Assembly (NCBI GenBank): GCA_964610345.1
Contig: CAZSVQ010000001.1
Span: forward strand, 280 to 62,348
From: an uncultured Candidatus Saccharibacteria bacterium
GTDB taxonomy: Bacteria > Patescibacteriota > Saccharimonadia > Saccharimonadales > JAGQNJ01
Direction: 5' to 3'
DNA length: 62,069 nt
Shown: positions 1 through 62,069 of the stretch, piece by piece
Layout of the letters: each line of letters begins with the position of its first letter
Numbering within the stretch: the stretch's first letter is position 1
Translations under genes and position numbers: made by a program
Notes under the pieces: generated by a model
Seen by the model: only the letters and a program-made list of their open reading frames with translations
What the model was told of the DNA's origin: nothing
Database searches by the model: none

Positions 1-1
1 T

Positions 2-241
2 CAAGTAAAAGATCTTATTATAGCCTGGCTGAAAGACCGCACAGGAAGTTTGTATCGTATGCTCATGTTCTTTTGCGTGTGGCTTGTAATGTTCTTGTCT
101 AAGTTTATCTTCATTTGGGTACTAGACTTTTTATTTGGTAACTATATAAAAATCAATGGTTTCTTCGGAATATTACTGGTTGTTTTATGCGTAACTATTA
201 TTCATAAGCTTGCATATATAATATTCATCAAGCTTGGATAA
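2..241 (+). CDS. 3' end of a membrane protein gene truncated by the window edge
   Basis: The frame is open from base 2 to the TAA at 239-241. C-terminal segments are hydrophobic (FFCVWLVMFLSKFIFIWVL, FFGILLVVLCVTIIH). No family recognised. Confidence 0.3.
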   Translation, partial: QVKDLIIAWLKDRTGSLYRMLMFFCVWLVMFLSKFIFIWVLDFLFGNYIKINGFFGILLVVLCVTIIHKLAYIIFIKLG

Positions 242-483
242 ACAATATAGGGTTCTGTGTTAATTTAGTTGCAATAGTTTGCACCTAGCTCCTTCAATCT
301 TGGGTGTGTTCGTGAGAAGCTCACGCAGGTGATTGCACCGAGTAAGTGACGAAACGGGTCGAAAACCGCCTCCGTTGGCCCTCCATGAAAAAAGCCAACA
401 AAAATGTTATCCATGTAGTTTGTAAGTTGAGCTACTCGAAGACGGTTTTGTTTAGTTAAATTATTGGCCGTACTATTGTTGGC

Positions 484-1944
484 ATGGTAGTGCGTAGGCA
501 GTTTAGGCGAACAAGCTTAATCATGTTTGGCTTAACTTTGTTTTTAGCCGGGTTGATTGCTGTTAGAATTTTTGGAGTAAATAGCAGTTTTTTAATTGCA
601 AGCTGTGTTTTGCTTTTAAATTTGATTTTACTGCGCGGGCAAAAGAATTTAATAATAATTGCAATATTTTTATGCTTAGCTTTTTTATTCGGCATATATA
701 GAGGCAATATTTATTTAAAAGATCTGAGCAACTATAAAAATTTACATAATAAGCAGGTGACACTTGAGGTAACCGCAAAGGAAGATTCCGTTTATAGTAA
801 CCGTAAGCAATTGGAATTTTCAGCAACCAATATAGAAACAACTCAACCTACAATCAACAAGCTAATAGGCAATATCAAAGTTGAAGGTATGGGAGTGACT
901 ATGGTTTATAAGGGTGACAGGTTGAAAGTAACAGGCAAATTATATCCCAGACGTGGTGAAAACGTTGCCGGTATCAGTTTTGCTAATATTAAAGTTTTAA
1001 GCTCTGGGCAAAGTAAGATAGATAAATTTCGCCGGCAGTTTGCAACTGGGCTTCAAAATATTCTGCCAGAACCTTTAGCTTCATTAGGGTTGGGTATTTT
1101 AATAGGGCAACAAAATACTTTGCCAGATGATCTAACTGAGCAACTTAGGCAAGTTGGGTTAATTCATATTGTGGCGGTATCTGGCTATAACCTGACGATA
1201 ATTATTTATTTTTCTCAACGGTTGCTAAAAAAGCGTTCTCGTTTTCAGGCTTTAGTCGCATCGAATACTTTGATATTGTTATTTTTATTAGTCACAGGTT
1301 TTAGCCCTTCAATTGTGCGTGCAGCGGTGGTGAGTGGCATTGGTTTAGTTATGTGGTATTACGGACGTAACGTTAAGCCACTTATGATATTGCTATTGGC
1401 AGCTGTGTTTACGGCTGGCTGGAATCCGTTATATATTTGGTCAAGTGTTGGTTGGTATTTATCATTTGCTGCCTTTTTTGGTGTGCTGGTACTCGGACCG
1501 CTTTTGCACAAGGGATTTGTACCTGCGAGATCTCAAAATAAACTCTTACCACAAATTTTAACCGAAACTATCGCTGCCCAGATTTGCACAATACCAATTT
1601 TGCTTTATATATTTTCTACCCTATCTGTAATTAGTGTAGTTGCTAACATCTTGGTTGTGCCGTTAATCCCTTTTGTGATGTTGGCTACATTGATAGCCGG
1701 GATATATGGTATGATCGGGCCGTTTTTCTTAGGTGGAGTATTGGTACTACCTTCCAGGATTTTACTTGGTTATATAGTTGAGGTTACGCAAATTTTAAGC
1801 ACAGTCCCATACGCATCAATTGAGTTAAAAATTACGGCCAGCCAAACGGCCTTAATCTGCGGATTAATTATTATGTTTACTTTGTTTTTAGCTAAGTCAA
1901 ATAAGCAAAAGTTGACTTCTAGCGAGAGCAACCCTATAGTTTAA
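484..1944 (+). CDS. comEC: ComEC/Rec2 DNA internalisation channel (competence domain, no beta-lactamase-fold domain)
   Basis: 486 aa polytopic membrane protein. The N-terminal OB-like region is followed by the competence-domain signature GLIHIVAVSGYNLTII and many TM helices. Confidence 0.85.
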   Translation: MVVRRQFRRTSLIMFGLTLFLAGLIAVRIFGVNSSFLIASCVLLLNLILLRGQKNLIIIAIFLCLAFLFGIYRGNIYLKDLSNYKNLHNKQVTLEVTAKEDSVYSNRKQLEFSATNIETTQPTINKLIGNIKVEGMGVTMVYKGDRLKVTGKLYPRRGENVAGISFANIKVLSSGQSKIDKFRRQFATGLQNILPEPLASLGLGILIGQQNTLPDDLTEQLRQVGLIHIVAVSGYNLTIIIYFSQRLLKKRSRFQALVASNTLILLFLLVTGFSPSIVRAAVVSGIGLVMWYYGRNVKPLMILLLAAVFTAGWNPLYIWSSVGWYLSFAAFFGVLVLGPLLHKGFVPARSQNKLLPQILTETIAAQICTIPILLYIFSTLSVISVVANILVVPLIPFVMLATLIAGIYGMIGPFFLGGVLVLPSRILLGYIVEVTQILSTVPYASIELKITASQTALICGLIIMFTLFLAKSNKQKLTSSESNPIV

Positions 1945-1961
1945 GGTAAGTACTTAAGCTT

Positions 1962-3386
1962 ATGAAACAGAAACTAAAGCGAATCATCAAACAGCCATTT
2001 GTTGTGTTGCTGTGCTTGTGGTACACATTGGCTTGGTCGTGGGCATTTATAACTGACAGTCTTGATTTGGCGGGCTCAAAACCTGTAGCTATGGCTATTG
2101 CTGCGTGGGTGGTAGTTTTCAATGTAGCGATATCAACTTATATTGTTGTTAAAACTTTTAAGTTTTTAACTGGTAAGTTTAAAAAGCAAAATCCTTGGAT
2201 TGTTTTAGTTGTGGGGTTTCCAATATTTGCCTTAATGGATTACGCGATATCTTGGCTAACGGCAATAATTTGGATTGGCCCAGAGGGCAGCATTGACAAT
2301 GTTTTGCCCCTGAGTTCTCCAACCCTGCTTTTAATTAACACACCATTTAAGTATGCAACACGTTTTGTAGGATTTTACGGTTTAGCCGGATTTTTTTGGT
2401 TAATAACCTTTTTAATTCTAGAAAAGAAATGGCGAAAATACGCTTTAATTTGTATTGCGTTTTTAGCAGGATTGTCAGTTGTTGGCTGGCAATTATATAA
2501 AACCCCGAACGGCAAAGAGCTTAAAGCGACAGTGATTAGTGAAAACTTAGATAACCACGTGGGTGTAATGCAAAGTCGTGACTCAGAGTTAATTGTATTT
2601 CCTGAATATGGTTTAGATGAAATAACTAACGATAATATTAGCAAGAGGGTAGGGAAAAATAGGGATGGGTCAAAACAGAATTTTTTGGGCTCGCAGCAAA
2701 TATTTGATGGTAGCCCATCAGGTCACTTAAATATTTTATTATTTGGTAATACCGAAAAAGGCATAATAAGTTCACAAGAAAAATATCGTCTTATTCCGGG
2801 TGGTGAAGATTTAGGCTATATAGTCAGAACTGCACTTAGAGCTACCAATCAAAAAAGTACGTTAGATTATTTTAGCTATGCCAAGATGGTCAATAAAGGT
2901 AAGCATCCAGTTGTGCCAATTAAAGTTGATGATTCTGCCACGCTTGGCTCGGCTGTTTGTTCAAGCATTATTGCGCCAAAAGATTATCAGATTTTTGCCT
3001 TAAAAGGTGCAACAATATTTACGAATTCTGCATCCCTGACGATATTTAAAGGGTCACGAGTATTTGCTTGGCAACAAAAATCCTTGGCTCGTTTTATGGC
3101 TGTCGCTAATTCACGCTACTTTTTGCAATCGGCAAATGCAGCTACAGCTTACGCCCTAGACAATAACGGAAAGCAAATAGCCGAGGTACGTGGCATAGAA
3201 GCCAAGGATGTGATTGTACGCAACAATACCAAGAAAACTTTTTATACTTATGCTGGTGATTGGCTGGTAGCGCTTGGGATGTTGATTGTTGCGGGTTGGT
3301 TGCTGATAAAATTGAAAAATTTAAATAAGAAAAAGCCAAAAAGCAAGAAGCAAAAAACTAAAGCTTCAAAAAATAGTAAAATCTAG
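1962..3386 (+). CDS. Apolipoprotein N-acyltransferase-like protein (N-terminal TM bundle plus C-terminal CN-hydrolase-like domain)
   Basis: About 6 N-terminal TM helices, then ELIVFPEYGL (nitrilase-type Glu motif), a later GSAVCSSII Cys motif, and a C-terminal TM plus a Lys-rich tail. Confidence 0.5.
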   Translation: MKQKLKRIIKQPFVVLLCLWYTLAWSWAFITDSLDLAGSKPVAMAIAAWVVVFNVAISTYIVVKTFKFLTGKFKKQNPWIVLVVGFPIFALMDYAISWLTAIIWIGPEGSIDNVLPLSSPTLLLINTPFKYATRFVGFYGLAGFFWLITFLILEKKWRKYALICIAFLAGLSVVGWQLYKTPNGKELKATVISENLDNHVGVMQSRDSELIVFPEYGLDEITNDNISKRVGKNRDGSKQNFLGSQQIFDGSPSGHLNILLFGNTEKGIISSQEKYRLIPGGEDLGYIVRTALRATNQKSTLDYFSYAKMVNKGKHPVVPIKVDDSATLGSAVCSSIIAPKDYQIFALKGATIFTNSASLTIFKGSRVFAWQQKSLARFMAVANSRYFLQSANAATAYALDNNGKQIAEVRGIEAKDVIVRNNTKKTFYTYAGDWLVALGMLIVAGWLLIKLKNLNKKKPKSKKQKTKASKNSKI

Positions 3387-3416
3387 TATACTAACAGATA
3401 AGAAACAGGAGTTTTT

Positions 3417-4130
3417 ATGTCTGGACACAGTAAATGGGAGACTATTAAGCGATCAAAAGGCGCAAACGATGCTAAGCGTGGCGCGCTGTTTACAAAGCTA
3501 GGCAATGCCATCGCAATTGCCGCTCGTAATGGTGTCGACCCAGAAACTAATTTTAGTTTGCGGCTAGCAATAGATAAAGCCAAGGCTGCCAATATGCCAA
3601 TGAGTAACGTTGAGCGCGCAATTGCAAGAGTAAGTGACAAAAATAGCGCTCAACTCGAAGAGGTTATGTACGAAGGCTACGGCCCTGGCGGGATTGGTGT
3701 TTTGGTGGACTGCGCTACTGACAATACCAACAGGACGTACACTTATGTACGGACAGCTTTTGCCAAACACGGTGGTAATATTGCTGAAAAGGGGTCTGTA
3801 GCATTTCAGTTTGAGCGTAAAGGTGTTATACGCATAAAAGGTAGCGGTGAGGATTTATTACTACAAGTTCTTGATGCTGGCGCAGAAGATGCGATAGAGG
3901 ATGACGATAATGGCATGGTTGTGTATACTGATCAAAAACAACTCGCCTCAGTCCGTAACCAACTTCAGCAAGATGGCGTTGTGATTTTAGAAGCCGAGCT
4001 TACTTATGTGCCCAAAAACAAAGTAGAAATTTCTGAAGAAGCAACCCAGGGCAAAGTCATGCGGTTAATGGATGCACTTGATGAACTTGACGATGTTACG
4101 GCGACTCACACCAATTTCGAATTAGCATAA
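3417..4130 (+). CDS. yebC: YebC/PmpR family DNA-binding transcriptional regulator
   Basis: The N-terminus MSGHSKWETIKRSKGANDAKRG is the canonical YebC signature. 237 aa, with the usual position upstream of ruvC. Confidence 0.9.
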   Translation: MSGHSKWETIKRSKGANDAKRGALFTKLGNAIAIAARNGVDPETNFSLRLAIDKAKAANMPMSNVERAIARVSDKNSAQLEEVMYEGYGPGGIGVLVDCATDNTNRTYTYVRTAFAKHGGNIAEKGSVAFQFERKGVIRIKGSGEDLLLQVLDAGAEDAIEDDDNGMVVYTDQKQLASVRNQLQQDGVVILEAELTYVPKNKVEISEEATQGKVMRLMDALDELDDVTATHTNFELA

Positions 4131-4206
4131 TCACAATAATTTTGACTCGCAGTAAAATTTACATTTATAGTTGTATGTGAATTTATTGAGAGTATATTTT
4201 TGAGTT

Positions 4207-5763
4207 ATGAGGGTTAAATTCAAATCATTAGGGGTGATTTTATCAATTTTAATTATGGCGTTGCCGTCTATGGGGATGGCGGAACGACCGCCCAGGATGC
4301 TAATAACTGAGGTTAAAACTGGTGGAGTAGTTGCAGGCCAACCAACCGAGTTTGTTGAGATTATGAACGACTCCACACAAAATATTAATTTAAGTGGTTG
4401 GGCAATTGAGTATGCAAAACCCGCCGCAAAAATAAGTGATTGCTCGGCTATGGGCTGGAAATTACAAGATAGTTCGGCAAATGTCAAAGAATATCCAATA
4501 AGCGGTGAATTAATTGCTGGCCAAAAATTGATTATTGAGATTGCCATGAACGATAATATTGGCGGATCATTACGGCTAAGCAAAGCTGGCTTTGTTTATG
4601 ACCAAGTTGGCTGGGGTAATACGATTAGCCAAGGTGTTTGTAGTGAAGGCGAGCTTGCGCCACTACCAGTAAATGCAAAAAGTATTCGTAGGGTTATAAC
4701 AAAAGATGGTCTTTTGGTTGACACAGAGAACAATAAAAATGATTTTACTGATTCTGACGAAAATATCGTTGATTATAAGTTGGTCGTGCCACAAAATCCT
4801 CAGCCTGATTTATGTAACAATATTGATGGCATTCAGGTAATTGTTCCTCCTGGTTATTTCGCTAATAATGGTAATTGCAAACAAAAAATAGAAGCAAAAA
4901 CCTCAAACTGCACAGGCGTAATATTAACCGAAATATTACCAAACCCTGCTGGAGAAGACACTGGTAATGAGTATATTGAATTAAACAATACAACCAGTCA
5001 ATCAATTGAGTTAGTTGGCTGTAGTTTAAAAGTGGGTAGCACTGCCAAACAACTATCAGGCGTGATGTTGCCTGGCTATCAAGTATTTTATGGAGTGGTA
5101 TTGCCAAATACGGCTGGAGGCATGGTTGAGTTAATTACAAGCACCAATGAAGAAGCAGTTACTTACCCAATTAACTTAAAAGACAATCAAGCATGGGCGT
5201 TAATTAACGGGCAATGGCAATTAACAGAAAAACCAACACCCGGGGCTGAAAATGTAGCGTATACCGTTGTTGAAGAAGTCAGTGTTACGCAGTCCAGCAT
5301 AACAACTTACGAGCCCTGCCCAGAAGGTAAATATCGTAATCCAGAAACTAATCGATGCAAAACAATTGAAGCAACAGAAGGCCAAAAACCGTGCGAGTCT
5401 GGCCAAATTCGTAACCCAGAGACTAATCGGTGTAAAAAAACGGCCGAAGTTTTAACTAGCTTAAAACCATGTGAAGCAGGACAAACAAGAAACCCTGCAA
5501 CCAACCGTTGCCGAAAAGTCGCAATTGCAACCGCCTTAGCATCTTGCAAAGAAGGCCAAGAGCGTAATCCAGACACAAATCGTTGCCGTAAAGTTGCAGC
5601 ACTTGCAACTTCCTCACCAAGCAATCAACTAGAGCAAGAAGTTAAGTCAAAACAAAATATAAGTTACGGAATATTTGGAGCAATGGCAATATTGGTGCTG
5701 GGCTATGGTTTGTATGAATATCGCGGTAATATTACTAACTTTTTTGCTAGACACAAAAAGTAA
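4207..5763 (+). CDS. Secreted, C-terminally membrane-anchored protein with two lamin-tail (LTD) domains and four Cys-bracketed repeats
   Basis: A signal peptide is present. LTD starts are LITEVKTGG..EFVEIMN and ILTEILPNPAGEDTGNEYIELNN. It has four C-x2-G-x2-RNP-x-TNRC-[KR]K repeats and a C-terminal TM (GIFGAMAILVLGYGLY). Confidence 0.7.
   Translation: MRVKFKSLGVILSILIMALPSMGMAERPPRMLITEVKTGGVVAGQPTEFVEIMNDSTQNINLSGWAIEYAKPAAKISDCSAMGWKLQDSSANVKEYPISGELIAGQKLIIEIAMNDNIGGSLRLSKAGFVYDQVGWGNTISQGVCSEGELAPLPVNAKSIRRVITKDGLLVDTENNKNDFTDSDENIVDYKLVVPQNPQPDLCNNIDGIQVIVPPGYFANNGNCKQKIEAKTSNCTGVILTEILPNPAGEDTGNEYIELNNTTSQSIELVGCSLKVGSTAKQLSGVMLPGYQVFYGVVLPNTAGGMVELITSTNEEAVTYPINLKDNQAWALINGQWQLTEKPTPGAENVAYTVVEEVSVTQSSITTYEPCPEGKYRNPETNRCKTIEATEGQKPCESGQIRNPETNRCKKTAEVLTSLKPCEAGQTRNPATNRCRKVAIATALASCKEGQERNPDTNRCRKVAALATSSPSNQLEQEVKSKQNISYGIFGAMAILVLGYGLYEYRGNITNFFARHKK
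5317..5592 (+). repeat. Four tandem ~25-27 aa Cys-x11-Cys repeats inside the LTD protein gene
   Basis: CPEGKYRNPETNRCK / CESGQIRNPETNRCKK / CEAGQTRNPATNRCRK / CKEGQERNPDTNRCRK, read directly from the translation. Confidence 0.85.
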
Positions 5764-5775
5764 TATAATAAGCAC

Positions 5776-6246
5776 ATGAGAATATTAGGGATTGACCCCG
5801 GAACTGGTATTTTGGGATTTGGAATTATTGATGTTGAACGTGGTAATACCGTTTTTGTAGATGCTGGGGTAATTAAAACGCCAATTCATCAAGCAGATAG
5901 CGACCGGCTTTTTACAATCTATAATGACCTAGAGGACATCGTTGCCGAGCATAAACCAGATGTCATGGCAGTGGAGAAATTATTTTTTATTCGTAATATC
6001 ACCACAGCCATGAGCGTATCGCAGGCGCGCGGAGTGGTGTTGTTGCTAGGCAAGCAGAATAATCTACAACTATTTGAGTATACGCCCCTTCAAATTAAAC
6101 AAGCTGTAACTGGATACGGCAAAGCAGATAAAAAACAAATTCAAGAGATGGTGAAAGTAATTCTCAAACTACCACAAATTCCCAAGCCCGATGATGCCGC
6201 CGATGCGTTGGCGGCGGCTATCTGTTGTAGTACAAGTATGAGATAA
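5776..6246 (+). CDS. ruvC: Holliday junction resolvase RuvC
   Basis: MRILGIDPGTGILGFGIID start. 156 aa with a C-terminal DAADALA motif. Confidence 0.9.
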   Translation: MRILGIDPGTGILGFGIIDVERGNTVFVDAGVIKTPIHQADSDRLFTIYNDLEDIVAEHKPDVMAVEKLFFIRNITTAMSVSQARGVVLLLGKQNNLQLFEYTPLQIKQAVTGYGKADKKQIQEMVKVILKLPQIPKPDDAADALAAAICCSTSMR

Positions 6247-6255
6247 TGTATTTAC

Positions 6256-6837
6256 ATGTTTGTGACGCTAACTGGCCAGATTACTGAAAAGATATCTTCT
6301 ACCATTGTGATAGATGTAAATGGTGTTGGCTATGGCGTGCTTGTGACGAGTTCTGATTTTGGTTCAATAAGGGCTGGTGAAGTCTATAAACTATATATTC
6401 ACGAACATATTAAAGAAGATGCCCATGATTTATACGGATTTAAAACCTTAGATAATCAACAGCTTTTTGAACAGCTTTTAAGCGTAAAAAACGTTGGCCC
6501 AAAAGTTGCTTTGGCGGTGCTTGATATTGGTAGTATGGACGAAGTAAAACGAGCGATTGCCGGTGGCGATGTTAAAAAACTCCAAACCGCCAAAGGCGTT
6601 GGCAAACGAGCAGCCGAACAAATTGTGGTGGAACTACGCGATAAAGTTGGTGCGCCAGTAGGTGAGGGTGCTGATGCGGTAGTGAATCGTTCATCGGTTG
6701 ACCAGCAAGATGAAGCTGTGCAAGCCCTAGTAGCGCTTGGTTATACAGATGCTGATGCACAAGTAGCATTACACAGTATTGACAAGTCATTGCCACTTGA
6801 AGATAGAATAAAACTAGCCTTGAAAGGCCACCGATGA
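6256..6837 (+). CDS. ruvA: Holliday junction branch migration complex subunit RuvA
   Basis: 193 aa. The helix-hairpin-helix region is LLSVKNVGPKVALAVL..LQTAKGVGKRAAEQIVVEL. Sits in ruvC-ruvA synteny. Confidence 0.9.
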   Translation: MFVTLTGQITEKISSTIVIDVNGVGYGVLVTSSDFGSIRAGEVYKLYIHEHIKEDAHDLYGFKTLDNQQLFEQLLSVKNVGPKVALAVLDIGSMDEVKRAIAGGDVKKLQTAKGVGKRAAEQIVVELRDKVGAPVGEGADAVVNRSSVDQQDEAVQALVALGYTDADAQVALHSIDKSLPLEDRIKLALKGHR

Positions 6838-7373
6838 CATTATCAGAACTCAATACCGAAACTGTAAATTATGAGCAGACTTTCATTGAATTTACCAATG
6901 GTTATCAATTACCGGACGCTTGGTTTAGGAGACCAGACCACCTAGCTGTTAAATGTACTGAATGGTTTGACTACAATGAGACTACTAGAGAGACTTTTGT
7001 ATCACTAATTGACGACGAAGGATTATGGGAAATTGAAATGGGTGGTAGGTTCTTAGCCTCTGGTCAATTAGCTTCGCCAATTATGATTGCCAATTTTGAA
7101 TTTGGATGGATTGAAATTATGCAACCTAAACCAGGCAAAGAAGTACCAAAAAGCTTCGTAGAGCATACAGAATTTAAAGTTAGGGATTTCCAGGCGGTTA
7201 TTAACGGGTTGAAGGGTAGGGGTGTTGAAGACCACAAAATTCAGGATAATGGTAGTCACGCATGGGTAAATATTCCGATTGGTGACGATAGAGAAATAAA
7301 ACTCAACAATTTACCTCTTGCCGATGTTGTTAAAAAAGAAAAATCTCAAGGCCGTCTAAGGAAAATTAACTAA
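6834..7373 (+). CDS. YecM-like / VOC-fold protein (uncertain)
   Basis: 179 aa. Its start overlaps the ruvA stop (ATGA). It loosely resembles E. coli YecM blocks (PDHLAVKC ~ ADHISLRC; WIEIMQPKPGKE..VEHTEFKV ~ IVELPWPGEK..WEHIEIVL). Confidence 0.35.
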   Translation: MTLSELNTETVNYEQTFIEFTNGYQLPDAWFRRPDHLAVKCTEWFDYNETTRETFVSLIDDEGLWEIEMGGRFLASGQLASPIMIANFEFGWIEIMQPKPGKEVPKSFVEHTEFKVRDFQAVINGLKGRGVEDHKIQDNGSHAWVNIPIGDDREIKLNNLPLADVVKKEKSQGRLRKIN

Positions 7374-8402
7374 ATGGCGGTTGAGAGAATTACTAACACT
7401 AGTGCAGATGAAACCCCAGAGGAACAGGAACTTGAAGTAACTTTACGCCCGCACGACTTTGCAAATTATATTGGTCAAGAGCGGATAAAGCAAAATCTAA
7501 AGCTGGCAATAACAGCTGCTAAAAAACGCGGCGAACCAATTGACCACGTGTTACTTTATGGTCCGCCGGGGCTTGGCAAAACCACACTAGCAACTGTTAT
7601 CGCCAATGAAATGGGAGCTCAAATAAGAGTAACCAGTGGGCCAGCAATTGAGCGTTCTGGTGACCTAGCTAGTTTGTTAACCAACTTGCAAGACGGAGAT
7701 ATTTTGTTTATAGATGAAATTCATCGTTTAAACCGTAGCGTAGAAGAGGTACTTTATAGTGCGATGGAGGATTTTAAGCTAGATATTATGCTTGGCAAAG
7801 GCCCAAGCGCAAAGAGCTTGCGATTAGATTTACCTAAATTTACAATAATTGGTGCTACTACCCGGACAGGTGCGCTGGCGGCGCCTTTACGTGACCGTTT
7901 TGGAATGATTCATCGTTTAGAATTTTATACCCCAGAAGAAATTGCCAAAATTGTAAAGCGTGCAGCGAATATTTTAAATGTAAAAATTGATGATAATGCT
8001 GCATCTAATTTGTCTACCCGCGCTAGGCTAACACCAAGAATCGCCAACCGCTTACTTAAACGAGTCAGGGATTATGCTGATGTTAATGGTGATGGAATTA
8101 TTGATACGGTAATCAGTGAACAAGCCCTCAACCTACTAGAAATTGATAAGTTGGGGTTAGACCCGGCAGACAGACGAATGCTTGAAGCAGTTATTGAGAG
8201 TTACGACGGTGGCCCAGTAGGTGTGGATACAATCGCCGCATTAATTGCCGAAGAACGCGGTACGATAGAGGATTTTCACGAACCTTATTTAATGCAAATA
8301 GGATTAATTGAGCGTACTCCACGTGGGCGCAAAGTTACCCAAAAAGCTTACAAACATCTTGGTAAACAAAAAAACAGCCAAGACCAATCTTCTTTGCTAT
8401 AA
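7374..8402 (+). CDS. ruvB: Holliday junction branch migration DNA helicase RuvB
   Basis: [16 protein letters not shown], Walker [10 protein letters not shown] and Walker B FIDEIHRL. 342 aa. Confidence 0.95.
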
Positions 8403-8411
8403 TTTAAAACA

Positions 8412-9023
8412 ATGGAACCAGCAGAATTGAAGGCAGAGGACGCAGCAAAACTGTCCGCAACCGGTAAAAAATATTTTAAATTCATAGAGTTTGACAGTGA
8501 TGAGAATTTAATTTGCGAAATACGTAAACATTATGTCGGGCTATTCTTTATATATTTTACTGGTATTAGTATTACATTTATTGTGGTAATTATGTTTGGC
8601 TTAATTGGGTTCTCGGATATTTTAAGTTCAGGTTTAAGCGGTACTGGCGCACCATCTGGGTCAATAAAGTCGTTAGCAGTGGTTGGCGGTATTATTTTCG
8701 TAATGTTTATTTTAATTGCCATGACCATCCAGGCAATACTTTATACAAACAATGTAATATTTGTAACTTCCGAAAAAATTGCCCAAGTACTGTATATTAA
8801 TTTGTTTAATAGAAAAATTTCACAGCTCAGCATTGGAGACGTGCAAGACGTAACCGTTACCCAAAAAGGAGTTTTGGCGCATATGTTTAATTACGGTACG
8901 TTAGTTATAGAAACGGCAGGCGAGCAACAAAACTACTTGTTTACGTATATTCCAGACCCGTATATGCATTCTAAAGCTATTGTTGGCGCACACGAACGCA
9001 ATCTAGTTAATTACGGCAATTAG
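8412..9023 (+). CDS. Membrane protein with bacterial PH (YdbS/YdbT-like) domain
   Basis: Two TM helices followed by ...SIGDVQDVTVTQKGVLAHMFNYGTLVIETAGE..., which is typical of bPH_2 domains. Confidence 0.45.
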   Translation: MEPAELKAEDAAKLSATGKKYFKFIEFDSDENLICEIRKHYVGLFFIYFTGISITFIVVIMFGLIGFSDILSSGLSGTGAPSGSIKSLAVVGGIIFVMFILIAMTIQAILYTNNVIFVTSEKIAQVLYINLFNRKISQLSIGDVQDVTVTQKGVLAHMFNYGTLVIETAGEQQNYLFTYIPDPYMHSKAIVGAHERNLVNYGN

Positions 9024-9024
9024 A

Positions 9025-9324
9025 TTATTCTTGGAACGGGTTGTCGCGAGATTGCTCAAACAAAGCTTTAACATCAACATTGGCTGATTGTAATTGTTCT
9101 ACTTGTTTTACGGCTGACTCATCAATATTAATTGGCTGACTTTTACTTGACTTTTCACTAATTACATCTTCACTAGGTTCGCGACTCGCCAAAGTCCTGA
9201 TTCTAAACACCAAAAACCCGAACACGCCCAAACTGACCAAAACGAATATAAGCACAGCGTATTTTTTCGCAAACGCTAAATATTTAATTAAAAATGGTTT
9301 AATGTTTTGTAAGTCTAGTTTCAT
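9025..9324 (-). CDS. Small single-pass membrane protein, last gene of the pilMNO operon
   Basis: 99 aa with one TM helix (YAVLIFVLVSLGVFGFLVF). Its start overlaps the pilO-like stop. No family recognised. Confidence 0.4.
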   Translation of the reverse strand: MKLDLQNIKPFLIKYLAFAKKYAVLIFVLVSLGVFGFLVFRIRTLASREPSEDVISEKSSKSQPINIDESAVKQVEQLQSANVDVKALFEQSRDNPFQE

Positions 9325-9956
9325 GGTTTTAAAAATAAATTTACGGTTAATGAAAAGGTCAATTGTGGATTATTGCCTGACGATGTCTTAGGGTCAATTT
9401 TAATGCTAGTAACTTGGGCGGTTCGACGATTCTTTTCTAGCTTTGATAAAAAGCTTATGAATTGATAATAATTCACAGAACCTTCTGGCGCAATATTAGC
9501 TTCTAAGCTATATACACCGTTCATGCCTTGCACCGGCTTTGCCTGGCTAATTGGATTAGGCGCCGGTTGTGTAGTTTGTTGGGTTTGGTTCTCGCTACTT
9601 GGTGGCGGTGCAACTTTAGTGCCAAGATTAGATGCCGGGAAGGTAACACTTTTGATTTTAAAACCACTTTCTTCCGCTAAAGCGATAATTTCGCGAGTAA
9701 CTCGGGCTTGGTCTTTATCTTGGGGCACAATTGTTTGGGTTAGCTCCTCAAGGTTTTTGTACTTTTCTATATTTTGCTTAGCCTTAGCTAAAGAAATTAC
9801 TTGGTTTTCTAAAACTTCATTAGTAGCTTTTAAATCTACCAGTTTGTTTGACTGCTCGACCAGCATTTTATTGCCCATATAAATTAATGCGAAAATGCCA
9901 AGTGCAGCAGTACAAATTAGCCCAACCATAATATAAAAAACACGCTTAGTGGTCAT
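9321..9956 (-). CDS. pilO: Type IV pilus assembly protein PilO-like
   Basis: N-terminal TM plus coiled coil. It sits after pilN with overlapping stop/start. 211 aa. Confidence 0.6.
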   Translation of the reverse strand: MTTKRVFYIMVGLICTAALGIFALIYMGNKMLVEQSNKLVDLKATNEVLENQVISLAKAKQNIEKYKNLEELTQTIVPQDKDQARVTREIIALAEESGFKIKSVTFPASNLGTKVAPPPSSENQTQQTTQPAPNPISQAKPVQGMNGVYSLEANIAPEGSVNYYQFISFLSKLEKNRRTAQVTSIKIDPKTSSGNNPQLTFSLTVNLFLKP

Positions 9957-10549
9957 TGCTTGTCCTTGTTGTTTTGGTTAGTAAACGAAAACGGATTGTT
10001 TTTGGTAAACAGGGCTCGTAAAATTACCTTACATGGGTACTCCGGATTAGTAGTGCTATCGCAATTAACGGATACAATGTCTACCTTATCAAATAATTTG
10101 TTGTTTGGGTCTGCTAAATTAACCTGGACCTGAGTTGCTGTATTTTGGTCGCGCGCATCAGCCGTTAAATCAATGCCACCCTCAACTTTGCTTATCTCTA
10201 TATCTGATAATACTGAGTTTTCAGGCATAACGGCTCCAACTTGTTTAATAAGTTCAGAAAAAATTATTTGCTTTGAAAGCACTTGAACTATTAATTTTAA
10301 ATTACCAGAAATATTCCCTACAGTTTTAAGTGTACCCTCTAAGTCTTTATCTTTAAGCTCTTTTTCGATGTTAGCATTGGCGGTTGCATATTTTTTTGAC
10401 TCTGATTTTAGGTAGGCTTGTCCAATACCTAAAGTAACAACAGTAAGAGTCAAGATAGCAAAAAGTCCTGATAGCCATTTTAAAAGTATAGTATTACGAC
10501 GGGCATATTTAATGGATTTCTTGTGATCATAAGGGCTCAGGTTAATCAT
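9953..10549 (-). CDS. pilN: Type IV pilus assembly protein PilN-like
   Basis: MINLSPY start (INLLP-type motif), a basic stretch, then a single TM. Overlaps the pilM stop. Confidence 0.7.
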   Translation of the reverse strand: MINLSPYDHKKSIKYARRNTILLKWLSGLFAILTLTVVTLGIGQAYLKSESKKYATANANIEKELKDKDLEGTLKTVGNISGNLKLIVQVLSKQIIFSELIKQVGAVMPENSVLSDIEISKVEGGIDLTADARDQNTATQVQVNLADPNNKLFDKVDIVSVNCDSTTNPEYPCKVILRALFTKNNPFSFTNQNNKDKQ

Positions 10550-11616
10550 ACAAATGGCTCCTCTGGCCTCAGTAGAGCCAAGCCAGCAGAAGTTATGTAA
10601 ACACCTTCATCACCAGATGGGGGTAATGCTAGGTTGCCAAATGATATTGTACTCCATGGGTCATATGTTCTAACAGGCAAGCGTAATTGGTCGGTAAGAT
10701 GGTCGCTTAGGCCAGGAATATTTGCGCCTCCACCCAGAAGTACAACTTGGCCAATTTCTTTCTTGTTGTCAGTTATACGTTCTTCGTAATAACGTACCAT
10801 GCGCTTGACCTCTTTAATAATGTCGTCTATTAATGGCTTAAGAGCTTGTTTTATTTCTGATTGTTTTTTGCTGACATTTAAACCGTAACGAGTTTTAATG
10901 GTACGTGCTTCTTGGGGTGATATGTCCAGAGCTTGTTTAATAGCATCGGTATAATGGTCACCGCCACCGGTAACAGTGCCAGTTACCACTAGAGCTTCGT
11001 CATAAACTGTAATATCTGTTGAGTTAGCACCAAAATCAATTAGGACTGTTGGGACTTTGTGTTGATCTGTGTAGCCAAAAAGACGGTTTGAGGCACTGGT
11101 GGTGGGCTCCATGGCCACAACTTCAAGACCCAATATTCTAGCTAAGTCCATGTATGAATCAATAATTTTTCTTTGGACAGCGACTGTTAATATTCTGTAT
11201 TGACTATCTTGCATGCCTAAAATGGAGTAGTCAGTGTAAAGTTCCTCAATTGCTGATGGGAGATATTGTTGGGTTTCTGTAGTGACGGCATCAGGGATAT
11301 CTTTTATGTCAATATCTTTCGGTAGATTTATAATTCTCGAAAAAGTGTATGCAGCTGGAACGGATAATACAACACGATTGGTAGATATATCTCCAATGAT
11401 CCCTTCTTGAAACATTTTTTGAATACTGCCAGCCACTGGTTCGTGTTTAAGGATAATGCCACTGGCAATGCAAGTCTCATCAAAATCAGCTATGCCATAG
11501 CCAGCAATCTGATATTGTTTTTTGTGAGTATCAAGCTGGACAACTTTAATACTGCTGGATCCAATATCCATACCAAACAAAGGCCGATCTTGATAAAAAT
11601 ATATAGTATCACTCAT
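10546..11616 (-). CDS. pilM: Type IV pilus assembly ATPase-fold protein PilM
   Basis: Actin-like fold motifs FGMDIGSSSIKVV, LIDFGANSTDI and VLLGGGANIPGL. 356 aa. Confidence 0.85.
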   Translation of the reverse strand: MSDTIYFYQDRPLFGMDIGSSSIKVVQLDTHKKQYQIAGYGIADFDETCIASGIILKHEPVAGSIQKMFQEGIIGDISTNRVVLSVPAAYTFSRIINLPKDIDIKDIPDAVTTETQQYLPSAIEELYTDYSILGMQDSQYRILTVAVQRKIIDSYMDLARILGLEVVAMEPTTSASNRLFGYTDQHKVPTVLIDFGANSTDITVYDEALVVTGTVTGGGDHYTDAIKQALDISPQEARTIKTRYGLNVSKKQSEIKQALKPLIDDIIKEVKRMVRYYEERITDNKKEIGQVVLLGGGANIPGLSDHLTDQLRLPVRTYDPWSTISFGNLALPPSGDEGVYITSAGLALLRPEEPFV

Positions 11617-11680
11617 AATAAGCCATAAGCATTATAATTTAGTATATCAATTTATAGAGCTAAAAGATAATAAGGAATTA

Positions 11681-11718
11681 AAAAACTCCGCTCGGGTTTT
11701 TATACGAACGGAGTTTTT
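11681..11718 (-). terminator. Hairpin plus T-run just downstream of the pilin gene (probable attenuating terminator between pilA and pilM)
   Basis: AAAAACTCCG...CGGAGTTTTT arms, extendable to ACTCCGCTCG/CGAACGGAGT with one mismatch. It lies 17 nt after the pilA stop, and the T-run is on the minus-strand transcript. Confidence 0.55.
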
Positions 11719-11734
11719 AGTATATGCACTTAGA

Positions 11735-12193
11735 CTAGTTGTTTAGGCTGGTCTTGCTGTAAGTGCTGCTGCCTTCGATTTGACCTTCAAGAGTAGCCGT
11801 CAAAGTGTAGCCAGTACAGTCAGTAGTTGTATTGTCACAACCACTAGGTGTTACTGCGTAGGCATATGAGTTAGCTGCTGGTGCTGCAACGAGTGTTTGT
11901 CCAGCGCCTTTTGGATCTTGAAGTGCTTCTGCATCCAGACCCTTCATATTGGCACTTCTAAATGTTGCATCGTTAACGTTTGTTAGTGTTGGGTAACGAC
12001 CATTTTGAGCATAGTAAGCCTCTAGCTGACCGTGAAGTGCCTTAATGTCTGTTTGTCGTTCAGTATCACGACCTTTTTGTTGGATGCCGTTAAAGGTTGT
12101 GATGACAAGAGCTGCCAAGATACCAATAACAACGATCACGATTAGAAGTTCTACGATTGTAAAACCTTGTTGTTTTTTGTGTAGTGAAGTCAT
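11735..12193 (-). CDS. pilA: Type IV major pilin (prepilin with class III signal peptide)
   Basis: MTSLHKKQQG|FTIVELLIVIVVIGILAA shows G-1/F+1/E+5 and a hydrophobic helix. The C-terminal region has a Cys pair (CDNTTTDC). Confidence 0.85.
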   Translation of the reverse strand: MTSLHKKQQGFTIVELLIVIVVIGILAALVITTFNGIQQKGRDTERQTDIKALHGQLEAYYAQNGRYPTLTNVNDATFRSANMKGLDAEALQDPKGAGQTLVAAPAANSYAYAVTPSGCDNTTTDCTGYTLTATLEGQIEGSSTYSKTSLNN

Positions 12194-12305
12194 AAGGACC
12201 CACCCTCCTTTTTATTTGATTTACTTTATGACGGGATACTTTTGTATCCAGCTGAGCCCAATTATATACATAAGTAATATGTAATGGCAAGTACTATTTT
12301 ACTTC

Positions 12306-13520
12306 TTAGCCACCGATATTTTTACTGAGTGAGGCTATTGGGCCCATAACACTAGCCGCAATCAAACCAACTACGCTCCCAAGTACAATAATCATAATTG
12401 GTTCAATTATAGAACTTAGCCCATCAACAGTAGTCGCAACCTCTTCTTCATAAAAATCAGCTACTTTAACTAAGATGGTATCAATTTGGCCAGTTTCTTC
12501 ACCAACAGCCAGCATTTGCGAGACGATTGGGGGGAAATGAGAATCTGCACCCAAACTATCAGATAATTGTCTGCCATTTTTTACCTCTTTTGCGGCTTCT
12601 TGTAGTTCTTTTTCAAACACTTTATTGCCAATAGCCGCACCTGTTACATCTAGAGCATCTAATACACCAACACCAGCCGCCATTAATGAGGCAAAAGTTC
12701 GGGCAAATCTAGCAATGGCGATCTTCATAACTACCGTTTTAATTATTGGAATTTTGAGCAATAATACATGAAATTGATATTTACCCTTAGGTGTTTTGAT
12801 ATAACGTCTTAAAATGAAAACTAATATTATGGTAGCAACTACTATTAATGGGGCGTTACTACGCATGAAATCACTTACAGCAATCATGGCTTGGGTGTAT
12901 ATAGGCAACTGGGCATCCTCGCCCCCTAGATCGGTTAAGATCTGGCTAATTTTAGGGATTATAAACACCATAATTCCAAAAAAGGCCGCAACTGTAACAG
13001 TTAAGATAACAACTGGGTAGGTCATAGCACTTTTGACTTTTTTACGCATACTAGAATCTCGTTCAATTTGCGACGCCAATCGTTTTAAGATTTCATCTAA
13101 AATACCACCAGCTTCCCCGGCTTTGACCATGTTTACATAAACGTCAGAGAAAACATCCGGGTACTTGGCAAAACCATCAGCTAAAGGCAGGCCACCTTCG
13201 ACATTCTTTGATATATCGCCAATGATAGATTTAAATTTTTTGTTTGGCGCTTGAGCTTGCAATGTAGCTAAAGCTCGTGATAGAGGCACGCCAGCCGAAA
13301 CCATAGTGGATAATTGCCTAGTAAACACCGCCAAATCTTTAATGCCAACTTTTTGCCCAAGTGGAATTTTAAAGCCACGGCTAGATTTATGTTTTTTGAC
13401 GATAATTGGGTGGGCACCTTGTTTTTTAAGGCTAGCAATGGCTGCCTCTTTACTGCGAGCAGTTAATGTGCCAGATAATGTTTTGCCATCTTTGCTAGCT
13501 GTAAAAGAAAATTCTTCCAT
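12306..13520 (-). CDS. pilC: Type IV pilus platform protein PilC (GspF family)
   Basis: 404 aa with duplicated T2SSF domains and three TM segments. Confidence 0.9.
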   Translation of the reverse strand: MEEFSFTASKDGKTLSGTLTARSKEAAIASLKKQGAHPIIVKKHKSSRGFKIPLGQKVGIKDLAVFTRQLSTMVSAGVPLSRALATLQAQAPNKKFKSIIGDISKNVEGGLPLADGFAKYPDVFSDVYVNMVKAGEAGGILDEILKRLASQIERDSSMRKKVKSAMTYPVVILTVTVAAFFGIMVFIIPKISQILTDLGGEDAQLPIYTQAMIAVSDFMRSNAPLIVVATIILVFILRRYIKTPKGKYQFHVLLLKIPIIKTVVMKIAIARFARTFASLMAAGVGVLDALDVTGAAIGNKVFEKELQEAAKEVKNGRQLSDSLGADSHFPPIVSQMLAVGEETGQIDTILVKVADFYEEEVATTVDGLSSIIEPIMIIVLGSVVGLIAASVMGPIASLSKNIGG

Positions 13521-13526
13521 ATAACC

Positions 13527-15341
13527 CTATGCTTCCCTCGTTACTCTTAAAATTTCCTCAATACTGGTTTGGCCCCGCAGTGCCTTAACAAAACCATCCA
13601 TCTGCATCGTCAGCATACCTTCTTTAATTGCTTGCTGTTCAATTACTTCACTAGTTGCATTGCCGACAATTAATTTTTGTACGCTATTGGTGTTCTCTAA
13701 AACTTCATAAATACCCATCCGACCCTTATAGCCAGTATGGCTACAAGCATCACAGCCACCGTCGTGAGCCTTCCAAAGGTGTTGTATAGCTGTCTCACTG
13801 GTGGCTAGTTCACTGGTGTTCCGGGCTTTTTTGTTATCGGTTGTAATTTGACCAATGCCGGCTTCTAGTGCCGATTGTTCAAGTTGGTGGATCCAGGCAA
13901 ATTTTTCTGGGCTGTCAATGTGGAATGATTCTTTTAGTTGGCTTAAGATTTCGTTATCTGGCTCTACCTTTTCTTTGCACTCGATACAAAGTTTACGGAT
14001 CAGGCGTTGCCCAACCACGGCTCGTATGGTTGAGGCTATTAAAAATGGTTCAACTTCCATGTCTAATAAACGTGGCAGAGAAGTCGCTGCATTGTTGGTG
14101 TGCAGAGTAGAGAAAACTAGGTGCCCAGTTAGCGCAGCCTGAATTGCTAAATCGGCTGTTTCGCCGTCACGAATCTCGCCTACCATAATTACGTTTGGGT
14201 CTTGGCGGAGCAGGGCTCTAAGGCCATTGACAAAGGTCATGCCCGCCACCGGGTTAACTTGGGTTTGGTTGGCACCAGTAACGCGGTATTCCACAGGGTC
14301 TTCCACAGTAGAAATGTTTACAGTTGGTTTGTTTAAAATGCTTAAGATACTAAATAAACTAGTAGATTTACCTGAGCCGGTCGGGCCAGTTACCAAAATC
14401 ATGCCATAAGGTTGGATGATAGCCCGATTTATTGTGTCAAGTGACCCGTCCCAGTAACCAAGCTCTTCAAGACCTTGAGCTTTAGTGGATTCATCCAAAA
14501 TACGCATTACAACTTTTTCACCATCCATGATTGGCAAGGTAGAAACACGCAAGGCAAACAGTTTGCCACTAACTTGTATTTTAAATCGGCCATCTTGCGG
14601 TGCTCGACGTTCATCAATTTTAAGATTAGATAAAATTTTGATTCGTGATACCAGCGCAGCCATGACTTTTTTAGGTAGCTTATTGGCTTCTCGTAATACT
14701 CCATCAACACGGTAGCGCACAGATACATAATCTTCTCTTGGTTCAATATGGATATCGCTAGCTCCAGCTTTTACTGCATACTCAATCAATAAATTCACGG
14801 TTTGGGCTGTCGGCGAATCTTCGGCTAAGTCTTCAGCGCTTACTTCTTCAGTGTCTTCTTCATCCTTGCCTTCGCTTCCTATAACTTTGGTTAGTTCGCT
14901 GCCAATGTTACCCCGGTATTGGTCAAGAGCTGTTTGAATATTACTTTTAGTTGCAAGATGAATTTTTATTTTTGAACCAAGCTGTTTTTGGAGAAGGTTT
15001 ACGGCTTCGATATCGTCTGGGTCTTCCATGGCAAGGAGCTTGTTGCCCTCATCGTCAGCACCAAAAACAATTACTTTATATTGCCCGGCTAACCGCTCGG
15101 GGATTTGTTGGAGCACTTCACTGGGGATTTCTTTAGGGTTTAGCTCTATAAATGGAATGTCAATTTCCCCGGCGTAAAGCTTAGTCAAATCTTTTTCAGA
15201 TATATAATTGCTTTTTACAGCCAAATCTTGCAGAGGTTGTTTGCCGTCAACTGCCTGTTGCCTTAAAGTGGCAAGCTCATCAGTAGTGATTTCTGATGCA
15301 CTTTGTAGATACTTTTCGACTAATTCATCACTTATTTTCAT
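13527..15341 (-). CDS. pilB: Type IV pilus assembly ATPase PilB (GspE family)
   Basis: T2SSE_N domain, Walker A GPTGSGKST, Asp/His boxes, and a tetracysteine motif (CIECK...CDACSHTGYKGR). Confidence 0.9.
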   Translation of the reverse strand: MKISDELVEKYLQSASEITTDELATLRQQAVDGKQPLQDLAVKSNYISEKDLTKLYAGEIDIPFIELNPKEIPSEVLQQIPERLAGQYKVIVFGADDEGNKLLAMEDPDDIEAVNLLQKQLGSKIKIHLATKSNIQTALDQYRGNIGSELTKVIGSEGKDEEDTEEVSAEDLAEDSPTAQTVNLLIEYAVKAGASDIHIEPREDYVSVRYRVDGVLREANKLPKKVMAALVSRIKILSNLKIDERRAPQDGRFKIQVSGKLFALRVSTLPIMDGEKVVMRILDESTKAQGLEELGYWDGSLDTINRAIIQPYGMILVTGPTGSGKSTSLFSILSILNKPTVNISTVEDPVEYRVTGANQTQVNPVAGMTFVNGLRALLRQDPNVIMVGEIRDGETADLAIQAALTGHLVFSTLHTNNAATSLPRLLDMEVEPFLIASTIRAVVGQRLIRKLCIECKEKVEPDNEILSQLKESFHIDSPEKFAWIHQLEQSALEAGIGQITTDNKKARNTSELATSETAIQHLWKAHDGGCDACSHTGYKGRMGIYEVLENTNSVQKLIVGNATSEVIEQQAIKEGMLTMQMDGFVKALRGQTSIEEILRVTREA

Positions 15342-15600
15342 TGCAATAAATCTCCGGCATCAGAAAAATCAGTAGTTAAATTACACAGATTTTTGTATTT
15401 CATATATTACCCAAGTTCATAGTTAAGCTTATTATAACCAAGAAACGTAACCATAACCAGTACCTAGTTTTTGGTGTCTCAACTCTCTTATGCTAAACTA
15501 AAACCATAAGCACGAACCCTGTTATCTATTACTATGGTCGTACAAACAAATTACTATTACTACCACTATCACAATATCTCTATAGGTACCAACATCTAAT

Positions 15601-16401
15601 ATGCCTAGATTACCCATACCCGGTAGTGATGGTGGTCAGTGGGGAGATATCCTCAACGAATACTTAAGTGTCTCCCATAACAATGACGGCACCATAAAAC
15701 CCTCAGCCCTACCACCATCACAACCAAACAATGGCGCTACCGGCGCCACTGGCCCAATAGGCACAATTGGCTCAACCGGTGCTAACGGCCCAATTGGAGC
15801 TACTGGAGCCACCGGAGCCACCGGTGCCACCGGCCCAGACGGAGCAACTGGTACTCAAGGTATTCAAGGCATCCCTGGACCCCAAGGCCCTACTGGCTCA
15901 CCAGGTGCTACCGGAAGCCAAGGCAGCACTGGTGTCTCTGGCTCAACCGGAAGTACTGGATCTACCGGCCCCCAAGGGGCTACTGGCGCCACTGGTCAAG
16001 GAGGATTAATCGCAATTCAGTCGTATAATCCAGCGTCATTACAAACTATGACTGCCAGTGCTGTAGACACGGATATAGATGCTACTAATCTGGCAGTTAC
16101 TTTTACCGTTCCTGCCTCGGGGAGTGTGCTGGTTGTTTTATCTGGTATGGCAAGACGAGAATCGTCCTCTGCTTACCTGCAATGGACAGTACGAGCTTCT
16201 GTGACGACAATTGCCGTTCAAGCGGTTGTGCTTGAGTATACTGCAGAGTCACGTGTTTCTGCCAGAATACTTGTCACTGGCCTCACTCCAGGAGCCTCAA
16301 TAACTTACAAATGGGGCCATAAGGTTATTTCAGGTGTTGGTCGCACCAAGTATGGCGGAGATGCTGGATCTGCTGTTATTGAAGTATGGGCGGCGCCTTA
16401 A
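15601..16401 (+). CDS. Collagen-like triple-helix repeat protein with a conserved N-terminal module and a beta-rich C-terminal domain (BclA-like architecture)
   Basis: [33 protein letters not shown] is followed by 30 uninterrupted G-X-Y triplets (aa 45-134), then a ~130 aa beta-strand-rich domain. No signal peptide. Confidence 0.75.
15733..16002 (+). repeat. G-X-Y (collagen-like) coding repeat, including near-perfect tandem 9-nt GGAGCCACC/GGTGCCACC units
   Basis: [10 protein letters not shown]...[16 protein letters not shown]...[21 protein letters not shown], read from the translation. It is open in several frames, which produces spurious ORFs. Confidence 0.9.
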
Positions 16402-16519
16402 GGCCCCAAAACAAACCCCCGGTTGGTAAAAAATATTCGGAGGACAGTCCTCATGAAAGTTTGAAATGTTGCATAATAGTCTTGTGCGATCAGTTCAACC
16501 GCTATGTAACATAAGAATA

Positions 16520-16557
16520 AGCCCAGTCAATGATTTAGGTAGTCTGGGCTTTTTTTG
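16520..16557 (+). terminator. Candidate rho-independent terminator downstream of the collagen-like gene
   Basis: AGCCCAGTC...GTCTGGGCT stem (one mismatch) followed by TTTTTTT. Confidence 0.4.
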
Positions 16558-16672
16558 GGATGCTTCCGCACATGGATTTTTATTATATTGGCGTAACCAC
16601 TTTTTGTTTGGCAAAAATGCTATACTATTAAAACACAAATAATAGTTTTCTAGGACGGAGAAGGGGATCAAC

Positions 16673-17686
16673 GTGGCAGATAAAAAGGATTCAAAGGTAC
16701 AAGAATCGGGTAAGACTCAGGCATTGGGCTTGGCGCTCGATAATATTGAAAAGCAGTTTGGCAAAGGGTCAATTATGCGCCTGGGCGATGCTCACAAAGC
16801 GGTAGTGGAATGTATTCCAACCGGTAGTTTAGCTCTAGACTTGGCGCTTGGTGGCGGCCTGCCAAAGGGGCGGATTATTGAAATTTACGGCCCAGAAAGC
16901 TCTGGTAAAACTACTTTAGCGTTACACGCAATTGCCGAGGTTCAAAAATCCGGTGGTACAGCAGCTTTTATTGATGCCGAGCACGCACTTGACCCAGCTT
17001 ACGCTAAACGCCTTGGCGTAAAAACTGATAGCCTACTAATTTCTCAGCCTGATAACGGTGAGCAAGCGCTAGAGATTACAGAAACATTGGTTCGCTCTAA
17101 TGCGGTTGACTTAGTTGTTGTGGATTCTGTCGCTGCCTTGGTGCCACGGGCAGAAATTGAGGGTGATATGGGAGATAGTCACATGGGCTTACAGGCTCGG
17201 CTTATGAGCCAGGCTCTCCGTAAGCTTACTGGTGTGATTAACCGCTCTAAAACCACAGTTATTTTTATTAATCAAATCCGCATGAAGATTGGTGTAATGT
17301 TTGGCAATCCAGAAACAACCACCGGCGGTAATGCACTTAAATTTTATGCATCTGTGCGCATGGATATCCGCCGTGTTAGCCAAATCAAACAAGGCGAAGA
17401 AATTATTGGAAACCATTGCCGAGTAAAGGTAGTTAAAAACAAAATTGCCCCTCCGTTTAGACAGGCAGAATTTGACATTATGTATAATAAAGGCATTAGC
17501 CGTTCTGGCGATGTGTTAGACCTTGGCGTACAATATGATATTGTAGAAAAATCTGGCGCATGGTTTGCGTATGGTGGCAGTAAGATTGGCCAAGGCCGAG
17601 AAGCATCTAAAAAATACCTAGAAGATAACCCAAAAATCATGGAAGAAGTTGCCAAAAAAGTCACCGAAACTTCCAACAAGGAATAG
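16673..17686 (+). CDS. recA: Recombinase RecA (GTG start)
   Basis: [19 protein letters not shown], Walker [10 protein letters not shown] and [32 protein letters not shown]. Confidence 0.95.
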
Positions 17687-17689
17687 CAA

Positions 17690-18271
17690 TTGAAGCGAGT
17701 CGTTTTATTACATGGGACAGATGGTAGTCCGGATGAATTATGGTTCCCGTGGTTAAGTGAACAATTTGAGTTAGAAGGCTATAAAGTTTATGCGCCACTT
17801 TTGCCGGATAATCATACGCCAAATAAACAGAAATATGAAAGCTTTTTAAAAGAATCAGGGTGGGATTTTAGTAATAATATAATCGTTGGTCACTCATCGG
17901 GTGCAACAACTGTACTAAACTTACTTACTGAAGAGTGGTTTCCGAATGTAAAAGCAACAATTCTCGTAGGAACTTTTTTAAATGAGCATTTATTAAAACA
18001 AGTTAATCCAGACTGGTACGATGAAAAGCAGTTTATTGATTTATTTAAAGATTCATACGACATAGGTATGCTTAAAGAAAAATGTCAAAAATATTATTTT
18101 GTGCACGGTGATGACGACCCATATTGTAGTATTGATGATGCTACGGAATTATGCAAAAAGCTTGGCGGTAAAATGATTATAGTCAATAATGGCGGACATC
18201 TTGCATCTAGTTCTGGGATTTTGGAATTGCCACAAATAATCGAACAGCTTGAAGCTGACGATATTTTATGA
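17690..18271 (+). CDS. RBBP9/YdeN-family alpha/beta serine hydrolase (TTG start)
   Basis: 193 aa with VLLHGTDGSPDELWFPWL, the nucleophile elbow GHSSGA, and a late GGHL motif. Confidence 0.6.
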   Translation: MKRVVLLHGTDGSPDELWFPWLSEQFELEGYKVYAPLLPDNHTPNKQKYESFLKESGWDFSNNIIVGHSSGATTVLNLLTEEWFPNVKATILVGTFLNEHLLKQVNPDWYDEKQFIDLFKDSYDIGMLKEKCQKYYFVHGDDDPYCSIDDATELCKKLGGKMIIVNNGGHLASSSGILELPQIIEQLEADDIL

Positions 18272-18882
18272 AGATCACAGATATTAAACAGCAGGTTAAA
18301 AGGGCAGATAGGTACTCTATTTATATTGATGGAAAATACTCATTTAGTCTGTCCGCAAATGAATTATTAAACCAACATTTAAAAATTGGCCAAGAGTTTA
18401 ATAGAAGTCAGTACAATGAGGTGCAACAAAAAGCATTAGAAGACAAAGCTTACATGCGTTCGTTAGACCTATTGGCGCGTCGCTCAAGAAGCGAGTGGGA
18501 AATGGAGCAGTATTTAATAAAGAAAAGTTATGACAACAACACCACAACACGAATACTTAGCAAGTTAAGAAAAAAAGGATTACTTGATGATCTAAAATTT
18601 GCTCAAATTTGGGTAGCAGACCGGCGAAGACTAAAGAATGTCAGCAAGCGTCGATTACTACAAGAATTACAACAAAAAAGAATTTCTAAGCAAATTATCG
18701 TTGAAGTTTTAGACAATGACGAAACTAACGAACAAGATGTTTTGCGTGAATTAATAATAAAAAAACGTAATCAAACTAGGTATCAAGATAGCCAAAGGCT
18801 AACAGCTTACCTTCTCCGTCAAGGCTTTAATTACGATGACATAAAACTTTCAATCATTGAGTTAAAGATACAGAATAGCTAA
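18268..18882 (+). CDS. recX: Recombination regulator RecX
   Basis: Three-helix-bundle repeat pattern (..AYMRSLDLLARRSRSEWEMEQYL.., ..LDDLKFAQIW.., ..TAYLLRQGFNYDDI..). Sits in the recA neighbourhood. Confidence 0.75.
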   Translation: MKITDIKQQVKRADRYSIYIDGKYSFSLSANELLNQHLKIGQEFNRSQYNEVQQKALEDKAYMRSLDLLARRSRSEWEMEQYLIKKSYDNNTTTRILSKLRKKGLLDDLKFAQIWVADRRRLKNVSKRRLLQELQQKRISKQIIVEVLDNDETNEQDVLRELIIKKRNQTRYQDSQRLTAYLLRQGFNYDDIKLSIIELKIQNS

Positions 18883-18924
18883 GATCTACTAACTTCATAA
18901 AATCTAGATGAGAAACGAGTACGA

Positions 18925-19443
18925 TTACGCCATGGCTGGCATTGGAGCTGAATCTTGTGCTGTAGCTTCTCGTATAACAATTTTTTTATCAGTTATTTCT
19001 GTGATTTGACTACGGTCTATCATAAGCGCCCCACCCGTAAAGCTTTTAATTATTGACTGGCTTACGTGTAGTTTGTGAATTAAATAGGTATCTCTATCCA
19101 GGGCAAAGTCCGCTACTTTACCTAACTTTCTTTTGTGGTCTGATACTACGTTTTTACCAATTAAATTAAATTTATATGACAATATATCTTTTAAGCGGAC
19201 TAATTCATCTGGGTGGGTTAGCGCCTCGTGGTCATCAACTACAAAACCCTCCGGGATAATTTCGCGAATATCTTGAGACAACAAAACCACATGTTTTTTG
19301 TCACCAAGGTCAGTAGCATGCCAGCCCTCAATTTTGAGGTTATTTGGGTTAACAATAAAATCGTTAATTACACCTATTGGCCTGCCAATCCGCAGGCTCA
19401 TAATATTTTTGCCAATTAACTGTTGCCCTAAAGTAAGCATCAC
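18925..19443 (-). CDS. Tandem PRC-barrel domain protein
   Basis: Two repeats of the pattern L.GK.V......KLG.V.DF..D.....I..L.V. 172 aa. Confidence 0.45.
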   Translation of the reverse strand: MMLTLGQQLIGKNIMSLRIGRPIGVINDFIVNPNNLKIEGWHATDLGDKKHVVLLSQDIREIIPEGFVVDDHEALTHPDELVRLKDILSYKFNLIGKNVVSDHKRKLGKVADFALDRDTYLIHKLHVSQSIIKSFTGGALMIDRSQITEITDKKIVIREATAQDSAPMPAMA

Positions 19444-19460
19444 CTTTATTATAAACTAAT

Positions 19461-19916
19461 ATGATACATATTGAACTAAATACTCAAACTGCCGAACAAA
19501 CTATGGCAATTGCAGAGAGGATTGGTCAAAATTTAAAAGGTGGAGAGGTTGTTGAGTTGGTGGCAGATGTTGGGGGAGGCAAAACAACTTTTGTAAGGGG
19601 GTTAGCAAAAGGCGCAGGTAGCAAAAATCACGTATCTAGCCCAACTTTTACAATTAGTAAAGTCTATCAAGCACCAAAGTTTGAGATTGTTCACTTTGAC
19701 TTTTATCGATTAGAAGAGTCAGGCTTGATTGAGTATGAGATTCAAGAAGCAATTTTTGACCCTATAACTGTAATAGTTGTTGAGTGGTCAGATGTTATAA
19801 AGCACATTTTGCCAGAAGAAAGGTTAGTTATTTCAATATATCAAACACACGAAGACGAACGGACATTAAGTTTTGCTGCTCAATCTAAATTAAGATATTT
19901 ATTGGAGGGTGTATGA
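19461..19916 (+). CDS. tsaE: tRNA t6A37 biosynthesis ATPase TsaE
   Basis: GGEVVELVADVGGGKTTFVRGLAKG..SPTFTI...HFDFYRL...VEW. Confidence 0.85.
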   Translation: MIHIELNTQTAEQTMAIAERIGQNLKGGEVVELVADVGGGKTTFVRGLAKGAGSKNHVSSPTFTISKVYQAPKFEIVHFDFYRLEESGLIEYEIQEAIFDPITVIVVEWSDVIKHILPEERLVISIYQTHEDERTLSFAAQSKLRYLLEGV

Positions 19917-20305
19917 TACTAACTATTAGAACTGATAATCCACAGGCAGAAGTCGGATTGTTTTTTGACACTGGGCAAAAGCGTCAATATAAAAAATGGC
20001 AAGCACATCGGCAGTTGGCGGAGTCAATTCATAAAGAAATCGATGTTTTGCTTAAAGCAGAATCTAAAACTTGGCAAGACGTATCCGGAATAATTTGCTA
20101 CAAGGGTCCAGGAAGTTATACGGGGTTGCGCATTGGGCTGACGGTAGCAAACGCGCTTAGTTATGGCTTAGGTATACCGATAATTGGCCAAATAGGTACT
20201 GATTGGAAAAGGCAGGGAGCTGAGAGAATTGCGCAAGGAAATAATGAAAATCAAATAGCCCCAGAATACGGTGCCGAACCCCGAATAACTCTTCAGAAAA
20301 AGTAA
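19913..20305 (+). CDS. tsaB: Short TsaB-like protein (N-terminal ASKHA half only)
   Basis: GPGSYTGLRIGLTVANALSYGLGIPIIG. Only 130 aa. Its start overlaps the tsaE stop. Confidence 0.7.
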   Translation: MILTIRTDNPQAEVGLFFDTGQKRQYKKWQAHRQLAESIHKEIDVLLKAESKTWQDVSGIICYKGPGSYTGLRIGLTVANALSYGLGIPIIGQIGTDWKRQGAERIAQGNNENQIAPEYGAEPRITLQKK

Positions 20306-20456
20306 ATTACTAAAGTTTATATATAACAATTCATCAGCAATTACGCTAGCCTTTAAAAATTGATTAATCCATCTTTTAAAACATAAAAAATGTTGACTAT
20401 AATTTCGGTTATGGTTAACATTAAGTTAAATTTAAAAAGAAGAAGGGGTTCAGTTT

Positions 20457-20591
20457 ATGGGTATTAAAACCTTTGGTAGAATTGGATTAGCAAGTTTATT
20501 AATAATTTCACAGTTTGTTGGTATAGCTAGTCTTACTTTAAAAAATCTTATGCTGCTAGTATTGAGCCAGATGGTCCTATCAAAAAAGTAA
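20457..20591 (+). other. Orphan signal-peptide ORF: the displaced 5' end of the S8 peptidase gene
   Basis: A good RBS (AAGAAGGGG) precedes MGIKTFGRIGLASLLIISQFVGIASLTLKN.. . The reading frame of the peptidase opens at 20531, in the -1 frame relative to this ORF. The two frames cross at the A6 run at 20540-20545. Confidence 0.6.
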
Positions 20592-20650
20592 TCGTAACAT
20601 ATAAAGATATTTCAGGTCTTCAAGCAGAGACAATAGAAGAGCAACGTGAA

Positions 20651-22360
20651 TTGGTTAGGTACCAAAAAAACCAATTAATGGTTGAGCAAATCCAAACGGA
20701 AGGGTATAAAAAGATTGTACGTAACTTGAACAATATTCCAGTTTCAATTATGGATGTAGACGCTGCAGGCGAAGCATCTTTAAAGGCATCCGATAAAGTA
20801 GTTTCAGTGGTTGAAGAAAAATATATGAAATCAACACTAAAAGATACGATACCATTCTTAGGAGGTTCAGCTTCGACAGGATTTAGTGACGGGTTTTCAA
20901 GTTATACCGGAAACGGGCAGATTGTTGCTGTGATAGATGAAGGTTTTAATGAGCCTCATCCAATGCTAGATGGTTCTTTCACTAATGAGTTATGTTTAAG
21001 CGAATCATACCAAGAATACCTTAATGCTATAGTAGAAAGCGCATGCCCTGGTTCTGCTACTGAGTCTGAAGCGACAGGTTCGACACTACCCAACACTTCT
21101 AGTAATAATCATGGCTCAAGTGTTTCTAGTGCAGCTGTTGGTCGTCATGTTACGGCAGGGCCAGATCATTATTCTGGAGTTGCCAAGGCTTCGGACATTT
21201 ATCCCGTTAAAATTGTGATGAAAGTAACTGAAAAATCTGGGTATGATTTGTGTGATGATAGTGTCCCAACTTTATCTGTTTGTTATCTTCTTGCAATGTC
21301 AGTAGTTCTTACAGCACTCGATAAAATAATTGATTTATCAAATGATGGAACATTGGGCAAGCCAATCGCAGCTATTAATGCAAGTTTTGGATCAGAAGAT
21401 TTCTATAGTAACGAATCAGCATGCGATGCAGCAAATATTGGATATGCGGAAGCATTTGCTAGTCTAAAACTTGCAAATATTGCTCCTATAGTGGCAGCTG
21501 GCAATAGCGGAGATGGTGTTAATCAAGATAAATTGGGTTCACCTGCATGCGTCACCAATGCAATAGGTGTCTCATCAAGCACCAGAAGTGATACAATGGC
21601 GTATTATTCTAATGCTGGCACACTAACTGATTTAGTAGCGCCTGGTGGCGATATGAGTGGATCGGGCGACGGAGGTATTATTTTGGCAGGTGATGGATCA
21701 AGCATGTCTGCAATGCAAGGCACATCGTTTGCAGCTCCTATAGTCGCCGGTGCTTATGCAGTTATGCGTGAGCAAAATCCAACAATTTCTGTCGATACTG
21801 TACTTAGGGTGTTCCAAGAAACTGGTGCTAATGTTGTTGAAAATAGAGCAGGATACACAGCCATTACTCACAAAAGGCTTGCTCTTGCCAGTGCTCTAGC
21901 AGCATCTACTGATCTTCCTTCTATTACATCCGTAACGCCACAAGGATCATCTTTTAGTGATGGCGATACAGTAAGTCTTGATATTGTGGCTCCAAATGCT
22001 GTTTCTTGTTCACAGGTTGGAGGAGCAGGCACAGCATCAATATCAAGTGGTCAAGGAACTATGGATATTACAATAGGCGGCGGAACTCAAAGTTATTTAA
22101 TTGAATGTATTGACTCAAATAATTATGCGGCTCGTTTTTCGATTACATTAGCAGCTTCAGGTAGTAGCGGAATTCCTGGATCTGAAAATGTGGGATCTAA
22201 CGGTCAGGTTTTGGGCTCTATCACTCCAGGTACACCTAATACGGGGTTTCAGCGTTTATTTAGGCAGAATATCCTACTAACGCTAGCGCTAACATTTGCT
22301 TCATCGGGTCTAATAATTTACTTAGCAATAAACAGAAAAAAACTTACATCAAATAAATAG
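20651..22360 (+). CDS. Subtilisin-family (S8) serine peptidase with C-terminal xPNTG sorting signal
   Basis: Catalytic D (VAVIDEGF), H (NNHGSSVSS) and S (GTSFAAPIVAG). The C-terminus is TPGTPNTGF plus a hydrophobic helix plus NRKKLTSNK. The frame is actually open from 20531, so the annotated TTG start is probably artefactual. Confidence 0.8.
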   Translation: MVRYQKNQLMVEQIQTEGYKKIVRNLNNIPVSIMDVDAAGEASLKASDKVVSVVEEKYMKSTLKDTIPFLGGSASTGFSDGFSSYTGNGQIVAVIDEGFNEPHPMLDGSFTNELCLSESYQEYLNAIVESACPGSATESEATGSTLPNTSSNNHGSSVSSAAVGRHVTAGPDHYSGVAKASDIYPVKIVMKVTEKSGYDLCDDSVPTLSVCYLLAMSVVLTALDKIIDLSNDGTLGKPIAAINASFGSEDFYSNESACDAANIGYAEAFASLKLANIAPIVAAGNSGDGVNQDKLGSPACVTNAIGVSSSTRSDTMAYYSNAGTLTDLVAPGGDMSGSGDGGIILAGDGSSMSAMQGTSFAAPIVAGAYAVMREQNPTISVDTVLRVFQETGANVVENRAGYTAITHKRLALASALAASTDLPSITSVTPQGSSFSDGDTVSLDIVAPNAVSCSQVGGAGTASISSGQGTMDITIGGGTQSYLIECIDSNNYAARFSITLAASGSSGIPGSENVGSNGQVLGSITPGTPNTGFQRLFRQNILLTLALTFASSGLIIYLAINRKKLTSNK

Positions 22361-22620
22361 TTATAAGAGAACAATAATCTTGAATTTCGAAAATATGCTT
22401 ATTTTTTCAAAAGAATGCAAAAATGTACCAAAGTTAGAATTCTGCAAAATAGTAAATTCTAAGTAATTTGTAAAAAGCATTAATATTTAGTAAAAATGCA
22501 TACTGTGAAATATAGTTGTAACTAAAACCACAAAAATACATAAAAAACTTGACAAAAATACACTTTAACCATAAGCTCATAGTAGCGTACTTTAAACAAC
22601 AAAAAGAGGAGAACAAAAAC

Positions 22621-24303
22621 GTGAAAACAAACAAACTTCTATTAGCTTTTGGTACATTTAGTATCGCTTTGCTTGCCGCACTTACGTTTACTAAAGCTAA
22701 TGCTTTCGCTGCAGCTAGAACATGGGATGGCGGTGGCTCAGACGATAACTTTAGTACCGCTGCAAATTGGGACGCCGACACAATGCCTGTTAGTGGTGAC
22801 AGTATTATTTTGCCGCTTGACATGGTGTTTGCAGGTTGTACTGGCAATACCCCAATTAATTTAAATAATGATTTAGACTCTTCTACAATTACACTCACAG
22901 GTGTTACAGTAAATAGTTCAAAGCCAGAAGGTTGTGTTGCGGATGCTACTATAAATGGCAATACAATTAAAACTTCAGGCAATGTTATTGGAGCTGGATG
23001 GAGTGCAATATTTAATACTAACATAGAAACAGCTGGTAATATCACAATTGAAAATATAAGAGCGTCAGCTGATTTAATTATCGGGACCAATAACGTAACT
23101 GTGGAAGAAAGTTATTTTGATGGTGTCTCTGGCTCAGGTAGTTTAACTTTAGATAGTGATGGTATGGGTGGTGGCGGTGGTGGTGACTGCTCTGCACAGG
23201 CGCAACCTAATCCATTTGGTGGTGATGGTTCTGGGTTTAGCGGGCCAATAATAATTACGGGTCATGCCAATATTATAGTTACATCTCGAGACGGGGATGT
23301 CGCAAGGCATGCATCAAGCATAACAGTAGATGGTGGCAATAGCGGTGTATCATTTAATACTGATAATGGTAATAACCTAAGTTACAGTAAAAACATAACA
23401 ATTAACGGTGGATATTTATCTGCATCACAATCATATGATGAAGCTTGCAACTATCCGATTAATATTACAAATGTAGAGTTGACAGGTAATATCACAATTA
23501 ATGCTACTACTACCGTAAATTTATATAAAGCAAACTTAAACTTTACAGGTTCGTTGAACGGAAAAGAAAATATAGCATTGCAAACTGGACAATCAGGAAC
23601 AATATCATATCCTGATGGTTCAACTCAGAAAAGTGAAATGAAAGTGGTAACAATTGATAGCACTGATAATTGTATGGATGCTTGGATAGGATCTTCGGTA
23701 AACGCAAAATTGATTATGAATATTGACTGCTCTGAGTCGGTTGGATTTAGTGCTGATTATCCATTTAGCATATATGGGATATTTGCGGGAGTTGGTAAAA
23801 TAGGCCATGTTAAAATAGAAAACGGTGGGAAAATTGCACCCGGTTTGAGCCCAGGAACGTTAACTACTGGTAATATCGAATGGGTAGAAGGCTCTACATA
23901 CGAATTTGAAATAGGCAAAGACGGTGCAGATAAAATCGTTGCAAATGGCACAGTAACGCTCGGTAACGGAACATTAAGCGTATTGCGATATCAAGATTAC
24001 GCTCCAAAATCCGGTGATGTTTATACAATAATCGAGAACGATGGATCTGACGCAGTTAGTGGAACATTTAAGGATTTGCCAGAAGGTGCAACTTTTACCA
24101 CAGCAGACGGAGCAGTTTACAGAATTAATTATGTAGGCGGTGATGGTAACGACATAATTTTAACAGTTGTTGGCGCGCCAAAAGTCCCAAATACAGGTTC
24201 AGAGTTGATTAAAAATAATCCTATGGCAACTTTTGCAGTTACAACAATTGCTGCTTTAATAGTTGGAGCTATTGCAAGAAAGCGCGCTATACTTAGCAAA
24301 TAA
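22621..24303 (+). CDS. Large secreted beta-helix / autotransporter-associated-repeat-like surface protein with VPNTG sorting signal
   Basis: The GTG at 22621 follows AAAGAGGAG and gives the signal peptide VKTNKLLLAFGTFSIALLAALTFTKANA. The later motif GKIAPGLSPGTLTTG...YRINYVGGDGNDIILTV is present. The C-terminus is VPNTG plus TM plus RKRAILSK. Confidence 0.7.
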   Translation: MKTNKLLLAFGTFSIALLAALTFTKANAFAAARTWDGGGSDDNFSTAANWDADTMPVSGDSIILPLDMVFAGCTGNTPINLNNDLDSSTITLTGVTVNSSKPEGCVADATINGNTIKTSGNVIGAGWSAIFNTNIETAGNITIENIRASADLIIGTNNVTVEESYFDGVSGSGSLTLDSDGMGGGGGGDCSAQAQPNPFGGDGSGFSGPIIITGHANIIVTSRDGDVARHASSITVDGGNSGVSFNTDNGNNLSYSKNITINGGYLSASQSYDEACNYPINITNVELTGNITINATTTVNLYKANLNFTGSLNGKENIALQTGQSGTISYPDGSTQKSEMKVVTIDSTDNCMDAWIGSSVNAKLIMNIDCSESVGFSADYPFSIYGIFAGVGKIGHVKIENGGKIAPGLSPGTLTTGNIEWVEGSTYEFEIGKDGADKIVANGTVTLGNGTLSVLRYQDYAPKSGDVYTIIENDGSDAVSGTFKDLPEGATFTTADGAVYRINYVGGDGNDIILTVVGAPKVPNTGSELIKNNPMATFAVTTIAALIVGAIARKRAILSK

Positions 24304-24362
24304 CAACAAAAAACCCAATTATTGATTGGGCAAACAAATAATAAAACGGATACAAAAACAAA

Positions 24363-25457
24363 ATGTTAAAACTTGATTCAATTGAAATGTCTAGCCGATT
24401 AAAAACATATAATTCTCGGTCAGTTAAGAGGGTAGAGCCACGTAGTCGGGTTAATCACTTAACTAAGCGAGTCGGTATGGATGTCTGGGAGCCAGCGTTA
24501 AAGGACGTAGTTTTTAATAATACTACCGAATCACCTAAAAACACAAAGCACACAACTGACATTAGTGTTAATAATATTGGTACATCTAAAATTACAGATG
24601 TTCAAAACCGCTCAAGTTTTACACCTCGCACCATAAGCCCAAATAAATACATTAACAAAGAGTCGAATAATATAAGCGATTTAGAAGCAGACAGTATGTT
24701 CCGTAAACTTGATTTTTCAGCTTCAGCCAGTGATTGGAAAAAACAAAAAAAATCAAACTTTAATTTTGGTAAATCAAATATAACTAAAGCTGGATTTAAA
24801 AATTTTGCATTATATGGAATGGCCGTAACGGTATTTTTATTTGGCGTGGCAGCAGCGATGAATTCATTTATGACCGATAAAAAGATAGTAGAAGCAGCGG
24901 CAAAACCACAAGAATCAAGTGATCAAGAAGAATTTGGGGGTGCGACAGACGATGCTAGTGACGAATCAAAAACAGATGTAGGAGCATATAAAGTAGCACC
25001 AGATATGCCTAGAGTAATATACATACCAAAACTAAAGGTAAACGCAAGAGTAACAAAAATGGGTATAAAAAATGACGGATCATTAGAAGCGCCAAAAAAT
25101 GTACATGATGCAGGTTGGTATAAAAATAGCTCAAAACCCGGTAGCCCTGGTGGAGCATCTTTGATCGATGGTCATGTATCTGGGCCAACCCAAAAAGGGG
25201 TATTCTATAAGATTGAAACATTAAAGTCTGGTGATGTAATCACGATAGAACGTGGCGATGGTAGTAAATTAGAATACAGTGTTGTCAAGACAGAAGTTGC
25301 TAAAGCAACTGAAACTGATATGGCAAAAATGATGTTGCCTGTTACAGTCGGTAAGCACGGGCTAAACTTAATTACTTGCACTGGTAAGTTTGACTCATCC
25401 ACCAAAACCTACGAAGACCGAGCACTTGTTTATGCAGAGTTTGTAAAAGCTTACTAA
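24363..25457 (+). CDS. Sortase-family transpeptidase (class E/F-like) with a long N-terminal linker and TM anchor
   Basis: Catalytic His (LIDGHVSG), Cys (LNLITCTG) and Arg (DRALVYAEF). Confidence 0.8.
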   Translation: MLKLDSIEMSSRLKTYNSRSVKRVEPRSRVNHLTKRVGMDVWEPALKDVVFNNTTESPKNTKHTTDISVNNIGTSKITDVQNRSSFTPRTISPNKYINKESNNISDLEADSMFRKLDFSASASDWKKQKKSNFNFGKSNITKAGFKNFALYGMAVTVFLFGVAAAMNSFMTDKKIVEAAAKPQESSDQEEFGGATDDASDESKTDVGAYKVAPDMPRVIYIPKLKVNARVTKMGIKNDGSLEAPKNVHDAGWYKNSSKPGSPGGASLIDGHVSGPTQKGVFYKIETLKSGDVITIERGDGSKLEYSVVKTEVAKATETDMAKMMLPVTVGKHGLNLITCTGKFDSSTKTYEDRALVYAEFVKAY

Positions 25458-25721
25458 ATGTTAGGTTAAACTAATTGATTGCAGTATAATCTGGCATAGG
25501 ATTAGAGTTTTCAAAAAACAAATCCGATTAATTAATTGATTTATAAATTTTGGTTGGTCATAAAGAAGTGATAGTGATTGAACCAATCAGAGTTTTGAAT
25601 GCATATTCAGTGCAAAGGCTTAAACTAGGGCTATAAATTTAAAAACTTTAAATCTAAAAGTAATCATACAAATAAAAAACTTAAGATTACTAACACTGAA
25701 GGTGCGAGAAAGGAAAAACAG

Positions 25722-27236
25722 ATGGAACCAATCACCATAGTATTACTTGTGGCTGGTCTTGCTGCTGGTTTTGGTGGTAATGTCCTTATTACGCGCCAAA
25801 AAGCTGGCAAAGCTGAGGACGTTGCTAAAAAAGAAGTAGAAAAAGCCAAAAAAGAAGCACGTAAAATCGTGCAAGACGCCCGCGATGATGCAACTAAAAT
25901 AGCGGATGAAGCTCGCAAAGAAGAGCAAACCAGACGTCGAGAGTTTAAAGATATAGAAAAGCGTTTACTAGACCGCGAAGAGTCACTAGATAAAAAATTA
26001 GATCAACTAGATAAACGCAATGAGAATTTGCGCAAAAGTGAAGATGAAGTAGAAGGGCTCAAGGATGAAATCCGCAAAATCCGTACCAAACAGCAAGAAA
26101 AGCTTGAGAAAGTTGCTAAGTTAAGTAAGTCTGACGCAGCTGATAAATTAATGCAAATGACTGAACGCGACATTAAAGCAGATTTAACTGGCTTGGTTGC
26201 AAAACTGCAAACAGAAGCTCAGGAACAAGCAGAAGAAAAAGCTGGTGTGATTATCGTAAGTGCTATGGAGCGCATGGCAAGCGAAGTCACAGCTGAACGT
26301 ACAATCACAAGTGTCAAGCTTGAGGATGAAGAGATGAAAGGTCGTATAATCGGCAAAGAAGGCCGGAATATTCAAGCGCTACAGCGGGCAACTGGTGTAG
26401 ATATTATGGTAGACGACACGCCAGGTTATATTGTACTTTCTAGCTTTGATCCTGTGCGCCGTGAGGTAGCTCGCCAAGCTGTAGAAATGTTGCTCAAAGA
26501 TGGTCGTGTCCATCCGGGGCGGATTGAAGAAGTGGTTGAAAAAGCTCAAAAGAACGTTCAAAAAGATGTTTTGCGCGCAGGTGAGGACGCTGCTCGTGAA
26601 GTAGGTATAATTGGTATGCCAAAAGAGATTTTGCAAATTTTGGGTGAATTAAAGTACAGGACATCTTATGGCCAGAATGTCTTAAAGCATAGCACCGAAA
26701 TGGCTCACATCGCAGGTATTATTGCAGAAGAAGTTGGTGCCGATGTAAAAACTGCAAAATATGCGGCGTTAGTTCATGACATTGGCAAGGCTCTAACTCA
26801 TAAGGTTGAGGGCAAGCACCACCATATAAGTGGAGAAATTTTACGTAAATATGGCGCTCCAGAAGAAGTAGCTTTGGCCGCAGAACAGCACCACGATGAC
26901 GTAGAAGCAACCACAACCGAGGCTTTGATTGTTAGGGTGGTTGATGCGATTAGTGCGGCTCGCCCTGGTGCTCGTAATATCAGCGCAGAGAATTTTGCAG
27001 AGCGCATGAAAGAATTAGAAAACGTTGCTAACAGCTTTGGTGGGATAGAAAAGTCGTACGCTATTAGTGCCGGGCGTGAGGTACGAGTTTTTGTTAAACC
27101 ACAAAGCATTGATGATTTGTCGGCCATAAAACTCGCCCGCGATATCGCAACCAAGATTGAAAGCACCATGCAATACCCTGGCACCATCAAGGTTAATGTG
27201 ATCCGCGAAACGCGCGCCATAGAATTTGCTAAATAA
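25722..27236 (+). CDS. rny: Ribonuclease Y
   Basis: N-terminal TM, coiled coil, KH domain (MKGRIIGKEGRNIQAL) and HD domain (ALVHDIGKA...HH). Confidence 0.95.
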   Translation: MEPITIVLLVAGLAAGFGGNVLITRQKAGKAEDVAKKEVEKAKKEARKIVQDARDDATKIADEARKEEQTRRREFKDIEKRLLDREESLDKKLDQLDKRNENLRKSEDEVEGLKDEIRKIRTKQQEKLEKVAKLSKSDAADKLMQMTERDIKADLTGLVAKLQTEAQEQAEEKAGVIIVSAMERMASEVTAERTITSVKLEDEEMKGRIIGKEGRNIQALQRATGVDIMVDDTPGYIVLSSFDPVRREVARQAVEMLLKDGRVHPGRIEEVVEKAQKNVQKDVLRAGEDAAREVGIIGMPKEILQILGELKYRTSYGQNVLKHSTEMAHIAGIIAEEVGADVKTAKYAALVHDIGKALTHKVEGKHHHISGEILRKYGAPEEVALAAEQHHDDVEATTTEALIVRVVDAISAARPGARNISAENFAERMKELENVANSFGGIEKSYAISAGREVRVFVKPQSIDDLSAIKLARDIATKIESTMQYPGTIKVNVIRETRAIEFAK

Positions 27237-27266
27237 ACTCAAGCTCTTAGTGTAAAATATTAGTAG

Positions 27267-28004
27267 GTGAAAAACTTGCTTTTAAATAAAATCAGATTAT
27301 CTTGGTATTTTGGATTTTTCTTTATTTTATTTTTTTTGATTTTGAACTTCCTTCCAAGATTCAAATTTGAAGCCGGTGCATTGACACTGTTCTCTGTCAA
27401 TTCTTTTTTATATGGCTTTTACATTTCACCAATTTTGGGAGCACAAAAAGCTCGCATAGAAGAACTTCATAGAATTGTGCGTGCTGAATCAAACGCCATC
27501 TTTACAATCATGCTTGCAACGAAAGGTCTACGAAAGCCACAACGTAGCAATTTACAGTCAAAGTTCTCACTTTATCTAACACAAACCTCTCACAAACTAA
27601 GGGGTGATGCAGAAAAGACTTATGAAGGAATCATTAGCTATTGCTTGGATTACGACGGCAAAGATAAAGATAAAATGAATAAGCTTTTAGAAAAAATAGT
27701 AGCCAATCAACAAAACAGAACAAACCTTAGCATGCAATTATCTAATAGAGTTTATAGCAATGAATGGATGATCATGATGGTACTATTCTCTATTACCTTG
27801 TCATTTATACTATTGCTAGATACCGGAAGTAGCCTTATTTTGCGCACAGTGACTGCGTTGTTATGTACTAGTTTGACGATGCTCGTATTGATTTTAATCA
27901 AGTTGAGTACACTATCACACAAAAAAGCAAAACAAATGTGGGAACCTTTTGAATCACTACTTTCTACACACTACTATCGCATTGATAAAAATTCGGACGA
28001 CTAG
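27267..28004 (+). CDS. Hypothetical membrane protein (GTG start)
   Basis: 245 aa with TM helices at both ends. No family recognised with confidence. Confidence 0.4.
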   Translation: MKNLLLNKIRLSWYFGFFFILFFLILNFLPRFKFEAGALTLFSVNSFLYGFYISPILGAQKARIEELHRIVRAESNAIFTIMLATKGLRKPQRSNLQSKFSLYLTQTSHKLRGDAEKTYEGIISYCLDYDGKDKDKMNKLLEKIVANQQNRTNLSMQLSNRVYSNEWMIMMVLFSITLSFILLLDTGSSLILRTVTALLCTSLTMLVLILIKLSTLSHKKAKQMWEPFESLLSTHYYRIDKNSDD

Positions 28005-28066
28005 CATTTAAATGATCTATAATGTATAATCCTCCCTGTTGGATATTAATTTTTGAAAATTAACGA

Positions 28067-28143
28067 CGGGGTTTGGCGCAGTTGGCTAGCGCGCGCGGTT
28101 TGGGACCGCGAGGTCACAGGTTCGAGTCCTGTAACCCCGACCA
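28067..28143 (+). tRNA. tRNA-Pro (anticodon UGG), CCA encoded
   Basis: Manual fold: acceptor CGGGGTT/AACCCCG, D stem GCGC/GCGC, anticodon stem CGCGG/CCGCG with loop TTTGGGA, and T arm ACAGG-TTCGAGT-CCTGT. Confidence 0.9.
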
Positions 28144-28313
28144 AGTAAAGCGTTCCTTTCGGTTTTTATTTTATTAAGTATTAGCAGTATGTATATCTTT
28201 GAGCAGACAAGAATGTTGTGATTGTGACATATTCTTGCATATGTTGCATAAGCATTGTTATAATTTATTAACATAAGTTAAATAATAGGTGGGCAAGGAG
28301 GGTTTCCTAGTTC

Positions 28314-28766
28314 ATGAGTAATATCAAAAAAATAATAAGTGCGAGCACACTTTTTGCATTAGTGATTGTAGCGGGTTTTGTGATTGTTGGTAGAGGCAGT
28401 GTTTCTGCACAAGAGCTGGTTCAAGAAAACAATCAACAAACTAACAATAACCAAAGTCAATCATTTAATTATGTTGCGCAACCAGGAGACTCTTTTAGTT
28501 TAATGGCGCGCAAGGCAATACAAACATACGGAATAAACAATAAAGTTAATTTAAGTGAAGCTCAAATTATTTTTGCAGAAACAAATATAACGCAAACTGC
28601 GGGGTCGCCAGTTTTAGCACAGGGTCAAAAAGTTGAAATAAATGAAACTACTGTAAAAGATTGGGTCGAAAAGGCAAAAAGCCTTACCGCCGAGCAACAA
28701 GCAGCTTGGGATGTTTATGCTAAACAAGCAAATTTCAATACAAACAAAGTTGGCCAAGCCTCATAA
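28314..28766 (+). CDS. Secreted protein with LysM-like segment
   Basis: Signal peptide, then YVAQPGDSFSLMARKAIQTYG...GQKVEI, which resembles a LysM with an insertion. Confidence 0.35.
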   Translation: MSNIKKIISASTLFALVIVAGFVIVGRGSVSAQELVQENNQQTNNNQSQSFNYVAQPGDSFSLMARKAIQTYGINNKVNLSEAQIIFAETNITQTAGSPVLAQGQKVEINETTVKDWVEKAKSLTAEQQAAWDVYAKQANFNTNKVGQAS

Positions 28767-28815
28767 AACTCTTAAAGTAACTAAATAATTAAACCGCTAG
28801 TGTACAATATGTGTT

Positions 28816-29448
28816 ATGCACGATATTGCGCTGGCGGTTTTGCCAGTTTTTGCCCTGCTTGTTTTAACAGAAGTACTTTGGCGTAATAATAGTTTGCGTG
28901 GTGAGTCAGCACGCAAGTTTATCCATATAGTAGTTGGGTCTTATGTGGCTTTTTGGCCATTTTTGATTAGCTTTGAAACCATTCAGCTTGTGAGCGCAGC
29001 ATTTTTGATAGTTATTGGTATTTCACTTCGTTTTCATATATTTAAAGCTATACATGGTGTCGCCCGAAAAACTTGGGGTGAGGTGCTGTTCGCGGTTGGG
29101 ATTGGCTTAATTGCAGTACTGACAAATGAACCATGGGTGTTTACGGCTTGTATTTTGCATATGAGTGTGGCAGATGGTTTTGCTGCTTTGGCTGGTAAAC
29201 GTTGGGGCGAAAGTACTCGATATAAAGTTTATGGTCATGAAAAAAGTTTAGTTGGCACAGTAGTTTTTTGGCTGTGTTCGTTATTAATTACCGGTTTAGC
29301 GATAATTAATATTCCTGAACTTCAAGCTAATGCGTCAACCTATTTATTGTGGTTACCGTTTGCAACAAGTTTTGCAGAAAATATCGGCATAAATGGCACA
29401 GATAACGTGTTAGTGCCAGTGCTGGTATATATTGCATTAACAGTCTGA
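28816..29448 (+). CDS. Polyprenol/dolichol/phytol kinase - CDP-alcohol (CTP_transf_1) family membrane protein
   Basis: Polytopic, 210 aa, with SVADGFAALAGKRWG typical of this family. Confidence 0.5.
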   Translation: MHDIALAVLPVFALLVLTEVLWRNNSLRGESARKFIHIVVGSYVAFWPFLISFETIQLVSAAFLIVIGISLRFHIFKAIHGVARKTWGEVLFAVGIGLIAVLTNEPWVFTACILHMSVADGFAALAGKRWGESTRYKVYGHEKSLVGTVVFWLCSLLITGLAIINIPELQANASTYLLWLPFATSFAENIGINGTDNVLVPVLVYIALTV

Positions 29449-29571
29449 TCATAAAAATTAAAAACAATTGTGTTTACTAAGCTCGTACATTTTATACATT
29501 GCATTAATCAAAACTGTGCTACAATAACCACAAGCACAAATAACCAAGGAGAAGGGAATTAAACTAACGTT

Positions 29572-30027
29572 ATGGACGTGTCACCTCTTAATAGCAAATC
29601 AACTAACAAACCAAGCAAATCCAAAAAGCTATCTTCAAAACAAAAGAAACTAATCCTAACCTTAGCAGCCATATTACTAGTAATACTAGCCTTCTGTGGA
29701 GTATATAAGTACTCTTACAATAAAGGCTACAAAGCCGGAGAAGCTAACGCCAAAAAGAATACTGCCAGTAACGCCCAAGACCTACTAGGTAACATCCAAA
29801 ACCCATTTAAAACCCAAACCGGCCAAGTAGAAAAACTAGAAGGTGAAACTCTAACCATAACTAACTCTAAAGGTGAAACCAAAACAATCAAGATAACCAA
29901 CAGTACCAAAATAACCAAAAAAACTGAAACCCTAAACAAAGACGCCCTAACCAAAGGCACCAAAGTCACTATCTTCACAAGCGGAGAAGGTGACAACCTA
30001 AGTGCAACACGAGTAGTGGTAAGATAA
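29572..30027 (+). CDS. Membrane-anchored hypothetical protein (DUF5666-like C-terminus)
   Basis: N-terminal basic region plus TM. C-terminal pattern is TLTITNSKGETKTIKITNSTKITKK...GTKVTIFTSG. Confidence 0.35.
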   Translation: MDVSPLNSKSTNKPSKSKKLSSKQKKLILTLAAILLVILAFCGVYKYSYNKGYKAGEANAKKNTASNAQDLLGNIQNPFKTQTGQVEKLEGETLTITNSKGETKTIKITNSTKITKKTETLNKDALTKGTKVTIFTSGEGDNLSATRVVVR

Positions 30028-30106
30028 CCCCTCAGCCCACCAAAAAGCAAAACGTTAGATTTAAGATATAAGACGCGAGTCGTAAAAATTCAAGATTTAA
30101 GTTACG

Positions 30107-30137
30107 AGGTTTTTAGAGGATGAACCTCTAAAAACCT
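30107..30137. repeat. Perfect 13-bp inverted repeat with a 5-nt loop in a 218-nt intergenic region
   Basis: AGGTTTTTAGAGG-ATGAA-CCTCTAAAAACCT, read directly. Confidence 0.8.
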
Positions 30138-30245
30138 AAAAAGTGAGAAATGTGGTGGGGTAGGTTTAATTTAAAATAATTTGCTGAAAAATGATTAAAA
30201 TTTTAAAGATATTCTCAGACTGTAACTGGTATAATATACAACTAA

Positions 30246-30893
30246 ATGAAGAGGGTTAAAATAACACGCAAAACTAGCACTTTGTTATTAACTGTTGGCT
30301 TTGTGTTGGTAATTATTTTTGCCGGTGCTATATTTTTTAAGAACAAAAAAGAGCCTCAGCCACAAAATGAACCAACAATCACTTATTCTACTGACACACC
30401 AGACGAATCTAAGACCAACGCTGAAAATTATAACTGGAAAGGCGCGTTAGACGAGCCTAAAAAAATAAAAATTAATCAAATAAGTGTGGATGCATTCATA
30501 CAAAAAGCTGGTGTTGATCAAAAAAATCAAGTTGCTGTACCAAATAATGTGCATTTGGCTGGATGGTATAACCAAAGTCAAAAACCTGGCCAAAATGGGC
30601 TATCAATTATTGCTGGCCATGTAACTGGCAAGAAAAGCGACGGCGTATTTAAGCAATTAGGTGTTTTAAAAGCAGGTGATATATTTGAGATAGAACTTGG
30701 TAACGGTGAAGTAAAAAGCTACAAAGTAATCGAAACAAAACAAGTCAAAGAGGCAGAATCTGCCGGAGTGCTATTCTCTCAAAACCCTAAAGTAAAAAGT
30801 CAAGTTAATTTGATAACATGTGGCGGTTCTTTTAATAAAACCACCAATCAATATGATGATCGTATCATCGTTAGTGGTGAACTCCAAGTTTAA
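30246..30893 (+). CDS. Sortase-family transpeptidase (second copy, compact)
   Basis: TM anchor, His (IIAGHVTG), Cys (VNLITCGG) and Arg (DRIIVSGE). Confidence 0.8.
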   Translation: MKRVKITRKTSTLLLTVGFVLVIIFAGAIFFKNKKEPQPQNEPTITYSTDTPDESKTNAENYNWKGALDEPKKIKINQISVDAFIQKAGVDQKNQVAVPNNVHLAGWYNQSQKPGQNGLSIIAGHVTGKKSDGVFKQLGVLKAGDIFEIELGNGEVKSYKVIETKQVKEAESAGVLFSQNPKVKSQVNLITCGGSFNKTTNQYDDRIIVSGELQV

Positions 30894-30966
30894 TCATTGT
30901 ATACAGATTAATATTTTATTATACTTAAGCTTATGAAAAGTGTTAATAGCTGGGCAATAAATAGTT

Positions 30967-31434
30967 ATGCCTAGACTCCCAATTCCTGGTCAAGACGGTG
31001 GTACCTGGGGTAACTTACTCAATGAGTATTTGAGCGTATCACACAATTCAGACGGCACTATTAAATCGTCCGCTTTGCCGCCGGCACCGACAGATGGGGC
31101 TACCGGCGCTACTGGCCCAATTGGTGCGACCGGTGTTCAGGGTATTCCTGGATCAGATGGAGCAACCGGTGCTACGGGCTCTCAGGGTGTGGTGGGAGAC
31201 CAAGGATTTACAGGAGCGACGGGCCCAACTGGCATAGCTGGTTTGCCTGGTGCCACTGGTGCTGTTGGCGCCACTGGTGCCACAGGCGATAGCGGCACCT
31301 CACGTGTTTGGTTTTATGACACAGGTGATTATATAGAAAAGCCAAATGCACGAATATTTGTTGGCCCAGTTGATCCCGGTACAGAAGGCTTTACCTTAGC
31401 TGACGGTGATATTTGGGAAGACACTAGTGCATGA
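30967..31434 (+). CDS. Short collagen-like repeat protein with the conserved N-terminal LPIPG module
   Basis: [33 protein letters not shown], then about 22 G-X-Y triplets, then a ~45 aa tail. No signal peptide. Confidence 0.7.
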
Positions 31435-32402
31435 CTCGCAAGATTAGGCAAGGTGGCCAGTGGGTACAAGTCAGTGGGGCAAATATTGATTCAGTTGAAG
31501 TAGTGCAAAATTCTGTTGACGCTATCGACCCAAGTAAACTGTATCTTATAGCAAATAGTGTTACTCCGAGTGACTTGGTAACGTTTCGTGTAAATGGCAA
31601 GCTAGGTTCTGGCATCTGGTTCGGTGGCAATGAAATGTGGGTACCACCAGTGCAAGCTGTGGGTGGTGCAGAGACTGATATTATGGTTTCTGGCACCCCA
31701 TATCGGGTTCACACCTTCACTAGTAATCTTGATTTTGAAGTACTTGTCGCTTCACTCAACGTTGAGTATCTAATTGTTGGTGCTGGCGGTAATGGTGGAA
31801 CGGCTAATTCAGTAGGTCTTTATTATTCGGGTGGTGGGGGAGGAGCGGGTGGTGATGTGTTGGCAGGAGTAATCACGCTTGGTAATGGTATTTACGCTTG
31901 CACAGCAGGGGCAGGGTCTGATTCTTCAATAGCGAGCGTAGCGACAGCCACAAAAGGGGCTAATGGAGGTGCTGGGGCAAATCCTAAGGCGGGCAACGGT
32001 GGATCGAATACTAACTACACTGGTGGCGCGGGTCCAAGTTCAGCTAGTAATGTAACCGGTGGCGGTGGTGGTGCTGGGGCATCGGCCAACGGTTCAAATG
32101 GAAGTGTTTCAGGCTCATCAGCATCACAAACAGGAGGTGCCGGGGGAGAAGGGGTGCTCTCGTCTATAACAGGAACAGCTATTGTTTATGGATCTGGTGG
32201 TGGCGGAGGACATGGATATGGCAGCTTTGGAATAGCTCGGGCAGGCGGTACCGGTGCGGGTACAGGTGCAGCAGTCAATAATGCTACTGACCCAATAGCC
32301 AATCGTGGCGGTGGTGGAGGCGGTGCTGCTGGTTACTCTGGCCCGAAGAATGCATCCAATGGTGCTGCTGGAGTTATTATTATTAGGTATCCATTAGCAT
32401 GA
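31431..32402 (+). CDS. Glycine-rich domain protein (paralog 1)
   Basis: [40 protein letters not shown], followed by long GGxGG tracts. Its start overlaps the upstream stop (ATGA). Confidence 0.6.
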
Positions 32403-32412
32403 GTATTACAAA

Positions 32413-33396
32413 GTGAGTAGCAGAAAAATCCGAAACGATGGCCAGTGGGTACAAATAGGTGGCACAGTAGATAGCGTACTGCCAATAACCCAATCTAATT
32501 ATGATGCATTGTCATCTAAAGATCCTAGTAAGATGTATGTTATTACGGATAGTGCTGGGGCAGCCTTAACGGCACAATCCTTTCGTGTCAACCAACGGCT
32601 CGTACAGAAGATAATGGTCGGAGACAATCAACTCTGGCAGCCTGTGGTTTTTGCCACCGGTGGTACAGTTACGGATATTGATGTGGGCGGTGTTATGTGG
32701 AGAGTTCATATATTTACATCGTCAGGGCAACTTGAGGTTTTACAAGATAACTTGAGTATTGAATATCTAGTTGTTGGCGGCGGTGGCGGCGGAGGTGTTC
32801 CATCCGGATACAGTGGCGGTGGCGGTGGTGCAGGGGGTTATCTTGAAGGAGCAATTTCGTTACCAATTTCTGTTATTAATATTTCTGTAGGAAACGGGGG
32901 AGCTGTTGGAAGTCAGGGTCAAAATTCTTCCATCGATTCTAGTGTGATATCGATTGGTGGTGGTGCTGGAGGAAATGGAACTTCAGGTTCTGGAGGATTG
33001 GGTGGATCTGGCGGGGGCGGAACTTATAATTTAGGTTCTGCAGGAGCTGCAACAAGTGGTCAAGGCAATCCTGGCGGTCCCGGAGCAGCAAGTGCGGGTA
33101 TAAGTGGTGGCGGTGGGGGTGCAGCTGGAAGTGGGAGCGAATACGGAAACGGTGGTAACGGACGTCAATCCTCAATTACAGGTACTCTTCAATACTATGC
33201 AGGCGGTGGTGGAGGCGGTCGCTACAGTGGCAGTAGCGGAGGACCTGGTGGTGGCGGCATCGGTGGTGGCGGCGACGGAGGCAAAGGAAGTGCAGCAGTT
33301 GCAGGGACACCAAATTCTGGCGGCGGCGGTGGCGGCGGCGGAACTGCAGCTGCAGGTGGTTCAGGTATAGTAATTGTTCGCTACCAGTTTGGCTGA
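32413..33396 (+). CDS. Glycine-rich domain protein (paralog 2, GTG start)
   Basis: RKIRNDGQWVQI..WRVHIFTSSGQLEVL..IEYLVVGGGGGGG, and it ends GSGIVIVRY as paralog 1 ends AGVIIIRY. Confidence 0.6.
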   Translation: MSSRKIRNDGQWVQIGGTVDSVLPITQSNYDALSSKDPSKMYVITDSAGAALTAQSFRVNQRLVQKIMVGDNQLWQPVVFATGGTVTDIDVGGVMWRVHIFTSSGQLEVLQDNLSIEYLVVGGGGGGGVPSGYSGGGGGAGGYLEGAISLPISVINISVGNGGAVGSQGQNSSIDSSVISIGGGAGGNGTSGSGGLGGSGGGGTYNLGSAGAATSGQGNPGGPGAASAGISGGGGGAAGSGSEYGNGGNGRQSSITGTLQYYAGGGGGGRYSGSSGGPGGGGIGGGGDGGKGSAAVAGTPNSGGGGGGGGTAAAGGSGIVIVRYQFG

Positions 33397-33428
33397 TATG
33401 TATACAATGGTCATGGTAAGATATCACT

Positions 33429-34592
33429 ATGGCAAAAATGCGAGAGCAAATGACGTTTCATGTTGTTTCTTTACCTCATACTCAAACAACGCTAGAGTAC
33501 GAGGCTTGTGCTTACACATCAAAGGTTCGTAAATTTTGCAACATGATGAAATCGCTCGGACATACAGTTTACCTTTATGCTTCAGAGGAAAACGAGGCAG
33601 ACGTTGATGAGTTAATAACTACTGCATCAAAAAAAGATCAACAAAAATGGTTTGGCAATAATAACTTTAAGCAAAACTTTTTTAATTTAACTTGGGATGC
33701 AAAAGATGAACATTGGCAAGTTACCAACAAACGTTCCATTACGGCCATAAAAAAACGCATTAGCAAAAAGGATTTTATCTGCTTAATTGGTGGTGTTTGT
33801 CAAAAGCAAATTGCCGATGCTTTTCCGGCACATATGTCGGTAGAATACGGAATAGGCTATGAGGGCGTTTTTGCACCGTACCGGGTTTACGAATCATATT
33901 CACATATGCATTTTGTTCAAGGCAAACTAAATGATGACAATGGTAGATTTTTTGATGCGGTTATTCCTAATTATTTTGAGCCAGAAAACTTCCCTTTCAA
34001 AAATGTAAAAGAAGATTACTTTTTGTTTTTAGGACGATTTATTGAACGAAAGGGTTTAGAAATTGCGGTTGAAGTTACACGCCGGATGGGCAAAAAATTA
34101 GTCATGGCCGGGCAGGGAGTACGTGAAGTTAAAGGTAATAAAATTATTGGTGATAACTTTACCGTAGCAGGTGACCATATTATTCATCTTGGTCATGCTG
34201 ATGTTAAGCAGCGAGCGGCACTACTTCGTAATGCTACGGCCACATTCATGGCTACTACTTATTTGGAGCCGTTTGGTGGCGTAGCAATAGAAAGCTTAAT
34301 GTGCGGGACGCCAGTTATTGCTACTGATTTTGGGGCTTTTGTAGAGAATATTCAACATGGAGTTCATGGATATCGGTTTAGAACAATCGGTGAGGCAGAA
34401 TGGGCGGCAAAAAATGTTCACAAACTAAATAACAAGAAAATCCACGAATATGCTGTTAAGAATTTCAGCGTAGATAGGGTTAAATACCAGTACCAGGCAT
34501 ATTTTGAACAACTGCTAACTTTATGGGAAGATGGTTTTTACTCTAAATGGGACAGGGGTGTATCAAAATATAAACGCTATTTTCGCTCATGA
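33429..34592 (+). CDS. GT-B fold glycosyltransferase (GT4/GT1-like)
   Basis: EPFGGVAIESLMCGTPVIATDFGAFVENIQHGVHGY is an E-x7-E-type GT4 motif. 387 aa. Confidence 0.7.
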   Translation: MAKMREQMTFHVVSLPHTQTTLEYEACAYTSKVRKFCNMMKSLGHTVYLYASEENEADVDELITTASKKDQQKWFGNNNFKQNFFNLTWDAKDEHWQVTNKRSITAIKKRISKKDFICLIGGVCQKQIADAFPAHMSVEYGIGYEGVFAPYRVYESYSHMHFVQGKLNDDNGRFFDAVIPNYFEPENFPFKNVKEDYFLFLGRFIERKGLEIAVEVTRRMGKKLVMAGQGVREVKGNKIIGDNFTVAGDHIIHLGHADVKQRAALLRNATATFMATTYLEPFGGVAIESLMCGTPVIATDFGAFVENIQHGVHGYRFRTIGEAEWAAKNVHKLNNKKIHEYAVKNFSVDRVKYQYQAYFEQLLTLWEDGFYSKWDRGVSKYKRYFRS

Positions 34593-34618
34593 TTTGTTAT
34601 CCATGTTAGCAGTATTTA

Positions 34619-34951
34619 TTAACAATTTAATGATTCGCCAATAGAGTATTTTGCACCCCAGTTGGCCATTTGGCGCAGAACTCCATGTAGTTCTGAACCT
34701 TTTTTGGTAATTTGATAACGGTAGCGTGGCGGGTGTTCACAGTATTGGCTCTTTGATATTATTTGCTCGGACTCTAATTTGTCAAGACGTTGGCTGAGGG
34801 TGCGAGGGCTAATGCTGTCAAGGGCATGTTCTAGTTCAGAAAATGTTGCTTGACTTTTTGACAGTTCTAGTAAAATGCGAGCAGTCCATTTGTCACCAAT
34901 TATTTGCAAAGTCCTTTGTACGCAACCTGGGCGTTTTTCTATCGGTTTCAT
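34619..34951 (-). CDS. HxlR-family winged-helix transcriptional regulator
   Basis: C..RTLQIIGDKWTARILLEL...FSELEHAL.SISPRTLSQRLDKLESEQII...PPRYRYQITKKG. Confidence 0.85.
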   Translation of the reverse strand: MKPIEKRPGCVQRTLQIIGDKWTARILLELSKSQATFSELEHALDSISPRTLSQRLDKLESEQIISKSQYCEHPPRYRYQITKKGSELHGVLRQMANWGAKYSIGESLNC

Positions 34952-35030
34952 GAGTTACATTATAATACACTTTACAAAGTATAGCTAGTAACTATACAAT
35001 GTATAGCGTAATTTAATTTAAGGAGAAACA

Positions 35031-35603
35031 ATGAATTTAAAAATTGGAATTATAATTGGTAGCACAAGGCCTACCCGCGCTGGTAAAACCATTACTGATT
35101 GGTTTTATTCACAGGTTAAAGATACACCAGATGTTAAGTTTGATATTATTGACTTAAAAACAGAAAACTTACCATTTTTGAGCGAACCACAATCGGCAGT
35201 TACGGGAGTTTATGAGCAAGAAAAGTCTAGAGCTTGGAGCAAGAAAATTGCTAATTATGACGGTTTTGTTTTTGTAACTTCAGAATACAACCACGGTTAC
35301 CCAGCACCACTTAAAAACGCAATTGATACTTTGTTTCATGAATGGAGCAAAAAGCCGGTAGCTTTTGTTGGTTATGGCGGCCTTGGTGGTAGCCGAGCTA
35401 TTGAACAGCTCATTCCGGTAATCGCCAGAACAGGCGCCGTGCCTTTGGCTGCCCCAACATTAAATATAACCAATGTTTGGTCTGCTATTGATGACGCTGG
35501 CAATGTTAAGCCAGAAAATATTATGGGTGACCATGAAAAACTAGTTGAAAACCTAATTTGGTGGGCAAAGACTTTAAAACCATCTCGAGAATCAGTCAAA
35601 TAA
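35031..35603 (+). CDS. NADPH-dependent FMN reductase family oxidoreductase
   Basis: IGIIIGSTRPTRAG...FVFVTSEYNHGYPAPLKNAID...VGYGGLGG. Classic divergent pairing with HxlR. Confidence 0.85.
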   Translation: MNLKIGIIIGSTRPTRAGKTITDWFYSQVKDTPDVKFDIIDLKTENLPFLSEPQSAVTGVYEQEKSRAWSKKIANYDGFVFVTSEYNHGYPAPLKNAIDTLFHEWSKKPVAFVGYGGLGGSRAIEQLIPVIARTGAVPLAAPTLNITNVWSAIDDAGNVKPENIMGDHEKLVENLIWWAKTLKPSRESVK

Positions 35604-35685
35604 TCAAACTTAAATAGATCTAACAAGCAAAAAGCTGTTATTGCTCATGCTTGCGCATTAGTAAAAAACCTGTTATTGTCGCCTC

Positions 35686-36117
35686 ATGAACGTTTTTGAG
35701 CGGTTTCCGTTACCAGAAATCCCAGAATCAAAGGAAGGTATTGCACCCGCAGATCAATTTGCCGAAGAAATTGAATTGCGGGTAGCTACCTTAAACGACT
35801 GTGTTGAAGATTTAATTGAGCGACGAATGACTTTTGCGCCCTACACTTTAATAACCATTGAGGGACAAAGGAATAATTTTATTCAACATTACTGCATGCT
35901 TAAATTTTTGAGTCAACGTAATTTACTCGATAGATATTATGAAGATGCTAGCGCTATAAGATATAAAAATAGAACCGACTGGGAGGTAGTGCTAAATCGT
36001 CCATTGTCCGGTACTAGTTTGACAGAAGAATATAGAATTGAAAGCCGAGAACCAAATAGTATGACAGATAGCGATAGGCACTTGTTTATTTTAAGATATA
36101 AACTTAATAAATTTTAA
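35686..36117 (+). CDS. Hypothetical cytoplasmic protein
   Basis: 143 aa ORF with reasonable coding appearance. No family recognised. Confidence 0.35.
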   Translation: MNVFERFPLPEIPESKEGIAPADQFAEEIELRVATLNDCVEDLIERRMTFAPYTLITIEGQRNNFIQHYCMLKFLSQRNLLDRYYEDASAIRYKNRTDWEVVLNRPLSGTSLTEEYRIESREPNSMTDSDRHLFILRYKLNKF

Positions 36118-36173
36118 ACTAAATAAAAACAGCTTTTGAATGTATTAAACATAAAACTGTTTTTGATATGTTT

Positions 36174-36859
36174 TGGTGGGGGTGGTTGGAATTGAACCAA
36201 CGACCAATCGGTTATGCGTACCACTACAACTTTAGTTGCCCCTTTCGGGTTTGATGGTCTGGACTGTCTCTTCATCCTTCTTAGCCACTAAGGCTACGAA
36301 GGAGCCTGCCGTACAGTCTCTACACCTTCCCGCTGATAAGCGGGCTTGGCTCGGGATTGCCATTTTAAAGGGTTCCCCGAATTTGACAAGATATACTTAT
36401 CGGTTGCCCGATAAGCAGCCCTAAACAATTGTGCATATCTAGTATAAACTACAGTTATGAATAAAGAGTCTAGCTGCAAGATCTGTAGCAAAACCCTCAA
36501 AGGTAGACAAACATTCTTTTGCTCGATTAAATGCAAAAATGCTGCACATTAATCTTATCCAGCCCAGAATAAATGAGGGCTAGAACGCAAACTTCACTAT
36601 GTAGAGAAGCTTGGCGGAAAATGCTCAAAGTGCGGTTATGCTAAGAATCTTGCTGCTCTAGCTTTTCACCATTTGAATGGTAAAGAATTTCAGCTGGATG
36701 CCCGCGCTCTATCTAACCGTAGGTTGAATCCTATTCTAGAAGAGATCGCAAAATGCGTTCTACTCTGTCATAACTGTCATGCTGAGACACATAATCCCAG
36801 TTTAGACTTAGCTAAATTGTCAATTGAGCCGACTGCTCTAACCACTGAGCTACACCCCC
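36174..36859 (-). tRNA. tRNA with CAU anticodon (elongator Met or Ile2/lysidine type), interrupted by an intron; exons 36859..36827 and 36216..36174
   Basis: The joined exons give a perfect 76-nt cloverleaf: GGGGGTG-TA-GCTC-AGTGGTTA-GAGC-A-GTCGG-CTCATAA-CCGAT-TGGTC-GTTGG-TTCAATT-CCAAC-CACCCCC-A-CCA. G1-C72 is paired, so this is not an initiator. Overall it is closest by eye to E. coli tRNA-Ile2. Confidence 0.85.
36217..36826 (-). mobile_element. Group I (IC3-like) self-splicing intron in the tRNA anticodon loop
   Basis: The minus strand carries the conserved core strings GUCAAAUUCGGGGAACC (36371-36387), AUGGCAAUCCCGAGCCAAGCCCG (36341-36363), GGAAGGUGUAGAGACUGUACGGCAGG (36305-36330) and AAGAGACAGUCCAGACC (36256-36272). 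These closely match the Azoarcus tRNA-Ile and cyanobacterial tRNA-Leu introns. GNRA-capped hairpins are present (CUUAUCGG-GCAA-CCGAUAAG; CCC-GAAA-GGG). The exon ends in U and the intron ends in G. Confidence 0.8.
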
Positions 36860-36867
36860 TTGTATAG
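36457..36867 (+). pseudogene. Decayed HNH homing-endonuclease ORF, antisense to the intron
   Basis: A single frame reads MNKESSCKICSKTLKGRQTFFCSIKCKNAAH*SYPAQNK*GLERKLHYVEKLGGKCSKCGYAKNLAALAFHHLNGKEFQLDARALSNRR...KCVLLCHNCHAETHN. In-frame stops are TAA at 36550 and TGA at 36574. The tail of the ORF runs by chance through the tRNA 5' exon. Confidence 0.7.
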
Positions 36868-37057
36868 TTGTGAATTATATTCAACCATCATCAAGATTGT
36901 TAATAGTTAGAAAATAATTACAGAATTACAGATTATAAAGTGAACTTTATAATCTGGTGTAGCTAGGAACTTTGCTTAAATACTTAAAATTCATATGTAA
37001 GCAACAGAGTGGATTATAACAGAAAAACGATTCAGTATATAATGGTTACGGATAATT

Positions 37058-37501
37058 ATGATACAAAAAATAATTCAACAAACCCTACATTTTATACGTC
37101 GACTAACTGACATGCGTTTTTTGGGTCAAGTAATCTTCGTAATTATTATTCTGTTAGTCAGCTGGAGTACAGCCAAAGCTATTCAACAAAATTATGATAT
37201 TCAAAAACAAGTTGCATCAAAGCAAAAAGAAAACGATGTCCAAAAACTTAAAAACGAAAACTTAAAAATTAAGAATAAATACCTTGAAACAGATGAATAT
37301 TTAGAACTTACCGCTCGACGCCGGTTAGGCAAAGCGGCACCTGGTGAAACTTTAGTAATAATCTCTAAAGAAGTTGCATTGCGTAACACTGTAGAAAGTA
37401 GTATAAAGCCCGACGAGCAAATCCAGCAAGAAGCTGATGAAACCAAACCAACCTACCAACGCAACTTAGAGGCTTGGTCTAGGTTTTTCTTCCGTCACTA
37501 A
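37058..37501 (+). CDS. Septum formation initiator family protein (FtsB/DivIC-like)
   Basis: N-terminal TM, coiled coil, then DEYLELTARRRLGKAAPGETLVI. Confidence 0.6.
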   Translation: MIQKIIQQTLHFIRRLTDMRFLGQVIFVIIILLVSWSTAKAIQQNYDIQKQVASKQKENDVQKLKNENLKIKNKYLETDEYLELTARRRLGKAAPGETLVIISKEVALRNTVESSIKPDEQIQQEADETKPTYQRNLEAWSRFFFRH

Positions 37502-37881
37502 ATTTGAATTAGGTCTGAACTATTAACTTTAAAATAGTTTCTTGAAATTGGCTAACTATTAGGTAGCCTATGCCAAAAGCTATTAAAAAACTAATAGCCA
37601 GTATCAATAAATTGTGTGTTAAAGAATTTTCCACCTTCTTTTTCATACTTTAATATTAACAGAAAAAATAAATCCCAGATACAAATATTGGTTACAACAA
37701 TAAAAAAGATTCAGATAAAACGGGTCACTTTTGTTGTTTGCGGGACTAAGGCTGGTAACGAGTTGTCCGCTTTGTACTATGCTCGAAGTAAACTATTGCA
37801 CGCAGAAGTTTGCGAACGCACCTCGGACAATTATACTTTCTGAGAAAAACTGAGCCACAGAATCAAGCCTAGCTCATAATA

Positions 37882-37907
37882 TGAAAAAGACCCCACTTGG
37901 AGTGGGG
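37882..37907 (-). terminator. Rho-independent terminator downstream of tRNA-fMet (hairpin usable from both strands)
   Basis: CCCCACT-TGG-AGTGGGG stem, followed on the minus strand by TCTTTTTT. Confidence 0.65.
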
Positions 37908-37916
37908 TACTTTTCA

Positions 37917-37991
37917 TGGTTGCGGGACCAGGACTCGAACCTGGGACCTCGTGGTTATGAGCCACGCGAGCTGCCGCTGCTCCATCCCGCG
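37917..37991 (-). tRNA. Initiator tRNA-fMet (CAU), CCA encoded
   Basis: CGCGGGATGGAGCAGCGGCAGCTCGCGTGGCTCATAACCACGAGGTCCCAGGTTCGAGTCCTGGTCCCGCAACCA. It has the C1-A72 mismatch and strongly resembles E. coli tRNA-fMet. Confidence 0.9.
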
Positions 37992-38130
37992 TCGGCGGTT
38001 ATAAAGTTGTAAAATGATGCAAACTTACAACTTAGCAAACACTATAATACTAAACAGGGGTAGGATTGTCAATAATCCAAGAGAGGATTATTTTACTTAT
38101 TAAGCAACAGCGGTTATGCTATAAGTACAT

Positions 38131-39138
38131 ATGCAACAGGAGCCACGCAAAAGATCATGGAATGCTGACATTGTTAATGTTCGGCGAACGTATAGCTCTA
38201 AGCCACAGACTGTTGACAGGGTGAGTATTCCAGTTAGCACCGAAAAACCAACCTCTGCTATTGGCCACTCTGCACTAAAAGCCGTAACCGAGCAAAAAAT
38301 CACCACCAAACATAGAGAAATAAAGCAGGTAGAAGATGTTGACGAGGCAACCTTGGCTGATGTATCTAAAAAGATGTATAGGCCAAATTACTACAAGCAT
38401 TCTCACAAAATACCGATGATGGATCATGTTGGCGAGCTCCGTAGGCGTGCATTATATTGTTTGATAGCACTATTTATTGGCGGAATAATTGGTTATAAGT
38501 TCCAAGACCAAATTATCGCTTGGTTGGTTAAGCCACTCGGTCAACAATTGTTTTACACCAGTCCAACTGGCGGGTTTGATTTTTTAATTAAAATTTGTTT
38601 GTTTTTTGGATTTATTTTGGCTGTGCCAGTGATAATTTATAACTTGTTTAAGTTTATCTCTCCGGCGATTCCGCCTCATGTTACTTATAGCTTTGCAAAA
38701 ATAATTTCTGTTTCTATAGTGCTGGCACTCGCTGGCGTGGCGTTTGCATATTTTGTGAGTTTGCCATCGGCACTTCACTTTTTGAATAATTTTAGCAATG
38801 ACCAAGTCTCGTCATTGATTAGTGCTCAAGAATATTTTAACTTTGTGATGATTTATATGGCCGGCTTTGCCTTGTTGTTCCAGATGCCGTTAGTCTTTTC
38901 TTTTATCAACAAAGTCAAGCCACTTAAACCCTCGCAGTTACTAAAAAAACAAAAAGTTGTTATTTTGGTAAGTTTTATTATCGCAGCAATGTTAACACCA
39001 ACACCAGACCCAATTAATCAAGCCTTAATGGCGGCGCCAATAATTGCTTTATACCAAACTTCAATTGGGGTGGTTTGGCGCGATAACAAACGCGGTTATG
39101 GCAAGCAACAGCGTAACCGGCAACTAGAATTTGCTTAA
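38131..39138 (+). CDS. tatC: Twin-arginine translocase subunit TatC (start uncertain; possible ~95 aa N-terminal extension)
   Basis: The core begins MMDHVGELRRRALYCLIALFIGG and has six TM helices. Alternative starts are at 38374, 38416 and 38419. Confidence 0.8.
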   Translation: MQQEPRKRSWNADIVNVRRTYSSKPQTVDRVSIPVSTEKPTSAIGHSALKAVTEQKITTKHREIKQVEDVDEATLADVSKKMYRPNYYKHSHKIPMMDHVGELRRRALYCLIALFIGGIIGYKFQDQIIAWLVKPLGQQLFYTSPTGGFDFLIKICLFFGFILAVPVIIYNLFKFISPAIPPHVTYSFAKIISVSIVLALAGVAFAYFVSLPSALHFLNNFSNDQVSSLISAQEYFNFVMIYMAGFALLFQMPLVFSFINKVKPLKPSQLLKKQKVVILVSFIIAAMLTPTPDPINQALMAAPIIALYQTSIGVVWRDNKRGYGKQQRNRQLEFA

Positions 39139-39144
39139 ACCAAG

Positions 39145-40764
39145 TTAAGCAGTCAGCATAGTAAACTCAGCAACAGTTTGTTCGTTTGGCTCGGAGTTGA
39201 TTGAAATGGTGCCGTTGATTTTGTCCAGCAGTTGTTTATCTATAAATAGGCTTAGGCCTAAACCATCATGATTATAGGTCAAAACATCTTCGCCAGTAGA
39301 AAAAGGTTTAAATAATAATTGAATATTTTCGGGCTTGATGCCAACACCATTATCAGTAATTTTTACCGTTATTTTATGGCTATTTTCAATTACAGAGATG
39401 TCAATATTGCCACCTTCTTTGCTGAAGTCAGCAGCGTTTTCTAGTAAGCTGTTTAAAATAAATGAAAATTCAGTTGCGTGAATTACCGATTTAGGCCCTA
39501 CTTTTATATCGCTTGAAACGTTGAGTTTTTTGACTTCAATAACTGATTGGTTGTTAGCTATTACTCCTGTAACAAGAGCAGAAATCGAGACCGTGCTGGC
39601 GGGTAAAGTGGCAGAAAATAGCAACTGCATCCGTTCCGACAATCTACCAAGCATAGTCAAGCTACTAGTTAAAAGTGACCTAACTTGCTGATTGGTTATT
39701 TGCTGGGCACCAGTTTGCATAGCCAAAGTAATTGATTGCAATGAGGTACCAAGCGAACGTATTATCCGGAGTCGTTTGTCTTCTAGTTCGACTGTGGCTT
39801 TTTGAATACTAACTATAACCGTGCGACGTTTATGGGTAAGGCGATTAAGCCTCAGGGCATTGGCAAAAATAAAGACGACCATAATGGCTATAACTATTTG
39901 GTATATAAAATAAGCAGATTTTGTTTCTATGCCAGTTTGAAGCAAGACCCAGTTTACGAACATACCACTTACTATTGCTAGCGAGATTGGTAAAATGAAG
40001 TACCATTTTGTAATAAAGTCTTTTAAACCAACTTTTTTAACATCATTGAGGCTAAGGAATAAACTATTGTCGGAATCATTAATAACTTCCATAGCAGCAT
40101 AATCAATTGTAGTGGCTAAATCCAGGACGGTTGGTTTTAAAGTACTAATGGCAGTGGGTTCTGGAGGTTGAGCTTTTTCGAGCAATTCTATACTACTTTT
40201 TGAGGTTGCCAAAGGTGTGTTGAGGTGGTGAAGAACCAGACGCATAAAACTTTTTTGCTCGGCTAACTTGGCTTGGAGCTTTTTAATTAACAGTAGGATT
40301 TTGTTGATTTTGTGCTTGTCTAGCATTGCCTGCAGTAGTAATATTAGAGCTAATAATGCTAGTAATAGCCAGCTATAAAATGGTAACTGGCGTTTTTGCG
40401 CTTCTGGCAAATCATTAATTAGATTAATTAATGGATTTAAAAATGAGAAGCCCTTTACTGGTTGTGCTATTTGGTTTGGTGAAGCAGATTGCTTAGGCCT
40501 AGTCGGAGGTGTTGGTGTAGTATTATTTACAGGTTGTGGAGGTGGGTCTGGATCTTCTGGTGGTTGGGGAGGCTCTGGCGGTTCTGGTGGCTGAGGGGTG
40601 GTTGGGCAGGCTTGGCCATAAGCACACTGGCCATAAGCATCTTGCCCAAATTGGGCAAAGGTAGTTGATGTTGTTGCTAAAAATACCAATGTTGTAACTA
40701 CCAAAAACATCAACAGATTTAGCAGAGATTTGTTTATGGCTTTAAAGCTAATGAATATTTGCAT
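39145..40764 (-). CDS. Orphan sensor histidine kinase with Pro-rich extracytoplasmic N-terminus
   Basis: I placed the start at the internal Met (MQIFISFKAINKSLLNLLMFLVV...) because the longer ORF, which runs to 40827, would abut tatA (starting 40830) with no room for a promoter. It has an H-box (LVLHHLNTPLA) and HATPase_c N/G boxes (LENAADFS, DNGVGI, GLGLS). Confidence 0.7.
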   Translation of the reverse strand: MQIFISFKAINKSLLNLLMFLVVTTLVFLATTSTTFAQFGQDAYGQCAYGQACPTTPQPPEPPEPPQPPEDPDPPPQPVNNTTPTPPTRPKQSASPNQIAQPVKGFSFLNPLINLINDLPEAQKRQLPFYSWLLLALLALILLLQAMLDKHKINKILLLIKKLQAKLAEQKSFMRLVLHHLNTPLATSKSSIELLEKAQPPEPTAISTLKPTVLDLATTIDYAAMEVINDSDNSLFLSLNDVKKVGLKDFITKWYFILPISLAIVSGMFVNWVLLQTGIETKSAYFIYQIVIAIMVVFIFANALRLNRLTHKRRTVIVSIQKATVELEDKRLRIIRSLGTSLQSITLAMQTGAQQITNQQVRSLLTSSLTMLGRLSERMQLLFSATLPASTVSISALVTGVIANNQSVIEVKKLNVSSDIKVGPKSVIHATEFSFILNSLLENAADFSKEGGNIDISVIENSHKITVKITDNGVGIKPENIQLLFKPFSTGEDVLTYNHDGLGLSLFIDKQLLDKINGTISINSEPNEQTVAEFTMLTA

Positions 40765-40829
40765 GGTTTGTTTTTTTGAGTTATGCTTAACAGTATAAAC
40801 TAAATGAAGAAGAGAGGGAATATTCATAT

Positions 40830-41003
40830 ATGTTTGGTTTAGGCGTACCAGAACTATTAATCATCTTATTGATTCTTTTGCTTTTGTTTGGAGCCAGCCG
40901 CTTACCAAAGTTGTCTAAGTCGCTTGGTGAATCAGCACGAGAACTCCGTAAAGGGCTAAACGACGACCCACACGGCAAAGACGATTCAAAAGAAAAAAGC
41001 TAA
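40830..41003 (+). CDS. tatA: Twin-arginine translocase subunit TatA/E (57 aa, below the ORF-track cutoff)
   Basis: Translated by hand: MFGLGVPELLIILLILLLLFGASRLPKLSKSLGESARELRKGLNDDPHGKDDSKEKS. This is the canonical TatA TM, hinge and amphipathic helix. Confidence 0.85.
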   Translation: MFGLGVPELLIILLILLLLFGASRLPKLSKSLGESARELRKGLNDDPHGKDDSKEKS

Positions 41004-41035
41004 TATAGATTAGCTAAGAAACACTGGGGGAGGGA

Positions 41036-41368
41036 GTGGCTTACACACCAAAAGTTTTATTTGCGACAGGCTATCCGTCGACAACTGGTACGGTATTGTA
41101 TACTGTGCCAGTCGGCGCTAGTGCTATTGTAAAAAATGTTGTTATGACTAATACTACCAGCGTTGATGCTTGGGTGCATCTTTCTGTTGTTCCTCAAGGT
41201 GATTCCTCGCAAGCATCGAACCGTATTCTGGCGGCATACAACGTCCCACCTAATGGTATTTCTACTTTAGATTGTAGTATTGTCGTACCGTCTCAAAGCT
41301 ATTTACACGCTACTAATGGAACTAATAATGCTGTTACCATGACAATTTCTGGAGTGGAGATAACCTAA
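41036..41368 (+). CDS. Small beta-rich protein, first gene of the fibre-like operon (GTG start)
   Basis: 110 aa after the [13 protein letters not shown]. Alternating beta-strand pattern (TVLYTVPVGASAIVKNVVMTN...VTMTISGVEIT). No signal peptide. Confidence 0.55.
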   Translation: MAYTPKVLFATGYPSTTGTVLYTVPVGASAIVKNVVMTNTTSVDAWVHLSVVPQGDSSQASNRILAAYNVPPNGISTLDCSIVVPSQSYLHATNGTNNAVTMTISGVEIT

Positions 41369-41369
41369 T

Positions 41370-41864
41370 ATGGCCGTCAATAGTAGTTTAAATGCGGTTG
41401 ATCCAAGGCCAGTTGTCAGGCGATTGATTGGGCAAGTTAGTGGCTTATCTACTAGTGGCGCAAACTATAGCCCTAATAATCAGATGGGCGGTGAAATCAC
41501 ATTTGCCATGGCTACTAGGGCTTCAGGAGGCTACGGCACAGTAACTACGGCTACAATAATAGATACGGCAAATGTTATCGGCGCGGTAGATTTACATTTG
41601 TTTAGCTCTAGCATTACACCTGCTAATGATAAATCTGCAACCAATTTTTCAGACAGTGCTATGACTCAAAATTATATGGGTACAATATCTTTTCCAGCAC
41701 CAACATCGTTTACTAATAATCGCGGAATCAGCCTATCGGCGATAGGGCTAACGTATAATTGTACATCAACAATTTTATATGGATACCTAACGACACTAAC
41801 ACAACACGGTATCTTTAATTCCGCAACTGACATAACTATCAGCTTAACTACATACCAGTACTAA
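41370..41864 (+). CDS. Beta-rich hypothetical protein (164 aa)
   Basis: Starts 1 nt after the upstream stop. No signal peptide and no recognised family. Confidence 0.5.
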   Translation: MAVNSSLNAVDPRPVVRRLIGQVSGLSTSGANYSPNNQMGGEITFAMATRASGGYGTVTTATIIDTANVIGAVDLHLFSSSITPANDKSATNFSDSAMTQNYMGTISFPAPTSFTNNRGISLSAIGLTYNCTSTILYGYLTTLTQHGIFNSATDITISLTTYQY

Positions 41865-41866
41865 TC

Positions 41867-43093
41867 ATGGCGCTTAATAATAATCTGCCTATTTTACCTC
41901 TAAGACCAAGCGATGCCAACTCTCAGTTTCTTGCTAAAAATCTTATCTTGGCGTATCCAATGCTCTACGGGGGTAATACTCTTAAGAACTATGGATCATT
42001 AGGCGCCCAGGCAGATCTTAACTTAAGTAATGTCAGTAGGGTTCGTCAGAACGGCATAACGAGCCTGTCATTTAACGGAACTTCATCAATAGCGAGCAAT
42101 GCAACCATAAATATGACTGTGCCCCAAAAATGGTCATTCGCTTATTGGGTAAAATTTAATGGTTCGCCTTCGGCAGAGACTAGTTTGTTGACGCTACAGG
42201 GCCCAACTGAAGGGCATTTGCGGGCATGGGCAGATGGTCAAGGTATTTGGGCTTGGCAAAAGCATTCTATCGCCGATGCTTATTCTATTTTGCCAACTAG
42301 TGACTTCCCCACAAACAATACTATGTTAGTTATAGCAGTTTATGACGACCCATTATTGCCACCTGCTCAACTACGAACAAATCAAGGATTAACAAATCAT
42401 CCTTCACAACCGCAATCTTATACAGTTTTTAACGAAGCAACTGGGTCTCCTCTGACTACCGTAAATAGTATATATATTGGTGGCGGGCCTGGTAATTCAA
42501 AATTATTTAATGGTGTTCTGGGACCGGTTTATGTTTGGAGCCGGCCTTTATCTGAGTCAGAGATCTGGCAACTATGGCAGGACCCTTATGCACCGTTTAG
42601 GCGAAATACAGAACAATTAGTTACTCCATCTACTATGGTCAGTTCACAAGGCTCGAGCTTGCAGGGTATCGGTAAATCTACCGGATCATCACCCGTTATA
42701 TCTGATAATTCAGCTTTAGTTATTGGAATTGATGATAATTTAGTAGAACGCAACTATGTAAATGATGGAACTTCTTTAATCAATAGATTCAATGATGATC
42801 TCTACATAAACGATTACTATAATTACCAGGATGTTGCATTAGACTCACTTATGACTGAGTTGACTACACCACCAGAGATTAATATTGTAGATGATTATAG
42901 CTATGCAAATATTCCAAATGACCAGGTCATTGTTAATTCATCAAACATTGGGATAATTGATATTCAAGATAGTTTTCAGTTTGTTTCTGTTCCGACAGAT
43001 TCAGTACTTGTAGAATCTAGTGGAGTATCTACTGTAAGCATAAATGACGATGTGGCATATGTTTCAGAGCCTGGAGAGCAGATAATTATATAA
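41867..43093 (+). CDS. LamG (concanavalin-like lectin) domain protein with an acidic repeat C-terminus
   Basis: WSFAYWVKFNG...LFNGVLGPVYVWSRPLSESEIWQLW is typical of Laminin_G_3. The C-terminus has about three ~20 aa I/V-x-D-rich repeats. Confidence 0.6.
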   Translation: MALNNNLPILPLRPSDANSQFLAKNLILAYPMLYGGNTLKNYGSLGAQADLNLSNVSRVRQNGITSLSFNGTSSIASNATINMTVPQKWSFAYWVKFNGSPSAETSLLTLQGPTEGHLRAWADGQGIWAWQKHSIADAYSILPTSDFPTNNTMLVIAVYDDPLLPPAQLRTNQGLTNHPSQPQSYTVFNEATGSPLTTVNSIYIGGGPGNSKLFNGVLGPVYVWSRPLSESEIWQLWQDPYAPFRRNTEQLVTPSTMVSSQGSSLQGIGKSTGSSPVISDNSALVIGIDDNLVERNYVNDGTSLINRFNDDLYINDYYNYQDVALDSLMTELTTPPEINIVDDYSYANIPNDQVIVNSSNIGIIDIQDSFQFVSVPTDSVLVESSGVSTVSINDDVAYVSEPGEQIII

Positions 43094-43117
43094 AATAGGG
43101 TAAAATAGACGTAAGCA

Positions 43118-44515
43118 ATGAGCCAACAAATACTAAATGACTATATGCCTAACAAGCAAAATGTAGCCGGATTAAAGGGTAGTGTTACTGTGCAGTTATT
43201 TGATGCAAAGTCTAAAAAAGTCCTAGTAGATTATACTAGCGATAACTTTATAGCAAATTTTGCTAAGGAGTATTTTGCTTACCTTGAAAGAGTTAATTTT
43301 AATAGTCAAATGAATAGTTTGTCTCCAAATAGTAATTCTGACATAGCGCCTTATAGTTCTTCGCTAACTGCATTGGTGTTGTCTGATTGTGCAGATAGTC
43401 CTGATCCAGATAACGAATGGATGCTTGCCGGCAATTTGGTTGGCTATTCTACGAAAGCAAATTATTCTGGTGCAGACACAATGCGAGGTACACCTAATGG
43501 GCAATTCTGTGAAACTTCTACTACATCAACTAAGTGGGTTTTTGACTGGCCAACACATTCAGCAAATGGAACAATCAAGTCCATAAGTTGGATGGCAGAA
43601 AATTATCAGGCTTTTTCAAACAATGGCAACGGAAGAGTCCTTAATCTGCCCACAGTTTTAAATAATGGCTCAACTTTGTTAAAGCATAGGGTTGCTCCTT
43701 TTAGCAATAATCAACCAATTTCGCTCATCTCAAACAATCGTCTTGCAACTGGTCAAGGAACTACCGTAAGTGTGTTTGAAGAAAACAATACACCAGTTAC
43801 AACCTTTACTACAATAAGTTGCAGTGGATTAACGTGGGATAAAATAAATGAAAAATTATGGGTAATTAGTGGCAATCAAATTGCATCATACACCCAATCT
43901 GGTTCGATAGTCGATAGTCCTATAAGTATTACACCTAGATCTTATCGGGGCTTAACTTTTGATGGTACTGACCTGTGGACAATAGCAAGTGGTGTTGTAT
44001 ATAGAATATCTCTAGCTGGAGTAGATGTTTCAAGTTTTACACCTAGCTTCGGTACATTAGGAAATTCTAATACATATATAGGAGATGTAGTTTGGGATAA
44101 TTTTAGGTCGGTGTTAATAGTTTTAGCTATTGGCTATAGTTCTTGGAGGTATGGTTTTGGATATGCAACTAATCATGATTATGTTCTTTGCACTCAACAC
44201 TATAATAAAACGGGGGTGGTTTTATCTATGGGAACTTGTATTAACCCTTGGAATGGAAGTAGGAATATATTCACCTTGAACGCAGGGACAGATAGCGGTT
44301 ATGGGGGATCTGCTAGTGATGTGTATAGATATTTTGACATAAAAAGTCCAGATACATTTGCGGTTACTGTGTATTCCGGATCTTTATATCCAACAGGTAA
44401 TCGTATAATGGATATCCGTGCCGATGGCATGGGCTCACGTATTTTATTGCCAAGCCCAATTACTAAAACAAGTGCTCACACGTTCAGGGTTTCTTATACT
44501 CTTACTTATGCCTAA
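43118..44515 (+). CDS. Fibre/adhesin-like paralog A (conserved N- and C-terminal blocks, central propeller-like repeats)
   Basis: Shares KGS(V/I)TV.LF.AK, TKWVFDWPTHSANGTI, LWVISG.QIASY, RSYRGLT(F/Y)DG.DLW and DG(M/L)G...LLPSP(I/V)TK with the next two genes. Confidence 0.6.
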   Translation: MSQQILNDYMPNKQNVAGLKGSVTVQLFDAKSKKVLVDYTSDNFIANFAKEYFAYLERVNFNSQMNSLSPNSNSDIAPYSSSLTALVLSDCADSPDPDNEWMLAGNLVGYSTKANYSGADTMRGTPNGQFCETSTTSTKWVFDWPTHSANGTIKSISWMAENYQAFSNNGNGRVLNLPTVLNNGSTLLKHRVAPFSNNQPISLISNNRLATGQGTTVSVFEENNTPVTTFTTISCSGLTWDKINEKLWVISGNQIASYTQSGSIVDSPISITPRSYRGLTFDGTDLWTIASGVVYRISLAGVDVSSFTPSFGTLGNSNTYIGDVVWDNFRSVLIVLAIGYSSWRYGFGYATNHDYVLCTQHYNKTGVVLSMGTCINPWNGSRNIFTLNAGTDSGYGGSASDVYRYFDIKSPDTFAVTVYSGSLYPTGNRIMDIRADGMGSRILLPSPITKTSAHTFRVSYTLTYA

Positions 44516-44573
44516 TAACCGAACATGTTTTAAACATAATAAATAAAAGTTATACTATTAAAGAATTAAATAT

Positions 44574-45827
44574 ATGTCACAAGATACATTAAATATAACA
44601 AATTTGATAAACAAAATTAAAGGCAGTATTACTGTTGAATTATTTAATGCAAAAACCGGTAAATGTGTTTTAGTAAATAAAGACAATAATTTTATTGCCT
44701 TACCTGGTGTTGATTATTTACGATCCATTCAACGTATAAATTTTAAAAGTACTATGGAATCGTTATATGCGGGGAGTGATACAGATGTTTCTTTGACTAG
44801 TCCTTTCCAGGTTATTTCTCTTTCTACTAATGTTAGTGCTGTTGATCAATCTAAAGAAAGAATAATGCCAGGAATACCTGTAGGATATTCAAATAAAGCT
44901 ACATATTCTGGAAGCGATTCAATGCGGGGCACTCCTAATGGATTATTGTGTAGTACATCACCAACTTTTACAAAATGGGTTTTTGACTGGCCAACACATT
45001 CAGCAAATGGAACAATTGGATCAATTGGGTGGACTATTAACAACACTGCACATACAACACGAATAATAAATTCGTCAAATTTACCACAGTATCCAGCAGC
45101 AAATTCTATATACGTCGCAATTTTACCCCCAGATAAATTTATTGTTGGTAACGGAACAAATATCAAAATTTTTAACAAGGGTGATCTTTCGGAAATTGCT
45201 AATTTTACGGCTATTTCAGCAAATGGTTTAGCATGGGACTCAGCTAACAATAAAATTTGGGTTATAAGTGGCACTCAGATAGCATCGTATGATCAAACTG
45301 GTACTGTGGTAGACTCGCCCATTACAGTTGCCTCAAGATCTTATCGGGGCTTAACATATGATGGATCCGATTTATGGACAACCAATGGCTCAGTTTTGTA
45401 TAAGATTAGTACTTCAGGTACGGACATCAATTCTTATACTAATACTTTAACTACTGAATCTGGTAGCGGGTACGGACAATATATAACTGACGTCGCATGG
45501 GATAATAGAGCTCAGCAAATTCGTATTCTTCATGCTGCATTTAGGGGTGGTGGCTATAATGATTACTATCGTTTGGTGTCGTTAGGCGACATAACTGGCG
45601 GTACATTAGCTAATTATCATGTTGTATTTCCGATTATGTATGGTGGTAATCCCTATCGTTGTTTTGATATCGATCCAAATAATCAAGATATTTTGATACG
45701 TTTCAACAGTACTAATTTTGAAACTAGAGTAGTAGATGGGTTAGGTACATTAGTTTTATTGCCAAGCCCAGTAACAAAAAATAACACACAAACTTTGCGT
45801 GTTACCTATCAAATAGACTACAATTAA
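44574..45827 (+). CDS. Fibre/adhesin-like paralog B
   Basis: Same block structure as paralog A. 417 aa. No signal peptide. Confidence 0.6.
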   Translation: MSQDTLNITNLINKIKGSITVELFNAKTGKCVLVNKDNNFIALPGVDYLRSIQRINFKSTMESLYAGSDTDVSLTSPFQVISLSTNVSAVDQSKERIMPGIPVGYSNKATYSGSDSMRGTPNGLLCSTSPTFTKWVFDWPTHSANGTIGSIGWTINNTAHTTRIINSSNLPQYPAANSIYVAILPPDKFIVGNGTNIKIFNKGDLSEIANFTAISANGLAWDSANNKIWVISGTQIASYDQTGTVVDSPITVASRSYRGLTYDGSDLWTTNGSVLYKISTSGTDINSYTNTLTTESGSGYGQYITDVAWDNRAQQIRILHAAFRGGGYNDYYRLVSLGDITGGTLANYHVVFPIMYGGNPYRCFDIDPNNQDILIRFNSTNFETRVVDGLGTLVLLPSPVTKNNTQTLRVTYQIDYN

Positions 45828-45837
45828 GGTAAGTATT

Positions 45838-47106
45838 ATGAAAAATAATTATGCTAAACAATTTGAAGGAAAACTTTGGTTAGAGCTACGAAATGGAAAT
45901 ACAGGAAAAGTTGAAAATAAAATATCAGTAAAGAACTTTGCAGCTAATCAAACAAATGAATATGGTAAATGGCTGCAAAGGAACTCTTTTAAAACGGGAC
46001 TAAGTGCACTTGGTGTTACGGATACTGATTATTCACCACATCAAGCAGCCAACGCAATGGTATTAACTGATTCAACGCTAGTAGAAGATCCTTCGGGTGA
46101 ATGGTATATGCCTGGAAAAACTATAGGATACGCTATTAAAGCAACATATGCCGGAACGGATATTTGGCGAGGTACAGTAGCTACAACACAATTACAGGCA
46201 ACATCTGCATTAACAAAATGGACCTTCGATTGGCCTACACACGCAGGTAATGGGACAATTGGCTCTGTTGGGTGGGTTGATTCTCAATCGCAAGGATTAT
46301 CAGCAACAGAACCTATTTTTAGATCGACAATGACTATACTATCTGGGCACGGTAGCACAGGTAACTGGAATAATTTTGCGCGAGCCAATAGTTCAACAGC
46401 ATTTGGCAACACAGGCAACACAGTAATTTATGTATTAGATGGTTTAAGTTATGCACAAACTACAACATTCAATGTTAATGCACAATTTACGGCTGTTCGT
46501 GGCATTGCTTGGGACTCTGGCAATAACTTTCTTTGGGTGATCGGTGATAACAGTTCTGTCCGACGAATTGCTGCGTATAATTCATCTGGTGTATTGCAGA
46601 CAGGCCCTTTTGTGGTAACTACAAGGTCGTATATAAGGTTGGCGTATGATGGGTCAGCACTTTGGAGTATCACCCAAGATAGCGGTTCAAATCATACAGC
46701 CTGGAAGTTAAATACCTCAGACGGGTCAGATATGACTAACTTCCCTTTTGTTACAAATACATCTTCAGTTGTTTGCGGTTTAGCTTGGAATGATAATACA
46801 AATACACTTTGGATGCGCTATTCTGGTACAACGGGGTTTCAAGCTTGGGATACAAGTGGTAATAAAAAAGCAGTCGAGATATCTACAAGTGCATTTACAC
46901 CAAGTGCAGGCAATTATGCAAGTAATTTAAATTCTGGTTTAGATTTTGATTTTATTAATAGTTATGAAATTGCCGTTTCTCAAGCAACAAATACTGTCTA
47001 TAAGTGCCGATTAGATGGCATGGGTACGCGTGCTTTATTGCCAAGCCCTGTAACAAAAAATAACACACAAACTTTAAAATTAATCTACCAAATAAACTAT
47101 ACTTAA
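45838..47106 (+). CDS. Fibre/adhesin-like paralog C
   Basis: TKWTFDWPTHAGNGTI, LWVIGDNS, RSYIRLAYDGSALW and DGMGTRALLPSPVTKNNTQTLKLIYQINYT. Confidence 0.6.
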   Translation: MKNNYAKQFEGKLWLELRNGNTGKVENKISVKNFAANQTNEYGKWLQRNSFKTGLSALGVTDTDYSPHQAANAMVLTDSTLVEDPSGEWYMPGKTIGYAIKATYAGTDIWRGTVATTQLQATSALTKWTFDWPTHAGNGTIGSVGWVDSQSQGLSATEPIFRSTMTILSGHGSTGNWNNFARANSSTAFGNTGNTVIYVLDGLSYAQTTTFNVNAQFTAVRGIAWDSGNNFLWVIGDNSSVRRIAAYNSSGVLQTGPFVVTTRSYIRLAYDGSALWSITQDSGSNHTAWKLNTSDGSDMTNFPFVTNTSSVVCGLAWNDNTNTLWMRYSGTTGFQAWDTSGNKKAVEISTSAFTPSAGNYASNLNSGLDFDFINSYEIAVSQATNTVYKCRLDGMGTRALLPSPVTKNNTQTLKLIYQINYT

Positions 47107-47118
47107 TCGTATTGAGGG

Positions 47119-47643
47119 TTAAGATCCTAAAACTTGATTATTAAATAATTTGATTACCTGATCTTTTGCTAGTTTACTTTTTGTAATTGCTACAAAATAT
47201 CTATCATTTAGAATATATGCTGAATTACCACTCAGTAATGCTTCATCTTTAATGTCGGTTATTGTTATTTTGTTAGTTAAATTAGCTGTTTGAGCTTCCC
47301 AGGCTTCATTGACAATTTGTGAATTATTATCTTTAGAATACTTAATAACTATTTGTATATTGTTTTCTGATAACTCGTCTTTGGATTTGAAAGTGCAAGT
47401 ATCGCTACTTAAGCCACCGTTTATACTGGCTTTGGTCGTACTCGGTTTTTCGTAATCAATGTTAAATATTGACTTTAACTCTTCAGGAGTAATTTTGTTA
47501 CAAATATCTTTTTCCTGAGTGTTATTAATAGAGACAACCTCTTGCTTGACAGGGGCTTTTTTATTAGTTGATAATCTCCATACACCAAAAGCTAAGATTG
47601 GTATTAATATAATGGCGCCGAATATTAATATTCTTTTCTTCAT
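47119..47643 (-). CDS. Membrane-anchored or secreted hypothetical protein
   Basis: MKKRILIFGAIILIPILAFGVWRL signal/anchor. 174 aa. Confidence 0.45.
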   Translation of the reverse strand: MKKRILIFGAIILIPILAFGVWRLSTNKKAPVKQEVVSINNTQEKDICNKITPEELKSIFNIDYEKPSTTKASINGGLSSDTCTFKSKDELSENNIQIVIKYSKDNNSQIVNEAWEAQTANLTNKITITDIKDEALLSGNSAYILNDRYFVAITKSKLAKDQVIKLFNNQVLGS

Positions 47644-47751
47644 ATTGTTATTTTATGCAATTAACACAAGCAATGTAAAGTAGCTTGACAAGAATTGGCA
47701 GGGTGGTTACCATGTAAATGGTTAATTAAAAAATAAAAAACCAAAAATAAA

Positions 47752-47982
47752 ATGAACAATTTAGATAACATACAGCAGTTAATGGCTCAAGAAGTTTCGC
47801 GCCGGCAGTTTTTGTTACATACTGGAACTGCATTGTTGGCAATTTTTGGCATTTCGGGTTTAATACGTAATTTAAATTCTATATTTCCACAAAAGGTTGA
47901 TGAATCAGGTGCTTATGGCTGGAATGGATATTCTGGGATAGCAGGCAAAAAAAGCTCTTTGCAAAAGGCAGGTAAATTGTAA
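47752..47982 (+). CDS. 76-aa protein consisting mostly of a twin-arginine (Tat) signal peptide
   Basis: ..AQEVSRRQFLLHTGTALLAIFGISGLI.. matches S-R-R-x-F-L plus an h-region. Its stop overlaps the next start (TAATG). Confidence 0.55.
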   Translation: MNNLDNIQQLMAQEVSRRQFLLHTGTALLAIFGISGLIRNLNSIFPQKVDESGAYGWNGYSGIAGKKSSLQKAGKL

Positions 47983-48680
47983 TGGCACGCTTACCAATTC
48001 CTGGTCAAGATATCGGTACTTGGGGTCAGGTTTTAAATGAATTTTTAAATGTTGGACATAACCCTGATGGTACTCTAAAAATAAGTACTACGCCAGAAAC
48101 TCCAGATGCAAACTCGACTACCAAAGGTAAGCTACGCTTAGCTGGTGATCTTGGAGGTACGGCAGATAGCCCCACAGTTACATCAACCTCATTAACCTCG
48201 GCACTACCGATAAATCAAGGTGGTACAGGTTCGACAACGCAAAACTTTGTAGACATTACAAACAATCAAACCATTGGTGGAACAAAAAGTTTTAGCAGTA
48301 CAGTAAATGCTAGTATAAACGGCACGGCAGACAATGTTACTGGTGTTGTAGCTATCACCAACGGAGGTACCGGCTCTAACACCAAAAATTTTGTTGACCT
48401 TACAACCAATCAAACAATTGCTGGCAGTAAAACCTTTTCTGACGTGATTATTGGTGATATTGCTGGGAATTCTAATAACGTAAATGGGGTTGTGGCTATC
48501 ACCAACGGTGGTACCGGGCAAACTACCCCCGACGCAGCTCTAAATGCGTTACTGCCAAATCAAACAGGCAATAACGGCAGAGTATTGCAAACCGATGGCG
48601 CAACTGCTACCTGGGTTCAACCAGCCACAACAAATCTTGACGATATTTATGCTTTGCAGTGGATGGTAGTCGGCGCCTAA
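47982..48680 (+). CDS. Tail-fibre-like repeat protein with the conserved N-terminal LPIPG module
   Basis: [33 protein letters not shown], then ~44 aa repeats I(T/N)(N/Q)GGTGS.T.NFVD(I/L)T.NQTI.G.K.FS. It ends ..LQTDGATATWVQP.. . No signal peptide. Confidence 0.65.
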   Translation: MARLPIPGQDIGTWGQVLNEFLNVGHNPDGTLKISTTPETPDANSTTKGKLRLAGDLGGTADSPTVTSTSLTSALPINQGGTGSTTQNFVDITNNQTIGGTKSFSSTVNASINGTADNVTGVVAITNGGTGSNTKNFVDLTTNQTIAGSKTFSDVIIGDIAGNSNNVNGVVAITNGGTGQTTPDAALNALLPNQTGNNGRVLQTDGATATWVQPATTNLDDIYALQWMVVGA

Positions 48681-48705
48681 ATCCCAGAATTGTAAACTAA
48701 TAATT

Positions 48706-50580
48706 TTATACCTTAAGTTTTTTGGTTTTGCGCCAAGGGCCGTGAGCTCGCAGGGCATAAATTATAACTGTTACGTCAACAAGCTCTTGGATTATCGCAC
48801 CACTTGTAGCGTTGAATTTACCGGTAGAATAAATCAACATCAAAACTATACTTATAATAATACCAATCATAATACTTTGTTTGGCGATACTAAGAGTATT
48901 TTTGGCGATATCTAAACTTTGTGCAACTTTACTGACATCGTCTAACATGATTACAACATCTGCGGTTTCGCTAGCAGCTGTTGAGCCACGAGCCCCTAGT
49001 GCAATACCAACTTCTGAAGCTGTTAGTACTGGTGCGTCATTCACCCCATCACCAACAAAGGCAACCGGACGGTGTTTTAATTCTTCAATGGCGGTTAGTT
49101 TATCGGCTGGCAAGCAGTCTGCCTTTACATTAGTAATACCAAGTTTTTTAGCAATAGTTTGGGCCGTCGTTTTATTATCACCAGTAACCATCAGAGTGTT
49201 TTTAATGCCAAGTTTTTTAATTCGCGCAAGCATTGATTTGCTTTCTGGGCGGATTGCATCTTCAAAACTAATAGTGCCAATTACGTTTTCGTCAACCACT
49301 ACCAACGAGGTAGTATCTGTTAAAGTGCTGGCTTTTAGTTGGCTAGGCATGTTGATTTTGCTTGAGCGTACAAAATTATATTTACCGACAATGATTTGTT
49401 TATTGCCGGCATAGCCTAGCAAGCCATGACCAGCTACTTCTTTAACATTTTTTGTTTTAGGTAGTTTTAATTTCTTTTTTTCGGCTTCATTTACGACAGC
49501 CTGAGCCAGTATGTGGTTAGAGTTATGCTCGAGTGCTGCAGCATACCCTAGCACATCACATATTTTATTTTTTCCAAATGCCGTAACTTTTTTTACGGTC
49601 GGGCGCCCGACCGTTAATGTGCCGGTTTTATCAAAAGCAACAGTTTTGACATCAGCAAGCTGTTCAATTGCCCCACCGTTTTTTATTATAATGCCGTGCC
49701 TAGCAGCTCGGCTAATTCCAGAAATCAAAGCTATTGGCGCTCCCAAAATTAATGGGCAGGGAGTTGCTACAACGAGTACTTGTAAGAACCGCATAGAGTC
49801 ACCAGACATAATCCAAGCCCCTCCAGCAATGATAAAAGCTATAATAGTAAATGGAATACTATAACGATCAGCTAAACGGACAAATGGTGATTGAGAAGTA
49901 GAGGCTGATTTAACTAATTTTATTATTTGTTCATACTGGCTGTCGACAGAGGTGTGGATGGCTTTTATAGTAATTGTGCCGTCAACAGCGATTGCTCCAC
50001 TAAGTATGGTTTCTCCAATTTCTTTATTTATTGGCAGACTTTCCCCGGTAATGCTAGATTCGTCAAAACTTGAATCGCCTTCTAGTATTATACCGTCAAC
50101 TGGCACCACCTCACCTGGCTTAATCAAAATTTTATCACCAACTTGAACTTTACTAACTACTACATCAATAGTTTTACGGCCTTTTAAAATACGAGCTTGT
50201 TTAGGGGCGTTATTTAATAGTGTACTCAGTTCTGCCTTAGCGCGGTTTTCGGCATAATCTTCAAGTGCTTCACCACCGGTTAGCATCAAGACGATAATTA
50301 TTCCGGCCCAATATTCTCCAAGTACTATAGATGTAATGATTGCTGTAGCTGCAAGTATATCAACACCGTATGTGCCATGCCTAAGGTCTTGAATCATGCC
50401 CCAAACCAGAGGAATGGTGTTTAATATTGCCGTAACAGCAAGCAAAATATGAGCGGTCTTAGTAAAACCAGCAAAAGTTAGACACAGTGCAAATAAAATT
50501 GAAACTACAGTCCAACCAAATTGATAGTACTCTCTAAAAAATCGTCCAAGCTTTTTGAACACATCACCTCCTGTAATCAA
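48706..50580 (-). CDS. P1B-type heavy-metal translocating P-type ATPase with TPCP transmembrane motif, no N-terminal metal-binding domain
   Basis: TGES, DKTGTLT, GDGVNDAP, and TM motif VVATPCPLILG. The N-terminus starts directly with TM helices. Confidence 0.85.
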   Translation of the reverse strand: MITGGDVFKKLGRFFREYYQFGWTVVSILFALCLTFAGFTKTAHILLAVTAILNTIPLVWGMIQDLRHGTYGVDILAATAIITSIVLGEYWAGIIIVLMLTGGEALEDYAENRAKAELSTLLNNAPKQARILKGRKTIDVVVSKVQVGDKILIKPGEVVPVDGIILEGDSSFDESSITGESLPINKEIGETILSGAIAVDGTITIKAIHTSVDSQYEQIIKLVKSASTSQSPFVRLADRYSIPFTIIAFIIAGGAWIMSGDSMRFLQVLVVATPCPLILGAPIALISGISRAARHGIIIKNGGAIEQLADVKTVAFDKTGTLTVGRPTVKKVTAFGKNKICDVLGYAAALEHNSNHILAQAVVNEAEKKKLKLPKTKNVKEVAGHGLLGYAGNKQIIVGKYNFVRSSKINMPSQLKASTLTDTTSLVVVDENVIGTISFEDAIRPESKSMLARIKKLGIKNTLMVTGDNKTTAQTIAKKLGITNVKADCLPADKLTAIEELKHRPVAFVGDGVNDAPVLTASEVGIALGARGSTAASETADVVIMLDDVSKVAQSLDIAKNTLSIAKQSIMIGIIISIVLMLIYSTGKFNATSGAIIQELVDVTVIIYALRAHGPWRKTKKLKV

Positions 50581-50655
50581 TTGATTTTGTTCTTTGCAAT
50601 ATTATAACAGAGATTATTACTGCAGAGGAGTCAATTCTGCGTTACAATAAAACCT

Positions 50656-51033
50656 ATGGTTATTTTGTTGGCTCTAAAATGGTGGTATAGCGCTGGCTGG
50701 CAATGGGTATGGACACAATCTGTTAGTGAACGTATCAACTGGGTAAATCAAGCCTTCTCAATTTCTGCTTTGGTGCGTACATGGTTTTCACCATTTAAGC
50801 AAACGTATAGTAAAGTCAACAAGGGCTCAATTGATTTTAGGGTTCAGGCGGCTGTAGATAATTTTGTATCTAGATTTATCGGGTCAATTCTCAGAACAAT
50901 AATTATTATTGCCGGGCTACTTTGTATGATATTGGCCGTGACTACTGGAGTGTTGGCAATAATTCTTTGGCCAGTTATTCCTTTAATGCCTCTAATTGCA
51001 ATTATCCTTAGCGTAAGTGGGCTAGGTGCATGA
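50656..51033 (+). CDS. Small Trp-rich membrane protein translationally coupled to the Clp-like ATPase
   Basis: 125 aa with C-terminal TM helices. Its stop overlaps the next start (ATGA at 51030). Confidence 0.5.
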   Translation: MVILLALKWWYSAGWQWVWTQSVSERINWVNQAFSISALVRTWFSPFKQTYSKVNKGSIDFRVQAAVDNFVSRFIGSILRTIIIIAGLLCMILAVTTGVLAIILWPVIPLMPLIAIILSVSGLGA

Positions 51034-53453
51034 AAGATTCATTGCACTGTAATATTAAAAGTGCCAGAGCTGTGAAAGCGCGTTTTGCAACACATTTTGA
51101 CAATACTCTTGTTAGGCAATCACTAACAGTAGTTAATTTTATATGTATCGCAGGACTAGTGTGGCTAATATTTGTAACTAAAAGTACTTTAGGTTGGTTG
51201 TTGCTAGCACCGTTTTCGATAAATATTTTCTTTTTGGCTTGGTATCACGGTGAGCTTTCAGATCTAACGCCAACATCTAAGTTAGATGAAGTTAGAGATT
51301 TAAGTGATGTTGTTAGCAGGCGATTGCTGGCACAGTTGTCTGACTCAATGACGCCAAAAGATCTTGCTAAATGTATTACTAAACAAGAGGGTGGTTATTT
51401 TTTTGGAGCCAGATTTGGGATTGGCCAAGATTTTTTATTGCAATATTCAGCTGATGATGAAGGCTCTAGTGCCTTGGTGTGGAGTCGAGCGATAGAGTTA
51501 GCGCTCAAGACAGGCAGTCAAGAAATTGACTCCGGAGATTTGGCAGGAGCGTTAATATTAACTATCCCTGAGGCAGAGCCAACATTGGCACGTTTAGCAA
51601 TTGATGCTAGTGATATTAAAAATGGCGTAGAATGGCTTGCTCATATTCGTCGGATGATTGAACGAGCAGAGGAGAAAAGTCATTTTGGTGGAATTGGCAG
51701 AGATCTTAGTTTTGGTTGGGCTCCAACTCTAAACCATGTGGGATTCAACATTACGGATAGCATTCAGAACGGTGCATTTTTAAGTCGTGCTGTTGTTAGT
51801 CGTGAGCAAAATATTGATCAGATTATGCGGTTACTAGCTCAGCATGGAAGACGCAATGCAGTGTTAGTCGGCGAACCAGGAGTCGGCAAAACAACTTTAA
51901 TATATAGTTTGGCTCAACGGTTATTGTTAGGCAACTCAGCTATTCCTCGTGAGTTGATGTTTCAGCAAATAATAACACTCGACGCTGCTAACTTAATAAC
52001 TAACGCCAAAGCTCGTGGGCAACTAGAGTCTCTATTAATTAGAGTTTTTAACGAGGCGATTCATGCAAAAAATGTAATTATTTTTCTTGATGATGCGCAA
52101 CTATTTTTAAAAGATGGTACTGGCTCAGTGGATTTATCTAATTTACTTTTACCAATATTACAGGGTGGAGCATTGCGTATAATTTTGTCGTTGACTGATC
52201 AAGAATGGTTACGTTTGAGTCAAGAAAATCCAGGGTTGGCTCAGCTTGCAAATAGGGTGGCCGTCAAGCCGTTAGAACACGACGAAACTATTCAAGTAGT
52301 TGAAGATGAAGTTGTGCTACTTGAAGCAAAAAACAAACAAGTCTATATGTATCAATCAATAAACGAGGCTTATAACTTAGCCGAGCGATTCATTCATGAA
52401 CAAGCATTTCCCGGCAAAGCTATAAAATTATTAGAGGCAGCCGCAAACTTCCCAGAAAGTGAACATTTTGTGACCGCAAAAAGTGTTAAGTTAGCGGTTG
52501 AAAAATCTTTTGATGTTAAGGTGCAATCGGCTGACACACAAGCTGAAAAAGATACCCTACTAAATTTGGAGCAAAAAATTCACGAACGTATGATTAACCA
52601 AACTCGAGCTGTAACTTTAGTTAGTGACGCATTAAGGCGTGCTCGGAGCGGGGTGCGTAACCAAAATAAACCAATTGGTACATTCTTGTTCTTGGGCCCA
52701 ACTGGAGTTGGTAAAACTGAGTTATCAAAAGCTTTAGCTTTTGTGTATTTTGGTGGCGAAGAACGTATGGTTAGGATTGATTTAAACGAGTATTCTCACG
52801 CAGAGGATACTAGTCGCTTGTTGGCAGTGGGCGCAATCGACCCTTATAGTTTATGTGCTCAAATTGCCAAACATCCATTTAGTGTGGTGCTACTGGATGA
52901 AATCGAAAAGGCCCACCCCAATGTTTTAAATATCCTACTTCAAATGCTTGACGAGGGTGTTCTGCGTGACGCTAATAATAAACCAATCAGTTTTAGGGAT
53001 GCAATTATTATTTGTACCAGTAATGCCGGAGCTGAGCAGATTAGGGCACACATTAACCAAGGACAAAATCTAGAAGATTTTGAAGAAGCGTTAGTGGATG
53101 AACTAATTAATGCTAATATTTTTAGACCAGAATTTTTAAATCGGTTTGATGAAATCGTATTATTTAGGCCGCTTAAAAAAGAAGAGCTCATTCAGCTAAT
53201 TGACTTACTGCTACACTCACTTAACAAAACACTGGCCGATAGAAAGGTCAGTGTTGTGTTGACTGATCGCGCCAAAGAACTATTAGCAACCCGTGGCTAT
53301 GATCCACGCCTGGGCGCACGCCCCTTGCGCCGAGTTATGCAAAGAGCGGTAGAAAATTTGGTGGCTCAAAAACTGTTGTCTAGCCAGGTAGGCCCCGGAC
53401 AGCAAATCCAGTTAGACGCACCAGAACTTCACAAAGTACTAGAATCTAGGTAG
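51030..53453 (+). CDS. Membrane-anchored two-ring Clp/Hsp100-family AAA+ ATPase (no M-domain, no ClpP-docking loop recognised)
   Basis: Two N-terminal TM helices and a Clp_N-like region. NBD1 has Walker A GEPGVGKTT and Walker B IIFLDDAQ. NBD2 has Walker A GPTGVGKTE and Walker B VVLLDEIEKAHPNV. The C-terminus is D2-small (GARPLRRVMQRAVEN). Confidence 0.8.
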   Translation: MKDSLHCNIKSARAVKARFATHFDNTLVRQSLTVVNFICIAGLVWLIFVTKSTLGWLLLAPFSINIFFLAWYHGELSDLTPTSKLDEVRDLSDVVSRRLLAQLSDSMTPKDLAKCITKQEGGYFFGARFGIGQDFLLQYSADDEGSSALVWSRAIELALKTGSQEIDSGDLAGALILTIPEAEPTLARLAIDASDIKNGVEWLAHIRRMIERAEEKSHFGGIGRDLSFGWAPTLNHVGFNITDSIQNGAFLSRAVVSREQNIDQIMRLLAQHGRRNAVLVGEPGVGKTTLIYSLAQRLLLGNSAIPRELMFQQIITLDAANLITNAKARGQLESLLIRVFNEAIHAKNVIIFLDDAQLFLKDGTGSVDLSNLLLPILQGGALRIILSLTDQEWLRLSQENPGLAQLANRVAVKPLEHDETIQVVEDEVVLLEAKNKQVYMYQSINEAYNLAERFIHEQAFPGKAIKLLEAAANFPESEHFVTAKSVKLAVEKSFDVKVQSADTQAEKDTLLNLEQKIHERMINQTRAVTLVSDALRRARSGVRNQNKPIGTFLFLGPTGVGKTELSKALAFVYFGGEERMVRIDLNEYSHAEDTSRLLAVGAIDPYSLCAQIAKHPFSVVLLDEIEKAHPNVLNILLQMLDEGVLRDANNKPISFRDAIIICTSNAGAEQIRAHINQGQNLEDFEEALVDELINANIFRPEFLNRFDEIVLFRPLKKEELIQLIDLLLHSLNKTLADRKVSVVLTDRAKELLATRGYDPRLGARPLRRVMQRAVENLVAQKLLSSQVGPGQQIQLDAPELHKVLESR
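53238..53305 (+). repeat. Left copy of a perfect 68-nt direct repeat (inside the 3' end of the Clp-like gene)
   Basis: GATAGAAAGGTCAGTGTTGTGTTGACTGATCGCGCCAAAGAACTATTAGCAACCCGTGGCTATGATCC is identical at 58809-58876. Confidence 0.95.
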
Positions 53454-53671
53454 CTCAGCTCCAGGTTATGAGTTTGCTATTTGGGCTACAAATTGAGCCC
53501 AATACTTAGCCGGTGTCTAAAACATATATCAAGTTGATAACGATATTTGATGTTTGAAATGCGTCGATATACTTTAATCAGTAAAAGATGCCGTAGACAT
53601 TGACGGTGAAATGTAATATTATAATGCTAACAAACAAGATTATTGAACAATAATCAATAAAGTTAAACAAT

Positions 53672-55507
53672 ATGTCTAAGCATAACCGACAATCACAAAG
53701 AATGAGATATTTCAGCACCTTAGCTGGGCCATATCAAAAATTACAAAGAAAACACCCATATAAAGTAAGCTACAGTAAGCTTAATAGTAAAGACAATATA
53801 TTGTATCGTTTTTGGGTAATAGCAATGGCATATATGTCTTTAGGGATAGTGCTAGCGTTTACGGCTGTTTTGTTTCGACCCGAGCATTGGATAATTAGGC
53901 TTCAGCCTGAATCATCGCTACATACATGGAATTTGTTAATGTTGGTGTGTTTGGTTATGTTGCAGATTTTTGTGATTATTGGTACTATTTCGGCCACTAG
54001 ATCAACGCTAAAAGCTCGTAATCCAATTCCGGTCCGGCCACCTAGAGGGTTGCGTGTAGCATTTGTGACTACTCGTGCTCCCGGGGAGCCGATAGATTTA
54101 GTGCGCACCACTTTAGAGGCCGCCAAAAGGGTACGTTACAAACAGGGCACGGTAGAGGTGTGGCTACTTGATGAAACTAAGGATCCTGCGCTAAAAACTC
54201 TGTGCAGACAAACTGGCGTAAAATACTTCAGCCGAAAAAATGTAGCTAAATGGAATACTTTAAAGCCAAAATCAAAACTACATCGTTTATATGCTATCGG
54301 AAGTAAAAATGGTAAAAACTACATCAAGCCAGATCAATTTTATGCGACACGAACAAAGCACGGTAATTTTAATGCGTGGTTAGCTTATTTAGAGAGCAAG
54401 CATATTAGATATGATATCTTGGCGGGGGTAGATACTGACCATGTTCCGGAACCGAACTTCTTAGAGCGCATTTTGGGCTATTTTCGTGATGATGATGTTG
54501 CGTTTGTGGTTGGTCCACAAGTTTATGGTAATTATACTGTTGGTGCTAGCGGATTGGTTACACGGTGGGCTGAATCGCAGGCATCGTTTTTTCAAAGTAC
54601 AATTCAGCGTGCCGGTAATGCTAGTAAATCGCCGATGTTTGTGGGCACAAATTACGCTGTAAGAATACCGGTGTTGCAACAAATAAGAGGTTTCCAGCCG
54701 TGCATAACTGAGGATATGGCAACAGGTTTAGCTATTCACGCTAGTCAAAATCCAAGTACTGGCAATCACTGGGAGTCGGTCTACACGCCCGATGTACTGG
54801 CAGTGGGTGAGGGTCCGGAAGCCTGGGCGCCATTCTTCACGCAACAATGGCGCTGGGCAGGTGGGTCTTTTGATACTTGGCGATGCATAGTCTGGAAACT
54901 AGGGTATCGTATTCCGTTCAGAGCAATGTTGCACTATCTATTGATGCTCGTTTACTATCCAATTTCTGCTTTAACATGGATTTTAGCAGTTGCAAGTAGT
55001 TTAATGTATTTGACGACAGGGGCTACAGCTATTCTTGCTCCTTGGGGAATGTTTATGGCGTTATATCTTATGTCGATGGTGATGCAGTTGAGCTTATATT
55101 TTTGGAACCGTCGCTTTAATGTGTCGCCACACGAGCCAGAAGGTTCTTACGGAGTAGCGGGCATGGTTATGTCTTCTTTGGTTGCCCCGGTATACTCTTC
55201 GGCTCTGATGGGAATACTAGTGGGTAAAAAACCAAATTTTGTAGTTACTGCTAAAGGTGGTGGTGCTAGTTTGGATCGGTGGACGGCATTTAGAGTGCAC
55301 TTGCAATGGGCAATAATATTAGCAGTGGCGTTAGGTTATGGTATTTATGCCAAAAATGATCACCCGGCAATGCTTATTTGGGTCGGGTGCCTACTGGCTG
55401 TTTGCTTGTTGCCATGCGTATTGGCTTTGAATTTGTCTATGAAGAGTTGGTCGCAAAACCTAATTATTAAATTGAGGCCTGAATCGAAAGGAGTTCACCA
55501 TGCATAA
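53672..55507 (+). CDS. cslA: Cellulose-synthase-like family 2 glycosyltransferase (CslA-like)
   Basis: Polytopic, with GT2 motifs DTDH (DxD), ITEDMATG (TED) and QQWRWAGG (QxxRW). It overlaps the downstream gene by 8 nt. Confidence 0.8.
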   Translation: MSKHNRQSQRMRYFSTLAGPYQKLQRKHPYKVSYSKLNSKDNILYRFWVIAMAYMSLGIVLAFTAVLFRPEHWIIRLQPESSLHTWNLLMLVCLVMLQIFVIIGTISATRSTLKARNPIPVRPPRGLRVAFVTTRAPGEPIDLVRTTLEAAKRVRYKQGTVEVWLLDETKDPALKTLCRQTGVKYFSRKNVAKWNTLKPKSKLHRLYAIGSKNGKNYIKPDQFYATRTKHGNFNAWLAYLESKHIRYDILAGVDTDHVPEPNFLERILGYFRDDDVAFVVGPQVYGNYTVGASGLVTRWAESQASFFQSTIQRAGNASKSPMFVGTNYAVRIPVLQQIRGFQPCITEDMATGLAIHASQNPSTGNHWESVYTPDVLAVGEGPEAWAPFFTQQWRWAGGSFDTWRCIVWKLGYRIPFRAMLHYLLMLVYYPISALTWILAVASSLMYLTTGATAILAPWGMFMALYLMSMVMQLSLYFWNRRFNVSPHEPEGSYGVAGMVMSSLVAPVYSSALMGILVGKKPNFVVTAKGGGASLDRWTAFRVHLQWAIILAVALGYGIYAKNDHPAMLIWVGCLLAVCLLPCVLALNLSMKSWSQNLIIKLRPESKGVHHA

Positions 55508-57482
55508 TAATCAAAAGTCAATTGCCCGTCGTGGTCGGCCTTTGATCCTAGTTATAAGCACATTATTAGCTATCAGTGTAGCATCGTCGCCAGTATCGGT
55601 GCCGGCCTTTTCTGAATGGTGGTACGAAAATAAAGTAAATTCAATTGATTACAAAAAACTATATGGACACTGGCAAGTATTAGATTTACCCGAAGAGTTT
55701 AAGCTAAATACTATTCATGGCGCCGCCTTGCCAACAGGCAAAATCTTATTAGTGGCTGGCTCGGGCAATAATAGACAAGACTTTAATGCTTTTCACAATG
55801 AAGGCAAAATACAGGTTTTAAAAACTGTTGTGCTTGACCCAGAGACCATGGATATTAAGACGGTAGAGACTCCAAGTGATTTATTTTGTAGCGGTCATGC
55901 CTTGCTCCAGGGCGGCAACTTACTAATTGCCGGTGGTACCAGTGGATATGAGTTGTTAGAGAACGAAGTAAAAAAACCAGCCGGTGCAATGACTATACAT
56001 AACGAAGACCCGGATAGTCAACCGCGAACTTTCCCCAAGGGCACTAGGTTTACCAGCCCTAAAGGTAAGGTTTATGAATCAACCGAAGAATTTATTTTAC
56101 AGCCTGCTCACAAAATGGATCACGGTCAAGGTAATGTTGAAATCCATCATAGTAGTAGCAAGGTGTTCGTTGAAGCTGTATCAGAAGATCCTAGCTATAT
56201 AACAGAAGAACATCTTCAGTATAGTATCGAGGGTCTTACTGGCACTGATGAACATAATATCTATGGTCAGGGTGGACCAATGACCCTAAATAAGCAAGAT
56301 TTTCGGGGCGATGAACGTACCTACGAATTTGACCCAGTTTCTGAGCAGTATGTTCGCGTGGGTGACTTAAAAGAGAGTCGTTGGTATGCGTCATTGCCGG
56401 TTTTGACGAACGGTGAGGTTCTGGCCGTGTCTGGATTAGATAATACAGGCGTTATCACTGAAACTACAGAGAAATACCACCCAGATACCAAGCAGTGGGA
56501 GTGGGGACCAAACCAGGCAATGCCAACTTACCCAGCCTTATTCCGCACATTAAACCCAGATGAGTTGTTTTATTCTGGTTCTAGTGCTGGTTATGGACCG
56601 GCAGACAAAGGGCGTGAGCCAGGCTTTTGGAATATTAAAACTGATAAGTTTACTACCGTATCTGGATTGCGGGACACTGACATACTAGAAACAAGTGCAT
56701 CGGTTATGTTGCCACCCAAAAAAGGTAGCAACGATGGTAGCCAGAGTTGGCGTGTTATGGTTGCCGGAGGTGGTGGAGTCGGTGAGTCGCCACTGGTCAC
56801 CAAGCGAACAGACATCATTGACCTCACTGAATCGAACCCAACCTTCACGCCTGGTCCTGACTTACCGAGTCCATTACGTTATGTAAATATGGTAGTAACG
56901 CCGTGGGATGAGGTGTTTGCAGCTGGTGGTACCGCTGACTATCGCTCCAAGGGTGAAAGCTATTCTCATAAAACGGTTATGATTAATCCGGTAGACAATA
57001 AAGTTACACCAATGGCAGACGAGCGTGTTGGTCGCGGTTATCACTCAGGTGCGGTCTTGCTTAAAGATGGGCGTATTTTGGCATTCGGTAACGACCCACT
57101 ATTTAGTGATAAGGATAATACTCAAATTGGCAAGTTTGAACAACGTCTTGAAATATTTACGCCAGCTCACTTTTTTCATGGCGACCGTCCGATGCTGATT
57201 GGTAAAGAAAGTTTACAGGCCAAAAGAGGTCAAGAACTTAGTTTTAGTAGCCCTCAAGCTAGCAGTATTAAAACTGCCCGCTTGATTCCACCTAGTAGCA
57301 CCACGCATGTAACAAATATAGAGCAACGATCAGTGGGAGCCATAGTTAAACATAGCGGTGGGAATGTAAACATTCAAATACCCGATGACGAAAATCTACT
57401 CCCTAATGGATGGTATATGCTATTCGTAACCAATGAAAACGGAATTCCTTCTGTAGCTAAAATGATACAAATTGTTCGCTAA
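55500..57482 (+). CDS. glxA: Membrane-anchored radical copper oxidase (glyoxal/galactose oxidase-like, GlxA-like) with C-terminal DUF1929-type domain
   Basis: LFCSGHALLQGGNLLIAGG (cross-link Cys), ESRWYASL (Tyr) and GRGYHSGAVLLKDGRILAFG (His ligand). The C-terminus is LPNGWYMLFVTNENGIPSVAKMIQI. Confidence 0.8.
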   Translation: MHNNQKSIARRGRPLILVISTLLAISVASSPVSVPAFSEWWYENKVNSIDYKKLYGHWQVLDLPEEFKLNTIHGAALPTGKILLVAGSGNNRQDFNAFHNEGKIQVLKTVVLDPETMDIKTVETPSDLFCSGHALLQGGNLLIAGGTSGYELLENEVKKPAGAMTIHNEDPDSQPRTFPKGTRFTSPKGKVYESTEEFILQPAHKMDHGQGNVEIHHSSSKVFVEAVSEDPSYITEEHLQYSIEGLTGTDEHNIYGQGGPMTLNKQDFRGDERTYEFDPVSEQYVRVGDLKESRWYASLPVLTNGEVLAVSGLDNTGVITETTEKYHPDTKQWEWGPNQAMPTYPALFRTLNPDELFYSGSSAGYGPADKGREPGFWNIKTDKFTTVSGLRDTDILETSASVMLPPKKGSNDGSQSWRVMVAGGGGVGESPLVTKRTDIIDLTESNPTFTPGPDLPSPLRYVNMVVTPWDEVFAAGGTADYRSKGESYSHKTVMINPVDNKVTPMADERVGRGYHSGAVLLKDGRILAFGNDPLFSDKDNTQIGKFEQRLEIFTPAHFFHGDRPMLIGKESLQAKRGQELSFSSPQASSIKTARLIPPSSTTHVTNIEQRSVGAIVKHSGGNVNIQIPDDENLLPNGWYMLFVTNENGIPSVAKMIQIVR

Positions 57483-57492
57483 AGAAACCGAT

Positions 57493-58638
57493 TTACTCAG
57501 CGTTAGAGGCAAGCTCTAATGCTTTTTCGGTAATAAAAACACCGGCGTCAGGATTCCCGCGACAAGATCCATCGCTTTCGCCCGGGACTTTAATCCAGAC
57601 GTAGGCATGGAGGTTTTTATCATTCACGTTGGTAGTTGGGGCTTTTCCAAGACCACGCCCTTCGGGGTTGCACCAACGAGCTTCACCGGTAACAGTGTTT
57701 GGCGCAGAGCCACGACCATTACGACTAGTATCTATCAAAATTCCTTTTTCTTTGCCGATTAGCGCCACTAGGTCTTGTGCCCACTTCGTGATATCGGGTG
57801 TGGCAATAAAGTTCGAAACATTTACGGTTATGCCACTGGCATTATCTATGCCAGCGCGTTTCAAGGGTTCTACTAGCTTGCTGGCATCAGGGAACCACTC
57901 GGAGTGCCCGCTATCTAGGTAAACCCCAATAACCTTAGGATTTTGCTTCAATGTTGTAATAGCCGAAGCTAGAGTAGCATAACGCTCATTGGTCTGTTTG
58001 TTCGTCAGGCAGTTACTTTCAATTGTGTGAGCCAACGCATCTGGTTCGAGTGTGACCACTGTTTCTGATTTGATCTTCGAGGATATATTTGCAACCCAAT
58101 TTAAGTATGATTCGCTTGATTTAAATCCGCCACTCGAGTAGCCAGCGCAAGCATCGCGATGCGGGATGGCGTAGATTTGGTAAAGGGCTACTTTATTCTG
58201 CTGTAGTGCTGATTGTGATATTTGCTCAACCAGGTATAAATCACTGTTGCCGTTAGGGTCTTCAGTTGTTGGTCCATTGAGCCATATTGCAGTTGGTTGA
58301 TTTGATATTTTTTCGAGTAGCTTTGCCTTGGATGTATCATTTTGAGCTATGTCTGTAATGGCTTTATTGACGGTACGTGTGGTATGAATATAAAATTCTT
58401 TGCCAGCTAGTGGCGACGATGACTTTGGGGTATTGTTGTTTGTCGTGCTGTTAATTGTGGGTGTTGACAGCTGTTCGTAGCGATTATTGTTCGGCGACGA
58501 CCAGAAATACCAACTCAAGGCACTTAGAATTACAAAGACGAGCCCAATGGCTAAAATCAATTTTAGCGAGAGTTTATTTTTGTGCTTGTTCCGTAAGTTA
58601 CCGGGACTTACACGTTTTGCTTGTTCCTTGCGTGGCAT
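57493..58638 (-). CDS. Membrane-anchored glycoside hydrolase family 6 (endoglucanase, CslZ-like)
   Basis: GH6 signatures VALYQIYAIPHRDACAG and VTLEPDAL, plus WIKVPGESDG. N-terminal TM anchor. Confidence 0.75.
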   Translation of the reverse strand: MPRKEQAKRVSPGNLRNKHKNKLSLKLILAIGLVFVILSALSWYFWSSPNNNRYEQLSTPTINSTTNNNTPKSSSPLAGKEFYIHTTRTVNKAITDIAQNDTSKAKLLEKISNQPTAIWLNGPTTEDPNGNSDLYLVEQISQSALQQNKVALYQIYAIPHRDACAGYSSGGFKSSESYLNWVANISSKIKSETVVTLEPDALAHTIESNCLTNKQTNERYATLASAITTLKQNPKVIGVYLDSGHSEWFPDASKLVEPLKRAGIDNASGITVNVSNFIATPDITKWAQDLVALIGKEKGILIDTSRNGRGSAPNTVTGEARWCNPEGRGLGKAPTTNVNDKNLHAYVWIKVPGESDGSCRGNPDAGVFITEKALELASNAE

Positions 58639-58774
58639 GAACTATAGTCTAGCAAGAAATACAGGAATATTCACGTCTTTGTATATACCCATGTCACGGG
58701 GAACAACCCAAAGCTATAAATATTATAAGGTCAACCTTTTTAGATCGCGATATATGAACGGCTAAATTAGCGGA

Positions 58775-59023
58775 TTTTTCACTGATATCTCTTCATAAAA
58801 AGCTAGCAGATAGAAAGGTCAGTGTTGTGTTGACTGATCGCGCCAAAGAACTATTAGCAACCCGTGGCTATGATCCTCGTTTAAGCGTTTGCCCGTTGCA
58901 CCGAGTCATGCTGTGTTAAAGAAAAGGTTGTTGCTCAAAAAACTACTTGTTGGTCAAATAAACCCTGGCCAACAAATCTAGTTCGACACCTCAGAGCCCA
59001 ATCAAGCCTTAGATATCTGTTAA
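58775..59023 (+). pseudogene. Decayed duplicate of the last ~80 codons of the Clp-like gene (contains the right 68-nt repeat at 58809-58876)
   Basis: Reads LHKKLADRKVSVVLTDRAKELLATRGYDPRLSVCPLHRVMLC*. Recognisable but frame-broken homology continues to ..GPGQQIQLD.. (..NPGQQI*FD..). Confidence 0.8.
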
Positions 59024-59055
59024 CGTAACGCACGTTTAACTAATGGGAGAAATGG

Positions 59056-60081
59056 CTAGATACTATTTTCTAGTATGGTTATGACATTATTCCATAACGT
59101 CAAAGCTTCCTTGCTAGCGTGTTCAGATTTTGGTGAAATAAGTTGGGTGAATATTACGTAAGCTGTTTCATCATTTTCAACAAACCCTATGAATGACCCG
59201 ATATCGTTATTTGTATAAATTAGGTTGTTATTAATCATAGATGATGTTCCTGTTTTTCCGCCAATAGATTTAAATTTTGAATCTTGCTTTAAGTTGGCTT
59301 TGTATTGATCCATGTTATATGTAAGTAATTTTTTAAACTCGTTAACAGTTGACTCCTTAATTCTTTTATCTGGATTAGTCAAGGCAATATCGTAAGCATT
59401 AGTTAGTTGTAGAGGTGTTGCATTAATACCAACCCCGAATGAAGACAAACTGAACCTGTATTCTGGATTATTTTTTAAATTTATTGGTGGCAAGTAGCCA
59501 CTATCTTCATTAGTGATATTATATCCAGTTTTTTTATTGAGTCCATAAACTTCTTGCAAGTTCAGGTTCCATATTCTTCTTCTTTCCGATGGTTTACTAT
59601 CTAATGATTTATATATTTCAACGATGCCGGTATTAATGGAGTTAACGGAAATATCTGCAATAGAATATGTTCCCGAGCTAAATACTAAATGATTCTGTAT
59701 TGTTTTTCCACCAATTGATTCATAATTTTTTACGTTGTATATAGACTCAATGGTTTTTTGATTTTTTTCTATTGCTGTTTGAATTAATAGTGGTTTTATG
59801 ATGGAGCCAGGCTCCCATGATGCAAGGGCAAGGTTTAATTTATTGCCACATTTATCAATATGATAGCCAGGTATTGAACTGACTACACTTACGAGTTTGT
59901 CCGAATTAGCATTTTTAATGACTATTGAGCCACCGACACTTTCAGTTCTTTTTATCTCTTTCGAGAGTAATATTTCTGCAGAAGATTGAATATTCGTATC
60001 CATGTTTTCATTAATTTTTGGATAGCACTTTATTTGTTGTGGCGAAGATAAAAATAACAATACTGATAAAATAACAGCCAA
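59056..60081 (-). CDS. Penicillin-binding-protein transpeptidase-domain protein
   Basis: SxxK (GSIIKP), SxN (SVNS) and KTG (GGKTGTS). 341 aa with a signal/anchor. Confidence 0.65.
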   Translation of the reverse strand: MAVILSVLLFLSSPQQIKCYPKINENMDTNIQSSAEILLSKEIKRTESVGGSIVIKNANSDKLVSVVSSIPGYHIDKCGNKLNLALASWEPGSIIKPLLIQTAIEKNQKTIESIYNVKNYESIGGKTIQNHLVFSSGTYSIADISVNSINTGIVEIYKSLDSKPSERRRIWNLNLQEVYGLNKKTGYNITNEDSGYLPPINLKNNPEYRFSLSSFGVGINATPLQLTNAYDIALTNPDKRIKESTVNEFKKLLTYNMDQYKANLKQDSKFKSIGGKTGTSSMINNNLIYTNNDIGSFIGFVENDETAYVIFTQLISPKSEHASKEALTLWNNVITILENSI

Positions 60082-60100
60082 GATAACTACAACTTTTAAT

Positions 60101-61375
60101 TTAATACGACAACCTTGTTTTTAATTTATAATTTACAGGTAGCTTATATATTAGCGAAGCTAAAGAAATAAAAAATAGTGAAGTCAATTCAATGCTGGGA
60201 ACATTAAACACGGCGTTTAAAAATAAGATTAGCACAATAATTGATAGCACGCCAGTTTCGGGGTCGCGTGACAATAGCCCAAGAATTATTCCGAATAGCG
60301 CGATAGCGAACAATAAAAATGAAAAAATTAATCCAAAATAATACGCCATATCAAGAAATAAATTATGTGTTGAAGAAAAGACGATTGATTGGTTCAAGGT
60401 ATCGGCTAAATCTGCTGGAACTTGATTTATGTCATTGATTGATACAGGTAATGAACCAGGCCCGTTACCGAATACGATATTATTTTTTGACACATCCAGT
60501 AAAGACAAATAATACATGCTTGATCTGTACGAAGAGCCTTGATTGATTCTATTGGCCTGGAATCTGTAAAAGTAATTTTTCTGGGTAATTGCTAGTAGTG
60601 GCAACAACACAACAATCGTCAAAACACATAAAAGTATTTTCTTCGATTTTATATTAAATTTTAATGTAATTAAACCTAAAGATATAAGTAAACTTAAATA
60701 GCCAATACGTGATTGTGTTAGAAGTAGTATTATTATAGCTAAGATCAGGGTAATATAATGTAGGAGTAGTAATTTATTTTCTGTATTTTTATTTATTAAT
60801 TTATAAAAAATTATAACTATTACTAAAACTGCATACATGGCTAAAGTTGTAGACTGAACAAGCAGCCCACTAATTCTAATGCCGTGCCAAATATTGTCAA
60901 AATCAATAAGAATAGAAAAGCTTAAAATTATTGTAAATATAGTTATTGCTGAACTAGAAGAGATGTGTCTGGTAAACGTTTTTCTATTAGTAACAGCTAA
61001 AACAACAAAGCATAACCAACTAAGGATACCTAAATACACAGGGGGTGTACCTAGTAAAATTTCACTAATTGGCTGTGAACTTTTTATCAAGCTACCCAAA
61101 ACAACTAATAATACAATAAGAAATATTGTTTTAAACTGGGCACGGACTTTATTGAACCGTTTAAAATCTTTTACAATCTCTACATGATTATAAAACAGAA
61201 TACCTGTAGAGATCCCGAATAATGCAAGGGCGCGAAGTGTACTAATGGCTGTGTAATTGTTCGGAATATATATTAGCGGAATGCATAGTAATGCTAATAA
61301 CGATAGATGATTTTTGTTAATTATGTTATATATTTTGTTGACATTTGTAATTTTGCCAATTAAAGCTAACATCAC
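60101..61375 (-). CDS. O-antigen ligase / Wzy-like polytopic membrane protein
   Basis: About 10-12 TM helices, with the STHNLFLDMAYYFGLI motif (HN.(F/Y)L..(E/D)..G) typical of Wzy_C. Very AT-rich. Confidence 0.55.
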   Translation of the reverse strand: MMLALIGKITNVNKIYNIINKNHLSLLALLCIPLIYIPNNYTAISTLRALALFGISTGILFYNHVEIVKDFKRFNKVRAQFKTIFLIVLLVVLGSLIKSSQPISEILLGTPPVYLGILSWLCFVVLAVTNRKTFTRHISSSSAITIFTIILSFSILIDFDNIWHGIRISGLLVQSTTLAMYAVLVIVIIFYKLINKNTENKLLLLHYITLILAIIILLLTQSRIGYLSLLISLGLITLKFNIKSKKILLCVLTIVVLLPLLAITQKNYFYRFQANRINQGSSYRSSMYYLSLLDVSKNNIVFGNGPGSLPVSINDINQVPADLADTLNQSIVFSSTHNLFLDMAYYFGLIFSFLLFAIALFGIILGLLSRDPETGVLSIIVLILFLNAVFNVPSIELTSLFFISLASLIYKLPVNYKLKTRLSY

Positions 61376-61415
61376 TTAATACTAACATTTATAGCAAAAA
61401 TATGTATTGAAATAT

Positions 61416-61946
61416 TTATTTACCGCCACTAGGGTTGGGGACGGGGCACATATTAAATACAGAACAATCGTTAAAGAATGCGGTCCATGTATTAGGGCCA
61501 ACTACGCCATCGGGAGCTGTATTTTTACCTGCGGCACCTTTTGCTTTTTGAAATGCAATTACTTTTTGTTTTGTTGATTCCCCGTATATTCCATCTACAG
61601 CTACATATCCACCAACTGTCGGTGAATTTTTACTGTTTCCAGCTTTGGTTTGAGCGGTTGTCCAGTTATTTAGGCCTACTTGTATAGCATAAACACAAGG
61701 CCCTCGACTGCCTACACCCTGTGTTGGAGGTATGTCACTGGGTGGTTGCTGTATGCATAGTCTAGCCTGATCATTATTAAGATAACTTGCATAATATGCA
61801 GTGTATGCACTACTTCTATTTAACATATAAACACCCAGAGCACCGAAAGTTAGAATAATTGCCATAATTATAAAAAACTGTCGTTTTGAAAAAGAGCCAT
61901 TTTTTACTTTAACTTGTTTATTTGTTGTTTTCTTTTTTGATTTCAT
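61416..61946 (-). CDS. Membrane-anchored peptidoglycan-binding (PG_binding_1) domain protein
   Basis: VYAIQVGLNNW...VDGIYGESTKQKVIAFQKAKG...PDGVVGPNTWTAFF. Confidence 0.6.
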   Translation of the reverse strand: MKSKKKTTNKQVKVKNGSFSKRQFFIIMAIILTFGALGVYMLNRSSAYTAYYASYLNNDQARLCIQQPPSDIPPTQGVGSRGPCVYAIQVGLNNWTTAQTKAGNSKNSPTVGGYVAVDGIYGESTKQKVIAFQKAKGAAGKNTAPDGVVGPNTWTAFFNDCSVFNMCPVPNPSGGK

Positions 61947-62069
61947 GAGAATCCTTTTTATTTTTTATTAGATAACTACACTTTAATTCTAATGCTTACT
62001 TTTGTCAACAAAAATGCACTTACTCACTACATCGTGGACACTTTTGCTCGTGGAATGGTTATGTCTAAT

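Follow-up and report, generated by a model that had tools for sequence, protein, structure and literature searches.

An actinomycete-type cslA-glxA-GH6 cassette of probable ancient origin inserted at the clpC 3' end in a Saccharimonadales bacterium

The stretch of 62,069 nucleotides analysed here, hereafter the window, originates from an ultra-small Saccharimonadales (CPR) bacterium and carries an apparently intact trio of actinomycete type, namely a cellulose-synthase-like gene (cslA), a radical copper oxidase gene (glxA) and a cslZ-like GH6 gene. With a probability of roughly three in four, this trio moved once and anciently into the order, was secondarily inserted at clpC and operates by the glycan mechanism proposed below. 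The preliminary description of this DNA had called the genome CPR-like, and the backbone proteins of the window indeed place it in the Saccharimonadales.

The three open reading frames are arranged exactly as first described, cslA and glxA overlapping by 8 nt (ATGCATAA) and the GH6 gene converging on glxA with a gap of 10 nt (Table 1). The sigma-70-like element in the leader is a consensus match and the stem-loop a pattern match, the counts of neither being above those in shuffles; the stem-loop is a possible terminator of cslA-glxA. Outside the insert and 2.8 kb from the trio, a protein with a transmembrane (TM) segment and a PG_binding_1 domain is encoded at 61416-61946. Regarding the surroundings, a P-type ATPase near the island was rejected as a cassette-linked copper pump, being kept in relatives devoid of the trio, and an intron-split tmRNA as host of a group I intron was not supported. 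Exact look-ups of the ClpC and PBP products of the window gave no match, for the PBP probably due to a different start-codon call and for ClpC despite an identical protein in the collection.

Table 1. Features of the cassette and of its insertion site, in window coordinates
Feature	Position	Strand	Remarks
clpC-type AAA+ chaperone gene	51030-53453	+	807 aa; Pfam AAA_2, ClpB_D2-small
Left 68-nt perfect direct repeat	53238-53305	+	in frame in clpC, codons 737-759; DRKVSVVLTDRAKELLATRGYDP
Cassette leader (intergenic)	53454-53671	+	sigma-70-like promoter match TAGACA-17-TATTAT at 53594-53622
cslA-like gene	53672-55507	+	ORF, 611 aa
glxA-like gene	55500-57482	+	ORF, 660 aa
GH6 gene, cslZ-like	57493-58638	-	ORF, 381 aa
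Stem-loop then T-run	57499-57523	+	17 nt past the glxA stop, within the GH6 3' end
Decayed clpC 3'-end duplicate (pseudo-3' end)	58764-59015	+	two in-frame stops, one frameshift
Right 68-nt repeat copy	58809-58876	+	exact longest common substring with the left copy

CslA matches the GT2 family profiles, including TIGR03030 CelA at 95 bits, and exhibits about seven hydrophobic (TM) segments. The motif set listed for processive GT2 enzymes (DxD and His, TED, QxxRW and FxVTxK; PMC11022532) is found as D254-T-D256-H257, T346-E-D348, Q391-Q-W-R-W395 and the gating loop F523-V-V-T-A-K528. No PilZ domain was detected in CslA by Pfam at E < 0.01, about 85 residues following the gating loop, and the PilZ-like element of Streptomyces CslA is itself only tentative (PMC11022532). 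The CslA-type clade stands apart from BcsA at 100% bootstrap, and the window protein groups therein with actinobacterial CslA (40% identity to that of Actinomycetospora); it is predicted to be a cellulose-synthase-like processive GT2 of the actinomycete CslA type.

GlxA is predicted to be a full-length membrane-anchored radical copper oxidase with a three-domain architecture, in which Pfam recognises the beta-barrel PF21110 (92 bits, residues 160-257) and, at the C-terminus, the GO-like E-set PF09118, formerly DUF1929 (69 bits, residues 571-658), the anchor being a single N-terminal TM segment (residues 14-36). Against the NCBIfam model NF052501 'radical copper oxidase GlxA', the protein scores 786.9 bits over profile positions 4-644 of 645, just below an equivalog cut-off of 800 bits that was tuned on actinobacterial sequences. 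Its alignment with S. lividans GlxA (PDB 4UNM) covers the full length at E = 1e-161, and the match of the locus to the known module is far beyond chance. The relevant motifs are F129-C130-S-G-H, R294-W295-Y296, Y514-H515-S and T602-H603-V. The copper-site positions of S. lividans GlxA are reportedly C121, Y501, H502 and H589 (Chaplin et al. 2015). A chain offset of +30, which reproduces the W288/Y289 pair of the S. lividans enzyme used for checking the alignment offset (PMC11611005), equates C130, Y296, Y514, H515 and H603 with C121, Y289, Y501, H502 and H589, respectively. By this alignment, C130 and Y296 would form the cross-link pair, W295 would be the stacking Trp, and Y514, H515 and H603 would be the copper ligands; none of these six residues varies among 27 diverse homologues from Saccharimonadales. 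The comparison with the S. lividans structure suggested in the preliminary description hence came out in its favour, all ligand residues aligning with 4UNM positions, and the catalytic and copper-site residues of the trio are all present by alignment and motif check.

In the third protein, the GH6 catalytic domain PF01341 (197 bits) is the sole domain, and the alignment extends to M. tuberculosis CelA1 (1UOZ) with E = 3.5e-52. While the catalytic acid of CslZ is D120, the GH6 protein tested here keeps the catalytic Asp set of the family, with conserved Asp at D162 in HRD, D200 in EPD, D242 in DSGH and D356 in PGESDG. The layout comprises an N-terminal signal-anchor helix (20-48), a Ser/Thr/Asn-rich linker and the catalytic domain, and no carbohydrate-binding module (CBM) was found by Pfam profile search. 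The N-terminus lacks a Cys lipobox and has the hydrophobic helix instead; membrane anchoring appears to be kept by other means than a lipoprotein signal. Among main-group Saccharimonadales copies, identity is 41-61% for GH6 vs. 58-77% for the other two proteins, suggesting that GH6 evolves faster than cslA and glxA. That cslZ encodes a GH6 enzyme, as the preliminary description had put it, agrees with the literature, where a membrane-associated GH6 lies downstream of, and converges on, glxA (PMC9040799; PMC3543389).

The likeness proposed to the Streptomyces cslA-glxA-cslZ module (SCO2836-2838/SLI_3187-3189) was borne out as homology of the trio, with the same three families in the same order and orientation, cslA and glxA overlapping and co-oriented and GH6 convergent downstream (PMC3543389; PMC9040799). 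It extends to all synthase motifs, the Cys-Tyr/Tyr/His/His copper site, the stacking Trp and the GlxA-specific beta-barrel domain (PMC11022532), as well as to GlxA having one N-terminal TM segment and the GH6 being membrane-associated and devoid of a CBM. The differences are as follows: the proteins are only 35-46% identical to actinobacterial ones, the host is a non-filamentous CPR bacterium of about 1 Mb, the signal-anchor helix of the GH6 stands where CslZ is a lipoprotein, the PilZ-like element is undetected in CslA, the cassette occupies an insert at the 3' end of clpC, and neither lpmP (LPMO), stlP (stomatin) nor SCO2835 adjoins the trio. Like the proteobacterial BcsA-BcsB-BcsZ and clostridial CcsA-CcsB-CcsZ systems, the cassette associates a processive GT2, whose motifs are common to both, with a glucanase and an extracytoplasmic partner that is obligatory and membrane-anchored (PMC11022532), but it has a copper radical oxidase in place of BcsB or CcsB and a GH6 in place of a GH8 or GH5; besides, a long branch with 100% support sets CslA apart from BcsA, and CslA lacks a detectable PilZ.

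Saccharimonadales GlxA form more than 100 distinct clusters (53-78% identity). Of the 13 Saccharimonadales loci that extend far enough downstream, 12 have overlapping cslA-glxA with an adjacent, convergent GH6 (L001-L006, L010, L035-L038 and L041), the exception, L039, keeping cslA-glxA without GH6, while one genome has a second GH6 adjoining cslA. The genomic neighbours of the trio differ in every Saccharimonadales genome compared, and the trio resides in long contigs (up to 1.1 Mb) from many independent assemblies, identical copies including the clpC-end junction being seen again in independent samples. Overlapping cslA-glxA with an adjacent GH6 was also found in about 30 high-GC loci, Actinomycetospora included. 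No lpmP, stlP or Sco/DtpA copper-maturation factors adjoin the trio in the Saccharimonadales loci examined, and neither lpmP, stlP (SPFH) nor the PG-binding membrane protein SCO2835 lies beside it in the window, L002-L006, L010 and L035.

Phylogenies including actinobacterial homologues, as the preliminary description had advised, reveal an actinobacterial affinity for all three genes. These are neighbour-joining trees only, rooted with partner-less oxidases for GlxA and with BcsA for CslA; the high-GC sequences in the final GlxA tree were frame-checked, and the Solirubrobacteraceae locus L007 was left out for its frameshifted genes. Some truncated GlxA-like proteins proved to be ingroup fragments. 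The window proteins share 44-46% (GlxA), 40% (CslA) and 35-38% (GH6) identity with actinobacterial proteins vs. 77-78%, 62% and 60% with those of other Saccharimonadales (70% for CslA against the partial L010 gene), and the ranking of loci by identity follows the same order for all three proteins. The Saccharimonadales clade is supported at 100% for GlxA, 100% for CslA and 92% for the GH6 genes of the cassette, and is nested within high-GC actinobacterial diversity at 93% (GlxA) and 71% (CslA), the closest actinobacterial group being Actinomycetospora-type for GlxA (56%) vs. Streptomyces-type for CslA (71%). A deep CPR-specific clade without actinobacterial affinity had been expected to speak against transfer; what was found is a deep CPR-specific clade, but one that keeps this affinity. 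At 50% identity, all Saccharimonadales GlxA collapse into one cluster, vs. at least 10 for high-GC GlxA-type proteins. The basal Saccharimonadales GlxA is 47-49% identical to those of Streptomyces, Actinomycetospora and Streptosporangium, i.e. as much as those orders to each other, when deeper Actinobacteria reach 38-44% with the same three. For L035, the basal lineage, GC3 of the trio is 17 points above that of its flanks, and the flanking backbones of both this branch and the window are of Saccharimonadales. Since the trio is shared within one clade (100% for GlxA) nested among actinobacteria, the transfer from Actinomycetota to Saccharimonadales appears to have been ancient and to have involved the whole trio.

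The 68-nt repeats, which had been taken as the marks of an island, are real and bracket an insertion missing in the closest relatives. Found as the exact longest common substring, the left copy being repeat family D2, they constitute the perfectly matching core of a duplication of about 250 nt of the clpC 3' end around a 5.57-kb insertion. Homologues of the window clpC are labelled ClpC of Saccharibacteria/Saccharimonadales, the identical 807-aa protein being P0308. Past the core, the last 50 codons or so of clpC (53306-53453) make up the arm contiguous with the island; this arm is a Saccharimonadales-type clpC end. The displaced pseudo-3' end holds the right core and terminates at a stop homologous to that of clpC. 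While the core is 100% identical, the flanking arms are only 48-61% identical, a combination for which one old event provides no simple explanation. Collinearity with the relatives L028, L030 and L031 stops exactly at 53453, the clpC stop, and in L028-L034 (ClpC 83-87% identical, same upstream genes) no trio follows clpC, an absence judged at this site, copies elsewhere in those genomes being possible. Such an architecture resembles that of integrative islands targeting the 3' end of a tRNA, tmRNA or protein gene, which carry a replacement gene end: direct repeats surround the insert, the target stays intact via the element-borne 3' end, the displaced end is left as a remnant and the site is unoccupied in close relatives. 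Unlike them, the clpC insert has no integrase or other recombinase within or beside it, only the three cassette genes being present between the repeats.

Six other Saccharimonadales loci showed no repeats bracketing the trio, nor was any other insertion at clpC found among the loci examined. An exact 41-nt core probe had no match in the JGI metagenome set, and neither a same-species empty site nor a circular junction was recovered, the Logan unitigs breaking in the 68-nt repeat. A circular form, considered from a 5589-nt contig vs. a 5571-nt repeat spacing, was rejected because this contig begins 30 nt short of the left core end and stops inside the right core, as expected from k-mer graph behaviour. 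As for a phage-borne cassette, no viral-contig relative was found, and for a plasmid-borne actinomycete module the search returned nothing but an orphan glxA paralogue, carried by a linear plasmid of Streptomyces. Regarding composition, the codon check proposed at the outset shows that GC3 in the island (0.37-0.43) is only mildly above the backbone (0.31; excess 0.08, about 2 SD) but far below the value of about 0.74 in an actinomycete locus, and GC is 0.43-0.45 vs. 0.66-0.75 in actinobacterial loci. Most likely, the island delivered a cassette copy already adapted to Saccharimonadales.

In the preliminary description, the island was thought to have carried the trio straight from an actinobacterial host to its epibiont. 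The actinobacterial affinity of the nearest non-CPR relatives, the reality of an island missing in close relatives and its raised GC3 all stand, but not the recency of the transfer nor its delivery by the island, given 35-46% identity to actinobacterial proteins vs. 60-78% to Saccharimonadales ones, a window sequence deep in a fully supported clade of more than 100 clusters, a GC and GC3 far from those of actinobacterial loci and an island-borne repeat arm of Saccharimonadales type; by the trees, a recent transfer is effectively refuted already and very hard to believe. Even less credible is a mis-joining of an actinobacterial trio into a CPR contig at assembly or binning: short-read graphs are ambiguous at the 68-nt repeat, where short k = 31 unitigs break, but the trio has the low GC of its host, lies within long Saccharimonadales contigs of many independent assemblies and recurs identically with its clpC-end junction in independent samples. 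A cassette ancestral in Patescibacteria/Saccharimonadales, from which Actinomycetota would have obtained it, or vertical descent in both, is improbable to a lesser degree. While the deep neighbour-joining backbone is moderately supported (at most 78% at some nodes) and Streptomyces glxA itself was argued to be laterally acquired by Liman et al. (PMC3543389), the rooted trees make the high-GC lineages paraphyletic to the Saccharimonadales clade (93% and 71%), the one 50%-identity cluster faces at least 10, and the L035 trio still exceeds its flanks in GC3. The closeness of the basal GlxA to three actinobacterial orders, greater than that of deeper Actinobacteria, cannot be reconciled with vertical descent at the level of phyla.

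Saccharibacteria in culture live on Actinobacteria, and the cassette could have been repurposed, GH6 and GlxA attacking or modifying the tip glycan or peptidoglycan of the host rather than building a coat for the cell itself. CslZ hydrolyses cellulose, chitin and peptidoglycan (PMC9040799), and the faster evolution of GH6 and its second copy beside cslA in one genome point the same way; the conservation of CslA synthase motifs and of cslA-glxA coupling across the clade argues for continued synthesis, however, both GH6 and GlxA are predicted to be anchored in the membrane of the epibiont itself, and L039 does without GH6, so that this repurposing seems unlikely. Somewhat less doubtful, yet speculative, is the idea that Saccharimonadales captured, in full, the hyphal-tip glycan machinery of their actinomycete hosts, retained it over a very long period and coat themselves with a host-like polymer as adhesin or camouflage, the cassette being a recombinase-less mobile unit. 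If true, a host-matched, cellulose-like and copper-oxidase-modified coat would mediate epibiont attachment in soil and environmental Saccharimonadales, and the cassette could be re-acquired by inserting itself at conserved ends of genes like clpC.

Under the favoured reading of an ancient capture followed by a secondary insertion, the whole trio would have passed once, long ago, from Actinomycetota to Saccharimonadales, where it diversified and changed genomic sites; the 5.57-kb insertion would then have given clpC a replacement end, leaving the displaced one as a pseudogene remnant, and the most likely source of the window copy, a secondary acquisition, is a different Saccharimonadales lineage of somewhat higher GC. 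What the cassette makes, which substrate is used and what GlxA does are inferred from Streptomyces, where CslA and GlxA make cellulose in vitro (PMC11022532). By this analogy, CslA, a BcsA-like membrane GT2, would polymerise UDP-glucose into a beta-1,4-glucan that is then extruded; GlxA, translationally coupled with CslA, would be the obligatory second subunit, a copper-radical oxidase that spans the membrane once, carries a Cys-Tyr cofactor and probably acts on the nascent glycan; and the membrane-anchored GH6 would trim the glycan and/or open the peptidoglycan to let the polymer out to the cell surface.

The literature presents the CslA-GlxA couple as a route to cellulose "conserved in streptomycetes" and links it to filamentous tip growth (PMC11022532), and no publication describing the cslA-glxA-cslZ module in CPR bacteria was found. 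In these ultra-small, genome-reduced bacteria, the cassette is apparently intact across more than 100 lineages and evidently subject to purifying selection, and because these are non-filamentous, its function would not be intrinsically tied to hyphal growth. By implication, copper is acquired and the cofactor matured in organisms apparently devoid of the adjacent Streptomyces maturation genes, and these small, low-GC and naturally minimal CslA and GlxA may serve as models for studying the dependence of a cellulose synthase on a copper radical oxidase partner. For Saccharibacteria, the cassette provides a concrete candidate surface polymer, possibly an attachment factor, and its nesting in actinobacterial diversity would record, at the molecular level, that Saccharimonadales and Actinomycetota have long been ecologically associated.

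The cslA-glxA-cslZ module is already well characterised; what is new here is that it occurs in a phylum where it was not expected, and its evolutionary history there is informative. Full-text literature searches found no report of the module outside Actinobacteria, among which GlxA orthologues were known only from Streptomyces and Frankia in a 2013 survey (PMC3543389), and public annotation names the proteins considered here 'galactose oxidase early set domain-containing protein'. The window comes from a Saccharimonadales genome, which upholds the CPR affiliation given in the preliminary description: homologues of its ClpC are 61-87% identical and, where labelled, are assigned to 'Candidatus Saccharibacteria', 'Candidatus Saccharimonadales' or 'Patescibacteria group'. 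The window also encodes ComEC, RuvABC, RecA and type IV pilus genes, and the organism was found again in about 30 sample blocks.

The three open reading frames lie exactly where they were originally placed and every motif named for their products was found. The cslA-like and glxA-like genes overlap by 8 nt (ATGCATAA), a translational coupling that is conserved, while the GH6 gene converges on glxA across a gap of 10 nt. In Pfam and NCBIfam, the first product matches GT2 families, with a weak CelA/BcsA match, and the third has GH6 as its sole domain (PF01341, 197 bits). Against solved structures, the top alignments were BcsA for the GT2 (E = 8e-15) and Mycobacterium tuberculosis CelA1 for the GH6 (1UOZ, E = 3.5e-52). 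CslA carries D254-x-D256-H257, T346-E-D348, Q391-x-x-R-W395 and the gating loop F523-x-V-T-x-K528, GlxA carries C130, W295-Y296, Y514-H515 and H603, and the GH6 protein D162, D200, D242 and D356; the residues required for processive GT2 catalysis, the Cys-Tyr copper site and GH6 hydrolysis are thus all present. GlxA aligns end to end with the S. lividans GlxA structure (4UNM, E = 1e-161), with C130, Y296, Y514, H515 and H603 at matching positions, which we take to be S. lividans C121, Y289, Y501, H502 and H589, respectively. This mapping follows from the chain numbering of 4UNM, to which the addition of 30 gives back the published W288/Y289 pair (PMC11611005). The copper-site residues are invariant in 27 diverse homologues.

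Membrane topology signals are found in the window proteins, with one N-terminal hydrophobic helix in each of GlxA and GH6, and the GlxA anchor is kept across the Saccharimonadales clade. Before this single transmembrane helix, a conserved Arg-rich motif reads RRGxP in Saccharimonadales and RRRARR in Streptomyces-type homologues; it could reflect plain positive-inside topology or a twin-arginine signal, and TatC is also encoded in the window. A promoter-like site and a stem-loop with a T-run at the trio boundaries are pattern matches whose count is not above chance.

Features of the window and of the comparison loci
Feature	Position	Strand	Details
Lineage-specific block	~29450-48700		~19 kb
Two Gly_rich_2 proteins	31431-33396		local GC 0.49
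tmRNA-end match	36174-36270		weak, E = 0.025
Group I intron, complete	36236-36457	-	Rfam RF00028, 60.9 bits, neighbourhood 36100-36900
HNH-like ORF, short	36673-36867		near the intron
TatC	38131-39138
P-type ATPase	48706-50580	-	624 aa, transmembrane motif ...ATPCPLIL..., two genes upstream of island
clpC	51030-53453	+
68-nt repeat, left copy	53238-53305
Promoter-like site	53594-53622
cslA-like GT2	53672-55507	+	611 aa
glxA-like oxidase	55500-57482	+	660 aa
Arg-rich motif and helix of GlxA	55500-55610
GH6 gene	57493-58638	-	381 aa
Stem-loop and T-run	57499-57523
Decayed clpC-end duplicate	~58764-59015
68-nt repeat, right copy	58809-58876
Envelope-gene run	59056-61946	-	GC 0.31-0.38
L035 (basal Saccharimonadales branch), trio	6305-11464		59% GC, GC3 0.63-0.71
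L039 (Saccharimonadales contig, 8529 nt), cslA	241-1890
L039, glxA	2039-3991
L006 (Saccharimonadales MAG), second GH6	6553-7788	-	directly upstream of cslA
L026 (Streptomyces sp. NBC_01431 linear plasmid, 737 kb), orphan glxA	632950-634878		46% identical to window GlxA

The homology to the Streptomyces module proposed in the preliminary description is borne out by the same families, order, orientation and coupling, although identities to the actinobacterial proteins are low (GlxA 44-46%, CslA 40%, GH6 35-38%). The GH6 type given for cslZ is confirmed by the literature as well: cslZ (SCO2838) encodes a membrane-associated GH6 hydrolase without CBM and follows the cslA-glxA operon, from which it differs in strand (PMC9040799). 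Differences are nonetheless seen, namely a signal-anchor with no Cys lipobox at the N-terminus of the window GH6 where Streptomyces CslZ has a lipoprotein signal, the lack of a detectable PilZ element in the window CslA, and none of the Streptomyces neighbours lpmP, stlP and SCO2835 beside the window trio.

The cassette is widespread in the order. From the GlxA search came >100 separate clusters, defined at 90% identity and matching at 53-78%, all with low-GC amino-acid composition, several labelled Saccharimonadales and some located on contigs of 0.3-1.1 Mb. In six species-representative Saccharimonadales MAGs, a JGI contig, L035 and eight further metagenome loci, cslA is always upstream of glxA, and a convergent GH6 follows wherever the contig reaches far enough, except in L039, where none occurs in the 4.5 kb downstream; the hydrolase is therefore not always kept beside cslA-glxA. 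The backbone of L035 is itself Saccharimonadales, with a UvrC 74-77% identical to labelled MAGs. In L006, the second GH6 clusters with the M. tuberculosis CelA1-type GH6 and not with the cassette genes, which suggests an independent acquisition. All Saccharimonadales GlxA proteins fall into one cluster of an exhaustive library of representatives at 50% identity, the next full-length GlxA-type representatives being Actinomycetospora, Streptosporangium, an Actinobacteria MAG and unlabelled high-GC proteins. Metagenome loci at 37-57% GlxA identity all have 0.66-0.75 GC, with cslA immediately upstream on every contig long enough to show it. Their downstream GH6 is convergent, as in the Streptomyces type, or co-directional, as in the Actinomycetospora type; oxidases at a greater distance (32-40% identity) have neither partner. 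The orphan glxA paralogue of L026 is surrounded by transposase genes, IS110 among them, and neither cslA nor GH6 is listed next to it.

Neighbour-joining trees (Kimura-corrected distances, 100 bootstraps) agree with the actinobacterial origin initially put forward. In the GlxA tree, rooted on nine partner-less oxidases, the outgroup split, the GlxA-type clade and the Saccharimonadales clade each received 100% support, and the latter falls within a 93% group that also holds Streptomyces, Streptosporangium and Actinomycetospora. An Actinobacteria MAG and a second high-GC clade (98%) diverge earlier. In the CslA tree, rooted on BcsA and an unrelated GT2, the CslA-type and Saccharimonadales clades again reached 100%; here the sister of the latter is the Streptomyces-type group (71%), and the other high-GC lineages split off before them. 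For GH6, a single bipartition (92%) unites the Saccharimonadales cassette genes, L035 being basal among them, and the remaining neighbours are all high-GC. Since pairwise identities rank the loci identically for all three proteins, the trio was inherited as a unit. Basal Saccharimonadales GlxA is 47-49% identical to that of Streptomyces, Actinomycetospora and Streptosporangium, a distance equal to that among these orders (48-53%), which themselves share a lower 38-44% with deeper Actinobacteria. Vertical descent from an ancestor shared by the two phyla is incompatible with this pattern. Taken with the rooted trees, the pattern favours a single ancient transfer in which Saccharimonadales received the complete cassette from Actinomycetota.

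Delivery of the trio from the host by this island, as the preliminary description hypothesised, is not borne out as a recent event, the trees favouring an ancient transfer and the island end being of Saccharimonadales type. The island itself is real: exact 68-nt copies bracket it, and relatives whose ClpC is 83-87% identical have the same genes upstream (P-type ATPase, a 125-aa ORF and clpC) but unrelated DNA past clpC, collinearity with the window ending exactly at the clpC stop codon. A longer duplication has these repeats as its core; its right copy is a decayed duplicate of the final ~85 clpC codons, with two stops and a frameshift, and terminates at a stop codon homologous to the genuine one. 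Between the copies the core is 100% identical, the upstream arm 48% and the downstream arm 61%, the left upstream arm being native clpC body (80-85% identical to relatives); the identical core may mark a site-specific crossover region or later gene conversion. Neighbours of the trio differ in every genome, and no other locus examined shows bracketing repeats. No recombinase was found in or beside the insert, nor was an empty-site allele or circular junction found when looked for. GC3 of the island genes (0.37-0.43) exceeds that of 49 backbone ORFs (0.31 +/- 0.04), and the trio-minus-flank offset is also positive in L010, another cassette locus (+0.13), and in L035 (+0.17), whereas five other genomes do not show it. 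These observations are most economically read as the insertion, at the 3' end of clpC, of a 5.57-kb segment that came from a somewhat GC-richer Saccharimonadales member and had a clpC end of that order's type with it. In L035, where the flanks have 49% GC and GC3 0.50, the strong residual high-GC signature of the trio is consistent with either actinobacterial origin or recent acquisition from a GC-rich donor.

As regards the surrounding DNA, the P-type ATPase adjoins clpC in relatives without the trio and is therefore not part of the cassette. Directly to the right of the island, the very low-GC run encodes a PBP transpeptidase-domain protein, a Wzy_C/O-antigen-ligase-like protein and a TM-anchored PG_binding_1 protein. 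The closest relatives have none of the three after clpC; the PG-binding protein resembles SCO2835 near the Streptomyces cluster but is outside the insert. Upstream, homologues of window 28.2-29.4 kb abut the P-type ATPase (48.7 kb) in L028 and L030, two clpC relatives without the trio, so the intervening block is lineage-specific at this position. Besides the features tabulated, it holds a sortase, a GT1, an FMN reductase, tRNA-Met, a histidine kinase, a lectin-like protein and three paralogous 417-465-aa proteins (repeat families D3/D4). Its group I intron lies inside no detectable tRNA or rRNA gene; the tmRNA-end match abuts it, and in-silico splicing yielded no ARAGORN tmRNA.

In Streptomyces, the complex of CslA and GlxA synthesises cellulose from UDP-glucose in vitro (PMC11022532). 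By analogy, the GlxA ectodomain would act on, or chaperone, the emerging glycan chain, and the GH6 would trim the glycan and/or cut peptidoglycan, letting the polymer out to the cell surface. In an epibiont, such a polymer could, speculatively, serve in attachment or envelope protection.
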